64,000 nt of DNA from contig LN717261.1 of the NCBI GenBank assembly GCA_001244265.2, positions 2,557,591 through 2,621,590 on the forward strand, given 5' to 3'. How positions within the stretch are numbered: position 1 is the first letter of the stretch; every line of letters starts with the position of its first letter. The notes beneath the pieces were generated by a model that ran no database searches, was not told where the DNA came from, and saw only the letters and a list, made by a program, of their open reading frames with translations. Of the stretch, positions 1 through 64,000 are shown one piece after another. Position numbers and translations under genes: made by a program. This DNA comes from Microbotryum violaceum (taxonomy: Eukaryota).

Positions 1-24
1 TCACCCTGGGGCCACTGCACACAG

Positions 25-1301
25 TCGTCGTTAGCAAGGTCTACAAGGTGCGTTGAGAGCCGTCGAAGCATCTTCCCGCCCGTCGTGTCGTTCGCCGTGC
101 GGGCCAGTTTTCGATTTTGCTCGCCCGCCCTGCCGCTGGCGGGCCCGTCGGCGCTGGTGGGCCCGCCCGATTTCGCGTCCTGTCCTGGGGCCAAAGCAGC
201 AGCCAGCAGCAGGCGACGGACACCGTGGACCGTATCCAGATGTGTGACAGCAGCTGACTTGACATGTTCTCTTCCATCCTTGCTTCTTTCTTTCACCCGC
301 TCTTGTGCTGCACCTCGTCTCCGCTGTAATCGACACGCTGATCTCGCTCGTGCCCACCTCTGCACGCCCACGCCCGCCGTCGCACCCACTCGCACCCACT
401 TGCATCCACCGTACTCGCACTCGACCCGACTGCTCCACCGTGCATCTCTGCCACCGTCCACGCGGACTGCATACAAACCAATCCCAACCAACTTCACCTC
501 ACAATAGGTTCCCCGTCGCCCCTTCGAGTCTGCCCGCCTCGATGCCGAGCTCAAGCTCGCCGGTGAATACGGTCTGCGCAACAAGCGCGAGATCTGGCGA
601 ATTTCGTACCTCTTGTCCAACATCCGTCGTGCGGCCCGTGATCTGCTCAAGCTCGACGAGAAGGACCCCAAGCGTCTCTTCGAAGGTACGTCGGTGGGGA
701 GTGGTCGAATGTGGCAGGATCGTCACCACGGCTTACTCTCTGACACGCTGCCTCTCGTGCTTTGCTGGTCTACAGGTAACGCCCTCATCCGTCGATTGGT
801 GCGAGTCGGTGTTTTGGATGAAACCCGCCTCCGTCTCGATTACGTCTTGGCGTTAAAGGTCGAGGACTTCCTCGAACGACGCCTGCAAACCCAGGTCTTC
901 AAATCCGGATTGGCCAAGTCGATCCACCACGCCCGTGTCCTCATCCGCCAGCGCCACATCCGGTACGTTCGGGCGATCCAGACTGGCTACTATTCCCGCA
1001 GAAAGACTGACTTTTGAACTCTTTATTTCCTACAGCGTCGGCAAGCAAATCGTCAACGTGCCCTCGTTCGTTGTCCGCCTCGACTCGCAAAAGCACATCG
1101 ACTTCTCTCTCACCTCCCCGTACGGTGGTGGACGTGATGGCCGAGTCAAGAGGAAGCGTGCCAAGGCCGCCGCTGCCGGTTCCGGTGAAGCCGAGGAGGA
1201 GGAGGAGGATGATGAGGTACGTTCTTGGCTATTGATGGGGGCACTGGGCCGAAAGAGGGGACAGATCGCTGACCTTTTGGTCCACTTTTCCCGCACAGTA
1301 A
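25..1301 (+). CDS. RPS9: 40S ribosomal protein S9 (uS4); first exon lies upstream of the window
   Basis: Exons 25-47, 508-685, 776-962, 1036-1216 and 1299-1301 (stop only) give [38 protein letters not shown]...[29 protein letters not shown]; all introns GT-AG. Confidence 0.97.
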
Positions 1302-1735
1302 ACGCATCAGCACTTTAAAACTTTCGAGGCTTTTCGGGGATTTGAGGAAGGGCATCAGGAAGGTAGATCCCGCTTGGTTCTTTTCCCGCATCTTTCTTTT
1401 AGATCTGAGACGTTTTTGAGGCAATGGGGAAAAGGCTTTCATTCACGAAGTTTGTTTGAGCCTATGCAGAGAACGAGCGAAGATGGCAAGAGAATACACG
1501 ATATACTCGATTCGATTAAAGCTGGTTCACAATGATGCTGACATGGAGCGGCGCGGTTAAAAATGTCTGACTTGAGACGGCTGTCTTTCTCCATCTTGCT
1601 GCAGAGTCCTCAAACCACTCCTCGCTCACTCGCTCCTCATCATGCAGACCTTTTCCCGTCGAATTACTTCAACCAGCCACTGTAGAAGCCCCTCCGCTAA
1701 CTCCATTCGACAACCCGATCCGTTTCTTGTCCGAC

Positions 1736-3471
1736 TTACTCGGTCCACTTTGTTCGCGCAAACGATAACTTACCTTTCGGCCCACCACCGTTCAGAGGAC
1801 TCAACAGCGTTCGAGGGTTTGGGGAGAGAGCCGAGCTAGTTACTGTTTGAGCTGGTGTGGGTGATTGATGCTGGTGACAATCGAGGTCCATCTCGTCGGA
1901 GCATTTGATGTGGCATCTTGAGGAGGCAAGATAGGCGAAAGGGGTACATATTTGAAAAGTCAGCTTCTGCGCTCGTGTGGTCCATCAGAGACCTTTACGC
2001 CCATCTGACCAGAGAAAATAAAACCACTCACTTGATCGTACAATCATCACACTCCAAATAAGCTCTCCAACCGAACGTCCCAAAATTCTTCTCGCAATAA
2101 GCGCACTTATCCTCACCCACCATCGGCGAAGATCGCAGATTCGTCGTCTGAGGTCGCAGCGACTGTTTCGGTTTTGAACCCGAAGCGAAAGCCAAGAGTT
2201 TCGTCGGTTTGGAAGGCTCGATCGTCGGAGGTGGTGCTTGGCCGTAGGTCAACAAAGCAGCCAAAACTTTCTGGAATCCCGGTTTGACGAGAGTGAAACG
2301 ATGGGGTTGGGCGATCAAGATGAGCGAGGATGAGGAGGTTGGGAGGAGGTCACTTGATCGAGCCGAGACAAAGTCTTGCGCGTGGCCTTGAATGGTCGAA
2401 TGGAACACCTCGCCGCCTGATGTTTCCGCTTGCCCTTGGGGTTCGACCCTCACATGAGGCTCAGCGGGGATCATATTCTCACTTACGATCTCCGAACCGG
2501 GCCCATCCGAACGCTCCGACATCCCCTCGCCCTGCCCTTCCTGCACCCAGTTCTTGATCAAAGGTCCCAAACCCACCTGTTTCCGCTGCTGCTCCAACCA
2601 CGAAGTAGGCAAAGACGCCAACAAACCCGATGACAACGCTGCCATCGTCGACAATCTCACCCGACCCTTGTTCTGCGCAGTCGTTTTCATCGGCGGCGCT
2701 TTGACGGTCAAGGTGGACCATTCCGCCTGACATTGTCCTTGGCAGAGGAAGGAACTTCGTTCGTGGGACTTCCATTCTTGGTCAAATTCTGAACCGGTGT
2801 AGAGGTGATCACTACCGAGTTCAAGACCAGCACCACCTCGATGATGAGGTCCATCAGATCCCATGTCAGCCAGATCGAGTAAATTGATGTCGTCGAGCCC
2901 ATCGGAGGTATCCTCTTCGTCTTGAACCTCTTGCGCCTCGACACCCTTTGCGATGTTATCCCGAATGATCGAGGAGCCAACCACACCTGATTTCTCCTGA
3001 GTATCCGAGACCTGACTGCCCGTCCGAGTTTTAGGCACTTTGACCTGTCCATCCCAGCTCGGTAAACGGAGTGGACCCGCCGGTCGTTCGAGCGAGCTCG
3101 GATCCTTAGCCCTCGCACCGACCCATCGAGCGACCGAACCTCTTTTGATCGTACCCGAGAACGACAAACTTCCCACGTTCAGTGATTCAATTTTATTGCC
3201 CCTGCGACCACCGCCGATCGTTGAAGATTTAGACATCTCTTCCGCTTCGGCCGCGAGGACTTGGCTCTCGATTCGACGAAGACGGGTTAGTACGTCCAGC
3301 GCGGTAGGTCGACGCGTCGGATCGAGTCGAAGACATTCTAGAGCGAGGTCGAGAAATTCGGTTGGGTGACCGAGCGATGCTCGTTCACGCACTTCCAAGG
3401 GGTCGATACCGAAGGTTGGCATGAGGCGCTGAGAGAGAGCGTAGTACATCGTGAGCAAAGTCAGTTTCGGA

Positions 3472-3503
<32 letters not shown>

Positions 3504-4704
3504 TCGAATCGAGCTCCAAGAGGCATTAGAGACTCACTTGAAAGATCTCGTTGTTGACCAACTGCCTCGACAAGACCTCGATGAAAATGACACCCAGCGA
3601 AAAGACTTCCAAGACGACCCAAACCACGCGGGTGAGCGGTCACCCTCACCCAAACACCAGCTCCCCAGAGCCCCAGCACTCACTATCCGTAGGCAGACCA
3701 AACTCATCACCCAACAAGACCTCGGGACTCATATACCCGTCCGTACCACAATAACTCATCCTTCTCATCTCCTCATCCGTCTGAGCCGCCAACCTCGCGA
3801 AACCGAAATCGCACACCTTGAGTCGTTCATTCGCCGTACAGAGCAGATTCTCTCCTTTCAAATCACGGTGCAAGCATTGACGTGAATGGAGGTAGGCGAC
3901 CGCTCGAGTGACGTCTATGGCGAAGGAGAGACGAAGACGCCAAGGGAAGGGGAGGGAGCGATCGTCGATGTATTGGCGCAGGTTGCCGCGAGGGAGGTAT
4001 TCGGAGATGATGAGGATACGTTGTCGAGACGCTTCACCGTCGTATCGAAGTGGATCGGGAGGGGCGAGGCAGAGTCCGAGGTATTGGACTGTCTCGAAGA
4101 TTATGTGGGATGAGTAGTCAAAATCGGACGGAGTGGACTACAGGTTATAGAACTGACCAATGTTGGGATGTCTCGCCTCGGCCATGATCTTGCACTCGCG
4201 CCTGAAATACTTGTCGACATCGTATTCACCGCTGGGCAAGACTTCCTTAATCGCGACCTATAGTCCATCGGGAACCGCAAACACGATCAATTATCGATCA
4301 TGCGAAGCATCAAAGGCAAACCGCATTGAAAACCTCGCACCGCCCTCGGAGGCGTCAATCTGTCCTCGTCCGTTCAGGAGCCTCGGCCAACTCACTTCGA
4401 GTCCCAGATATTCGCCTTTGTACACGCAACCGAACGAACCACGGCCCAATCGACTCCATTCACTGCATCAAGCACCAAGTACCCAATAGATCGTAAATCG
4501 AAAAAGAGTCAACTGACAATTCTCGTGCACGTGCCTCGATGACTCCCACGGCGACTGGGCGATCGAAATCACATCGTATCGTGTCCGCCCCTCGCCGAAA
4601 GACGGCTCTCCGAGGTGCGGTGAACGTCGACGGTTGAGCTCAAGTCGAACGGCGTTGTTCAGTGTGGGAAGTAGGTACTCACGTTTCGGGTTGTAAATGC
4701 TCAT
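1736..4704 (-). CDS. TKL/LISK (LIMK/TESK-like) protein kinase with C-terminal C1-type zinc-binding domain, multi-exon
   Basis: Motifs GRGSFGCVYKG, AIKE, RHPNIV, HRDLKGENLL, DFGFAR, YCGTDGYMSPE and DPTRRPTA; C-terminal HRF...CAYC...CDDCTIKCHIKC...C. Both ends approximate. Confidence 0.88.
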
Positions 4705-5620
4705 ACAAGATCTTGTCGAAGCGTTCGATGGTAGTCATCTCTCGAACAGCTATCTCCGAATGCGATTCGGTGACCGTCGAATCCGAACGACGTTCGAATT
4801 GAAGCTTGGAAAGGAAGCGAAGCGGCGACGAATCGGTCGCGGTGAAACCTGCTGGTCGTGAGTCAGGTCAATGCAAGCTCGATCCCAACAATTGAATCGG
4901 ATCGGAGGGTCGGAATAGTTTGAGAGTAAGAAACACCCAAGGGCCGTCACAACTCGGACGACTCGAAATCGAGAGCTCGGCAGCTCGGCAGTCGGCACTG
5001 AGAGACTCGAAGAACGCCGACTCGGTGGGGCGAATGACGAACGCGCGCGTGCGCCAACGAGCGATCGTGACTGCGAACGCTCGAACCCTCCTTGCTGGAT
5101 CGGGATTCATCATTCATAATTCATATGAGCGAATGCCGACTATCGTCTTTGATGAAGTTCAGGGGTTGAAGTGAGAACAAACCGTCCGCTACACCTTGTA
5201 AGCTTGGAATTCGAACCCCTCTTTTGCTCGTAAGCAAATTGACTCCGTGCGTGCCTTCCTGAAGAGACAAAGGATGATCTGCACCGTTCCTCTTAGCATG
5301 GAACAAAGTGGCACATTCCTCAAAGGGTCCAACTTCATTGAACAACACCGCAGATGAGAAACTTGAATCACCAATGGCTTCCAAGAAGTAGAGAGAGCAA
5401 AAGGAGGACGAATGGATTGCACAAGCGATTGCCGCTGTCCGATCTACTCTCCTTCTTTCATCCGCTCAAAAAAAATCATGCGTGGTTGGGTTGGCGGTGG
5501 TGAGAAAAGACAAAACACATGGGGGGAGAACACATAGGACACCAAAGGGGAGAGATGAAACCAAATAGAACGATCCTTTTTGGGGGGTGTAAGCAAAAGG
5601 GGTTGGGGTTTTGGGATCGT

Positions 5621-6252
5621 TTAGATGGTGGTGTCTGTAGAGTAGAAGGGACAGAGCAAAGTCAGGATTTGTTTGCGACTGAGAGGTGGTGGCGTTATAG
5701 GACTGACCGTAAGGTTGAGGTGCGAGGGTCTGGGGGTTGTTGTCGGCGGTCGAGACGGTGCGGGCCTCTCGGGGGGCGAGCGGCAAGCGCTTGAGAAGGA
5801 CGGTTTCTGCAAGACATCGCGAAACCAGTCCAATCAGCGCCAATGCATCGCAAAGAAAAATCGCGGCGATTCGATTACTGACCTCCCTTGGCCTTGGCGT
5901 CCTTCTTGGCCGCGGCGTTGGACTTGACTCGGTTCAAGAAGTCATCACGGCACTTGGAGTGCTTGACGTGCTCGACGCGCAAGTTGACTCGCTTCTCCAT
6001 GTAACGGTTACCGACGACCTTGTAAACGATGACACCGACCGAACTGGGGGTGACGTTGTAGACGATGCCGGTGCGTCCGTGGTAGTACTTGTGGGGCATA
6101 CCCTTTTGTTGGGCGGCGTTGGCCTTGATGTCGACGATGTCACCGACGCGGTACGTTCGGAGGAAGGTCGACAAGGGGATCATTCCCTTGGTCTTGAACC
6201 CCCGCTTGAACATGTCGCGCGTTCGCGCGCGCATACCGAAGGAGTGAGGCAT
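5621..6252 (-). CDS. RPL21: 60S ribosomal protein L21 (eL21)
   Basis: [15 protein letters not shown]...[13 protein letters not shown]...[11 protein letters not shown]; exons 6252-5883, 5806-5708 and 5634-5621 ending PQPYDTTI*. Confidence 0.97.
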
Positions 6253-7810
6253 TGTGGAGGATTAGGAGAGGTGGGGGTGAACGGACTGTGAGACCGGGAA
6301 CGGAACGGAAAGAGGGATGGTCAGCAATCTGTTTCAAGCTGCCCCACGATCGGGGACGGAGTTCGTGTGGCATGTGAGGCAGAACGAAGAGCAGGTGTCG
6401 TCGGTCGATGCAGCGAGAGAAGAAGGATAACGGAGGACGATCGACGACGGCTCGGGGCGTGTGTGCAAGTAGCGGTACGACCCCGTCCCGCCGACCGATC
6501 ATGACGACCCCATCGATCAATCCCATTCTAGTGCATCCGATCCATTTATCTCCCCCAGAGGTCCGTACAGTGACGCTACGAGCCCAGCTCGGCGCTGCCA
6601 TCCGCCACCTCGTTCGACGCTGGGCCAAGTCGGATTCGCACCGTGCCAGGCCCAGGCTCGAACCAGCCAAGGCATGGGCCCGACCTGCCCACCAAGGCCG
6701 TTCCGCCTCCCCAACTCCCAAACCTATTCCAGCGATGTGATCCCTAGAGTGGATGCTGCTAATATACAACTCGCTGATCGGCCGTCGTCGTAGTGTCGAA
6801 GCTGTTGTCCGCTTGCGAGCCGAACCGCAAGAATGCGTTCTCAACGCCCCAGTGCGCCATGCCACCCACTACCCCCCTACACCTCCCATTGTAGCCCTTC
6901 ATTCCAGTTGAGGCAAACGATCGCAAGTCGATACGGTGGATGATGTAGTCGAGGTCGTCATAGGCGTTGCATCGATGGTCGTACAAGTCGATCAGACGAT
7001 TTTGACGACCACGGCGCAGTGAGCGCCCCGTCGACTGGCCCGCGGTAGGCGCAGCGACCCGCCCAGCGCGGCCGAGCGCAAACGAAAATTGGCCGCGACG
7101 AAAGGGCGTCCCTCCCTCCCCCGCCAGCTGCGACGACCAACCAACGACGACCCACGCTCCATCGCTTCCACGACGGACAAAGAGACTTACGACTATGGTG
7201 TCGACACGAGCGAATGATCAGTTCCTGTTTGGATCGATAGGACGAGCGAGGTACGTGCTTACAAGGGGTGTGCGACGGGACCTTGGCGAGACACGAGAAA
7301 CACAAAGCAGCTGACGCTCGCACGCGCGCCACCGGCACCGCACCTTTGCCCGCCGTCTGCGCCCTTTTCCCAAGCGGCCTAATGCTCCATTAGACCTTTC
7401 GACGAATTAGTAAGAGCGCTCAGTCGAACTCGTGGCAATGCAGGGGTAGGGAACCCAATTTCCCCCAAGTCCGACCAAGATGTAACAAAGCCGAGAGTGC
7501 TTGGTTCAATGCCCATGGCAGGATATTTTGAATCTTCTTCGTTGCCCGCCCCGCTTCGGTGGCGAAAAGCTCTCTCAATTCCCCTCGACACGGATCGCGG
7601 CTTGGAAGCTATTGCCCAACTTTTTTGCCTTTCGATATTGTTCTTCTTTTCATCAGGAAAAGAAAGGAAAGGAGAGAGAGAGAGAGCATAGACCAAACCG
7701 AACCAAAAACCACCCCAAGACCGAACCCCCCGATCCTCTCCTAGAAAATTATTCCTTCGTTCCACTCGACTTCTCCCCTCCGCTCATCTCCGGCGTTCTA
7801 GGGCATCTCT

Positions 7811-8916
7811 CTAATGCTTGCCTTCAACGTGCACGTCAGCCTCGACCTGGCGCAAGTAGTCGTCCGCACCGAGGGTCTCGTCCGACTCGGTCACGCTCGA
7901 GGACGAAGCCTGGGGAGCGTCGACGGCGGGGGCGTGGCTGTTGGAAAAATCAGAGCAGGGCGGGGAACAAATTGCGGTGGTGAAGGGGCCGTTAAGTCAG
8001 GTCGTAGATCAAGGGCGGTGAGGATAGCCAAAAATGATGATTGGCATGAATAGAGCATGCGAGGATGGAGATGTGTAACAGAAGGTAGGAATGTCAGCGA
8101 CCCATTCCGAACGCTCAAGACAAGCTTCGGTCGCCAAGCCAAGCCCAAGTTGGCCGCTCTGAACTCCTCATTTCCAAGCTCCGATTGGGAATGGTTTCCT
8201 TCAAAGAGGTGTATCAGGAAACTCACGAATCGTACTCGTCCAACTCCTTGGCCAAAGCGGCGGCGTCAGGGACTGCCGGGGCCTTGGGTGCGGTCGGGGT
8301 CGAGTACGACTTGACCGAGCCGGCGGCGGAGGGCTGTTGGATACGTGTGAGGGAGTATTGCGTAGAGTCAGTTGATGGGTTTGGGGAGGAGGGATGAGAT
8401 CGAGCAGGAGTGAATATTGGGTTCAAGACGCACGGCGGGGTTGGGCTTGTACGCCTTCAACTCTCTGAGGTACAACTCTTGCACAAAGTCTGTGGGATGC
8501 ACCACCATACACGATTCAACGAGAGATAAAGTCAGCTCGGTAGACTCGTCTCGTTGAGGTAGGAGATGGGGCGAGTCGATCGTGTTTCGGCGGAAGCGGG
8601 AGGACGCGGAGGAGCAGCGTTGCGCGACAATTCGAAGCCCGTCCAGTCGATCGATTCGGTCCGTTGACGGTGTCCACGGGTGTGGATTGAGCTCAAGTCG
8701 ATCGATCATCAGAGAGAGAGACACTAACCCTTGCGAACGGGCGCGTTGACCGAGAAGGATCGAGCCAAAGGTCGGGCCTGCGAGGACGAGATGAGCCGAG
8801 TGGCCGAGTGCGGAGGGGCAGACGAGGGCAATCAGCTCTAGTCCCCAATAAAGACGGGGGTGGAAATGAGAAAATGAACGCACCGACTGTTTGATCAAAG
8901 TGCGAGCGGCGAACAT
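7811..8916 (-). CDS. ATP14: Mitochondrial F1Fo ATP synthase subunit h
   Basis: Presequence-like MFAARTLIKQS..., signature DFVQELYLRELKAYKP, then P/A-rich and acidic C-terminus ending VEGKH*; 5 exons. Confidence 0.88.
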
Positions 8917-9197
8917 GCTAGGGGATGCGATGAGGGGATGATCGGGACGTGATGAAGACGGACCGGTCGGGGCTTGGACTGGCTGGCTGCACGGAGGGTG
9001 GCCAAACTGCCCAAAATGACTCCTCGTGGCCAAAACCCTTCCAAAACCCTTCCAAAACCTGGCCAATATTCGACTCGCGCCGACCCGCGCGCCGAGTGGT
9101 TCGGAAGGCTTCCGCTTCGAATGTGCTGCTTGCTGTTTGTGTGCTGCTGTTACTACTGCCCTCCTCCACCACCACCCACTCACCCACTCAGACCAGC

Positions 9198-9935
9198 ATG
9201 TACTCTGTCGTCCGCACCGCGTTGCCCCCCTCCTCGTTCGTCGCTCAACGTGCGCTCTTTTCGAGCTCGACCTTGATTCGGTGAGTGCTGCATGAACTGC
9301 GTACAGTGGTGGTGGGGTGATTTAGGTGCAGGGCGCCGGATCGAGCAACGTCATCACCCCGCGGAACCGGCATCGCCGCCGTGCAGAGACATCGCTCATC
9401 CGATCAATCCCACCGGTTCGTGCACCGAGGTCAATCATCGTGTATTGCAATACGCACTTGACGACCCGTGACGATCTGTTCGCCAAGCACCGCAGTGGAG
9501 AGTGACTTTCCACTCGCTTCTCTCCCCTCGCCCCCCTCGCCCCCCCGCCCCACACCGCCGCGGCCAACCGAGCCGATCTGTTCGCCACCGAGTCCAATCC
9601 CGCCCTTGCAACGCGCTCCTCCATCCTCACCCAGTACTGATCCATATCCTTGCCGCTCATCACCTCAATCAGCCAAGGCTCTGCAACCAAGCCCTTGGAC
9701 AATCGTGAAAGGGCCGCCGAGGAGGCCTACTCGCGCGACAGGGTCAGGCAGCAAATTTGCCTATTCCATACAACCGTATACGGGCGGGCACTTATAGGCA
9801 AGCAAGCCATACTATGTTTTTCTACAGGAGAACGAGAAGCTCAAGGCGTTGAAAAAGTCGATCGAGGCGAGCAAGAAGCACCTCGAACAGTTGGAGAAGG
9901 ACCACGCCGAGCTCGAGTCGTCGCAGAAGAAGTAA
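9198..9935 (+). CDS. INH1: Mitochondrial ATPase inhibitor (IF1/Inh1/Stf1 family)
   Basis: Three exons (first 9198-9280, second from 9673) give MYSVVRTALPPSSFVAQRALFSSSTLIR-QGSATKPLDNRERAAEEAYSRDR-ENEKLKALKKSIEASKKHLEQLEK, matching the IF1 RE.A.E..Y...E.EKL..L coiled-coil pattern. Confidence 0.85.
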
Positions 9936-10449
9936 ACCCTTTGCGATGCACTGAAATGACACACAACGCAAGCAATCTCATATTGGGAGGCGGCCGAGGT
10001 TTGTCTTGAGCTGCGATAAGGCGTTGCTCCGTTATGCGGTGGCTGTGGGACGACAGTGTAGGGCCAGGACTCGAGACCCGGGAGCCTGTTTGTGTATCTT
10101 GATATGTCTCTTCCCGAGTACACACCAGGCCATGCTGGGTGTGGAAGCGTCCATGCAGCGAGTCACTGGACTGACCCATAAATCTAGTAGCCAACACCAC
10201 CCGAAAGTCTACACCACTTGTGGCTACACGAGGGACATGATCTTGTAGTCTGAAAACATCAGGTGACCTGGGTCTTGCTAGAAACACCGTCCTCCAAGAA
10301 CCTTTCTCCGAGATGGAACTAATAAATTAGCGGCGCGGAAATTCCGCTCGAAAAAGTTCAATGATCGATCCTCGTTAACGCTATCCGAAAAGCCCAACCA
10401 GTTGCTCCCGCCACACACACTCGAGACGCTCTCGGCCGCTCCTCCCACA

Positions 10450-11748
10450 ATGGCGACGACCAAACCCACCAAGACCCATCGCCCCTCCCAGCGATCCAAG
10501 CCTATCTGATCGCCTACAACCTAGCGGCCATGTCCCTTTGGGCCTACGCCCTCCTTCGTCTCGTCCAGCACCTTCGCGGGGATGGGAAGGTCGATGGTGC
10601 AGAGTATGGGCTCAAGGCTTGGTTCGGGTTGCAGAGTCGGTGGGAGAAGGTGGAGAAGAGGAGTAGGACTGGCTTTGCAGAGTGAGTGGGGATGGCTGGT
10701 GGGGTAGTCGGGCGATGATATGATGCTGGCTGATGCCTTGTTCTTCACTTGCAGTTTCGGAGAAGCGGTCAAGTGGATCCAGACGTTCGCTTTATTGGAA
10801 GTCGCTCATGCCGCCTTGGGACTCGTGTAAGGTTACACAGTGGAAACGCGTTCGAGCAGGAAGGCGGTCACCTCACGCTCATGCTCTGGATTGGCTTGGC
10901 TATCGTTCCAGTCGCTCCGGTTTGGCGACCACGGTCATGCAGGTCTCTTCGAGGGTTTTCATGGTCTGGTACGTGTGCAACACTTGGCCTCAGGTAAGTG
11001 TTCCGAATCGCTCGTGGAGTGGAGATGGAGCCGACTCGTTGCCCCGAACGCTCCCAACAGCTGATCCATCCTCGTGATCCCCTCCTGAACTGAACAATAG
11101 GTCGCCGCCTCGCCCTTCTACTGCTCGATGGTTTTCGCTTGGTCGGTGACGGAGGTGATCCGTTACGCCCACTACGCCGCCGGCTTGCTCGGCGTCAAGG
11201 TTTACGTTCTCGAATGGCTTCGGTCAGTGGTCTTAATTTTTCGAAAGAGGTTGGCCGACAGTTATGAAGGAACTAATTCCAGAGTACGTGTGCTTGCACA
11301 GCTACTCGCTCTTTTACGTGCTCTACCCCCTCGGAGCCGGATCCGAAGCTATCTTGATCCTCAAATCGGCCGGGTAAGAGTAGAGCCGACTTTTTCTCTT
11401 CGACCCAACCCTCGCTGAACCAATCTGTTCCCCTGTGGTGGCACCAGTCCCGTCCGTCACCACTTTGGCTACGTCGGCTTCTTCACGACGGTAACGATCC
11501 TCTCCGTTTGGCCCCCTTCGTTGTTGATGATGATGCAACACATGCGTCGACAGAGGTACAAGCACTTGTTCTCCCACCCTCTTGTCCGCGTAGGAGCGAA
11601 GGCGTCGCATGCGTCCCACAAGTCGACGGATCTGAACAAGGTAGTGGGGGAAGGGGTGCAGAAAGTTGAGCAGGTGACTTCGACTGCGAGGGACGAAGCT
11701 GCGAAGACGGTCACGAGGAGTCGGAGTAGGCAGAATTTGAAGGGTTGA
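10450..11748 (+). CDS. PHS1: Very-long-chain 3-hydroxyacyl-CoA dehydratase (PTPLA family)
   Basis: YLIAYN, IQTFALLEVAHAALGLV, TTVMQVSSR, AWSVTEVIRY, WLRYSLFYVLYPLG and MMMQHMRRQR motifs; needs one extra C in the run at ~10482-10489 to join the ATG. Confidence 0.92.
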
Positions 11749-12338
11749 GAAGGGTGGAGGCGCGGGAGAGAGAGAGTTGGAGTTGGGGTTGGGCGGAACG
11801 CATGGAGAGGAGTCAGGGATGGAGGTTGATGGAGGTTGATGGATTTGGGAGAGATGGGATGGAGGGATGCCAAGTGGAGGAGGTGGCTACGACATTGAGA
11901 CGGCCTTGGGGGAATGAAGATTCGAAGGAGGATCAAATCTTGGCCGGGGTCTCTGCGGTGGTTTTCGGCGACGGCGAATGTGCCGAGTTTGCCAAGTTGA
12001 ATTTGTTTTGCGTGTTTGTCTGTGTTGGCAATGAAGGAAGCGGTTTCAGACCCCGAGACGGTCGAAAAGCAAAAAGCCACTCTGACTCGATCCAAGTCCT
12101 CGTGAGGGTTCGGGCGAGTTGAGAGTTGAGCTGTCTGGCGCGCTCTGGCGCGTTCACGTGTCGGTCGCGACGAGTCGGCCTCGGGAACGATCATCGCCTT
12201 TGCTCGGTGCCTCCATCTGGTGGGCGCTACAACTCCCTAGCCGCCATTCTCGTTGTTCGTTGTTCGAGGACCGATTCGTCACAAACTAGAGCCAGGGCTC
12301 GAATTACAGTTCAGTGCAAGTGTGTTTGGCTCGCCAAG

Positions 12339-12392
12339 GTGCCGCCGTGCCACCGTGCCGCCGTGCCACCGTGCCGCCGTGCCACCGCGCCA
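12339..12392 (+). repeat. (CCGTGCCR)n 8-bp tandem repeat upstream of NEO1
   Basis: gtgccgcc gtgccacc gtgccgcc gtgccacc gtgccgcc gtgccacc, read directly. Confidence 0.85.
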
Positions 12393-12547
12393 GCTCCAGG
12401 CGGCGGTCGTCATCATCGTCGTCATCCTCGGTCCAAATCGTCCGAAACTCAACAGCTGCACGACTCGCACCGCACCACCAAGGCCACCTCGGCTCTGATT
12501 CTCGACCCAACTAAGCGGTGCTGGGTCGACGCTGGTCCCAAGCCTTG

Positions 12548-15500
12548 ATGAAGCCATCGCACGCTCCCGTGCTCGTGCCCGTGCTCGTGCCATCGTCGAC
12601 CTCTTCGGCCGCTCGGTCCATCAGCTCGTCGTCCCCACCTTCCCCTTCGAATCCGCCCTCTCCGAATTCAGCCAGGGACGTGCCTCTGCTTCGATTGGAT
12701 CAACATCGCTCGTCTGCTGCTGCTGCTGCTCAAAACCCGCCTCCGCAAGCGACGTCAACTTCCTCCCCCGTTCGTCGGCAGGCTACCATGCACGCCGCCC
12801 CCTCCCCCTCAGCCTCTTCGGTCTCCTCGTCCTCTTCCTCGACTCATCCGACCACATCAAAGTCAACGACGCTCCTTCAGAATAATCCCAGGGAAAGGAA
12901 ACAATCCAATCCGCTACGTCAATTCAGGTCCAACGCTTCCTTGGGCACGAGCCCTAGCCCGACCACACCCTTCAAACAGAATACGACTTTGGTCACTTCC
13001 TCCCGATTCGGGTCAGCTTATCTTGGAACGGGCCCGAATCCAAAGGGAAAAGATCGGTATGCGGATGCACCGGAGGGAGGAGCAGCGACGGAGAATGCGC
13101 ACGGCCATGGGGAGGGAGCGGGAGGGGAGATGAAGAGGAGGAGGAAGAGAGGGACTTGATGGCCAAGGGCAGACCGGGCATGAGGGGTAGGGGGGAGAGT
13201 GAAGGTGGCTTTGATGAAGGATGGACCAATGATCGTCTGCAGCAACAGGAAGAGGAGGAGATGGGCTTGTTGGTCGGAAAAAAGGTGCGCTTTCGGATGC
13301 CTCTCGTTTGGGTTTCAAGAGAGGAAGATTATTTGATCACGGACCCCCCTCATCCTGCAGAACGCCGTTTGGTCACGACAAGGCTCCGCCGCCTCTGCCC
13401 AACGAGCACCTTCCTTCCTGATCAAAACCGCTCAGGAAAACACAAAGCCATCCAAGAAATCACGCACGATCCTCTTCAACTCGCGCGGCGTTTCTGGCGC
13501 ACCCAAGTACCCTCCAAACTTGGTCAAGAACCAGAAATACAACGTCCTCACTTTTGTGCCGATGGTCTTGTACGAGCAGTTCAAGTTCTTTTACAACCTC
13601 TACTTTCTACTGGTCGCGCTCAGTCAATTTGTGCCGGCGTTGCGTATAGGTGCGTTGATGCATGTGTAACGAGAGCTTTGGCTCGTTCGCGCCACCGCGG
13701 CTAAAGCCTCGTACTTTTTGTTGCATTTGTTTTGTTTTGCACAGGCTTCCTGGCGACGTACATCGTCCCTCTTTCCTTTGTACTGGCAGTCACCATCTCC
13801 AAGGAAGCGTTCGACGAGTACAAGCGCTACCTTCGGGACGCCTCGGCCAACGCGACCAAGTACAACGTCCTCGTCGACGCCGCGACCTCAGGTCGAGCGT
13901 ACCCCAACTCGCACCACGCCTCTGAAGCCGCGAATGAAGCTCGTTCCTCTTCGTCCGCGCCTCTCAAACCGACGCCCTCCGCCAAACTCAAAGTAGGCGA
14001 CCTCGTTCACCTCGAAAAGAACGAACGCGTACCCGCCGATATCCTCCTGCTGCGGACCTCGGACCCTTCGGGTTCATGTTTCGTTCGAACGGATCAACTC
14101 GACGGTGAAACGGATTGGAAATTACGACTTGCCGTTGAACGAACGCAGCGATTATCGAACGATGCGGCTTTGCTCAAGATCGAAGCAGAGGTTTACGCCG
14201 ATTCGCCGAGTAAGGATATTCATAACTTCGTAGGAACGATGACCGCTCGCATACGCTCGTCGGGAACGGAGTCGTCCATGAACGAGGATGAGATCGATGC
14301 TTTGGAGCAGGGGGAAGGTGCTCAGGCGGAAGAATCGATCAGGACCGAACCCTTGACCGCGGAGAATATGTTGTGGGCCAATACGGTCTTGGCAGCGGGA
14401 AGCGCGGTAGGGATGGCGGTCTATACGGGCAAGGAGACGAGGGCGGTGATGAATACCAGTCAGCCGGGGACCAAGACGGGGCTTTTGGATGATGAGATCA
14501 ATAGGTTGGCCAAGGTGAGCTCTTAGGAGGGAGTAGAATGTCTTGGGCTTGGCTTTGCTAAAGGATGTTTTGGACTGCTTGTTGTGCAGATCTTGTGCGG
14601 TTGCACCTTCACGCTCTCGGTCATCCTAGTTGCTTTGAATGGGTTCAGAGGCAATTGGGCCATCTATGTCTTTCGCTTCCTCATTCTTTTCTCCTCCATC
14701 ATTCCCATCTCGTAAGTGAACCTGCCTCGAAACAACTTCACGATCATCACAAGCTGACTTTTAGGAGGCCCGATTCCAACAGTCTCCGCGTCAACCTCGA
14801 CATGGGCAAGACCGTCTACGCGCACCAAATCATGAACGACTCTGAAATACCTGAAACGATCGTACGCACGTCGACGCTGCCGGAGGAGTTGGGCCGGATC
14901 GAGTATTTGCTCAGTGATAAAACAGGAACGTTGACGCAGAACGGTCAGTTGGGGAAGTGGTTCGGTGCTCGAGCTCGAGCTAGAGTGAGTGCTGATTGGC
15001 TCTTTTTGGTGGGGTGGGAAATGCAGAGATGGAGTTGAAGAAGCTGCACTTGGGTACCATGTCGTATGCTGTTGACTCGATGGATGAAGTCGCGCATCAA
15101 CTGTCGATGGCCTTGGGTCTGACTAATGAAGGTAAGGGACATCGGGTCTGAATTTGCTGTGCATGAAGTCTGAACCTTCTTGGTTTTGCCTTACAGAACG
15201 ACGTGCAGGAACCACGTTGACGACTGGTGTGGCGTTGGCGACGAGGGGACGGCGAGATATGTCTTCGCGAGTCAAGGACGTCGTGCTGGCGCTGGCTTTG
15301 TGTCATAACGTCAGTCCCTCGACGTCATGCTACTGTCAACGGGCGTCATTAATGCGGCCCTTCTTCTCTGCAGGTCACCCCCGCGGTCGACGACGACGGC
15401 TCTATCACCTATCAAGCTTCCTCACCTGACGAAGTCGCGATCGTGCGCTGGACCGAATCCGTCGGCCTGACGCTCTCCAACCGCGACCGAACCTCCATGT

Positions 15501-17297
15501 CCCTCCGCACCTCGACAGGCCAAGCCTTCTCCTTTGATATCCTCGAAGTGTTCCCCTTCACTTCAGAATCCAAACGCATGGGCATCGTCATTCGTGATCG
15601 AAAGACGGGCGAGATCTTTTTCTACCAAAAGGGTGCTGATGCAGTGATGGCCAAAATCGTCGTATACAACGATTGGCTCGAGGAGGAATGTGGGAATATG
15701 GCGAGGGAGGGGTTGAGGACACTCGTGATGGCTCGCAAGAGGTTGTCTGAAGAGGCATGGGCGAGGTTCGATGAGGCGCATCGGGAAGCCAAGGTCGCTT
15801 TGGGCGATCGAGCGGCTTCGATTCAGCGTGTCATTGGCGAACACCTCGAACGCGATTTGGAATTGCTCGGGGTGACCGGTGTCGAGGACAAGTTGCAGGA
15901 CGACGTCAAGATGACGATCGAGCTATTGCGCAACGCCGGGATCAAGATTTGGATGCTGACAGGGGACAAGATCGAGACCGCGACTTGTATTGCCATCTCG
16001 ACCAAGCTTGTCTCGAGGAATCAGTTCATTCATCAAGTCGCCAAATTGAAGTCACCTGCGGACGCGAGGGACGAATTGGACTTCCTTCGGACCAAGTTGG
16101 ATTGTTGCCTCGTCATCGATGGCGAATCCTTGCAGTTGTGCATCGAACACTTCAGGGAAGACTTCATCGCCCTCTCGACGAAACTGTCGACCGTCGTTGC
16201 GTGTCGTTGTTCACCTACGCAAAAAGCCGATGTCGCCCGTCTCATTCGAGCCTACACCAAGAAACGCGTCTGCTGTATCGGTGACGGTGGTAACGACGTC
16301 TCGATGATCCAAGCCGCCGACGTCGGCGTCGGCATCGTAGGCAAAGAAGGTCGTCAAGCTTCCCTCGCCGCCGATTTCTCCATCAACCAATTCTCTTACC
16401 TCACCAAACTCCTCGTATGGCACGGTCGAAACTCGTACAAACGCTCGGCCAAATTGGCCCAATTCGTCATTCACCGTGGTTTAATCATTTCTGTCGTTCA
16501 GGCCGTGTTCTCGTCGGTGTTTTACTTTTCGCCTATCGCGATTTATCAAGGTTGGTTGATGGTTGGGTATGCGACGGCGTATACGATGTTGCCAGTGTTT
16601 TCCCTCGTATTGGATCGGGATGTGAATGAGGACGTCGCGTTGTTGTACCCCGAGTTGTACAAGGAGTTGACCAAGGTGAGTCCATGACTTGGCGGGAACG
16701 GTGTGCATGGACACAGATTGATGTTCATCCTCCCATCTTGTCAGGGTCGAGCCCTTTCGTACAAAACCTTCTTCACCTGGCTCATGATTTCCATCTACCA
16801 AGGTGAGAGACATCGACACGCATATACCCCTTGCGTTTGCAGACTAACCCGTCTCCCACTCCTTGTCCCAGGCGGAACCATTATGATCGCCTCCCTCGTC
16901 CTCTTCGAATCCGAGTTCCTCAATATCGTCTCCATCTCCTTCACCGCGCTCGTGTTGAACGAACTGATTATGGTCGGTGTGGAAGTCACGACATGGCACA
17001 CGTTGATGATTCTTTCCGAGGTGATCACGTTGGGGCTTTACGTTACGTCGATCTTATTCCTTCCGGAATACTTTGGTGCGTCTTGCTATCCGTTCGCCCA
17101 TTCCAAATGTGCAGATATACTGACCTCTTTTAAACTTATTTGGATTGACAGATCTCAACTTTGTCATGTCGCTCCCCTTCATTTGGAAAGTCGGCTTCAT
17201 TGTCGCCGTCTCCGCTGCCCCCTTGTGGATCATCAAGTTGTTGAAGGGCAAGTTTGCACCGACGCAGTATGCCAAGTTGAGGGATTTTGCTGCATAG
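12548..17297 (+). CDS. NEO1: P4-type ATPase, phospholipid flippase (Neo1/ATP9 class)
   Basis: [22 protein letters not shown] phosphorylation site, [31 protein letters not shown] and [12 protein letters not shown]; start codon uncertain; one-base shift in the G-run at ~13121-13127. Confidence 0.95.
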
Positions 17298-17466
17298 GTT
17301 GCAATGACATCACTCTGTTTATGTGCTTCGATCGTTGATCGGATACTTTTACCTTTCCCTGGCTCGGGAGGAAGTTTCTCTCCTGACGAGTCGACACTTG
17401 TCCTTGCTTTCCACTCTCTGACGCGATGGGTCGTTTTATGGATTACATGAATCTCCGTGGCTTTGA

Positions 17467-18136
17467 TCAGTTCAACCCCTCCCCGCCCATCCCGTCCCCC
17501 AACTGCCCGATCTGCGCATTCTCTCTTTCCCTGTTCAAGCGCGTGGTGTACGATCTCGAAACGACGTTGACTATCGGGAAGACAATACGGATAAAAATTT
17601 GGTGATCAGAAGATTTGAAGATGAGATGATAGGGAAAGAAAAAGAAGAAGAAGGGAAACACTTACAAGCTTCCAAATATCGGTCCGTGCATTGCGTGAGA
17701 CAACTCTCGTCCGAACTGCCGAGGCTCGTCGAAGGTTTGAGGATGCATTTGGCGAAGCTGGGAGTTTTTGAAAAGGGGGGGAGGGGCAATGAAAGGGAGG
17801 GTTAGGACTGGGTACATGGATGGGACGAAGGACAAGTCTGGTCGTTGGTGGGATGAACCATGCGAGTACGGAATGCGGTGGTTTGCTCACCATTTCTCGT
17901 TCATTTTCTGCGTAGGATCAGCAGCATCGAATAAAAAAGAGCTTTAGCAACTCGACCTCGACGAAATAGCACCTCCTCCGATGGAGGGTATCCAAGTGAC
18001 GTACGTTGATCAGTTCCTGGGCGTTGGCGAGCGCGAGCTGTTCCCTGACTTGCTGCATCACCTGCTGTTTGCGTTGTTCAGACTCTTGCGGCGACAAGGC
18101 TGCGGGCGCAGTGGAACGGGAGAGGAAGGACGACAT
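17467..18136 (-). CDS. TIM13: Mitochondrial intermembrane-space small Tim chaperone Tim13
   Basis: [28 protein letters not shown]...ESCLTQCTDRYLEA-FNVVSRSY, twin CX3C motif over four exons. Confidence 0.93.
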
Positions 18137-19376
18137 GGTGCGTAGTCAAGTGTGGTGTGGTTGGTGAGGGAGGAAAGAGCTGAGAACGGTTGCGAGGTTC
18201 GAATCGGTTGCGAAGTCGAGACGAGGCAAAGTGTGGAGTCTGAGTAAGTCCGGGCGGGGAAGCACCTGGAAGATGAATGGAATGGACAGTGCTGCATACC
18301 TTCGGTAAGAGCGGCGAGATTAACGGGTGACGTACCTGAGAGTTGCGGTTGAGGTTGCCGAGATGAGCAGCGCAACGGCTGGGCTCCGCCGCCGCCTGAC
18401 GCGCACACCGGCAAGGCAAGCCGACGGGCGACGAGCTTGCCTGGTCCGAGCGGCAGTGCTGTGCGACCTCTGAAAAGGCTAGACTTGGTCCGACTCCGCC
18501 GATAGGATGTTGACGGTTCTCGCACTCTTCCACACATTCTGCAATGTCAGCTCGTGATCACTACATCAAGCACGAACTCCGCCGTCCTACGAGGCATGCA
18601 CCAGGAGTCCAATCCTCGAGCATCACTGCATACTCTGTTCCTTGGGTCCGACGCAGCGCTTTTCCTCGCCGAGCTGAGACAATCTAGCCCTAGCCTCCTT
18701 CTGTCTCCCCTTTTCATAGTAAAAAAAGAGAATACTCTCACTCGAGCTAGAAATGCAAATAGTCGACTCCAACCCATGCAACGGCTGTTGGGTGTGCCAA
18801 GCACCTTACGCCAGCGAGAAAAAAGAAATGGACGGAGAGATCTGCGAATCGATTCGTTGCTGTTTCCTCACCGAAACACCTCGCCTCGTATATTAACTTG
18901 GTGGTTGAAATTTTCTTGGTGAAACACGACGATCGAGTACTGTAGAATCCAGTGTGCTCGGGTCTCAACTATCTGGGGTGAGCAGGACAGAGCGGTTCCA
19001 GTCCTGTGCCAGAGTGAAGGTTTTCCGGCCCACAAAGGCGGCTCAAGAGCTGTAATACCTCGTGATACAGCCCCAACCTAACTCTAAGAAGGTTGATCGA
19101 TGAAATATGATCGGTTCTGATAATCTGAGGCACAAAGGGAAGTACCCAGATTCGAGCACTCGACTGCGGAGGAGGACATCATGCTACACACAGTCCGTCG
19201 CACTGGGCTTTCGGCCTTCGGGACGAAAATTGTGACGATGTGGATGAAATGACACTGATGCAGCAAGAAAGACGTGTGAAATGGGAAGGGAGAATGCAAG
19301 TCTTGGACCTCATGTGCGAAGGTTACTCGAGAGAGGAGGTAAATTCTGCCATCTTGAGCGGGTGGTTACCGAGCCC

Positions 19377-19977
19377 TCAAGCCTCGCCTAGCTTCTCGAG
19401 TTTTTCTTGAGCACTCTGCTTGGCCTCCTCGGACACGTTGGGGTTGTGGATCGCAGCTTTGAGACCGCCGGCGACGCGGTGCTGGTGCTGGTCCTCGTCT
19501 GCACCACTTCCACCACCTGCTCCACCACTTGCTCCTTCACCGACGGAGGCCGCGTGCGACTCCTCGAGTTTCTGAATCATCTCTTCGGCGCGCTGTGAGG
19601 ATGAGCGCAACATCGGGTCAGCACATTATCGATCGAGTGTCACTACTGTCAGGAAGAATGCGATCTGCCCATGTCCGAGAGAGAGGCTGAATGCATCTTG
19701 CGGGTCTCCTCGGGCAAGTTCTGCTTGTGGGCGGTGGCCTTGTAGCCACTGAGAACACGGACATAGTCCTTCTCGGCGACGACTGGGGATGTTCAAGACG
19801 CGGTAGATAGGTCAGCACGTTGACAAAATACCTCCGCCCTTCAAGCTCGAGATCGGTTAAACGACGCAAGACTGATACGCTGATGACTGCGAGGGCCCTT
19901 GAAGGGAACTGACTTTGGTCTCCGACCTTCTCCAGGACCTTGTCGCCCTTGACCAAAGTGGTGTGCTCCGCGGACAT
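19377..19977 (-). CDS. con-6: Conidiation protein 6 (Con-6) family hydrophilin with two repeats
   Basis: C-terminal RVAGGLKAAIHNPNVSEEAKQSAQEKL is a typical Con-6 repeat; N-terminal repeat KDYVRVLSGYKATAHKQNLPEETRKRAEEMIQKL. The intron 2 donor reads AT, not GT (see findings). Confidence 0.85.
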
Positions 19978-20857
19978 GTTGCGCTGTGGGGTGTGGGGTG
20001 TGGGCTGGGTGCTCTGATTATGTCCAAGAAGAAGGCAGGATGGGCCGATCAGCTATTGGTGCGACCGACAACGGAGGGCGGTTGGCTGATGGCGATCGGC
20101 CCCCACACAGCTCCTGACTCCAAGCAGCTCGATCATCGATCACGGACTCACATTGGCGTGATAGGGGGGCTCGGAGTGATGTGACAGCTGGTCGAAGCAA
20201 TCGAGGTGTTGGTACTCCGTTCGTGTTGGATGCTGGTCTGTCGCAAGTCTGAGATGGAGGACGGAGGGAGGGAGGGAGGGAGGGATGGAGAGAGGAAGGC
20301 AAGAGGAGAGCGAGCTGAGCGCGTCGCTTTCGGTTGGAAGCAGTGGCGGTGACCTCTTTTAGGTTCCGACTCTTTTTGGCCCCTAAGCAACTTGTCCGAT
20401 TGAGCGATGAGCCAAAAGCTCTTGCATTGTCCATGATTCCAGGATTTCTCACCTCCTTTGGCCTGAGCGGCATCGAACTCGCACTCTATCCCGCAATGCA
20501 GTGTGTTAACACGGTGCATCTCGTGGCAACAAGTGGCCGCGAATGTTCTGAGTCCTAAAGCTACCCTGCTGGTAGTGCTGCTATGCCATTGCAACTCTCC
20601 GCAGTGGGAGTTACATTTTGATTCAAATGAGAGGTTTTTTCCCGATATTCGACTCTGCTACCACAATGGGGTAATCCCTCGAGTTGAAGTACTCGCGCAG
20701 CAACTTGACGTGCTCAACTTTTGGGGGGTCCAAGCAAGGTGAGAAGGGGTCCGTGCGAGTTCTCGCCTGTTTTGGGGCCACGTCGTGTGTGATCGCGGGT
20801 GGCCTTCTCCCAGCCCGTCCCCAGCCCGCGCCGTGTCACGTCGTACCGAACGTCGAA

Positions 20858-23396
20858 ATGGTGAGTTCATCGTATACCGGAAAGACTCTGGACATGTGCT
20901 GATGCCTTGGTGTCCACCTCTCGTTGTCGTGCGTTCGCCCTGTACCGCTCGTCGCGTTCGAAACACGCCTACGTCCTGTGCCGCGCCCCTGCGCCTCACG
21001 TCTCCCATCGACGCCATGTCGTATCGCTCCACCTCTTCCGCCTTTAGGTCGTTCTCGCCGCATCAATCGTCACAAAAGGGGGCAAACGTAAGTCTTGTCC
21101 CCACTGGTTTCGACCGGTTGTGCGAGGAGCTGGCCTGCGCTGGGGAGGCACGTGGACGTGGACGCGGTCAGCGGCGACCAGGGCCTGCAAGCGCACACTC
21201 ACTCGATCCATCGGATCCTCTAGCATATGGAGCAGTGATGTCCTGGCCGTGGTCAGCTTGACGTGTCCGCATAGTAACAGGCGTACTGGGACGATGGCGC
21301 GTGCCCACCTCGCCCCCAGCTCGGCTCGCTCATCCCGAAGGAACCACATCTTTGCACCCTAACGAACGAAGCTCGTTGCACTAATCTTCTCGACATTCCC
21401 ATTATCGACCACAGCATTATTGTCCCGGCAGTTCCTCGGCTTGCCGCGATCGAGGCTCGAGTCGCTGCTCGCGTCGTTCCCTCGCCTGGTGTCGCCGACC
21501 TCGGAGCACACCGTCCTCGAAGCTTCCGGCGTACGATTCGTCTACGCGCCCCTCGAGGACCTCTATGTCCTCCTCATCACCAACACCCAGTCCAACATCC
21601 TACTCGACCTCAGCACCTTGTCGCTTGTAACCCGCATCGCGACCGAACTCGGCTCGGGCGGGCGCGGCGGAGCGATCGGCGAGATGGACGTGATGCGCGT
21701 CAGCTTTGAGATCCTCAGTGCGTGGGACGAGGTCATTTCGTTGGGATGGCGCGAGAACGTGAGCTTGCAGCAGGTGCGGAGTATACTCGAGATGGAGTCC
21801 CACGAGGAGAAGATCCAGGAGATCATTGCCAGGGTCAGTTTGCCTTTTGCTCGCCGTTTTCACTCATACGAAGCCGGGAATGTGTGCTCAACAACTTTTG
21901 AGAACGTACTTGGTGTTACAAAAGAACAAGGAACACGAGGCAAAGGAAGAATTGAAGCGACGTGCCAAGCAACTCGAGCTGCAGCGCCGCGAAATGACTC
22001 GCCGCGGCCAAAACCCTTATTCGACCAACTCGTCTTCGGGCTTCACCTCTCAAAACAACTCGTACACGCCCTCGGCCCCCTCGTACGACGCACCGGCACC
22101 GCAACGATCATACAACGAGGAACATGCGCCGGCACCGACGACCAAGCCGTTCAAAACCAAGGGAATGCAGTTGGGCGCCAAAGGTGGCAAGAACAATACT
22201 GGCCTTGCACAGGCCTTGGATGGCCTTGATGCAGAGGAATCCCTCTTGATGCAGCGGCACGAGGAACCGCAAGAGCAGCACTACTCGTCCGCACCTTCGC
22301 CTGCCCCGGTTGCCGCGCCTGCACTCACCGACGTTTCACCTTTCGAGCTGCCAGAGCAACAAGAGTCAGTCCACGCCTGGCTGGTCTACATTCGAGCGAT
22401 TACTGGGGCTTATGCTGATTTCATTGCTTCCACAGTGTCCACCTCGTCGTACGGGAAAGCCTCACACTCGAGCTGAACCGAGATGGGGGCGTCGATTTCC
22501 TGTCGCTCAGGGGTGATCTTGATCTGCGCATTGCGGACCCCGCCAAGGCCGTTCTCGTGATCGCCCTCCCCCCGCCATCATCATACGACAAGGCGAACGA
22601 TTTGCAGTTCAAGACCCACCCGAACGTCGACAAAAACGCATGGGCTCAGCAAGGCGAGATCAAGCTCAAGGAGGGCAAGAAGGGTTTCCCCGTCGGCCAG
22701 GGTCTTGGCGTGCTCAAGTGGCGCATGACTGGAACCGACGAGTCAGTCATTCCTATCTCAAGTAAGTGCCCATTTTTGGTTCGCTTTCGCAAACTTGCAC
22801 CCCTGTTTGCTAAAGCCCCTTTCCTTCGACCCGTCCCGCTGCACAGTCAACTGCTGGCCGTCGTCCGACAACGGCATCTGCACCGTCAACCTCGAGTACG
22901 AGCTCGAAAACACTTCCATCTCATTGCACAACGTCCTCGTCTCGATCGCCTTGCCACCGGGGTCGCAACCTGCGCTGTCGGAGGCCCCCTCGAACGGCTC
23001 CTACTCACTCAACCCCGAAACATCTCGTCTCGATTGGGTCATTGACGAGGTCTCGGTTGCGGCCGGCACAACAAGTGGCAGTCTCGAGTTCGAGGTCGAC
23101 GGTGATGATGTCGATGCCTTCTTCCCCGTCGTTGTCGACTTTGTCAGCCAAAAGGGTCTCAGTGGTGTTGAGGTGAGCATCGCAGTCCCCTTCGCCCCCC
23201 GCCCCCCCCCCCCCCCCCATCCTAGCCCGAGCCTTCGCACGCGGCGGCTATGATTCTCGTTCCACACCGTGATTCTAACGCACATTCATTCCACTCCATT
23301 CCATAGATTCTCTCCGTTACGAACCCAGCCGACCAAAGCCAGGTCGACTTCTCGATCGACTCTTTGCTTGCTGTCGACAAGTACGAGGTGGTGTGA
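20858..23396 (+). CDS. RET2: Coatomer delta subunit (delta-COP)
   Basis: ATG-only first exon, then VVLAASIVTKGGK, LSRQF, SNILLDL, LEMESHEEKIQEIIARNKEHEAKEELKRRAKQLE, FKTHPNVDK, VLKWR and INCWPS. Confidence 0.96.
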
Positions 23397-25984
23397 GCGC
23401 TGCATCCCCCGGCTGCACGCGAGGCCCGGCTGGTTAACTGCTTTTGATGCTACGATTGAGGGGGTTGGAGTTGCTTTTATGACGATAGGTCTTGGTGAAA
23501 TGAGATTTGTATTTTCACTTTATCCTGCGCGCTACGTCACTTGTCATTGAGAGCTGTGCGAGACTGCCCTGCGAAGCCGGCTTACCAGCTAACCCGAGAT
23601 TCCAGATCACCCTAAAGTTGTGAACGTCAGAAAGACGAGATCCAATTACCCTTGTCAACAAAAGCCCACGAGGGACATATATCTCGTCGGCCATCAACGG
23701 GAAGAGACCGTGTGCGCCACGAGGGTCGGCTCGCTCCGCAAATGCCGGGGAAGGTCAAAGCTCGATTTATATGCCAAGCTCTGACAGGGGCCTACGACCA
23801 TTCACTCCGGTGCGCACCTTGTCAGGTCACAACCAAAGCTACTCGACCTGGGTTGAGAGCGAAAGATGCTGAAATTCGTGGAGGAGAAGATGGTCGTGCG
23901 ACGAGCAGCGAGGCCTAGGTATCGTCTCGCTCAAGCCTACTAGTAGCCTGAACGTTGTGAAGAGTTGACGATCATGTCTTTCCACAGCGAGCAATCCGAC
24001 ACGCGGTCGGGCGATTGAGTGGTCACATTAGTTACAAGCGTCTCTTTGCATCTCAATTTGTCACACACTCCGGCACTCGCACATGAGCGTCCCGGTTTGT
24101 TTCCTGGGTGTGCTTCGCCTATAGGCGAACCCTGGCTTGCGGCCGCTTCCGCTTTTGGATCGTCGAACACTCGGCAGTTCCCGACCCGACTGCCCAGGGC
24201 CCAGGGCCCCGCACCTAACTTCGGGCACGAACCGAATAGCTTCATGTAGAGGCCTTAGAGGTCCCTACAGGTCCCCAGTGTGGGACGCGGTCGTTTCACG
24301 AGGATCGAGCGGATTCGGAGCAGGTTGGTTGAGCTCCATGGAGATGGGTTGCGCGCGTACAGGAAACGAAAAGATCTCGGAACTACCCACGCCGGCGGCG
24401 CCCCTGGCAGCTCCGCGGCGGGGCCACCGCGCCCCTGGAGCCGGAGCTGACGACAGCAAAGGACCGTCATCGTTGCTCTCCGCTGCTGCTCGTTGCTGCC
24501 GGGCTCCACTATGCAACTACTGACGGTGCGGCATCTTGACATGATTATTCATCTCATCTTGCACACTGCCGGCTCGCATGCGCACACTTGCCTGCTCGAT
24601 AATTTTGCCATGGCGTGCACGCCGCCTTGAGGAGCTCCGCTGCGAGCTGAAGGGAGTTCTAGCTTGGTCAGCGAGAGATTGGGGCAATATCGCTACACGA
24701 CTCCTTGACATCATTGGCACTACAGCCACAGAATAAATGGCCATGTCTCAACACGAGAAGGCCACGGCTGGGCTATACGTAGGCTGCTTGAAGGCGGATG
24801 GTGCGAGTATCGGATGCACACCAAACAACGATCCCCGGCATCGGCCGCGCCATCACTGCTCGAGGTCGAGTACAGGTGCGGGATCTGGCGGGGGGAGAGG
24901 ACGTATTTACACGGCAGAACCTTGGAGAAGTGGCGCCATATTGTGATATTGATCCAGTGGATGGCCTCTGATCCCCCAGTTCTTGCTGTCGCGAGCGCGC
25001 CAAGTCGTGATCATGACGGAGAAGTCTCGGCGCGGTTCGCACGCGGAGCGTCGCACTTTTTTGATTGGAAGCAAGGCAAGGGACACCAGATCCCGTATTG
25101 GACTCGAAGGACAAGTGTATTGGTAGGTGCGTGCTGTAAGGGAGGAAGATAATCTACTAGCCTGCGATGAGACGGGTAGTCCTGACTGCCGGCGATATAC
25201 AAGCCGCTGCCGCTGGTTTTTGGGTATCTTCTGCGGGCGCGTCCGGCCCAGTGGCTTTGTCATGGTCAAGGGATCGCTCCATGCAGCATTGAGCAGGGGA
25301 GCAAGTGTTTGAATCAAACACCAAGTCACTATCTCAGCGTTTCTTAAGTGCATGCTCTCGCATTTGCCACTTTAGGCCTCGAGCAAGCCTAATCAAAGGA
25401 CCGTGCGCGAACGTCTGGCTAGGTCACGTGCTTTTCATCGCTTACAGCCCTTCGAGTCTCGAATCGGCGGGACGCCCGACGCCCGACGCCCGTGCGTCGG
25501 AAAGTCGGAGATGGGCTGCGGCATGATCGAGGATCGAAGCGCAAGATGGAGAGTCGATTCTCTACGTTGCTGCCACCGCGTTGGCCTCACCTGTTAGGGC
25601 GTCCTCACTTCACAACTCTCCCGTCCTCGTTGGGGCGACTGCGACTCACCGGTTGGCTGGAAGAAGAGTCGATAAGTCGGCGAGCACGTGCTTCCAGTGT
25701 ATGCAATACAGGATGGTTGATGACCCTCAGTCTCATTTCAAGTGTCTGCTCAACCATGAACGAGTGTTGAAGCGCAGATGAGCTGCCGAGGGAGAAGGCC
25801 CGGGGACATCCGTCTGCGCCGTGTGAAAGTCGGTCGGCATGAGCTTGCAATTTTGTCCCAAAGGCCCTCGCGCGCGTCCGCTCTCCTTCGTAAGGAGCTG
25901 CAACGATGCAAATACAATAGGCACTGAGCGCAGCCGGCTCAAACCTTGCCCTGTAGGGGTAACAGGATGAAGGAGCGAAGTGGA

Positions 25985-26039
25985 TTAACGATGAGTTAAC
26001 GGTGAGTTAACGGTGAGTTAACGGTGAGTTAACGGTGAA
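25985..26039 (+). repeat. Five tandem copies of an 11-bp unit TTAACGGTGAG
   Basis: ttaacgatgag ttaacggtgag ttaacggtgag ttaacggtgag ttaacggtgaa. Confidence 0.95.
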
Positions 26040-26574
26040 GCACTCAGCGCACAATGGCTGGGCTCAGACGAGACAGGAGCACCCCTTCAGGGCTTCATCG
26101 AGACGACTTTCAGGAGCTTATGCCTGTCGCTACCTCGTCGGTTCAGAAACAAGGCCCGCGCACGGACAGGCCTGCGCGGGCGTGTCGGCGCTGCGCTGCG
26201 CTGCTAGGCGCAGCACGGTGCGGGTCGGCACTTGCGCTGACAACGGTCGTCTCGACCCCTTCATTCCTTCATCCTTCACTCACTACTCTGCCCTCCCCTG
26301 TCTCTGGCCTAATTTGCGGCGAGAAGAAAGCTCGACCGTCCTGTCTCTCTTTCTCTTTCATTCCTACCCTTGACATCCCCACGTCTAGCTACGTCTCGCT
26401 GTCGTCTTGATACACCCCATCGCTCAAGTTGCCCGCCCTCGCCCACTCCCGATCACGCGCTTCGGCCGATCGTTGCTTTTTCCAAACTCCGCGGTATCCG
26501 GAATCCCCGCCGACACTCACACCCCGCCACTCACACCCCCGTAGTCGCGTCGCCAGTCACTCTGAATTGTCACC

Positions 26575-27988
26575 ATGCCTGCTCTATCGCGTCGATCTCA
26601 CCGAATCAACTCCAACAAGTCGACCGTCATGGCTGTTGGCAGCGTGTCTTCATACACCACCTCGTCCTCGTCGTCCTCGGACAGCAGCTCGCAGCCTTGC
26701 TCGGTCCGATCACGCTACTCAGTCGAGTCGTCGAGCACCCAAGCAACGTCTGCAATGCTGCCAAGTGATCATCAACATCATACCGAGCATGTCCGAGCAT
26801 CGATGAACGCTGCGTCGACGCCGGACGCGATGCCTGCCTTCAAGGCACGAACGGTCCATCTCCCGCTTCAACTGCCTGCCAGCCCTCGGCCACTGGCCGA
26901 CGTCGACTGCACAACATTGGTCGTCGATGCCGAGCTCGCGGATGTACCCATCGGATACGTTCTCGCGCAGATGCGTGCCATGGGTCAGTGCTGCTCTTCT
27001 CTTCTGTGTCTTCCTGCCAGCACTGGACGGCGGCTCTCGAGTCTCCACTTCGGGATCTGAAACTCTGATAGTGGCCCCGGCGAACTAGTTCGCGAGTGTC
27101 GCGAGGCTCATGTTGATGACGCTACTGCGGATCGCCACTTCCTGGGATCTGAGGCCCCGCTATCGAGTTGGAATAACCCAAGCTGACCCTCTTCCTTCCT
27201 ACCTACCTTGCTGTGTCGGCTGTACCCTCTCACCGGAAATTCCTTCTCATTCGCCTCGAATAGGTGCCCTCCTCCTCAATGCTGCGACCCATGTCTCGAT
27301 CGAGATCCCGAACGCGCTTCAACTGCCAGCCTACCTTTGGGCGACCAGTGATAGTCATCGGATCGCATCCGAGCTCGCACATTCCTCGTCGCGAACGCCG
27401 ACTTGCCTGCCCCCTCCGCCGACCCACATCCTCGCGGTTCGTGCTCCCGACGTCGAGCGCGTCCTCCTCGTACCTGTGCATGGCCTCCTCTTCGCCTCGC
27501 GATCCTCGTCCTTGTCGATCCTGTCGTCTGCGCCACAATTCCAACCTGGCTTCCCCGACCACCCCGCCTTGCCCTCGTCTCTAACCCCCACAAGTGCCGA
27601 TGACAATCCCGATCGAATCGCCCTGCCTGTCGTCGAGCTCAAGCTCCCGTCCGCGATTGCCTTCCCTCTGCTCCTGACCTTCATCTATACGCAAAACAAC
27701 AGCCTGCTCCTCTCCTCACTACTTCCGAAACCAATGGGCGCCGCATCCGAGGCCTTCTCATCCCCCACTACGGCTACCGAGCTCGCCGAGGCTCTCCGTT
27801 CGTGTCCCGAAAAGTTGCTTTTGCACCGAGTTTCACTCGTTCATGCGCTGTGGCAGGACGCCGTCGCGCTCAGCATCAACGATAAACTTCTCTGGGCGAC
27901 GATGAGATTCGCATGGGCCGTTTTGGTAGGAGCGATGGCATGCCAACGAAGGGATGAGGCACTCGAACGAATGGATCGCCAGGTTTAG
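26575..27988 (+). CDS. clp1: Clampless1 (Clp1)-like basidiomycete developmental regulator
   Basis: Exons 26575-26983 and 27264-27988; PPTHILAV...LVPVHGLLFA...LPVVELKLPSAIAFPLLLTFIYT...LLSSLLP...VHALWQDAVALSINDKLLWATMRFAWAVLVGAM fits the Clp1 family pattern as I recall it. Confidence 0.75.
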
Positions 27989-28889
27989 GAAGGGAACGGA
28001 AGAGTCGTTTGAGATGGGAACGTGGTATTCGATTCCAGGAATAGTCTGTTGCTTCTCTTTTTCCCTCCGTCCTTAAGTAATGTTGTGGACTTAGTTCTCT
28101 AGTGTATGTTCTCCAACTTTTGCGGACTTAATTCTTTGTGTACGTCCTTCAACTTGTTTGATTGTAACATGTCAGCATGGTCACTCGGGGACTTTTTCTA
28201 TTCGATCGAACGGGACGGGAGGAAGTTGCGAGAGAGGAGTAGACTCGACGGTGCAACTAGTGTGTTGCAGTGTGTGACACACCTCGATTGACACTCGATC
28301 TTACCAACCCCCTTCCAACCCGCTCGAGATACAGATAATCCGGACGAAAGGGAATTGGAATGTAATAACTCGATGGAAGCGCCCGGCACCCGTGGGGTGA
28401 GGAGCGCCGTGCGCGAGCCAATTCCCATCTGAGTGGTATTTCCTCTTTTCTCTAAATACCACGAGATAAACTAGACGAGATCAGAGACGGCCCCTGAAAC
28501 GGCCCGAAGGCCCCGCCAGCGTCTGGCCTCACACCTGGCTGTATGCGTTCACACGACATCCTCCGATTCCGACTTTGGCAAATTGGGATCAGCGGAGGAG
28601 CTATAGGGGTTTACCAACCGGATAACAGGGGAGCACAAGAAAGTTTAGTCTCATGCTTTGGACGGCGTTCACGAGGTTTTGATCCCTGCATTCCGCCGCT
28701 GCGGTCGATTTGACTAAATGCATGCGCAGGTCTCGTAGCTCGGAGTGCCCTATCCGCACGGCTCAGCACGGCTCTGCAGCCGGACCGAGCGTGACGGCGA
28801 TGCAAGCTATTTTTAGGTTCCTTGGCCTCGCTATCCAATTAGCAAAGGGTCCGTTGAAAGACTGACTCACCTCTACTTCCTCGAATCGC

Positions 28890-30111
28890 ATGCATCGTGG
28901 CTTGACAAATATCTACCGTACCATGTCGTCAACCTCCGCCGCCTCGTTCAGCTCGTTCAGCTCGAGCAGCTTCAGCACCGTTCGGTCGCCCGTGCTTAAT
29001 CATCTTCTAGCTGCTGTCGAGCGATTGACGCCTCTACAACTCGCGGGATCATGGGACAATGTCGGCGTTATGATCGAGGCACCTTATCCTCGTCAGGAAA
29101 TCAAGGGAAAGAAGCAAGTGTTGACCTGTATCGACCGTGAGTGAACTCTGGCCGTTATCGCTCGCACATGCCTCCTGTCAGTTTCCCACGCACAGCATGC
29201 TGAGCTATCTCACCATCGTCTACAGTGACAACAGCCGTGACAGAAGAAGCTCTGGCGTCGTCATCAACCGCGGCGGTACTGACGTACCACCCGCCCATTT
29301 TCTCTGGCCTCAAATCCATGACGCTCGCCGTACCTCTCCAAGCATCCCTCCTCCGACTTTCAACACACGGGATTCCCGTCGTCTGCATCCATACCGCTTC
29401 CGATTCGTCGATCGGAGGCGTCAACGATCATATTGCCAGCGCCTTCACGTTGGATCTACGAGCGACAAGCAAGGCGATTGAGGAGAGCAAGGAACAACCT
29501 GAGGGGCACGAGGGTTGCGGTTTGGGAAGATTGGTCACGCTCGATCACGCGTTGAATAAGCACGAAGTGGTGAAGAGGATCAAGCACACATTAAATTTGG
29601 ATCACGGTGAGTGCAGAGTTGCCAGCCCGGGCCATCTCATTCCGAAGTGTATGCTTGCGAAGTGGAGGTGCAAAAGCTGATCCTGATGGAGCCCTCTTCA
29701 CACTCTGTTCGCTCACAGCGCAAGCGGCATGGGCACCGAATGGAGCTGAAAAGATCAAGACGATCGCCATCTGCGCCGGTAGCGGTGAGTTCGGACCTTC
29801 TCGATCCTGCGACTAGACTTGCTCGAGACTGATCCGCGAGCCCCATTGTCTCCTCTTCACATCCAGGCTCCTCCGTACTCTCCGGTGTCAAAGCGGACCT
29901 CTACCTCAGTGGTGAACTCGACCACCACGCCACCCTGCTCTGCAACGCCAAGGGCATCCATGTCATCTTGACGAACCACTCGGCGTCTGAACGACCGTGG
30001 CTCAAGCCTTTTGCCCCTCGGTTGGCCAAGGCGATGAATGAGGAGGCTGGAGGGGACGCATATGAGGTGCTCATTAGTATGGCTGATATAGAGCCGCTGA
30101 GGGTTGTGTGA
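28890..30111 (+). CDS. NIF3: NIF3 / GTP cyclohydrolase 1 type 2 homolog
   Basis: PLQLAGSWDNVGVMIE, LTCID, YHPPIF, IHTASDS..GGVND, GLGRLV, IAICAGSG, GELDHH and NHSASERPWL; second in-frame ATG at 28923. Confidence 0.94.
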
Positions 30112-30856
30112 GATGAAGCCGTGCAATGCAAGTCACAAGTCTTTTAACCGAAGCCATCTTAATCGAAATCCATCGGGTGTTTTTCTTTTTGACATCGCGA
30201 GCTTGCCCCATCCGAATGAGACTAAATAGAATACGCGTAGGCCCTGAAAGTTCGGTTCTCAGCGGGTTGAATAGTTTGATGTGATCAGACGGCTACACCG
30301 CACATAATCTTGCGCGTGATACGCGTTCACGAATCGACTCCCTCTGGCCGGGCTCGAGAGCGAGACACGAGCGGCGCCCCACACGTGGTGGCGCGTGTCA
30401 CTTTTGGCGCGTGCAAGTCGGCGGCGGGTTTTCGAGGTGGCCCACGCTCACGCCTACTCTCCTCTCCACCACATCGCACCCACCAAGCTCAACCACTCCA
30501 ACGCACACAAACACCACTCAACTACTACCATACCATGCCCAACCAACCCAACCAGTTCGTTTCCGGTCATCACGTCGTCTAGACCAAGGGGGATGGTTCG
30601 TACGTCGTCAAGGACTACAACAACGTAGGTGGCCCATCTCCGCCCGCTCCACGTCTCGTACTCGTCATACCCGTGGCATAGGCCCGGGTTCTAACTTCTA
30701 GCCAGCAGTGCTGGAAGCCATCTATGATCAGGTGAGCTGACCGATGATGCAGGTTTCGTCCTGACAGGTCCAACAAGGCTACAATGGCTTGTACAATAAC
30801 CCTCAACACGGATCTGAAGGACGTGAGTCGTTTCCCACGTTGCGTGCCTGGGATCC

Positions 30857-33800
30857 AATTTAAAGTTTAAAATCATAATTTCCAGCTAGTCTTGTTCAAA
30901 GACAGAATCTATCAAACGCTAGATCCGCTGGACCACCATAGCATGTCATATCATACACCCATATTGTATATGGGCCATTGCCTCGCTGGGATTAGAACTG
31001 ATGCCCCCATTTCTCAGGGTTTACACCAGTTTTCCCTCCTCCCCCTTGGCTCCCGGCTCCTGAGGGTAGATGGGGCAAGCTTGCCACCCTCGCCTCCATC
31101 AGTGAGGTATACTACTCCATATTCTGTTGGAATGTCCACCACTTCCGCATGCGGCCGCCCCAAATTCTCCCAGTCCCTTTGATCAGCTCATGATGCCATG
31201 CCCGGTCCAGCCGCGTCCGCGATCGCTCGTCTAGAGTCCAGTAGATATCCGGTTTGGGTATCGTTGGCGTCGCAAACCACCACAAATGTGCCCTCACCAG
31301 TTTGGCAGCAAAGGTACATAGCTCCTGTATCTGCAGGTCAGTCCATCCTTGTTGCCGTGCCTCGAGTTCGCTTCGCGTAGCCCGATACAGTTCCTGACCA
31401 ACTTTGTCGCGAAGTTCTTGTCCCGATGGGCACTCTCCAAACGCGTGTTTCTCTGTTTCTTCCTCTGCTCCACATATCACACACTCCGGTGAGGTCCCCC
31501 GTCTCTCTGAACATCGCGAAGCAGTGGGCAGAACATGTGCCCGCATTTGGAGCTGTGTCTGTGCGGCATACGTTGACACTGCGCGAAGATATGGGTACTG
31601 CCCCGCTGAATGTCCGACATTCAATAGGAGTCGAACACTGTCGCCTGTCTTCTTCGGCAACGACTTCAGCTGCCAGTCTTCTTGAAGGTCGTAAATCTTC
31701 TTGCTGATATCGCCTTCCAGCCATTCGATGTTGTTGGCGGTCATTCTAGCGATCGTCCACTGCGGGAGAGCGAAGTCGGGGAAAGGCACAATGAGGTCAG
31801 GCTGTGAACGTCCCTTCTTAGCCGCTTCATCCGCCCTTTCATTTGCACGCGATGCGTCGTCTGTTCGTCCCGTATGAGCTTTCACATGTTGGATTTCGAT
31901 CGTGTGGTTCGTTGCGAGTAAACGTTCGAGCCATGTGTAGTGTGCAAACGCAACCCTCGGTTTCTTCGGTGCAACATCGCCCTGTCTGATCTTCTCGGCA
32001 AATCTGACCGATGTCAGATGATCTGCGAGAACCGGAATTGGTGTAGTAGCCCCGAAATTATGTGATTGTATAGTCAGTGCTGCCATAATCAGGGCTGTCA
32101 CTTCCGCTTGCATAATTGACGCGCCCGCGAACAAAGCTGCCCGGGCTTCCCAATTCGGTCCTACAACTGCTGCGGCCGCGGAAGCGAATCCCGTGGGCAG
32201 GACAATAAGTGAGCCATCTGTCGCCCAAATGTCTTGGGCCTGCGCTTGTCTCATTTTAAGTATGGGAAGAACTACACCCCGAAGCTGATCTTCGACTTCA
32301 GTTTTCCGCTCGGCTCTGCTTCGCAGGAGTTGGACTGGTCCCTCGGCCAAAGTCAGTTCGTCAAAGCGATCCGACCACTGCCGCACCAATCTGGTATTGG
32401 GGTCTAGTCACTCGGTGAAAAGGTCCGGTAGATCTTTCCGCGGTCCTTTCTTGAGCTCCCGTATATCTGTAAGCCGAGCTGGAAGCGCCGCCACTGCCCG
32501 CCGTAACTGTGGTTCGTTCCGCCGAGCCCCTCCTGTCTGAAGGTATGCATGCTCCGCACTGACCATCGAGGTAAGACGGCTTGATTGGTCGGTCTCCAGC
32601 ACTTGCAGCTTCCCGCATTGTTGTAAAGCACGAAGAGCCGTGTTCCACGTCTGGGGGACCTTTCGTTGCGAGTGCAGAAAGGACAGGGGCTTGGGGTCAA
32701 TGAAAGGAGAAATGCAGCCATGGTGTCGGCATTGGAGATCGGCCAGCGTGATCTTGGCCATCGTTGCAAACGCCGGAATGTGATGATTGAGGTCCCGTAA
32801 TAATCCGTCAACCGCCAGTGCCCCGTTTAGTCGCCATAGGCTGGTAAGCTCAAATCCAAACTTGGCGACCGGCAAGGTAACCAGCTTTGCCGTTGGTGTG
32901 AAGACCCATCCATAATACTCCTTTATCCGCTGTGCGACTATTTGATCAAGTCTGAGCGCATCCTCCGGTTGAATTGGGCACAATGCTAGCCTTGGCCTCA
33001 ACCTGCTAATTACTTGCTGTTCTATAAACCGTCGCAGTGCTGAGAGTGGAAGCCTCCTAGTCGATGTGCTAGGAAACCCGAACGAGCGCACAATACTCTC
33101 CAGCTGAGTGTATTGTCGATCTGGTGCTGCAAACGGCGTTTTGAGGAAGACATTTGCCAGGTCGACCGCAACCTGTCGTTCTCCGTGAGGAGTGTTGACC
33201 GTCACCCTTTCTATTGGCGCAACCAGTGAGTCAGTTTCTCCCAAAATAATAGCTCGAGTTTTCGTACCCCAGTCCGTTTGGGCTCCATACGCCTCTTGGA
33301 ATAGCTCCATGTAGAGCGTCATGGTAGCTAGCGTAGCTTCACTCTTCGCTAGCAGAATTGTGTCGTACATTGCGGCTACCTGTGTGACTTTGAGGGTAAG
33401 CTCGTCGGCCTTTGTGTGCGCGCGCCGCCGTGCTCCATTCTGCGTTGTGATGAGAAGAGGTTCATCGAAGACTTGCTCATCCAACCAGTAGGAGCCCATG
33501 GCCATCGCAAGTGAAAACGTGAACGGGTTTGGTGGGTCGCCTTGTTTCATTTGTCCGTCCACTTCAAAGGGGTCGGTCAGGCCGTATGGTGTCTTTATCA
33601 TGAACGAGCCGTGTGCTAACCGCGCTCGATCAAAAGCTTCCGCGTTGGGTCCAAAGCCGAAGAATTCGTAAGCGTCGTATCCGGCTTCGGCTCGCAGCAG
33701 ATCAAAACCCTTCTTTTGATCTCGAATAAGGCCGTAAATAGGGGTCTTTGCTCGAACAGCCCATGCTTCGAGTTGCGCAAGGAAGCTCGTGAGATCCCGC

Positions 33801-36800
33801 TGCTGGACGCCGCTCTGTACCGCGACCTGTGTCTCTGGTATCATGTGATGTTACATTGCATAAGCCTGTGATTGACGTGTGAACCATGCAGCCGCCGTAA
33901 CCGCAAGGAAATCTCCGAAACAAACCGCCCTGTAGTTACTCAATTGGGTGGAGAGACCCCGTTTTTGAACATCGGAAGGAGATAGTGGTCACGCAGCTTA
34001 TCAAAGTAGTTATTCACCAACACATAGTTCAAAAGGGCCAGGAACACGGATATAGCTCGGTCTCCCAGAATTGCCACGGTCCATTTCTCTCATCGATCCG
34101 GTCCGGGGGATGGCTCCCGATTTCCTCTACTGAGCAGCGTTCGGAGGTCACCGAGTGTCAAGGGCTTAGGCCACTCAAATTGGTCCTGCTGTGTTGCATT
34201 ACGGAAGTGTCGGGATCCTTCTGAGTTCATCCACGGCTTAGCCGTCACTGGTTGTTTGTCGGCCTTTTTGAATAAAGTGCTGAAATATTGCCTGAAGGTG
34301 GTACGTACTTCTGTTGGATCCGCGGTAGTATTTCCCCCCGCAGTTTCAACCGCTCGTGGCTGAACCAGTGTTGTCCGCGGCATGAGGATCCTCTTTATAG
34401 ATCCCCCATTAATGACCCTTTGGATTCGGAGATTGTCAGTCCGTTGTGTCATCTCTTTGCGTTCCCGCTTCTCCTGAGCATGTATTCTTTTGCAGAGTTG
34501 TCGACGCCAGCTCATCGCTGTCTCCAGGACTGCGCCTTCGGGCAGATACCAACCAGTGTGTCCTCTATCTTGTAGACGTTGTAGTGTTGCATTTTCTAAA
34601 GCCTCATGCATTTCGTTGAACCATCTCTGTACGTCCTGCTTGTGTTTAAGGATGTGGATAGAATTGGTATTGAGGGCATATATGTACCGGTTCATATGAT
34701 AACGGTCCTGAATCATTTGTCGCACTTCGGGGGATCCGACGAATTGGCGTTTGTTCATTGTTGGGCCCCGCCTCTCACCGAACACCTTCAGAGAAGTATC
34801 GACCAGTAGCAGAGAGAACTCTTTATAGGCAGTGTCCCAAACTTCCTGTGAAGTTACAGCCGCGTCTTCCGATATTTCTTTAAACACTGTACATTGGCAA
34901 CGCCGTCTTCCATGTCTTTCGTGAATCTTGGCCGAGTGTCGCTACCCCTCGGCGGAACTTTTATTCTTCTCGGTCCATCGTCGCCTACTTCGTCACTTAC
35001 GACGCAGAGCCCTGGAAACCATAACCTGCATCTAATTGGCCTGTGGTCAGTGGCCACAATTGGGCGTAAAGCCTCGATGTCCGCATTCCCTGTCGTTACG
35101 GAAGTCGCAAGCCGGTCTATGACGCTCGTGGTTTACGCGTTCCCGTAGAGCTTGTGTGTCCGACTTTCGGCGAGCGCCAGTGATTCCAACTCGTTCCACA
35201 CATCGTGGCCATCAGTTTGACGTAGGAAGCGGCAGTATTCGAGCGCAGTTGGTCGGAGTCGCGGAAGATTAGTCGCGGCTGTTTCCCGAGCGTCAAGTAC
35301 TGCATTGAAATCACCTACTACCGCCCAATTTGGTGGGCCGGTTCGTATGAGGTCTTGCATAGCGGTCCAGAAACCCGTGATGGCGTTGTCATCATTTTCT
35401 GTGTTGCGCGCATAACCTCCGTGTGGGCAGTAGGCGGACACGATACGAATTGGGACCATATCTGTGCCTTCCCTTGTTCGTACGAGTATGTCAGCGGCGG
35501 CGACTCGTCCTACCAGTGGTCCTTCAGTGATTATGAAGGACTTTAGTATCGGCAGGTTATTGCGGACCAGAAGGAGGGTTCCCCATTTCATTCCCGAACC
35601 AGCCCGGACGGAGGGTGTAAGGATCGGCTGGAAATCGGCTAAGTCAACCGGTAGCCGTGTGTCCGTTCGGAACTTGAGCTCATTTAGACTGACGACATGG
35701 TATTCTGAGTTGATTAAGGTCTGTTGCACTTGTTGGAGCTTCACGGGGTCTGCAAGTCCGTTCACGTTGAGGCTTGCGATAGAGATCGGAGTTGCTGCGT
35801 TAACACGATTTTTATCCAACACAAGGATGAGAAGGAGGATGATACTTCTTGTCGGGGCTGATATACTGTGAAAATTGATTGTTATTGCAAGAAGGAAATA
35901 TGTGCTGAGTGTATGGAGAAGATGAATGTGATTTTGTTTTCGGGGTTCGATGTCTTCGTTTATGGGTCCTGCGGCCATAAGCAGCACCTCATCAGACAGA
36001 GTTCGAGAAGAGAATAGGGATTTTGTTTGGGTACTGACAATAGACATTCCTTCCTCGACACGACGTTCTGTCCCCATGACACTTGAAACAAGACTCCCTT
36101 CCCCATCGGCGCCACGTGCGTGGTGAGTGAGACGTCCACGCTTACTGGGCGAGCCTCCAGGTTCATCGCGTTCTCTCGTCGGCGAGTTGTTCGTGGTGTT
36201 AGCTTCGGTTGGTGTCGAAGCATTGTTGGCCAGTCGTTGTTGATGAAAAATGGGGTTGGCGTTCTGAATGGCTAGGTTGGTTTGTTGTAGGGTTTGCTGA
36301 TACATAAGCTGCGCCTCCTTGACTGCCTGTTTCGCCACTTCGATCTCTTCTTTGATGTCGTAGTACTCCTGACTATTCTTGGGGTGGGAAAAAAGTTGCA
36401 TCCTGAGGTCACTGAGAACTTGGTTGGCCGAAAAGACCCCGAATTGTGCTTGTGACGTCATTTGCACGCCCGCCATTCCCGCGTAAAGTGATTGATTGTT
36501 CATCTGGAGCATGTGCAGCGCTTCCTGACATTCTTGGTGGCGTTGTTCAGCTCTGCGCCTGTCTTCGGAATAGATTGTTGCTATGGTGTGTATAGAGTCT
36601 TGGATGAGGTCGATGCGATTCTCAATCTGTCGTGAAGTTTCGGCGGCCAGTCCTTGCGAGTCGGATGTTACTCTATTGAAGCGGGCTGAGATGGCGTCTG
36701 CACGTTCGCTGTCGAGGCAGACCCTGATCGCTACGCGTTGGTCTCCATCGTGCCAGCAAGTCGCGTGTCGATCAAAAGCGGGCAGTGTGGGAACCATTTG

Positions 36801-39360
36801 GACCAACTACGACGCGAATGCGGACGTGGAGATCGAAAATCGGAAGACCGCTTTTTGATGTTGGCCCGTTCCCGTCGCGGGCTCGTAATCGGTAGTGACA
36901 ATGGCGCCCTGCGGTCGTGTAATGGGTTCCTGGGGGTAATCTTGTTCGTGTCGCTTCTCTGCTTCGGCAAGGCATTTCATTGTGTAGGTCGCGACACTTT
37001 GGGGGTCGCTGTTGGATTTTGCCCATAAGACCACGATCGCGTACGGCTCTTGCATCCCCGTTTAAAGACACCAGTGATAGTATGCTCGACCAGAAGCGGT
37101 TCCATCTTGTTGTTTGCTTGTGGAGCCAGGCGCGACATGGACCGAATTGGGATATTTTTATTGAGCCTTGTACTAAAAGTAGATCTGGCTTTTGACGCCG
37201 TGATCTTATCCACCATTGTGGAGCCTGCCAATCGAACTGCGACCAGGACCTTGCACTGATCATGCCGAGCGTTTGATTCAGTGGTGATGGAGATACAGGA
37301 TTCGGCCGGGACATCGAGCATGTCCTCGAAATGCTTGTCGATGTGTGCTTTCACCGCCTTGCGAAGCAGATCCTCAGGGGCTCGCTCGATGACTTCGAAA
37401 CCATCTTTGCCAGAGTGTCGTTGCGCGTCGAAAGCTAAGCGAACATATCTCACAACGTCATTTTCTTTTGTGTCCGTAAAATGAGCGAAAAGACGAGGCC
37501 ACACATTGCCATCTTCGTCCAGCAGTGGGGAATCGAACGTTGACGGGCCTGCTTTCTTCAAGAATTGAGCCATTAAGAGATGAACTTGAGGGTTGAATTG
37601 TGGCGGTACTTTTCTCCACTCACGGTAGAGATTAGCGTTGAGGAAATCATGTATTTTTGTGGTGAAACGGATGTCGTTTTCGGGCCCGACAATCTCGAAG
37701 TAGTCGGTATGGAGAGCCTTGTACCTTGATTGTGGAGGATCCGACAGGCCCGTAGGGTAGCCGATCTTGTGTGACTCGAAGAAGACTGGTTGGTCGTTGG
37801 GGCCAATCCCGGCCGTGGAGAGGAGGTCTTCCAGGGTGGCCTCAGCCGTTTGCTTCGATATGTCACCGGAAATTGCGGGAAGGTTAGAGATAATGAGCCT
37901 GTGCGGGAGTGGTTGAATGTTGCGGATCGGGGTACCGTCGTTCTCGACGAAAGGTTTTGGGACCATTGTAGGGTACGAGAAGCCGTATTGTGGAAAAGCA
38001 AGTGAGAGCAGAAGATGGAAAAGCGAGGCTCGAAGGAGGTGTAGCGTCTGCGGCCTTATTCCGGAAAAATGCGTGAATGTCGGAACCAAGTCACTTCCGC
38101 ATGATGACGTGATCGGTTGTTGGTATGGCGTGCTCGAGTTCGGGATCTGACCGGAGTAAGTTTTCTCAGGCAAGGCCGGGACATAAACACCGGGCCCAGC
38201 GCAGGGTATGGGGTTAGAAGAGACAGGGAAGTGAATTGTAACAGGTCTCAGGTTTGGGATTGGATGGGGAAATTGGCGTTCCTCAATAGATGGAAGTATC
38301 GTAGGCGTCGAGGAAGTATTGTAGGTGTCGAGTAAGTGCATGGTAGTATCAGGCAGAGTACTGGGCCAGCGAAGGTCAGCGGAAGAGTAAGTGTTCATTG
38401 AAAGCGTGCGGAGGACAGGGGCGGGTTGCAACAATTCTTTGCAATAGTTCGTCATTCTCTTATGTCGTGGATCGATAAAGGTGTTCACATTTTTACAGGC
38501 GAGTGAAAGGGGGGTCTCCTATCCTGTCCTTTTCCGGGCGCAAAAAAACAGTATCCGGTATTGGCTCCTTCTCTGGGTCGTTACGATGAGAAGTGGGTTG
38601 TAACATATCACTGTGAGGAATTCGATCGGAGTCCAAATGTAATAGAAATGAGGATTGCTGAGGTCATAGGGCTGAGTTAGTGGGTTGGTTGGGCAGTTCG
38701 GTAGTTGATTGGAAGCATTGCGTCCGTGCGATGTTCGTCGGATTAGGAGGAGCGGCTTGGAGGCTAGCGAGGTTTTGCAAAACAGGTGGTGAGGTATGGG
38801 GGGGGGGGGGGGGGGGTTCAGAGTAGTAAGATGGGTAGATATGGTGGGAAGCATAGCGTCTGTGCAGAGCTCGTCGGGTTAGGAGGAGCGGCTTGGAGGC
38901 TAGCGGGGTTATGTAATGCAGGTGGGGATGTGGGAAGAGGTATATGTGCTTGAAGAGAGGGTGAGTGAGCTCTAGGTCATAAGGTGGAGAGAGATAGCAC
39001 TCGTCATTTCTAGAGGAGGTTCTGTCTACACCATCCGTATGGGAGCCTCCATCGTCGCGTTGCCTAGATCGGCAATGGGGGTGGGAAGGCACCATGGCTT
39101 GCAACCATGTGTGAGAGAACGACCATTCGATTACTTTAGGAACGATCGAATGCTGTTGATATGAATTCCTGAGCCGGCGGGTGGCCCAAGGGGTGTCGGA
39201 GGCGGGGGCATTGTCGATGCGGACGCACAGACTGCGAGAACACGTGTGACGTGGCGCGGGATGTGCATTTGTTAAGGTTGTTGACGGAGGTGGAGGTTAA
39301 CTTAAGGTAAGGTAACGGTACGGTACGGTACGCGGTACGGTACGGTAAGGTAAGGTAAGG
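30857..39360 (-). mobile_element. Non-LTR retrotransposon (LINE): ORF1-like region, APE endonuclease, RT, RNase H and zinc finger; degenerate
   Basis: APE motifs SIASLNVNG, SLNE, GDFN, IDR, TDH (~35780-35040); RT PGPD, RDQKKGFD, QGDP, AAMYD (~34110-33350); RNase H TDGS...AEV...HVKAH...NERADEAAK; CVIC...H...C finger; several in-frame stops and frameshifts; ends approximate. Confidence 0.93.
38711..38910. repeat. Two ~64-bp direct repeats flanking a G19 tract in the LINE 5' region
   Basis: ggaagcattgcgtccgtgc...aggaggagcggcttggaggctagcgaggtt at 38711-38774 recurs at 38847-38910; poly-G at ~38798-38816. Confidence 0.85.
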
Positions 39361-39361
39361 T
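39303..39361. repeat. (GGTAA/GGTAC)n pentamer array at the LINE 5' junction
   Basis: taaggtaaggtaacggtacggtacggtacgcggtacggtacggtaaggtaaggtaagg. Confidence 0.9.
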
Positions 39362-39759
39362 TCTCTTGTGAGCCCGAGAGCTCACGCGCTCCTGATATCT
39401 ATCGGATCCGTCAGTACGCCCAAGCGCAAAGTCACCAGTTGTCGCAACAATACTACCAGCGACATCAACAAGGTGGTAACTCGTCCGGTCGCAAGTGAGG
39501 AATCCCCATTCGTTGCGCTTCGTTGCGACCGGCGCAAGGTCGACCAAGTCATACGTTCAACTCGCACGTGGTGAGGGTTTTGAAGGTCAGGGAGTGTCGT
39601 TTTCAAATGAATTTGATTGAAGTGCAGTGAAATCAGTTGATTCGATCATTTACTCGTGTGTTCACCTGAGAGGGGACGTGCTGGAATAGAGAGCATTTCC
39701 GGGTGACCCCTCCTTGAACAGGAGAGCTTCGGCGGTCAAGCCAACTCAATGTCACGGTG

Positions 39760-42700
39760 TGGGGCTGAGAAGGCGGAATCTGGTGCACACTGTCTCTGAA
39801 TGAGAGTAAAGGTGGGCCGATCCAGAGACCCGAGAAATGAGTTCCGCACTATGCCCGTTCACTACTCGGTGTTGGTGCTCAGGAGCCCCAAGTCCGTAAT
39901 CGATTTCCGGAACCGCGTGCTGCAGCTGGGCCTGGAGATCCTTGCCAGAAGTGTTTCCTCACCTCATCGGTATTAAAGTTCAGGAGAAGCAACGGAATAG
40001 GGTCGGATACGCTTAGGCCGAGGGAAATAGGGAGAAGGTGATGCGCGTGATGGCGTCATTGCCGCGGTTAGCTGCATCGCCATTAAACATGGAGCTGCGC
40101 TGTGAAAGGCGAACCGCGTTACAGAGTCCATTCTTTCTATAAGTCGTCTGGTATGATGACACAAGAGAGCTTAGCTCATGCTTTAGCTCACGACCACCGC
40201 ATAGCATGGAGCAGCAGCAATGACGACGCACATACCTCGAAATAGGGGTGTTGGCCCGTCCACGCGGACGTGAACTCGGAAGCGCCGAGAGCAAGCCGTG
40301 GGAGTCGCTAGTTCAGTAGACACTAGTCGGGCAAACGAACCCGCAAATCACTCGCTTCCCCGACGCACGCCATTCAATGCTCTCACCTCTCTCAAGACCC
40401 AGCAAGCTTTCTTCTACCTCTCTACAACCCTCAGCCAAATGCGACCACCGCAAGTTTCCTTCCCCAGCTCACCTGCTCAACTGAACTGCCCAAGATGCCC
40501 AAGAATCAACACGTCTCCGGCAACAACGTCATCCAGACGAAGGGTGACGGAAACCAGGTCACGAAAGACTACAACGCTGTAAGTCACTGCCGACTATTCG
40601 AGCCACTTCAATTCGACCGACAGAGTGGGCTAGGCTCATGCTTTGCCCACCTTTGCTGGCCTCACACCAGGTCATCAATGGCTAGAAAGACCTTTTAAAT
40701 AACCTCCAACAACCTCAACGAAAAGACGTGAGTCTTTGAGCAGCTTGACGAGAACTTTCGGGGAGCTCGGGCACGAGCTCATTCTAAATCCACTGCATTG
40801 CCGCATTAGAATACCACTCCCGTCATGTCACTTCAATCGAGATGACCACAACTGTCGCTATATCACGAGACGCTCAAGCCATCAGAGGTATCACACCACG
40901 TCAGCCCTACAGAGGCGTTGAGGTACGAGACTGTCAGCTTCCATGAACTCGCCGTCAGTATGACTGGCTGGCTCATCGAGCTGCCATGCGATGTCATCAT
41001 GAATCCCCCGGCACGTCAAGCTCATAACGTGCACCTCCAGTATCGACCTGTAGATTCCGAAGGGAGTTGTCCTCGACGTCCTGCCATCAGTTCCACGCTC
41101 ATACAGAGTCAAGGCCTCACCGTCCATAACCTCTGTACTGTCAAGCCTCGACTAGTCGCGCGATTGCAGTGGAGCTTTGGAACTAAGGCGTGTCCCCAGT
41201 CATGCTGCCAAAGGGCACGCCTGCTAGGGCACTCTCAGTGAATCCCAGGCAGTAGGAGCTCGCAAACTGTCTACGTCGCACCCAGACTCGCTTCTCGTGC
41301 TGTAACATGGCGTGTCCCCAGTCATGCTGCTAAAGGGCACGCCTGCGGTGCTAGTAGGCCTTGTCTCACTGAATCCCAGATAATGAAAGCTTGCAACCTG
41401 TCTACGTCTCACCCATACTCGCTTTCCGTGCTGTAACATCAATCGTCCAAATTTCTACCTCGTGACCGTTGTGGGCACAGGCACATTCGCATCCTGTCTG
41501 TAGTAGCACTGACAAAAGCGAGCGAGTGTCCTGCGACTGGCATGCTAGTCGCTGGACAATTTATTCCCACGGCCAATTGCACCATCCATGTCCAAGTATC
41601 AGTCACGTGAGATTCCAGTCTTGTTCATCGGCGATGGAACGCTCCTCGCTATCTTCGATGGCGTTGTCAGGTTTAAGAGGACTGCTTCGATCGGCATACC
41701 TGTGAGCGGTCCCGAGATACTCGTCAGTGACTGGGCGATATTCAGTCGTTACCTGCCAGACATATCCAACGACATCCGGTCTCGCCGCAATCTCATCGTA
41801 CTGCGCGATCTTCAAGTCAAGTACAAGGGCGGCGACGTTTAGTCGTGGGGTATGAGCTACTGGTGTCCCTGCCAGTGCCCTGGAAAAACTGGTTTCTGCT
41901 TCTGGTTGATCACAGTACGCTCAGCGTTTAGGCCAACCCAAAACAACGGAGACAGGTCTCGGGGCTGAGACGGCGGCCGGGATTCTCGGTGCACACCTCG
42001 TGACTCCCTCTGAATGAGTCACGGTAGTTGACCAATCCAGGAAAAGCCGGATATAAGCTGAAAAATGATTCTCATCCTGCCTGTTCGCTACTTGGTGTTA
42101 ATGCTCAGGAGCCCCGAGTCCGCGGTCGATTTCCGGAACCGCGTGCTGCAGCTGGGCCCGGAGATCCTTGCTAGAAGTGTTTCCTCACCTCATCGGTATT
42201 AAAGTTCAGGAGAAGCAACGGAATAGGGTCGGATACGCTTAGGCCGACGGAGATAGGGGGAAGGTGATGCGCGTGATAGCGTCATTGCCGCGGTTAGCTG
42301 CATCGCCATTGAACATGGAGCTGCGCTGTGAAAGGCGAACCGCGTTACAGAGTCCATTCTTTCTATAAGTCGTCTGGTATGATGACACAAGAGAGTTTAG
42401 CTCATGCTTTAGCTCACGACCACCGCATAGCATGGAGCAGCAGCAATGACGACGCACATACCTCGAAATAGGGGTGTTGCCCCGTCCACGCGGACGTGAA
42501 CTCGGAAGCGCCGAGAGCAAGCCGTGGGAGTCGCTAATTCAGTAGACACCAAACGGGCAAATGAACGGGCAAATTACTCGGTTACCCCACGCACGCCATT
42601 CAATGCTCTCACCTCTCGAGAAACAGCAGGCTTTCTTCTTCCTCCCTACAACCCTCAGCCAAACGCGACGCCCTCAAGTTTCACTCCCCCGTCCACCCGC

Positions 42701-43060
42701 TCAACTGAACCGCCCAAAATGCCCAAGAATCAACACGTCTCCGGGAACAACGTCATCCAGACGAAGGGTGATGGAAACCAGGTCACGAAAGACTACAACG
42801 CTGTAAGTCACTGCCGACTATTCGAGCCACTTCAATCCGACCGACAGCGTGGTCTAGGCTCATGCTTTGCCCACCCTTGCTGGCCTCACAACAGGTCCTC
42901 AATGGCTATAATGGCCTCTACAACAACCCCCAACAACCTCAGCAGAAGGACGTGAGTCTTTGAGCAGCTTGACGAGAACTTTCGAGGGACCTTCGGTTCG
43001 AGCTCATGGTGTCCCGCACTGGGAACACTCCTGTCGGCTTCTGGTTGATCACAGTACGCT
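39760..43060 (+). repeat. Tandem segmental duplication (period ~2.2 kb) carrying Con-6-like copies B and C
   Basis: ~39880-40760 is nearly identical to ~42105-42990; ORF-track pairs 39973/42199 and 40013/42239 differ by a few residues. Confidence 0.93.
40495..41940 (+). pseudogene. Con-6-like microgene copy B
   Basis: Exon1 40495-40578 encodes the same peptide as copy C; exon2 40671-40727 has TAG at 40683; ~1.1-kb insert in intron 2; exon3 from 41916 diverges after YAQ. Confidence 0.85.
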
Positions 43061-43138
43061 CAAGCTCAAGCTCATCAACTCGGTCAACAGTACCACGCGC
43101 AGCACCAAGGAAGCAACTCGGCTCAGGGAAAGCGTTGA
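42719..43138 (+). CDS. Con-6-like microprotein copy C, intact, 74 aa, Q/N/G/Y/H-rich
   Basis: Exons 42719-42802, 42895-42951 and 43055-43138 with phase-0 GT-AG introns: MPKNQHVSGNNVIQTKGDGNQVTKDYNAVLNGYNGLYNNPQQPQQKDYAQAQAHQLGQQYHAQHQGSNSAQGKR*. Confidence 0.88.
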
Positions 43139-45398
43139 AAGATGAGCTTTGGCTGCGTCGATATTCGGAGTTGGGTTAAGTGGGCGTCTCAGACGTGGCA
43201 TCGACGAATGTGAAGAGGAGTCAGGGGTTTCGTTTCCTAAGCTTTTGTCCGGTCCCTTGCTGCAATGGACCGGGTTTGACTTTCGAAATATTGACAACAT
43301 AATCTCTCGACGTTGGGGCCTGCGGTATAGCGTATTTGCTCGCTGAAGGGTGACCAAGGACTGTGCACCAGTGGTGATCATGTCGTGCGCGCACTCGAGA
43401 ATCGCCGAGCGCGACGACTGGGCGAGCGTTTTCGCTGTGTCATTGCACACACCTTCCGATTTAGCATCTTGCTGCACCAAAACACCACATGCAATGTTTA
43501 ATCAATCGAAAAGCCCTTTTTGTGGCCAATCCAAAATTTCATTTTTGACTACAGCTCCACCTATGGGCGAGCTGTTTGTAGACGAGCCGTAGGCGGGTGA
43601 GGCTCTACGGTTTGGGCCCGCGCAAGGGGAACAAAACCCCTGACTCGTTTTCGTCCGTTCTCCCCACATTTCCTCTCTCTGTCCTCGGCTTCCGACTTTC
43701 TCCTCGATCGAGAGCGCTCTCTTTCGGACTTTGCGCCGCGGACCCCTCCTCTCCATTGGAAAATACGTCTTTCACATTCCACAACCAGTCTTCCAGCAAC
43801 TTCCAATTTGTTCCAACTCGGCCTGTGATACCGGAAGCACGATCCTCGAAAAAGAGGCCAACGCGACTTGTCGTAGCTTTTGTTCTATGGGCTTCAAAAA
43901 GGTTTTATGGAGGGGGGTATAAAAGGACGGAAGAGGACGAACGCCTCTCTCCCTCCTACCATTCACTGCTTCTGCAAGCTCGCTCCAAAAGCCCGCGGTT
44001 GTCCTTCCCCCTTACCTTCCTCGAGAACGCTAGGTCCTGTACCTCGTCCTCGAACTACACCTCCACAGCTTGCGGGTTGTCTTGTCCCCCAAGACCTCTG
44101 ACGAGCCAGCATGCTTCTCCCAGTCGCCTCGCACACCACCTCATCGCTCTGCCAGCCCAACTACACTCGGGTGAGTACCCTCATGTTTATCACTGGGTCC
44201 CTGCTGCCGTGAATCATGGCAGTACCGCTTGCTCTCGAGCCCCGATCATACGTGGTGGCCAACCTGCTTGTTCGACGGCGCTCTTCACCCGCCCGCCTGC
44301 CTAATCGGTAATCGGTAATCGGTAAAGAAAATGGGTTAATGCCGCGAGCAAATGGTGCAATTACAATTTACGCGCGCGCGTTTACCCTTCAATCAATGAA
44401 GACCGTAAGCGTGCCTCTCTTTTCTCCAATCTCCGATCCCACAACGCCGACGTCTTTCTCCTGAGCGAAACTGGCCGACCTTTCCCGGAAAGGGTGGCCC
44501 AGTGGACGCAGGAGTGCCAAGACTTGAGCTCTCCGCTCTTTTCACTCCTTTCAACAATACTGCCATACTATGGAAGAGCGACTCCGTGGTCATTACTATT
44601 GATCCCGAGTCGCCTCCCAACACTCAGCTTCGTGCTTCTTTCTCTTTCCCCGGACCGAGTCACCGACGCCACCTTTCTTGTGGGTGATTCAAAAGTCCGG
44701 GTTGTATCAATATACCGAAGCTTGACCTATCTACCCCGGTACTAGTAAGGTGCAAAGTTCACTTACAAATGGTGCATTCTTCGCGCAAGCTGGTGCGTTT
44801 GCTCCCGAAAAAAGGTGCGTTTACCAATTAAGGATGGTGCATCTACCACGTAGCGGGGCAATCCGCTGTATCTCGTATAGTATGCCATGTATCACCCTGA
44901 AACTTGACGAGCCCTCTTACATGACCACGAAGTACGTCCACCCTTGGTAAGAAGCACTCTCACCCGGATCTCATGTAGTTGAAAATCGTGCCCGTACTCG
45001 GGCCCCCGCCCACGGGCTCGACGAAGACCCCCAGGCATCGAATATTCACTCTTTCTTTTACTGGGTACTACAACGGGTCAGGTGATCCGATCATGCGTGT
45101 CAGTGCCCAAGCAAAGTAGGCCCTGCATCCACTGCACAGCCGCGCATCGCCGCCAGCGACCTTGCTCAATTTTGTCTGGGTGCACGTAGCCTGCTTGACC
45201 CGTCGCGTCGCGCCCAACGCCTACTTCTACTTTCTACTCATGTTCACCGCGCCACGCCAGTTCCTGCCATCCGTTGCCATCGACCGATACTCGCCTTGGT
45301 TCCAAAACTCGTTTCGCATACGTCATCTCCAGTCATCAGATGAATGCAACGCTCCAGAATAAGGGTGGCCCCCCCGCATTGGGACCCAACCAATCGAC

Positions 45399-47320
45399 AT
45401 GACCAGCCCACCTGCACGTGGCACCTCCCAGATATCCTCGACTACGTCTACCCAGAAGAAAGACTTGGGCCAGCGGGAACCCGATATCATTGACCAATCT
45501 CCCTCAGTGACGCACTCCAATCAAATCTCAATGACTCCTGAAAGCTGCTCCGACGATGTCGACTCGAACGCCGACTCAGACCCCGCCGTCGACGACTCCG
45601 AAGCCAGCTCCTCCGATGGCGGCGAAGAAGCCATGGATCGACTGCGCCAAGTCGTCAACCTCCTCGAAAATTGTGCACCCAACCATATACCGCTGGAGTA
45701 TGACACAATGCAAGCCAAACGTCAAGCGATCATGTCGTCGAACCGCCTCTGGTCGGCGGAAGAGAAAGCCGTCTACGGGCAATGGCCGCTGATTCATGGC
45801 GACCGAAGGAAAGCAGATGAATGGACGCTCAAGGACACCATACAATTCTCAAGCTTCCTTTGTACATGGCTACCGAAGTATGTCGATACTGGTTCCAAGC
45901 ATAAGCAGTCACTGATGGCTAGTTGAAGTTGCTGATTAGGACGCAAAACTGACGAAATTATTCCTCACCGATCCTCCTCCTATCCTTCATTGGCGAAACC
46001 AACCGGAACAGGAGCACGAATAAATAGCCTGCAAATAGATTTTGCCACTTGTTTGAAGGTGAGAGGGAGAAGCGACTTGTGTGGATCCCGCTTACCTGAT
46101 AGGCTGACTATAATCCGCCGAGCTGATGATGATCGCAGAACATCGTTGCTTTCCTCACGGCTCGGGCAGAAGGACCCATCCCTCGTGTCACCGGAGGCAG
46201 TGACCGGCCCACAATCCCGTACGCAGAGCGGGACCGAGTGATCGTGAAACCGCGAGCACCGAAGAAGGTAGACTTGATGCCTAGGTCAAAGTTTATGCGA
46301 CAGCCCGATGGCAACGCTTGCGGCGTCTTCATTCGTCGAACGATGGAAAATTGGTCGCGGCGGTTGCGTTTCAGTCTGAATTAGACTGGAGCTGGAGCCC
46401 AACTCAAGCCACTACAGGACAACTTATATGCTGACCAACGCGCATACATGTCAGACGTTGTTATTCATGCGCGCTTGCGGTGTGACACGGAGTTGGAAGC
46501 AAATTCTGACCCCCCTCCCCTCGATTTGCGAGAGGCGACTGGAGCTCCTCCGCCGGTTCCCGGTCAGTCATTCTACTGTTGATCTCAACGATCTGATCTT
46601 AGTGATAGTTCAAGCTTGCTTGATATTGAGGCCGACACTTGTGTATGCAGAATCTGTACCACTCGCGCTCAAGGAGAGTTCGCCGGAGCTCGAAGAGAAG
46701 CCCTTGGGATCGCCCGGCATTGAAATTTCCGCGCCTACCCTTGTTCTGATTGACCCTTCGATCGGCACAATGTACACCTCTGAGTCCAATCCCGACGCTC
46801 AATGTACTGCTCCGTTGATTTCGCGAAGCCAGCGGCCCAACCCGGCACCATCAATTGCAACGATTGGTTCGATGCCAGATGCGCCGCCGATGAGAATCCA
46901 GAGGGTCGTAATGTTCGACCCTACCAACTCTCTGCCGGTGTCTGAGGCACTCGAGGTCGTTGCTTGCTTGCCAAGGTATCAAACACGTACATTGGCCGTT
47001 CGGTCAATTGCCGCTATATCCACAAGCACCCTAAGCCCTCGCCGATTCAAGCGCAAGAGGGAAGAATCCTTTTTCAACGCTGCGCGGCTTCGCTGAAGCT
47101 GAAGCCTTGCACTCAATGCCGGGCTCGCAAGATGAATCTGATGTTGGAGTCAATTCAAGGTATGGGCTCTCCCAACCTGCATCGGATCCTTCCTTGTCAC
47201 CAGAACACTCACATTGGTCATGGTTCATTTGGAGCAGCTGCAAGAAGAGGAATGAGGTCGTCGATCCTAAGCCGTGCCATTATGAGTAGAACGGAAGGAT
47301 GTATATATATAATGATATAA
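45399..47320 (+). CDS. Probable spliced cargo gene of unknown function inside the TIR element
   Basis: 175-aa ATG ORF with acidic low-complexity N-terminus ending near a GTATGT donor, then exon-like open segments up to the 46428-47096 ORF; no motif recognised. Confidence 0.4.
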
Positions 47321-47491
47321 TGATCGCGGCTAGTGACATTTGCGAGAACACTTGGTGATGTGCTACTAGCTTTTTTAGGACAGGTTCACGGATGGTTTGG
47401 AAAGGCAGTCAATGATCTTCCTTGTCCGTCAAGTTGCTGAGGCAGGAAATACGGCGAGGAATGCTATACAAAGTGTCGCACCCCATATGGT

Positions 47492-47692
47492 CACATCCAG
47501 CAGCTCCGACATCCAGCAGCTCCGACATCCAGCAGCTCCGACATCCAGCAGCTCCGACATCCAGCAGCTCCGACATCCAGCAGCTCCGACATCCAGCAGC
47601 TCCGACATCCAGCATCCAGCAGCTCCGACATCCAGCAGCTACGACATCCAGCAGCTCCGACATCCAGCAGCTCCGACATCCAGCAGCTCCGA
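47492..47692. repeat. 16-bp minisatellite (GACATCCAGCAGCTCC) x ~12
   Basis: Direct tandem copies with one shortened unit; explains the repetitive ORFs on both strands. Confidence 0.95.
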
Positions 47693-48093
47693 GATGATTG
47701 ATCATCTTAGTCATTGTATTGCAGCTTAGGGTGGGGGGGGGGGGGGGGGGGGGCTACTGGCTCGGAACGTCGACTTGTCGAACTACGAGTCCTCTTCTTT
47801 CACTCGATCTGGAAGCTCTGTCGCCGTCGCCGATTCTCGTCGGATCTTTTGGAACCGATCACCGAACGTGACGGACTTCGAGGGGCTTCGAGCCTCTATT
47901 CAGGAGTCCAAGGGTCGCCTAGTGTTTCTGTAAGCCACCACTGCAAAGGGGGTCTTAGTGGGTATGGTTGATCCTGGTTTAGGGTCAATGAATCCTACAC
48001 TACTAGCTTCTGCCAGTGTGCGTAACAGCATTCCCTCCGACTTTTCCGAAGATTTCTAGTTATGCGGTTAATGAAGTCTATCAAATAAAAAAA

Positions 48094-49339
48094 GAGAAAA
48101 GGACAAAAATGCCCTCGAAAGATAGCGAAAGGACGAAAATGCCCTCGCTTCTTTTCATGAGGACAGAAATGCCCTTCTCTAAGGGACCAAAATGCCCTCG
48201 GATTCTCGACTTCTGTAATACTTGGTATATCAGCTCATAACCAAGAGGGTAGCTTCTTGTAGTCGTTGTGATCAGCGCCGTATACTCAGAATCCCCAGAG
48301 ATGCCGTGAGAATTCATATATCACGGTTGCAAAGTCAGGGCCCTATCGCGACTGAAGCGAGTCCAAGTCGAAAGCGAGCGATGAGTATAGACCGAGTGAA
48401 TTCCATATGAAAAAGGCCAGCAGTAGAAGCATTGACAGTCTTGACGCCTTATGCTCAGATTCAAATGGTCTATCTATAACTCGGTTGTGTCCGGGGCCTT
48501 TGCAGAGACCACAGATCGTGTCGCGCTTGGACCTCTCGTCCGCACCCCGGATCCTGCGTTTGATCGGACGTATAGGCTTGGAGAGATGTGACGGAATGAT
48601 AATGACACCCTCTTCTTCGCCAGTTGAGTCACTATCGTCCACTTCACCATGACCTCATGACGCTCACGAGGAAGACGATGCAGCTTCCATTCGGCCCGAG
48701 ATGGAACAGGTTGGAGCGGTGTCGCGTAAGTCTGCTCTTGCTGTCGCCGGTGTGCAGCAGCTATCGGTGACTGTGGGCTTCATTAAAGACAATGATGGTC
48801 CAAACACTGCATTCTCCTTTGGAGACAGCAGTGGCAGAGAAGGAGCACGGAGGATCTTGGACACTCTTGCTCACGACGCGTGTCAGACTTGCGAATGTCG
48901 AACTGAAACTGGTGATCAAGCGCATATTGATGGCCCGCATCTGTGAGCTCCTTCTAGAGACTTCCCCCTCCCTGAAAGAATGTTCCATTGTCGAAAGTCG
49001 GTGGTGACTTCGGGGTCGGGGCGAGAATGCGGAAGGTGGCCAACGTCGATTCGCGAACTCGCGCGCCTCAACGCGTCGACGATCGATGAGGCCCCCTGCC
49101 TTTGCGACCGTGATAACTGAATTCTCACGGCATCTCTGGGGATTCTGAGTAAACGGCGCTGATCACAACGCTACAAGAAGCTACCCTCGTGGTTATGAGC
49201 TGATATACCAAGTATTACAGAAGTCGAGAATCCGAGGGCATTTTGGTCCCTTAGAGAAGGGCATTTCTGTCCTCATGAAAAGAAGCGAGGGCATTTTCGT
49301 CCTTTCGCTATCTTTCGAGGGCATTTTTGTCCTTTTTTC
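48094..49339 (-). mobile_element. Non-autonomous Mutator-like element (MULE) nested in the TIR element
   Basis: ~230-bp near-identical TIRs (48094-48317 and ~49117-49339) with G...C ends, TAAAAAAA on both flanks (8-9 bp TSD), and an internal remnant CGLCKGPGHNR like the C-terminal zinc knuckle of MuDR transposases. Confidence 0.88.
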
Positions 49340-49732
49340 TAAAAAAAAAAAAAAAATCGGTCCGGGGTTCCGGACGATGGCCGCTGGGACGAGAGCTGGG
49401 GTGCAGGCACGATTTCCCCCGATTTCCAACGAAATTCCTTTTTCTGTTTTTCCTTTTTATTTTGTCGCATCGAATATAAGCGCGCGACAAAAGAGAAAAA
49501 AAGACGAGATGGGAATAAGTTTTTTCGGGAGCAAACGCACCAACTTGCGCGAAGAATGCATCATTTGTAAGTGAACTTTGCACCTTACTTACCGGGGTAT
49601 GGGTCAAGCTTCGGAGGTAAACGCGCGCGCGTAATTTGTAAATGCATCATTGACTCGCGGCATTATGTATGGATGCTCCTCTCGTTTCTCCTTTGTGCCT
49701 TCCCGCCCTCGGTTCCTCCGCCGACGCTCCCA

Positions 49733-50372
49733 ATGGCTCGTCGACCCCCCAAGGCCCAAATCGTGAGGGAGTACTACAACGGCAAGTTCGTCATTCAGGT
49801 CAGGGATGATGGTACTGTCACGGAGAAGAACTACAACAATGTGAGTCGGGATGATGATTGCCAACAACGTGAACTAATAAACAAGCCGGTCGGGCCTTAT
49901 GGGACTGGTTATAGTGAGAATGAGAATTTGAATTCCAGCTAGTCTACAAAGAGACGACCCTTATCGGGCGCTGGACCACATTAACTGGGCTATCGTCTCT
50001 GACCTGACCTACGACTTCCACCGCTGGTTATAGTGAGACGCCGGGGAGTCGGCGTGTTCGGCCGGAGAGAGGGTTCACACGCTGTCCCTGCCTCGGGCTT
50101 CACAACAATTCTGAGTCGCTCTCCTCATCGCCCATATAAAAACTAACTCATTCTTCCCTACGTTGTTGATTCCTTCATACAGGTCATCCAAGGCCTGAAC
50201 GGCCTTTACAAGAACCCCAAGTTCCCCGAGATGAGAGATGTCAGTACCGAGCCGGCCGAGCCCCTTGCCTATAAATGGAGAAATTCTTATCTTCTCTTCG
50301 TTGTCCCCGGCCCTACAGGACGCTCAAGATCGGATGTACCGCCTCGCGATGGACTATTATCGATACCACTAG
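49733..50372 (+). CDS. Con-6-like microprotein copy D, intact, 72 aa
   Basis: Exons 49733-49840, 50183-50239 and 50319-50372: MARRPPKAQIVREYYNGKFVIQVRDDGTVTEKNYNNVIQGLNGLYKNPKFPEMRDDAQDRMYRLAMDYYRYH*; same intron positions and 57-nt middle exon as copy C. Confidence 0.85.
49920..50023 (-). mobile_element. 104-bp 5'-truncated LINE/SINE-like insertion with 15-bp TSD
   Basis: CTGGTTATAGTGAGA is duplicated at 49905-49919 and 50024-50038; the insert shares TTCCAGCTAGTCT and CGCTGGACCAC with the LINE 3' end at 30880-30937. Confidence 0.85.
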
Positions 50373-51328
50373 AGACGTTCTTCGAACACAAAACAACCCC
50401 GACCGAGACGGAGGATGCGCTGAGCACACACACACCAAGAGAAGACTTTGATGGATGGAACCCTTGGATTAGGTCGAGGAGTTGAAGGATGGCTGTTGGG
50501 GTGGTTGGAACGAGCAAGATGCCGAGACTGTCGAACGTATAGTAGGTCGAGAGGATTCGAGTTATTCGAAGGATCTCGAACTAGTCCCTCCATAAAAACG
50601 AGAGCAAAACCCTAAAGACATACAAGGCGATTTCTTCAAAGGCGCTCATTAAAGAATAGAAGTTAGAGAGATGGTGTATGTGCATGTGGAGTTGCAGTTG
50701 ATCGGTTTGTTGGCTTTCCAGTCAGAGCTCCCAGCGCAACAGAGGCTTTCGAAGCTCAAGACGTGGAGCCTGGGAAATGAAAGACGGGCACGAGGCTCGT
50801 CAATAGGATGATAGACGATTGATGATAGTTGCGAATGAAATCACACGAAAATTCAGACGTAAAATGCTGAACAAGGAGCGAGACTCTAGCTCACTTCAGG
50901 AAACGTTAATCCGAAGCCTGGAGAACCTGCTGCGATCAAGACGACTTTGAACAGACTACCTGATCAATCATGAACCGAGCGCCAGGTTTGGGACGCTATG
51001 TATCTCGCACTGAATGACACTTCAGTCAGCACCGTTGGGAGAGCGAACGGGGAAGTCAGACTAAGAAGTAAAGTGTTAACCATGCGCTAAACATACTAAC
51101 AAGCTAGTGACTTGTAAGGCCAGGGCAAGATTTATAAAGCAAGAATATCTTCCATTTAGCCTCAGAAACAGAAACAGGAAACAAAACCTAATAAAGTCTT
51201 CAGACTCTTAACCACGCACCGCGACATTCTATGAACCCGGTTTAAATTGAGGCGCAGGCTTCTCCATCTTTCTCCTTCCTCAACTGCGCTTCAGACCTTA
51301 CCCATCGCACCTCATCCCATCGCCACTC

Positions 51329-51841
51329 ATGGAAGAAGCCCCAACACAACCATCCTACAACTTCGCGGACGGAAAACGAACAACTCTGTCAGTCGATGAC
51401 GTCGATCGACTTGCCGCAATGTACGCGAAACAACGCACGACCGTCTCTTCCCTGAAGGCCGACGGCCACGAAATATGTAGTCAAGTTACTGGAAGGTAAC
51501 TTGGTCATGCGGTCCTGGCCCACGACACGGCTCAAGTAGTTGTCACAATGCTTGGGAAGATCGTGTCGATTGATCCCTCAACAGGGATGCCTCTCGTGTA
51601 GTAAGTGACGCGAACAGCGTTTAGGGGAGCAGCCCGTTGATATACCTTCACAATGTCAGCCAACCACCCATTCAGCCTCAGAGATGCGGACATCGAATGC
51701 GTGGGCCGACCCGAACTGTCCTCGAGACAAGCCTCGAGCTCGCGACACCCGAAGCGGGCGTCGTGGAACTCTGCAATGAACACGGGACAGGTTTTCCCAA
51801 GAAACGGCTGCCGCATGCAGCATAGCTACGGATTCGAGTAA
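51329..51841 (+). pseudogene. Decayed ORF of unknown function
   Basis: Frame from ATG 51329 continues into ORF 51653-51841 through four stops (TAA, TAG, TAA, TGA), each one C>T from a sense codon. Confidence 0.35.
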
Positions 51842-52887
51842 GTGACTTCATGAAATGTGCTCTTGGTGTGGGATTGTTGAGGAGCTAATGGAAAACTACA
51901 AAGCAGCAAGTCCCTTCAACATGTCTTCTTTGAATGTCAACCCTCGAGTTGTTTTTCTTCGCCATCCGCTGGTGACACTACATGCGTCAGTTATCACTTG
52001 GCATTGGCTGTGCAGTCTTAAGTATGACGCAAAGTGAGATAAAAGCAGACATCGGGCTTCAGACAGGAGGTGATCCTATCCCCAAAAAGGGGGGGGGGGG
52101 GGGCACCCACCGTGGCCTGCCTGGGAAACGACATCGATGCCAACAAATACCACATGTTCTACAACAACGCTCATGAAGGAAGCTACAATGAGCAAGGTCT
52201 AACGCTACGCCGCTACCTGTAAACGTTGACGGGCATGTTGAGCTGTACGCACACACCATTTTAAGGGTGGGGGACGTATGTGCAGTCATAAGGCCACGGG
52301 TAGAGACGGCGGAAGGATTGACTTCGTACCGCTGATAATCCGGGTCCATGGGACACTAAATGTGAGCCTTCACTGCCATCGCTACAGATGGACAACAGCA
52401 AAAATACTGATAGTTGAAATAAACGAATCACGCAAAAAACAGACCTCTGGTTCACTGAATTGCGGCTCACCATCCCGTGGCAGCTTGCAAGTCAGCTTGC
52501 GACACTGTCATGGTTGGGAGCCCATGACAGCTAAAGGGCTCAGTTCGTGATCAACTTTCATCTTGATTACTGTTCCCTTTTGGTGGCCTAATCGGCTAGG
52601 GCTCCAGTCTTACTAAAATAACTGAGATAAAGTCTGAACCTGACAGACACCCGTGAAAAGGTCCACAATCGACGCGGGTCTCGACGACGGTCTGAGCCCA
52701 TCATCGGGCCCCCAGAGAACGAAAAAGTAGTTCAGTGATGAAATGAAGTCTCTGTGCATTTGATCGTCATCGCGCGGTTCTCTCCCGACTTCAGCCACTA
52801 GCTTTCCGTTACTGAGCAGTACCGCAGCTGTTGCAGCAAAGCATATCACATTGCAGCGGGTCAACGGTTACGGTGAGAGGTGGCGCG

Positions 52888-54222
52888 ACCAAGACTGCCA
52901 GGATTGAGTTGCGCATGACGGTGGCGTGCACCGAGGACAACCCACGAATCCCCACTCGCTCCGACTTTGACCGCAAGGAGCTCGGGGTCAAGGCGCCCAA
53001 GTCGAAGCTTCGATCGGTCGACTGAACCTAGGGGCGAGCGAGAGTCAGGTTGGCAGGCTCGACCAAGAGATTATCGAGGGTTCGAGAGACAAGCTGCGAA
53101 AGACCCCAGAAGAAGCACCTCCTCGTTCGTCTCGACGCTTGTCCATTGGAGGTTATCCAGTTCCCAGCGGCTGCCCTCCTTCCCGTCATGCACCACCTTC
53201 TTATCAGGAGCGGCCATTCGAACGGCATCGTCCCAGTGAGTTCTGCTGGCCCCTATGCGCGCTTAAGGCCGTGCATCTTGCTTACCCTGTTCGTTCCCCA
53301 CGCAACGTTCATATCCTATAGACACTCGATTCCAACTTCATCCAGTGCACACCTTAATACCTCGCCACGATCCTCTCAAACCCAGTTCGCCTCGTGAGAG
53401 ACCAAGCGAAATGGCTGTGCATTTTCGACTTTGATCAAGCCGATCTTCCTGTGAAGCCAGAATGGGTATTAGAAGGTCCCACTGTTCAACTATTTTCAGC
53501 CGCTCTCCTGATGTCCATGGCGCGTAGATGCAGGTGCACGCCGTCCGTCTGCCACGAGCCCGCCGAGCACGAGCCCGCCGAGATCTCGGCCATGGACATC
53601 AGGAGAGCGGCTGAAAATAGTTGAACAGTGGGACCTTCTAATACCCATTCTGGCTTCACAGGAAGATCGGCTTGATCAAAGTCGAAAATGCACAGCCATT
53701 TCGCTTGGTCTCTCACGAGGCGAACTGGGTTTGAGAGGATCGTGGCGAGGTATTAAGGTGTGCACTGGATGAAGTTGGAATCGAGTGTCTATAGGATATG
53801 AACGTTGCGTGGGAACGAACAGGGTAAGCAAGATGCACGGCCTTAAGCGCGCATAGGGGCCAGCAGAACTCACTGGGACGATGCCGTTCGAATGGCCGCT
53901 CCTGATAAGAAGGTGGTGCATGACGGGAAGGAGGGCAGCCGCTGGGAACTGGATAACCTCCAATGGACAAGCGTCGAGACGAACGAGGAGGTGCTTCTTC
54001 TGGGGTCTTTCGCAGCTTGTCTCTCGAACCCTCGATAATCTCTTGGTCGAGCCTGCCAACCTGACTCTCGCTCGCCCCTAGGTTCAGTCGACCGATCGAA
54101 GCTTCGACTTGGGCGCCTTGACCCCCGAGCTCCTTGCGGTCAAAGTCGGAGCGAGTGGAGATTCGTGGGTTGTCCTCGGTGCACGCCACCGTCATGCGCA
54201 ACTCAATCCTGGCAGTCTTGGT
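52888..54222. repeat. Near-perfect long inverted repeat (634-bp arms, 67-bp spacer)
   Basis: 52888-53521 is the reverse complement of 53589-54222; I saw one substitution and two homopolymer indels; mirrored ORFs appear in the track. Confidence 0.96.
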
Positions 54223-54877
54223 GTAGAAACATCGCTTGCCATCTTGATCCTCGAACTGCAGGTATGCCGGTAGCAGCTCTTGCACATACACGACGCTGGC
54301 TCGGATCCACTTGTTGCCCCCCGAGTCGACGAAGAGGTGGCGGTTGCGGCGGGGAGCGATGTCCGAAGTCTCCGCAGGACCCGCTTCCTCACGATCGAGG
54401 TGCTCCTGAAGCTCCTCCGCCGTCATCGGCAATGCACTCGACGCCGACAGACAAGGGAGACCGGGCACGAGCTGAGGAGCGCAGAGGTACTCCATGCCCC
54501 ACTCGTCCTCACCTTCGACGACGAGTCGCGCCTCGCTCCAGTCGACGGACGGGAACTTGAGATGGATGTTCTTGCGGTATGATTCCGCAGAGTCGAAGAT
54601 ACTTTCGGTGGCCCCCTCCGTCTTTGAGGGGCGAAAGTAAAGTATTTAATCGTTGTCCCATTCTTCCTCGGACGATTGGGACGTGGCTTTGGACGATGGA
54701 TGGGCGATTAGAGTTGTCGAGGTGGTAGGTTGTGCACACAGACTTGCAAAGCTGTTGGTCGTGGACGAGAGGAAGTAGCATTGGTAAGGGCCCACCAGTG
54801 TGCCCGGTCAAGTGCTCAAGAGCGAGAGTGATGTCCCTAGCTACCGAGTGGGCCACCCCGCGGCTCGACCCGCGCAC
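53590..54877 (-). pseudogene. Decayed coding region of unknown function whose 3' part forms the palindrome arm
   Basis: Consecutive protein-like ORFs 54509-54877 and 53713-54495, broken by frameshifts and stops. Confidence 0.35.
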
Positions 54878-56287
54878 CTCCGAAGAGTAGTCGACTCACC
54901 GCCGTCAGCTGCCCGTGCACGACGGTGCATCGATGTGCAACCATACCATCCCAACGGCCGAATCATCGAATTCTTCTAGAGGAGACATTGCGCGGTTTGA
55001 CATGGCTATTGGAACTTTTTTTCTTCTTCCCGGATCCAAGTGTGAGTGCGGCGGCCCCACAACGGGCCTGTCGCCGAAATGGGAGAGGAGGTCTTTCTTT
55101 TGTTCGGGCTTCGCTTGACCACAGCGGGGTCGATGACATGATGAGTCACTCGGACGGGGACAAAATGGGATACCGAGAGGCGTGATGGATAAGCTCGATG
55201 AACATCACCTTGAAATAACCGAATCGATGCGGAATATTCCGAAGGGTCCCGACAGCTTGTGCATGGCCGAACCGGCAGGATTCGAGTTGAGCCGACATCG
55301 TCGAACTGCATTATAACCTAGGAAACCGGGGACATCAGCTGTTCTAGGCACGGAGAAAAAGAAAAAAAGACGAAACTAGCCGACAGTAGAACAGTCACCC
55401 GTTGCTTGGCGCGATGTACGTTTGGTGATGCCGCGGAACTCGGGTGCACATCACCCAATTGTCCCCCGAAGCGGGTCCGTGCGCGCAGACGGAAGATTCG
55501 AGAGTGACCCGGCTGGCTCGGCCGCACCTCTATCTTTTTCCTCATCGAACTCGTAGAACGGCCCACTGCCACCCACACTTCGCCCCCGCCCTCCCCTTCG
55601 TGCAATGTCGCTGTCAATGGTCCGATTATAGAGTGATGGAGTTGGGTGAGTTGGTTCCTGCCTTGTTGCTGCGTTTGGATTAGCCCGGTGCGACCTCGTG
55701 CGACCGAACACCCCACTCGGCTCAGAGACTCGATTGGCTGACCCTCGCGCTCCTCGCGCTCCTCGCCCATAGTTAGATACCGATTGTAGTCCAATAAGAG
55801 AATCACTAGAGTACCGGTGAGGTTTCTGATCGCAACGTGACTTGACCATAGCCAAATATGTTACGAATATACATAAGCTGAATAAGAGCGTTTTTCTTTT
55901 TTTGGTTTTTATCAAAAACCAAACGCAGTAAGAATCGAATATAATTTGTGCCCCAGTAACTCCTAATTTACGCCCAAATAGTCCAGATGAAATTGAACCT
56001 CTACCCGCTGACCTTCGCTCTCCTCGCCCAACCCCTACCTCTACCCTCTATTGCCGATGTTGCCCTCATTTCGATCAGACGCCTAGGGCGACTACATATT
56101 GGCTCCATCCGGTCGCCCGCATCAACCTTTGTGTCTCACACTTTGTTCCAACATTGCCATCGTCCCCACCCCTCTCGATCATCAGTTCACGCTTTCCTCG
56201 CTGTGTCTATCCGACAACCAGCCCAAGGAGCCTGCTAACATTCAGCAACACGACATCCCTTGATTCTTCTCACTTAGAACAACGTCT

Positions 56288-56350
56288 GTGTCATCGTCGT
56301 CATTGTCATCGTCGGCATTGTCATCGTCGGCGTTGTCATCGTCGTCGTTG
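56288..56350. repeat. 15-bp tandem repeat (TGTCATCGTCGGCAT-like) x4
   Basis: tgtcatcgtcgtcat tgtcatcgtcggcat tgtcatcgtcggcgt tgtcatcgtcgtcgt. Confidence 0.85.
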
Positions 56351-56587
56351 TTGGATATCAAGTTACGGGTTGGCAGGTCACTGGGGATGGAAGGACAAGG
56401 ACGGCACAACAGCTTAGAGAGCGGATGGTGGGATGCAACACTCCCATGGCTTGGTTTCTGTGACTGGTTTGAATATTTTTGTTTGGTCGAGGTAGGTGAC
56501 ATCGCACACACCAGTGCGGGTGGCATTCAAGAAGCTTCCCCAGGCTGCACATTCCGTGCGCCGTCGGATGTTGCAATCTACCTAATT

Positions 56588-58985
56588 CTACATTTTGCTC
56601 AACCTCTTCCCCCTCTCCAAGATGGGCTTGATGTGTTCCCTGTACATCCTCTTCCTCTCCTCCTCATTACCGACATTTGAATCCAAGTCATTCTTGGCTC
56701 TTTCCAACATCGCCTCATACGCCTTTCCGTCGTATCGACCTGCGGTGGAGTCGAGTTCCCAATCGGAGAAGTTGAAGGCGTCGACGAGGCCGACTGCTTC
56801 GGGAAGGAGGGCTTGGGCGTGCGAGTTGACCAATGCTCGAAGGGCTTCGACGGGGGAATCCAGGGTGGCTGAGAGGGGTGGTGCGGGGGCCAGGATACCG
56901 AATTCCAATAGGGAGGGAAGAGCTTGTTCGATCGTGTGTAGGTTGAAAAAGTGAACGACTTTGGCGAGGACTTTCTTCTCGTTCGGTCCGGCACCTTGGT
57001 TCAGAAGACCTTCGGAAGAATTGGTCACGGCTTCGATCATGCGTCGGACGAGGAAGGCTTCGACGACAGCTTTGGATACTTCGATGCATTCGTGCGAGAG
57101 GTCACCGAACTTCTTGCCTGTTCGGAGAAGACGTTCGAGACGATCGACTTGGAGGGCCGCGCGGAGAGAGATGACTTGCAATTGGGTCTCAAAAGATTGC
57201 CACGAGGCCGATGTCGCTTGGATCGGAAGAGAAGGTTGAAGCTTGCCTCCTAAGGCGGAGAAGTAAGCGGAGGAAGGAGAGAGCTTGGTTCCGGAGGGGT
57301 TCTCTTTGTACGCTCCGTAAGTCTTGAGTGCCGCTCGGGCGACTTGGAGATGCAGGATAAAGTTGTCGCCTTCGTACGTGACGGAAGGGAGTTCGGAAGC
57401 ATAAATCCTTCCCACACCCGAGGCGTCGAGGAATCCATGACCACCCATCGCACGACGAACGATCTCAATGCCATCGACCGTACCCGCCGAAACGTAGGTC
57501 TTGAGCCCCGACGAGACGGCATGCGTTTCAGCGAGCAAAATCGTGTCCCCTTCAGCGAGTTGGGCCGCCATCGAAGAGTACAAATTGGACATGTCCTTTC
57601 CAGCGGTAATGAAGACGATCGATCGAGCAAGTTGAGGCAAGATACGCATATACACACCGGGGTAGGTGATGACTTGACGCTCGATGCCGAAGCCGGGTTC
57701 GCCTCGTTTGAGTTCGGGATCGGCGAATTGGCGTCGGGTGTGGAGGTAACGCGTCGAGATGGTCACGGCTTTGGCGAGCTTCCAGGCGAGGTTGCCGATC
57801 ATTTGGGCTCGGATGAAGATCATACCGCCGTAAGAGAGCTTGTCGTGCGGTGGCTTCGAGTACTTGCCCTCGGGCGAGACTTTGGCAAATCGGTTTAGCA
57901 TCTGGTCACGAGGGATGCGGACGTGGTCGAAGCGAGCCCCTAGAGGTTATATATGCATCCCAGAGTCAGTGAGATTTTGACACTGTGCACTTGAGTAGAT
58001 GCGACGAAGACAACACTCACATCCGTTATCGACAGCGGACATTCCCTGATGAACTTTGGGGCCGATCTCCCCCGCCTGAATGCCTGGCATCAACGAATGA
58101 TCTTCCAACGACCTCAACTGGGTCAAGAACAAATGAGGCCCATAATTCTCGCCATTGATGAACAGCCTTGCTTGAACGACGCCATGGGTCGCCAAGAGAC
58201 CGAGGGCACCGATCCACCATTTTGTGGAGGAGATGGTGGGGGAGTTGAGGATGAATTCTTGGGTTTTAGGGTCGTAGGTGGCGGTCGTTTCGAGCTGTTG
58301 GACGTTGGATCCATGGCCTAGTTCGGTTTGGAGGTAGCAACCGATGATCTGCACGAGATGGGTATGAAGGAGAGAGGTGAGCTTCGTGAAGGCCGTATTG
58401 GAAAGGAAAGCTCCGCTTGTATGAGATGAGAGGTACCTCGTGGTTGTAGCACTTGGGCAACCAGATGGCTTGTTGTTCATCCGAGCATTGCGCCGCAATA
58501 ACGGGTTGGAAGGCTAGAACGGGACGGAAAGCAATCAGCTAATGAATTCCTCATTTCTAGCAGATTTTCAGCCGGAAATAAAAACTCACCGATTTCGTGG
58601 AGGTAGATGCCGATGGGTTCATCGACGCAAGCAAGGGCCTCGATGTATTCCATGTAGTCGAGATCATGTTCGTCGACGAGGTCCATCAACCTTCGCGTGA
58701 CGGCCAAACCTCGTTCGAGGCGCTGAGATCGCGACATGTACGCCCTGGCGATCGAGGCACGGGAGAATCGGTCAATGTCATTCCTCCACAACAGCGTCGT
58801 GAGGCGAGGTGAAATAGAACTCACTTTTTCGACTTGTCAAACGCAAGGTCCTCACTGACGATCTTTGCGACGCGCGCCCTCATTTCAGAATCCCTCGACC
58901 CCTCATTCAGCACCTTGTTCAAGATGGTGGGGTCGAATGTCATGCGCGATCGAGCCTCGGTCAGATCTTTCGTTGTTTGCGACAT
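56588..58985 (-). CDS. POX1: Peroxisomal acyl-CoA oxidase
   Basis: GCYLQTELGHGSNVQQLETTATYD, KWWIG, DNG, RRQF, RRAMGGHG and VTYEGDN; C-terminal PTS1-like RLSKM*. Confidence 0.95.
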
Positions 58986-59553
58986 GATGGCTGGTGTTGG
59001 AGTAAGTTGCTCGACAGGAGGAGGTGACGGGGGCCTAGGGGGTATCGGTGTGAGTGGGGTAAGGGGGTAAGGACGAGGAGAAGGGAAAGGCAAAGAAGGC
59101 GAACATAAACGCCGCGGGCGGCATTGATGAAATGTGGAGAAAAGGACGGCGCGCCTGCTCGGCCAAAGTTGCTTGCCGGGGGCCGAGGCATCGAAGGTGG
59201 GGTGGCAGGCGTGGCGCGCTGTCGGCGGCGCGCGAGTCGCCGTGCTTACCCGGGCGCGCCGTCAAATTATGGCAAGTGGTTTGCCTTCTATGCCGCTTCA
59301 GGTCAATGCGGATGATGGCCTCCTTGTGAAATGGTGCGAGTCAACCGAATCTCCGAAGGGACGGCGAGGATCGCGTGGGGTGTTCCAGAAATTTAAGGTC
59401 GATCGAATTTTGTCGGAGAGGGATGAGCATGGGATGCCGGACTGAGATGAGATTGCAAGGATCGGCAACGGGCCCATCTCTCCGCCATAGCGCAAATCAC
59501 GTGACTCTTCTCCTCGATCACCGTTGCTCGACCTTCTGATCTGCGTCCGCCAT

Positions 59554-60918
59554 CTACTCTGACATAACATCCTCCCCCTCGGCACCACCTTTGTTCATCC
59601 CAGGGAAGAGGTGTTTGAGGCTTCGACTCGGTTTAGCGAGGTTGGCCGCCCATGTACTAACGGCCTGTAGAGAGGTGCATTGAATCGCGAGGACCGAAGT
59701 CAGTCTCTCTCTCTCTTATCGTTCGTATCCCAACGATGCAAGCAACTCACCTCCTCCATAGCCCCCTGCACAACCTTGGCGCCCTCGACGCCCCACCTCA
59801 GCATCTCCTCGAACCTCCCCACTCCGACCCTACTCTCCAAGCCAACAAGTGTGACCTTACCACTCCTCGGCAAGACCGCCACCGTCAAATTCGGTAAAGC
59901 CTGTTCTTCCGCCTGGGTCAGATCCAACAAGGTCGTGGAGCCTGACCCTCTGGAGCGTTTGGGGTCGTTGGAATGATGTACGGGTGGGGAGGTGAGTTCG
60001 AAGGGGGGGATCTGGGGAGGGGCGAGGGGGGATATGGAGGGGTAGGAGGCGAGGGAGAGGGAACAGATGTAGTCGGTTAGGGGCAGGCCGGCGGCGATGA
60101 GGGCCAAGGTCGTGGCGTTGATGGCGGCTTGTAAAAGGGCTGTCAAGGGGGAGAAAGTGGGAAGGGTGGGAGAAAGTTAGGCGTGGTTTCGAAAGATGAA
60201 ACTTGGCTGGAATCGAAGCAAGCGAGTACGTACCTCCATCGACTTCGAGCACTTGAATGTAAATGTCGATCGAAGACCGTGGATAGAGGTGGAGTAGGAG
60301 TACAGGTTCGAATGTGGCCTTCAGGGAAGCGGCCAACTCGACGGTTCGTCTGGAGGAGATAGGGGTCCGGAGGAGATAGGGGTCCTAGTCAGCTCTTTAG
60401 CTTGTTGTGCGGTGCCACATTGCAAAAGACAGAAGATAATGCAGGAATGCAGGATCCGGATGCACTGACCTATCCTTGGCATTGGCCCTGATCCCACTGG
60501 GATGTTCCTCCGTCCTGGCCTTCCTCCCCAGTCTCTCCGTCCAAGCGGCCACTCCAACCTCTATATTGACCCTGGCTTTATCGCCACTCCTAACCCCGTT
60601 CCCATGCGCAGGACCGCTCGCCGTGCCTGCCGCCGATCCCCCTGCTCCTGCCCCTCCTCCAGAACCCGAGAACAGGCCCGATCGACTGGGTTCGCGGGGG
60701 CCCAGAACGGAGGAAGAGACGGTGGTGAGGCCGTGGGAAACGAGGGCATATCCGTCCGGGTTCGAAGGAGCCAAGATGGCGTAGGACGTCGATGGGACGG
60801 TCGGGGGCGAGGGGAGGATCTGGAAGGAGAGCGAGCGTAGTTCAAGAGGAAGCCGAGAGTCGAGCCGTAGGTCCGCAGGTGTCAACAGTTGCGTGCGAGC
60901 GTTGGAGGTGGAGGCCAT
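59554..60918 (-). CDS. RRP41: Exosome RNase PH-like subunit Rrp41/Ski6
   Basis: LRLDSR..ELR, GPRE, DRRTVELAASLKATFEPV...YPRSSIDIYIQVLEVDG, AAINATTLALIAAG and LLDLTQAEE. Confidence 0.9.
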
Positions 60919-61194
60919 CGTAAAAAGTCAAGGCGTGTGAGCGCCAGTGTAGTGTGAAGGCGAGCTTACAGTCGAGCTGAGCTGGGCACTGCGCCGCGCC
61001 TCACTTCGCAAGCCCGAGTCGGTGCTTCCAATTGCCAATTACCGATTTGAATTTCCCCGACTCGAATAGTAAATTGTCACCGCTCGAGTCGGTGAACGGC
61101 GCTCCGGTTTCCGCTCCTGCACCGCCCACTCCTCCTTCGACACTCGATCCCTCTACATCGCAGCTGTCACTGAGACTGCATCCACCGATCGACC

Positions 61195-63919
61195 ATGGCA
61201 GCCACCGCCACGCTGAGTCTGATCGCCCAACTGGGCAAGACGGCGCCGCAACCTTTTGGCGTGCTCGCCACCGCGCTCGCTTTGCCCTCTTCGTCGAGCA
61301 ACTCTGTCAACATTGAATGGGTTCACACCTTGCCCGAGGGAGCCGATGCGGTGCAACTCGTCGTGGATGGGTGAGTGTCTCTGCTCCTACTGGGTGGGAT
61401 GGGGAAAGGAAGGCAAAGGATCAGCTAGCTAGCAGATGGCCTATCTCGTCGACGTGGTGGACTTGCTGTGCAACCCGAAACTGACCTACGGTACGCATTG
61501 GACAGTAAAATCACGCTTGGACCGATCGAAGCGCAACACGCACTCGCGAACGCTTTCGCACCCGAGGGCATCTTTGGTTCCGACAAGGACGAGTCCGCTC
61601 AGGTCCGTCAATGACATCTTGCAATCTGCTCACACCTCTCCGTCGCCTGACGATCATGTCGAAAACAACCTCATCACAGATTACTGCCCTGTTGCTCTCA
61701 CTGCCTCCCCACCCTCCCGTACTGCCGACCGCGCTCAGTCTCCTGTCCGCGCTCGAGCGCCGTCTCACCCTGCGTACCTACCTCGTCGGCCAAACCCCAA
61801 CCGTCGCCGACTACGCCGTATGGGGCCACCTTCGTGCGAACCCTATCGCGCTCGGTGTGCTCGCCAAACCCGGTGTACCCCACACCGCGCGTTGGTACGC
61901 CCACCTCACCAACTTGGACCCCTGCCAGACCGCGGTCTCGACCATCTTCCAACAGGCCAAGGTCAAGGCGCCCAGTGCCAACAAGGCCGACGACAAGAAG
62001 GAAGACGGCGCGAACGCGACCTTTGAACTCGGTCTCCCCAACGTCGTCAAGCGTCATGTCATCACCCGTTTCCCTCCCGAACCTTCGGGATACCTCCACA
62101 TCGGTCATGCCAAGGCCGCTATCCTGAACCAATACTTTGCGCGCATGTACGAAGGTCGTTTCCTCATCCGGTTCGACGACACGAACCCGAGTAAAGAAAA
62201 GGCCGAATTTGAAGAGTCCATCATTGAGGATCTGGCCCTCTTGGGCGTCAAGGCCGATGCGACGAGTTATACGTCCGATTACTTTGATGTGCTGCAGAGG
62301 TACTGCGTGCAAATCATCAAGCAAGGCAATGCGTATGCCGATGATACCGAGCAGGAAAAGGTGCGTTCAGGCGGGAGCTTGTTCAAGTAGGATATACAAG
62401 TTCGGACCCTGATCCTACAGTCGTCGCCAATACCCAAACAGATGCGCGATCAACGCATGAACGGGGTCCCTTCGGAGCGTCGTGACGCCTCGGTCGAGGA
62501 CAACCTCGCCCATTTCGCCGAGATGGCGACCGGGTCCGAGGAAGGTCGTCGGTGGTGCATCCGCGCCAAGATCTCGGTCGACGATCCCAACAAGGCGATG
62601 CGTGATCCGGTCATCTATCGCTGCAACCTCCTTCCCATCATCGAACGGGGACAAAGTACAAGATGTACCCTACCTATGATTTCTGTTGCCCCATCGTCGA
62701 TTCGTTGGAAGGTGTTACCCATGCTTTGAGGACGAACGAGTATAGGGATCGTAACCCTCAATACCAATGGATGTTGACCACCCTCGGATTGCGTCGCGTC
62801 GAGGTATGGGATTTCGGTCGTCTCGCCTTCGTCTACACCTTGTTGTCCAAGCGAAAGCTCAAGTGGTTCGTCGAGGAAGGTCACGTACGAGGATGGGACG
62901 ATCCTCGGTTCGCTACCGTTAGGGGTATCAGGCGAAGGGGGATGACGATCGAGGCCTTGACGCAATTCATGTTGATGCAAGGTCCGAGTCAGGCCTTTAC
63001 GAATTTGGAGTGGGACGTGTTTTGGTCATTGAACAAAAAGGTCATCGATCCTATTGCACCGAGGTTCACGGCGTTGAAGAAGAAGGATTTGTGCGTCGAT
63101 CCTCAAGCGGATCGTCCTGTGAGATGATAATTTGGCTGACGGATACTTGGTTTGGGTCTTCGTCGTCCGATAGGGTCAAAGTCAAGATCATTGGGGGTGA
63201 AGGGTTGCCCACGAAGGGGCCGGAATCCAAGTCGATGCCTAAACACAAGAAGAATGCCGAAGTAGGCGAAAAGACGACTTGGTTCGATTCAACGATCTAC
63301 GTCGAACAAATCGATGCTATCACCTTTGCCCAAGATGAGGAAATAACTCTGATGGATTGGGGGAACGCGTTCGTTCGTTCGATTGAACGTGCCGGTGGAG
63401 CGCCGGAGGGGAAGGTCGAAACTATCGAGATGGAGTTGAACCTTTCCGGCGATTTCAAAAAAACGAAGAAGAAGATCACTTGGTTGGCATCACCTTCCTC
63501 CAACGACGGTTTGCAAGCGTTGACCAAAGTGACTCTGTTGGATTATGACTACCTCATCTTCAAGAAGAAGATGGAAGAGGACGACAAGTTCGAGGATTGG
63601 TTGACCCCCCAAACCGAATTCAGGACCGAGGCGTTCGCGGATGTCAATGTCGCTGGATTGGAGAAGGGGACTATTATTCAGTTCGAGAGGAAGGGGTTCT
63701 ATATTGTTGACAAGGCGGCCAAGGACGGCGGGGAGGAAGGGGCGGAGTTGATTCTGATTCCGGATGGCAAAGTGTCGACTGTGGTGAGTAAGCACGAGGC
63801 GACGTTGAATGCGGCTGCGGCTGCTTCAAAGCCCAGGGGTGGGGAGGACAAGGCGGGAAAGGCGAAGAAGGAGGACAAGAAGGCCAAGGGAGGGGAGAAG
63901 AAGCAAAAAAAGGTTGAGG

Positions 63920-63952
<33 letters not shown>

Positions 63953-64000
63953 GGTGTTTACCTGATCTGGCACCGGAGGAGCCCAAGGAGAGCATCTTGC
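61195..64000 (+). CDS. GUS1: Cytosolic glutamyl-tRNA synthetase (GST-like N-domain plus class I catalytic domain); runs off the window
   Basis: [71 protein letters not shown] and QFERKGFY; one C missing at 62634-62636. Confidence 0.97.

Follow-up and report, generated by a model that had tools for sequence, protein, structure and literature searches.

The 64-kb window (the whole stretch of DNA that was analysed) carries four related gene copies, here called A to D, on the plus strand, together with a two-repeat Con-6 gene of the parent type, MVLG_05358, on the minus strand (Table 1). The four copies lie where the sequence-only reading had placed them and have the 55-57-nt middle exon that it described; its sorting into two intact copies (C and D) and two broken ones (A and B) is likewise upheld, by open frames in the former and by stops, a frameshift and insertions in the latter. 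Likeness among the copies is far above chance: within the window, tblastn gives E values of 4.4e-5 for copy C exon 2 against copy D, 1.1e-4 for the same exon against copy B and 0.003 for copy D exon 1 against copy C. The same program found no fifth copy elsewhere in the window. Copies C and D each have two phase-0 introns and encode products of 74 and 72 aa, respectively; both copy C introns are GT..AG, and the second donor of copy D is GTCAGT. No 9-mer is common to three or more of the upstream regions of A, C, D and Con-6. A 13-nt identity noticed by eye between copy D intron 1 and the sequence after copy A exon 2 was discarded, its score of 26 lying below the shuffle maximum of 37.

Table 1. 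Positions of the Con-6 gene, the four family copies and the inserted retrotransposon in the 64-kb window.
Feature	Position	Strand	Basis or remark
Two-repeat, parent-type Con-6 gene MVLG_05358	19377-19977	-	Pfam PF10346 and frames
Con-6 gene exon 1	19914-19977	-	
Con-6 gene exon 2	starts 19782; canonical end 19697, annotated end 19763	-	
Con-6 gene exon 3	19377-19592	-	
Copy A exon 1 (pseudogene)	30535-30624	+	in-frame TAG 30580-30582; tblastn E 5.2e-8 against C exon 1
Copy A exon 2, 55 nt	30768-30822	+	2-nt loss, frameshift; tblastn E 4.4e-5 against C exon 2
LINE-type retrotransposon ORFs inside copy A intron 2	31112-39296	-	Pfam domains and ORF list
Copy A exon 3, intact	39415-39498	+	acceptor CAG, stop TGA; tblastn E 5e-8 against C exon 3
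Copy B exon 1	40495-40578	+	intact; 2 synonymous and 0 non-synonymous differences from C
Copy B exon 2	40671-40727	+	TAG at 40683-40685
Copy B exon 3 stub, 8 nt	41916-41923	+	C homology stops after 8 nt, beyond a ~1.1-kb insertion in intron 2
Copy C exon 1 (MVLG_05353)	42719-42802	+	spliced model identical to P0001; RNA contigs end and join there
Copy C exon 2	42895-42951	+	both flanking joints seen in RNA contigs
Copy C exon 3 with stop	43055-43138	+	within the span reached by RNA contigs
Copy D exon 1 (MVLG_05352)	49733-49840	+	spliced model identical to P0053
Copy D exon 2	50183-50239	+	
Copy D exon 3 with stop TAG	50319-50372	+	

The genes are not hidden, nor were they missed by gene callers as had been supposed: the spliced products of copies C and D are, letter for letter, MVLG_05353 (P0001) and MVLG_05352 (P0053) of Microbotryum lychnidis-dioicae in GenBank, and three further species of the genus have annotated orthologues. 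M. saponariae has the D, C and A types as g03712, g03713 and g03717, with Con-6 as g03721; M. intermedium has D, C-like and A types as BQ2448_6917, 6918 and 6919, with Con-6 as BQ2448_6927; M. silenes-dioicae has annotated orthologues of the C and D types. The three paralogue types adjoin Con-6 in M. intermedium, M. saponariae and M. lychnidis-dioicae. All eight full-length orthologues have open frames, with 18 invariant columns, and each of the A, C and D types holds an open frame of constant length across species whose proteins differ by 10-29%. Nei-Gojobori ratios are 0.13 for A against C and 0.42 for D against C, figures that are rough because dS between the paralogues is saturated.

Gene loss is equally visible at the locus. 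The third exon of copy A, absent from the sequence-only account, was newly located and corresponds to 26 of the 27 residues at the C-terminus of an intact A-type orthologue (P0042). It is parted from exon 2 by an 8.5-kb LINE on the minus strand that encodes an endonuclease and an RNase H domain (Pfam Exo_endo_phos, 30.4 bits, within 35136-36806; RNase_H, 35.3 bits, and zf-RVT, 21.5 bits, within 31115-32407). With a stop, a frameshift and the LINE in intron 2, copy A is dead. Copy B is a decayed tandem duplicate, now a pseudogene, of copy C: its exon 2 is 77% identical to that of C, with flanks 89-98% identical, and the form with the insertion ahead of the exon 3 stub is also present in DNA run X10, with 1144 letters inserted. 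At least five truncated or degenerate copies are annotated in M. saponariae (P0002, P0003, P0004, P0045 and P0057), which, together with the fates of A and B, bears out the birth-and-death evolution proposed from the letters alone.

Splicing was followed through the contigs of four runs, compared over the copy C locus only (42450-43450). Two of them, X6 and X9, come from two studies and contain both joints that had been put forward beforehand, 42802>42895 and 42951>43055, exactly, with zero depth in either intron; the remaining two runs are DNA-like, their contigs spanning the introns. X6 and X9 are catalogued without an RNA label and were taken as RNA-derived from their spliced contigs, which extend from 42650 to 43309. 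A variant exon-1 contig in X6 was considered as a copy B transcript and rejected, as B differs from C at 8 sites there and the contig at 3. Concerning regulation, Table 1 of PMC13608869 (2026) gives MVLG_05353 a log2FC of 14.93 (FDR 2.6e-168), among the strongest in that table; the figure covers copy C only and sets infected male stage-8 buds, not spores, against mated cells. Teliosporogenesis falls between floral stages 8 and 11 according to PMC5919739, and induction at stage 8 lies within that interval.

The link between the copies and the N-terminal half of the local Con-6 gene, drawn by eye in the sequence-only reading, is borne out by several comparisons. BLASTP aligns P0001 (copy C) with the Microbotryum Con-6 protein P0007 without gaps (13/39 identical, E 1e-6), and P0006 (D type) with the same protein over 49 columns (E 3e-4). 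The Smith-Waterman score of P0001 with P0007 is 74, against 30.3 +/- 5.7 for shuffled sequences, and 0/5000 shuffles reach it; the corresponding counts are 0/5000 for P0001 with a further Microbotryum Con-6 protein (P0009), 1/5000 for P0006 with P0007 and 0/5000 for P0006 with P0009, while against non-Microbotryum Con-6 proteins the P0006 score is reached by 0/1000 shuffles each in five of six cases. When 1,835,955,588 proteins were screened with a family profile, 9 matches were obtained at E <= 1e-3, five of them being Microbotryum family members and two metagenomic proteins with 8 Pfam Con-6 domains each (E 9.1e-10 and 8.2e-7). The last two are unrelated bacterial repeat proteins, a YadA-like adhesin and XopAD/skwp (E 4.3e-7 and 2.0e-5), hence the E values of this profile on repetitive proteins are inflated. 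Intron 2, also as proposed, falls at the same aligned residue pair and in the same phase (0) in the copies and in the local Con-6 gene; intron 1 differs, being of phase 1 in Con-6 and nine codons upstream of that of the copies.

A significant Con-6 profile match, which the sequence-only reading had listed among its checks, was not obtained in the Pfam sense. None of the eight full-length members matches PF10346 (gathering cut-off 25 bits) at E <= 10, nor does any of the four in a separate scan, the positive controls giving 69.2 bits for exon 3 of the local Con-6 gene, whose exon 2 gives 18.8 bits, and 95 bits for P0007. Values below 25 bits were also returned by a custom Con-6 HMM run with no filters: 15.9 bits for the D type (P0006), where the best of 2000 shuffles reaches 7.6, and 6.2 bits for the C type, inside the shuffle range (best 10.0 of 2000). 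Comparison of the family with the Con-6 alignment by hhalign yields E values of 5.2e-4 and 1.2e-3 at probabilities of only 31% and 19.5%. In the alignment of 32 Con-6 proteins, a 25-residue cut is passed by 27 rows for repeat 1 and by all 32 for repeat 2, whereas the family has a single repeat, not the usual two in tandem. The Con-6 repeat signature G-G-[HLY]-K-A ... N-P-N-[VT]-S-E-E-A-K is absent from it; G, [YL], N-P and the later A are kept, as is the repeat spacing G-x(6)-N-P ... A-x(3)-[LM]-x(2)-L, with N-G replacing K-A and [QK]-x-P-x-x replacing N-V-S-E-E.

The Con-6 gene itself varies between species, the annotated product having one Con-6 domain in M. lychnidis-dioicae and two in M. 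saponariae. In the former the annotated protein (P0056) is 99 aa long, and the canonical end of exon 2 has no GT donor because the bases that follow read ATGCAT.

Structure prediction with AlphaFold2 gives copy D a pLDDT of 89.1, with strands at 10-15, 20-24 and 29-32 and helices at 34-45 and 52-71, the N-P pair (47-48) lying in the predicted loop between the helices; the alignment behind this model has 8 sequences, and no solved structure corresponds to it. For Con-6 P0007, strands are predicted at 5-10, 13-18 and 21-27 and helices at 28-40 and 46-67, with a further hairpin (82-99/105-117) after them. The models thus suggest that D and the N-terminal half of Con-6 have the same strand-strand-strand-helix-helix topology, that D is a compact folded mini-domain, not a disordered one, and that its helical hairpin may be a degenerate Con-6 repeat. 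The three-strand N-terminal unit to which the family repeat would be fused is present in only 2 of the 32 aligned Con-6 proteins, both from Microbotryum. Foldseek gave no match to the D fold in the PDB at E <= 1e-3, a wide VIA-align search reached at best Z 4.7, mostly with helical hairpins from which no known fold could be named, and the ESM Atlas gave no usable match for D; this absence of structural matches does not make the fold new.

In composition the family is basic and tyrosine-rich (pI about 9.4, 7-11% tyrosine), whereas Con-6 is acidic and tyrosine-poor (pI 5-5.8, 0-2%). With GRAVY values between -1.1 and -1.5 and hydrophobic runs of at most 3 residues, a signal peptide is unlikely; cysteine is absent from five of the six members measured. 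Hydrophilins are defined by glycine above 6% and high hydrophilicity. With 10.5-12.2% glycine and GRAVY of -1.40 to -1.46, the A and C types resemble hydrophilins and LEA-like desiccation proteins in both respects, whereas D (GRAVY -1.09) falls below the glycine mark (5.6%, and 4.2% in its M. intermedium orthologue) and has a predicted compact fold (pLDDT 89).

Taken as a whole, the explanation that we consider likely is a Con-6-derived Microbotryum family of small proteins with a putative protective role at the spore or infection stage; the part that concerns origin and family membership is highly probable, while the functional part is tentative. A duplication of the 5' half of a Con-6-type gene, which took in the strand region at the N-terminus, the first Con-6 repeat and a portion of the linker, would have given rise to Microbotryum-specific three-exon genes for very hydrophilic, presumably non-secreted proteins of 72-79 residues. 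Later divergence would have carried the family beyond the Pfam Con-6 model, and A, C and D would represent three old paralogue types. The proteins may act within the cells of the fungus while it grows in the flower and forms its teliospores, perhaps as small protective or dormancy-related spore proteins, by analogy with what is ascribed to Con-6/ConF.

Some of the evidence could be read as pointing to an orphan Microbotryum family unrelated to Con-6, the likeness being a coincidence among sequences that are short, hydrophilic and have many N, G, K and P residues. The Pfam model matches none of the eight members, the C type scores on the generic Con-6 HMM within reach of shuffled sequences, hhalign probability is 19-31%, the profile matches include two bacterial repeat proteins that are unrelated, and intron 1 is not common to the family and Con-6. 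Against this stand the 0/5000 shuffles that reach the scores of P0001 with Microbotryum Con-6, the fact that two of the four non-family matches among 1.84 billion proteins are Con-6 proteins, the position and phase of intron 2, linkage to Con-6 in three species and the shared order of predicted strands and helices, so that chance likeness appears unlikely. Decay of the whole family, with C and D merely not yet hit and transcribed from a retained Con-6-type promoter, would accord with two dead copies out of four in the window and with the five or more truncated or degenerate ones in M. saponariae, but is highly improbable: the A, C and D frames stay open and constant in length across species with 10-29% protein difference, non-synonymous change is well under synonymous change, and few transcripts in the table of PMC13608869 are regulated as strongly as that of copy C.

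The remaining rivals accept functional genes and differ in what the proteins do. If the small proteins were host-directed effectors, turned on in planta and exported from the fungal cell along a non-classical pathway to act within the flower, that would fit the very strong induction of copy C in infected buds and a family that is genus-specific, fast-evolving, multi-copy and prone to gene death, as effector families often are; the N-terminus is not hydrophobic, though, no hydrophobic run is longer than 3 residues, five of six measured members have no cysteine and the apparent descent is from an intracellular spore-protein family, leaving this role quite unlikely. By analogy with plant microProteins, the truncated single-domain copies might instead bind to Con-6, or to one another, and adjust the activity of Con-6. 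Being small, of one domain and derived from a larger gene next to them, they do match the way in which microProteins by definition originate (PMC9638782); truncating duplication of a larger gene, a size of <20 kDa and a single domain are common to both. By definition microProteins also bind and titrate the parent-type protein; such binding is purely hypothetical for the present family, Con-6 is not known to oligomerise, and we rate such modulators as very unlikely. A more far-reaching proposal, which we hold to be improbable, takes the strand-strand-strand-helix-helix unit for a folded variant of the Con-6 repeat that has not been described before, and sees the small proteins as free-standing half Con-6 modules in teliospore formation; in M. 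lychnidis-dioicae, whose parent gene lost the first-repeat core by the splice-donor change, the missing half would come in trans from C and D, or else these two would bind Con-6-type proteins and, in the manner of microProteins, modulate spore dormancy.

Con-6 derivation, the reading preferred here, places the family beside small, very hydrophilic, non-secreted fungal proteins (PF10346; con-6 of Neurospora crassa and conF of Aspergillus nidulans). Few fungal proteins are as strongly spore-induced as Con-6 proteins, whose molecular role, to our knowledge, is still elusive. Single mutants had no phenotype according to PMC4169166. In the main texts of open-access papers, we found nothing that links genes of the MVLG_05352/MVLG_05353 type to Con-6.

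The finding is a modest evolutionary one and concerns no new kind of system. The locus would record a datable truncating duplication, in which half of a Con-6-type gene became a family of independent small proteins, and gene birth and gene death can both be seen within a single 20-kb stretch. Two genes that already stand in Microbotryum expression tables as 'UNKNOWN' or 'hypothetical' may now be given a name and a testable hypothesis, and one member of the family is massively induced in the infected flowers of a model plant-castrating fungus.

The four copies of the small three-exon gene proposed from sequence alone were all found at their positions in the window, which is fungal DNA with a G+C content of 54.7%, starting at 30535 (copy A), 40495 (B), 42719 (C) and 49733 (D). 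The division into two intact and two broken genes also holds, since C and D have open frames and A and B carry lesions, and all four introns of C and D are indeed in phase 0, with GT..AG ends. Exon-by-exon tblastn inside the window gives E-values of 5e-8 to 1e-4 among the copies, which rules out chance similarity between them, and finds no fifth copy in the 64 kb.

Coordinates of the intact copies and of the main repeat features in the window
Feature	Position	Strand	Description
Copy C	42719-42802, 42895-42951, 43055-43138	+	spliced frame open, 74 codons
Copy D	49733-49840, 50183-50239, 50319-50372	+	spliced frame of 72 codons
LINE-type element	31112-39362	-	mostly open frames of 431, 480, 283, 557, 513 and 210 codons
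Tandem array	47493-47692		16-nt unit repeated about 12 times, TRF score 330
Inverted repeat	48093-48340 / 49094-49340		170-nt arms, 99% complementary; 77-nt arms, 94% complementary

Copies B and C, spaced ~2.2 kb apart, are tandem duplicates with 92% identity across 932 aligned bases. Exon 1 of B is undamaged and departs from C by 2 synonymous changes (0 non-synonymous); in exon 2 a TAG is present and identity to C drops to 77% (flanks 89-98%), and in the third exon, preceded by a ~1.1-kb insertion, homology to C ends after 8 nt. Copy A shows a TAG at codon 16, a second exon of 55 nt after a 2-nt loss, and an intron 2 interrupted by the minus-strand LINE. Its exon 3, overlooked in the sequence-only reading, is intact and located 8.6 kb beyond exon 2, at 39415-39498, and is assigned to A because 39415-39495 encodes the last 27 residues of an intact A-type orthologue with one mismatch (26/27). 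The LINE displays endonuclease, RNase H and zf-RVT matches and bears (TAAGG)n repeats at the 5' end (39303-39361), and its middle ORFs gave no Pfam reverse-transcriptase match at E <= 1e-3.

Concerning the surroundings of copy D, the tandem array is followed by a run of 25 G at 47729-47753, and the inverted repeat, which surrounds ~750-900 nt directly upstream of D, is a candidate foldback or terminal-inverted-repeat element. The segment 70-210 nt upstream of D's ATG recurs inverted near 44.3-44.8 kb (44337-44813 vs 49520-49665), beyond the 932-base stretch common to C and B, and no D-like coding remnant was found there. D intron 1 (342 nt) contains an exact 15-nt direct repeat (49905-49919 / 50024-50038) around ~104 nt, an arrangement reminiscent of the target-site duplication that flanks a small insertion; comparison of the ~104-nt piece with the LINE gave no match.

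The genes had been considered hidden and likely missed by gene callers, a view that does not survive comparison with the annotation. A word-indexed protein search, queried with the read-through of C exon 1, led to the 74-aa MVLG_05353 of Microbotryum lychnidis-dioicae p1A1 Lamole, identical to the spliced model of C, the product of D is identical to MVLG_05352, and the Con-6 gene at 19377-19977 is MVLG_05358. That such tiny three-exon models were called fits a gene set which, according to PMC4469406, was constructed and updated using RNA-seq via PASA. Homologues are likewise annotated in three relatives: M. saponariae has D (g03712), C (g03713) and A (g03717) types beside Con-6 (g03721), together with truncated copies (g03714, g03715/25, g03726, g03730); in M. 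intermedium, BQ2448_6917-6919 are a D type, a short C-like protein and an A type, with Con-6 as 6927; and M. silenes-dioicae has C and D types. Database labels of family members are 'hypothetical' or 'UNKNOWN' only.

Expression of C was assessed by aligning Logan contigs from four sequencing runs, coded X1, X6, X9 and X10, to 42450-43450. In X6 and X9, which come from two different studies, coverage is confined to the exons of C, and contigs join 42802 to 42895 (skipping 92 nt) and 42951 to 43055 (skipping 103 nt) with GT..AG borders, exactly the junctions predicted from the sequence; the contigs extend at least over 42650-43309. X1 and X10 are DNA-like, with introns covered and both C-like and B-like forms present, hence the B pseudogene is common to relatives. 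The family is transcribed and spliced at the C locus, conserved and related to Con-6.

Some variants at this locus deserve mention. PMC13608869 gives Asp18Asp of MVLG_05353 as an A-to-I editing site of the mated stage only, and a synonymous change of that GAT codon is possible only as T>C at 42772. In the RNA run X6, three changes occur together on one contig (depth 43.9 of 118.4), namely T>C at 42772, G>C at 42745 and A>G at 42718; X10 has all three, and X1 has two, without A>G at 42718. The variants look like a genomic allele rather than editing, possibly the haplotype of the other mating type. The same table of PMC13608869 includes MVLG_05343 and MVLG_05391, possibly a sign that the region is heterozygous. 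In X1, from a relative 95-99% alike, a C-like contig lacks 9 nt at 42712-42720, in a 9-nt tandem-repeat context; as this overlaps the C start codon, that organism may have a different start for the gene, or have lost it.

Orthologues of each of the three types, A, C and D, occur in species with 82.5% identity between their Con-6 proteins, and the types therefore predate these species splits. Identity is 70.8% for D between M. lychnidis-dioicae and M. intermedium, and 89.5% for A between M. saponariae and M. intermedium. The frame is open in all eight full-length sequences, whose alignment has 18 invariant columns, and Nei-Gojobori dN/dS comes to 0.13 for the paralogues A and C and to 0.42 for D and C, values that are rough because synonymous sites are saturated.

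The relationship to Con-6 was evaluated at several levels. By BLASTP the C product matches M. saponariae Con-6 with E 1e-6 over 39 ungapped residues, a match taking in a strand-rich N-terminal stretch found in only 2 of 32 aligned Con-6 proteins, both from Microbotryum, and the D product reaches E 3e-4 over 49 columns extending through the second helix. For four Microbotryum pairs the observed Smith-Waterman score was reached by 0, 0, 1 and 0 of 5000 composition-preserving shuffles, and for D against ascomycete and rust Con-6 by 0 of 1000 for five of six proteins. An in-house unfiltered Con-6 HMM scores D at 15.9 bits (best of 2000 shuffles, 7.6) and C at 6.2 bits, below its best shuffle (10.0), and hhalign of the family against the Con-6 alignment yields E 5e-4 and 1e-3, yet probabilities of just 31% and 19.5%. 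Searched against 1.84 billion proteins, the family profile gave nine matches at E <= 1e-3: five Microbotryum family members, two metagenomic proteins with eight Pfam Con-6 domains each (E 9.1e-10 and 8.2e-7), and a Bartonella YadA-like adhesin and a Ralstonia XopAD/skwp protein, so clearly spurious that profile E-values on repeat proteins must be discounted. Intron 2, as had been proposed, has the same position in the family as in the Con-6 gene, with identical phase and between the same aligned residues; intron 1 differs and is not common to them. None of the eight members matches the Pfam Con-6 model (PF10346) at E <= 10. Pairwise similarity, the two eight-domain profile matches, the D score, intron 2 and predicted fold speak for derivation from Con-6; the Pfam result, the C score, the hhalign probabilities, the spurious matches and intron 1 speak against it. 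On balance, descent from a common ancestor has good support, and membership of the Pfam family in its present definition has not.

It should be noted that the annotated splicing of MVLG_05358 itself differs from that of its relatives. Judging from the Con-6 proteins of M. saponariae and M. intermedium, exon 2 should end and intron 2 begin after ...E-T-R-K, where MVLG_05358 reads ATGCAT, neither a GT nor a GC donor (19690-19790, minus strand). In the annotated 99-aa product an upstream GTCCGT joins K-D-Y straight to R-A-E-E-M, a splice by which the first Con-6 repeat loses its core of 22 residues; this product has one Pfam Con-6 stretch and M. saponariae Con-6 two. The M. silenes-dioicae Con-6 annotation begins only within exon 3.

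The proteins are strongly hydrophilic, D having a GRAVY of -1.09 and C of -1.46, and N+Q make up 29-34% of the A and C types. The family is basic (pI ~9.4) and tyrosine-rich (7-11%), whereas Con-6 proteins are acidic and nearly without tyrosine. For D, AlphaFold2 run on an alignment of 8 sequences predicts three strands and then two helices (pLDDT 89.1); a separate prediction for the N-terminal half of M. saponariae Con-6 shows three strands and two helices and then a second helical hairpin (block means of pLDDT 84-91 for residues 11-60). No convincing likeness of the D model to a solved structure was found. The models point to a compact mini-domain whose helical hairpin is predicted to be a degenerate Con-6 repeat.

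The rival explanations, all of them unlikely, are chance resemblance to Con-6, a microProtein-like modulator, a decaying family and an effector. A decaying, functionless family would account for the turnover, with A and B dead here and at least five truncated copies annotated in M. saponariae; this turnover stands beside a conserved core, and birth-and-death evolution, as proposed, is a fair description of both. A non-classically secreted effector would be compatible with Table 1 of PMC13608869, where MVLG_05353 ('UNKNOWN') shows a log2FC of 14.93 (FDR 2.6e-168) in infected male stage-8 buds vs mated cells; hydrophobic runs of at most three residues, which make a signal peptide or membrane span unlikely, count against it. 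The preferred reading is an intracellular protein, which would be made abundantly during fungal development in the bud; PMC5919739 places teliosporogenesis at floral stages 8 to 11, with teliospores first at stage 9. In the systems described in PMC4169166, con-6 and con-10 are induced by light and in conidiation, single mutants being silent, and loss of both conF and conJ in A. nidulans leads to a build-up of glycerol and erythritol, delayed germination and improved resistance to drying. By analogy, the family may supply a small protective or dormancy-related spore protein, a functional part of the explanation that we regard as possible, though appreciably short of probable.

What the first reader, a model, noticed from the sequence alone, without database searches (positions are those of the whole stretch)
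30857..50038. Related LINE sequences inserted antisense into introns of two paralogs of the same microgene family
Seen: an 8.5-kb LINE sits antisense in intron 2 of copy A, and a 104-bp piece with the same 3'-end motifs and a 15-bp TSD sits antisense in intron 1 of copy D. Copy B has a third, unrelated ~1.1-kb insert in intron 2. I saw no insertions in the many housekeeping introns of the window. Inference: either targeting of spore-expressed chromatin, which would give the element a heritable niche, or just relaxed selection in a TE-rich block.
Basis: partly seen in the sequence, partly recalled or inferred. Interest (0 to 1): 0.7.

Follow-up and report, generated by a model that had tools for sequence, protein, structure and literature searches.

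The report
Dead LINE copies in decaying gene cluster
Two insertions from related LINE retrotransposons do sit backwards in introns of a tiny anther-smut gene family, but two of the four gene copies are already dead and the block lies in a transposon-rich, non-recombining mating-type region, so this looks like ordinary decay rather than targeting.

Summary
An 8.5-kb non-LTR retrotransposon (30857-~39360, minus strand) lies antisense in intron 2 of copy A. A 104-bp piece (49920-50023) with a perfect 15-bp target-site duplication lies antisense in intron 1 of copy D. The two share only a ~55-nt 3'-end module. Copy B carries an unrelated 1.08-kb insert.

The targeting reading is not supported. Copies A and B are pseudogenes, while the A-type orthologues in two other Microbotryum species are intact. 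All repeats in the window lie between 30.7 and 54.3 kb. Named protein hits and gene order place the window on M. lychnidis-dioicae scaffold 71. Perlin et al. [quoted passage not shown] The LINE 3' module is in many contigs genome-wide.

The family is not Con-6 by Pfam or hhalign; a real Con-6 gene lies at 19.4-19.8 kb. Copy C is induced at the teliospore-forming stage in published data.

A genome-wide census of insertion sites could not be run. The best explanation is ordinary target-primed insertion retained under relaxed selection. Interest is low.

The parts
30535..30624 (+). Copy A exon 1, with an in-frame TAG where the orthologues have Gln16
30768..30822 (+). Copy A exon 2: 55 nt against 57 nt in copies C and D, which puts exon 3 out of frame
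30857..39360 (-). Defective full-length-class non-LTR retrotransposon inside intron 2 of copy A (intron 30823-39414). The right-hand (5') boundary is approximate and no TSD was found.
30880..30936 (-). LINE 3'-end module: the 13-mer and 11-mer shared with the copy D piece. They form the two strands of a stem that closes two small hairpins.
   Evidence: Covered by 17-20 contigs in each of the three DNA runs.
31112..32407 (-). LINE RNase H and zinc-finger part, separated from the RT part by one in-frame stop
32408..33964 (-). LINE reverse-transcriptase part. No Pfam hit of its own; 30-36% identical to 2113-2349-aa LINE proteins of other basidiomycetes.
35022..35798 (-). LINE apurinic-type endonuclease part, in a different reading frame from the RT part
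36977..38518 (-). LINE upstream ORF of 513 aa with no family match
39415..39497 (+). Copy A exon 3
40495..41933 (+). Copy B pseudogene: TAG in exon 2, and exon 3 similar to copy C only for about its first 8-10 nt before the next tandem unit begins
40783..41861 (.). 1079-bp insert in intron 2 of copy B, unrelated to the LINE. Its flanks form an imperfect 8-bp repeat. The spanning contigs have single-copy depth.
42719..43138 (+). Copy C, intact, 74 aa, no insert. It corresponds to MVLG_05353 by position and by its exact 420-bp length.
43770..49760 (.). Nest of repeated elements between copies C and D, including a foldback element at 48093-49340
49733..50372 (+). Copy D, intact, 72 aa. The spliced product is identical to MVLG_05352.
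49905..49919 (.). Left copy of the 15-bp target-site duplication
49920..50023 (-). 104-bp LINE-tail fragment, antisense in intron 1 of copy D
50024..50038 (.). Right copy of the 15-bp target-site duplication

Best explanation
Two separate target-primed reverse-transcription events, by related but not identical LINE lineages, left one long defective copy and one 104-bp 5'-truncated tail in a small Microbotryum-specific gene cluster. They persist because selection there is weak. Copies A and B are pseudogenes. [quoted passage not shown] The short antisense piece in the still-intact copy D is simply tolerated inside an intron.

Shown here: the anatomy, the gene lesions, the repeat island, and the match to the published scaffold. 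Inferred: the insertion mechanism, the neutrality of the insertions, and the order of events (which came first, the LINE insertion or copy A's point lesions).
For: Pseudogenes. Copy A has a TAG in exon 1 and a 55-nt exon 2, where copies C and D have 57 nt. Copy B has a TAG in exon 2 and a truncated exon 3. A-type orthologues are intact in M. saponariae (76 aa) and M. intermedium (79 aa).

The LINE is dead. Its homology runs through three reading frames and one in-frame stop.

TPRT signature. The piece has an exact 15-bp TSD, and the last 4 nt of the TSD match the hexamer unit of the element's tail.

The family is abundant. 19, 20 and 17 contigs cover position 30912 in the three DNA runs, and 11, 16 and 13 contigs with unlike flanks start at 49915.

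Repeat island. Summed depth is far above the unique flanks across 43770-49760, and all 9 intra-window repeat pairs lie within 30764-54222.

Genomic context. Copy D's product is identical to MVLG_05352. 10 of 10 Pfam landmarks follow the order of scaffold 71 genes MVLG_05348-05366, reversed. All these genes are labelled NRR in Additional file 11 of PMC4469406. That paper gives a TE content of 41% for the NRR and 9% for autosomes. PMC4379399 reports high TE content, weak expression and gene losses in these regions (passages).
Against: Three inserts in the 8 introns of a 4-copy family, and none detected in the neighbouring housekeeping genes, is a striking local pattern. The one family member with published differential expression (copy C) is induced at the teliospore-forming stage, as the targeting idea would require. 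Copy D is intact yet carries an insert. No genome-wide distribution of the family could be examined. No empty-site allele was seen, so the age and polymorphism of the insertions are unknown. The window is not base-for-base the published scaffold (spacings differ by roughly 0.05-1.5 kb), so the NRR label is carried over by synteny.
Confidence: 0.8

Rival explanations
1. Targeting. This LINE family's endonuclease or RT complex prefers chromatin or DNA at genes that are active during teliospore formation, so members of the microgene family are hit repeatedly. That would give the element a heritable niche.
For: There are two related insertions 19 kb apart, both in introns of paralogues and both antisense. 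Copy C of the family is expressed only in the late in-planta sample: 28.58 against 0 and 0.
Against: The sample is two insertions, and both being antisense has a chance of 1 in 4. The two target sites share no motif, by my reading. Copy A is a pseudogene, so 'intron' may have had no meaning when the LINE landed. Other unrelated repeats fill the same island. The true Con-6 gene at 19377-19792 shows the same induction and carries no insert. The locus is in a published non-recombining, TE-rich region.
Confidence: 0.05
2. The 104-bp piece is not a truncated LINE. It is a member of a short non-autonomous (SINE-like) family that borrows the LINE 3' module for mobilisation.
For: Only the last ~55 nt resemble the copy A LINE, and nothing upstream of the 11-mer aligns. 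The 3' end is covered by 17-20 contigs per DNA run, and summed depth in the bin holding it is several-fold that of the LINE body. 11-16 contigs per DNA run share the copy D-type end.
Against: There is no tRNA, 5S or other small-RNA head: 0 ARAGORN genes and 0 Rfam matches. Other contigs leave the copy D-type sequence at different points (49951, 49986, table 5c), which suggests variable 5' truncation rather than a fixed 5' end. REPET reported no SINEs in this species (Table 2 passage). A second LINE subfamily with the same module explains the data equally well.
Confidence: 0.15

Closest known systems
5'-truncated ('dead on arrival') LINE copies made by target-primed reverse transcription
   Same: The piece is a short fragment holding only the element's 3' end. 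It is flanked by an exact 15-bp target-site duplication, with microhomology between the target and the element's tail.
   Different: The tail is a hexamer repeat rather than poly(A). The parent of the copy D piece is a different subfamily from the full-length copy in copy A.
Stringent-type LINEs that recognise a structured 3' end followed by a short tandem-repeat tail, and the SINEs that share that end (eel UnaL2/UnaSINE1; recalled, not read here)
   Same: There is a conserved 3' stem closing two hairpins, with a variable sequence in one hairpin. The copy D-type tail is a short tandem repeat. Short copies far outnumber long ones.
   Different: No experiment or covariation statistic supports the structure, because only two sequences were available. 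No SINE head was found.
Fungal non-LTR retrotransposons with endonuclease, RT and RNase H domains (Tad1-like; the Deceiver and Inkcap clades of basidiomycetes are recalled, not tested)
   Same: The domain order is endonuclease, RT, RNase H plus zinc finger. Relatives occur in basidiomycetes.
   Different: The RT is too divergent for Pfam RVT_1. Relatives encode a single protein of 2100-2350 aa. Clade membership was not tested against reference elements.
[quoted passage not shown]
   Same: The locus maps to a scaffold labelled NRR. It shows a high local TE load, pseudogenes, and intact orthologues in other species.
   Different: Those papers give genome-wide statistics. This particular cluster and its insertions are not described in the passages I read.
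Con-6 (conidiation protein 6, PF10346)
   Same: Both are small proteins with a G-x6-NP-like motif. Both copy C and the window's true Con-6 gene are induced late in planta.
   Different: There is no significant sequence match. The family was found only in Microbotryum.

Membership tests
Non-LTR (LINE) retrotransposon | Apurinic/apyrimidinic-type endonuclease domain | tested here: met
   PF03372, E 4.2e-7, 30.4 bits against a cutoff of 24.5, on 35133-36806
Non-LTR (LINE) retrotransposon | Reverse transcriptase domain | tested here: inconclusive
   The window's RT piece has no Pfam hit. It is 30-36% identical over about 900 aa to long LINE-like proteins. One of the 4 relatives tested hits RVT_1 weakly (E 0.0015, below cutoff).
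Non-LTR (LINE) retrotransposon | No long terminal repeats | tested here: met
   Self-blastn and the repeat search find no terminal direct repeats, only an internal 136-bp tandem pair
Non-LTR (LINE) retrotransposon | Target-site duplication of variable length | tested here: inconclusive
   Met for the 104-bp piece, with 15 bp exact. Not found for the 8.5-kb copy.
SINE | Small-RNA-derived head (tRNA, 5S or 7SL) and a fixed 5' end | tested here: not met
   0 tRNA genes and 0 Rfam matches. The fixed 5' end could not be tested without the genome.
Con-6 (PF10346) | Match to the Con-6 profile | tested here: not met
   No hit at E<=10 for 8 exon translations, for P0001 or for 4 family members. The window's real Con-6 gene scores 3.7e-19. 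hhalign of the family against that gene gives E 0.14 and probability 0.4%.
Site- or chromatin-specific LINE (targeting) | Insertion sites enriched in one target class against a matched background | not testable with these tools
   No genome is held. The read-laying run shows many copies but not where they lie.

The most novel reading that the evidence does not exclude
This LINE family, recognised by a conserved Y-shaped 3' RNA module, integrates preferentially into genes whose chromatin is open during teliospore formation, the stage that leads into meiosis. Small late-induced genes such as this family would then be recurrent landing sites, and insertions would enter the germ line efficiently.
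Probability: 0.04. Interest if true: 0.6.

Novelty: new member of a known kind. Interest (0 to 1): 0.17.

Why it matters
Read as decay, this locus is one concrete, gene-level example of how a non-recombining mating-type region degrades. A lineage-specific gene cluster has lost two of four copies to point lesions and transposon insertions, while the same genes stay intact in relatives.

It also flags a LINE 3' module with many short copies in a genome whose published TE annotation lists no SINEs. That could be useful for TE annotation and for dating strata. It does not open a new mechanism.

Tried and rejected
- Metagenome scan for the two-block 3' module: 0 matches.
- Earlier findings of this scan: nothing for this genome or these sequences. 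A word search gave only unrelated genomes.
- Empty-site alleles: none of the 15 joints shown by read laying skips the LINE, the 104-bp piece or the copy B insert. 19 joints and 2095 contig pieces were not shown, so this says nothing either way. Contigs identical to the window cross the LINE's 5' junction in X1 (39249-39929) and X10 (39249-40254).
- Expression from public runs: no RNA holder was listed. X18 is only guessed to be RNA, and I drew nothing from it.
- TSD of the 8.5-kb LINE: not found. The shared 6-mer at 39404 lies 44 bp outside the insert. The sequence between contains a motif conserved in the introns of copies A, B and C, so I rejected it as a TSD.
- blastn at E<=0.01 did not link the LINE and the 104-bp piece. 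MAFFT misaligned everything upstream of the module.
- PDB sequence searches of the microgene profile and of a LINE relative: 0 matches.
- Rfam and ARAGORN: nothing.
- Literature searches: 'MVLG_05352' gave 0 papers. 'Microbotryum' with 'non-LTR' gave 25 papers, of which 12 were listed, and none of those titles or abstracts concerns LINE target choice (listing only).
- The Betacoronavirus viroporin Pfam hit (2 of 4 family members, best E 0.0045): rejected as noise.
Full report
**What is there**

The + strand between 30.5 and 50.4 kb carries four copies of a three-exon microgene.
- Copy A has exons at 30535-30624, 30768-30822 and 39415-39497.
- Copy B starts at 40495.
- Copy C spans 42719-43138.
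- Copy D spans 49733-50372.
- Copies B and C belong to a tandem duplication with a 2224-2226-bp period, 90-95% identical.

tblastn with three database family members finds the family at these four places only. Two weak, sub-significant matches elsewhere (E 0.02-0.05) are set aside.

**The 8.5-kb insert**

Intron 2 of copy A runs 30823-39414. Minus-strand ORFs fill 31112-38518.

Pfam recognises 2 of the 5 ORF pieces. It finds an Exo_endo_phos endonuclease on 35133-36806 (E 4.2e-7), and RNase H (1.5e-8) with zf-RVT (3.8e-4, below cutoff) on 31112-32407. The putative RT piece and the 513-aa upstream ORF get no hit.

The RT piece has 12 relatives at E<=1e-5 among the 7998 candidates scored. They include proteins of 2113 aa (Phenoliferia), 1827 aa (Termitomyces) and 2349 aa. 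Of the 4 relatives I scanned, 3 carry the endonuclease domain. One hits RVT_1 weakly (E 0.0015, below cutoff).

tblastn of two relatives shows the homology passing through frames -3, -2 and -1. The ORFs 32408-33850 and 31112-32407 abut at an in-frame stop. This copy is therefore defective.

There are no terminal repeats. The left end (the element's 3' end) is at about 30857. I placed the right end at about 39360, next to a GGTAA/GGTAC microsatellite. Beyond that point the sequence resembles the second half of intron 2 in copies B and C. No TSD was found.

**The 104-bp piece**

Exact 15-bp repeats at 49905-49919 and 50024-50038 flank 49920-50023, inside intron 1 of copy D.

On the same strand as in the LINE, the piece holds an exact 13-mer (30880 / 49933) and an exact 11-mer (30926 / 49969). 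Exact copies of both occur only at these two places in the window.

A gapped local alignment scores 47.5. Random window segments give a mean of 22.1, an sd of 4.6 and a maximum of 41, and 0 of 3969 reach the observed score. Under stricter scoring the margin is thin, 26 against a maximum of 25 in 2974 segments. blastn did not report the match.

The similarity is confined to about 55 nt. Upstream of the 11-mer nothing aligns.

Folded as RNA in the element's sense, the two blocks pair with each other in both sequences. They close two small hairpins, one of which differs in sequence between the two. For the LINE end, z = -2.1. The copy D piece as a whole folds no better than its shuffles (z = 0.35). 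With two sequences this is a suggestion, not a test.

**The family elsewhere in the genome**

No genome is held, so I laid Logan contigs from three DNA runs and one possible RNA run on 30450-50400 at 85% likeness.

Position 30912 is covered by 19, 20 and 17 contigs in the three DNA runs. Their summed word depth in X1 is 6246. Contigs of the unique flanks have depths of 75-83, and the summed depth per bin across the LINE body is 137-503. The tool warns that summed depth is not a copy number, so I read this only as 'many short copies, few long ones'.

At 49915, 11, 16 and 13 contigs with mutually unlike flanks begin. Their loose-end consensus continues the hexamer seen at the piece's end, so the copy D-type tail is a short tandem repeat. 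The last 4 nt of the TSD match its unit, as expected for priming by microhomology.

Single-depth contigs split between the two places (30902 to 49925, 30935 to 49915). I take this as a hint that other copies are intermediate between the two. Other contigs show internally deleted LINE copies (30937 to 36771, 31152 to 38045, 36284 to 38057).

**The third insert**

Relative to copy C, copy B has 1079 extra bases (40783-41861) between two conserved intron motifs. An imperfect 8-bp repeat sits at the junctions. The insert has no similarity to the LINE. The contigs that span it have single-copy depth.

**State of the genes**

Copy A has a TAG where the orthologues have Gln16. Its exon 2 is 55 nt, where copies C and D have 57 nt, so exon 3 falls out of frame. 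Copy B has a TAG in exon 2, and its exon 3 resembles copy C's only for about its first 8-10 nt. Copy C (74 aa) and copy D (72 aa) are open.

**What the family is**

Three searches found the family only in Microbotryum:
- a word-indexed search with copy D exon 1;
- a full HMMER search of 1.84 billion representatives with the 72-aa protein, giving 8 hits at E<=0.001;
- a profile search, giving 3 hits.

D-type proteins occur in M. silenes-dioicae, M. saponariae, M. intermedium and M. lychnidis-dioicae. The last, MVLG_05352, is identical to my spliced copy D model. A-type proteins are intact in M. saponariae (76 aa) and M. intermedium (79 aa).

The other 6 HMMER hits are long bacterial or animal proteins. 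The strongest are Bartonella YadA-like adhesins, which match a 22-aa core (50% identity) nine times over. I treat this as a curiosity.

There is no Pfam family at E<=10 for 8 exon translations or for P0001. Scanning 4 full-length members gives only a viroporin hit, which I reject as noise. PDB gives nothing.

The window does hold a true Con-6 gene at 19377-19792 on the minus strand (E 3.7e-19 and 1.1e-4).

**Context**

Outside 30.7-54.3 kb the window holds ordinary genes: S9, a kinase, L21e, ATP synthase h, a flippase, an AP mu subunit, NIF3, acyl-CoA oxidase, an exosome RNase PH subunit and GluRS. 14 of 99 ORFs have Pfam hits, and none is TE-like. All 9 intra-window repeat pairs lie within 30764-54222.

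Across 43770-49760, summed depth is far above that of the unique flanks in every run. That stretch includes a foldback element at 48093-49340.

In Additional file 11 of Perlin et al. 2015 (PMC4469406; I read part 1 of the file), scaffold 71 lists MVLG_05348 to MVLG_05366 in exactly the reverse order of the window's 10 Pfam landmarks. Its Con-6 gene, MVLG_05358, falls where I found Con-6. MVLG_05353 is 420 bp long, exactly the length of copy C. MVLG_05354 falls roughly on the LINE's endonuclease ORF. Copies A and B are not annotated.

[quoted passage not shown] The paper gives a TE content of 41% there and 9% on autosomes (passages). Fontanillas et al. (PMC4379399; abstract and passages) report high TE content, weak expression and gene losses in these regions.

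Spacings between genes differ from the window by tens to some 1500 bases. The window is therefore another assembly or haplotype of the same locus, and the NRR label is carried over by synteny.

**Expression**

Additional file 24 of the same paper (header and two rows read) lists MVLG_05353 (copy C) at 28.58 in the late in-planta sample and 0 in both in-vitro samples (FDR 3.7e-4 and 5.7e-4). That sample is one in which teliospores form. The Con-6 gene reads 17.92, 0.44 and 0. MVLG_05352 (copy D) is not in that table. So 'spore-stage induced' is plausible for copy C only.

**Verdict**

The simplest account is two ordinary LINE integration events, plus one unrelated insertion, kept in a decaying cluster in a recombination-free, TE-rich region.

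Targeting cannot be excluded without a genome-wide census, but nothing here calls for it. There are only two insertions, they share no target motif, one host gene was or became a pseudogene, and unrelated repeats fill the same island.

No paper among those I searched describes LINE target preference in Microbotryum. One search returned 158 papers, of which 15 were listed. One search returned 25, of which 12 were listed. I read these as listings, plus passages of three papers. bioRxiv supplements were not available to me.

Noticed in passing
window 19377-19792 (-): A genuine two-repeat Con-6 gene (PF10346, E 3.7e-19 and 1.1e-4). By position it corresponds to MVLG_05358, which is published as induced in the late in-planta sample (17.92 / 0.44 / 0). 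It carries no repeat insertion.
   Followed up: partly
window 52888-54222: A 1335-bp near-perfect palindrome with arms >=99% complementary around a 67-nt spacer, lying between copy D and the acyl-CoA oxidase gene. It may be a foldback element or an inverted duplication. It may account for part of the extra length relative to the published scaffold.
   Followed up: partly
window 48093-49340: A foldback or TIR-like element with 248-nt arms 97-99% complementary. The bin just to its left and over its left arm (47766-48431) has the highest summed contig depth of the stretch laid.
   Followed up: no
window 47489-47711, 38797-38816 and 47732-47755: A 16-bp minisatellite of a dozen units, and two long G runs, one in the LINE's 5' region and one beside the minisatellite.
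   Followed up: no
window 44337-44813 and 49520-49665: Inverted copies of one repeat family. The second lies only about 70 bp upstream of copy D's start codon, so copy D's promoter region is partly repeat-derived.
   Followed up: no
P0001 residues 23-44 against P0003 (Bartonella YadA-like protein): The conserved core of the microgene product matches a unit repeated nine times in a bacterial trimeric-adhesin-like protein (11 of 22 identical; HMMER E 2.1e-18, summed over 9 stretches). It could be chance, convergence or a shared short structural motif.
   Followed up: partly
window 39300-39360: A GGTAA/GGTAC pentamer microsatellite sits exactly at the LINE's 5' junction. In run X10, five contigs of very high depth match it, so the motif is common elsewhere.
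   Followed up: no
P0013 (M. saponariae, 1686 aa): An annotated protein that joins Ty3-type domains to a stretch 82% identical to this LINE's RT region. It is probably a gene model fused across nested elements.
   Followed up: no
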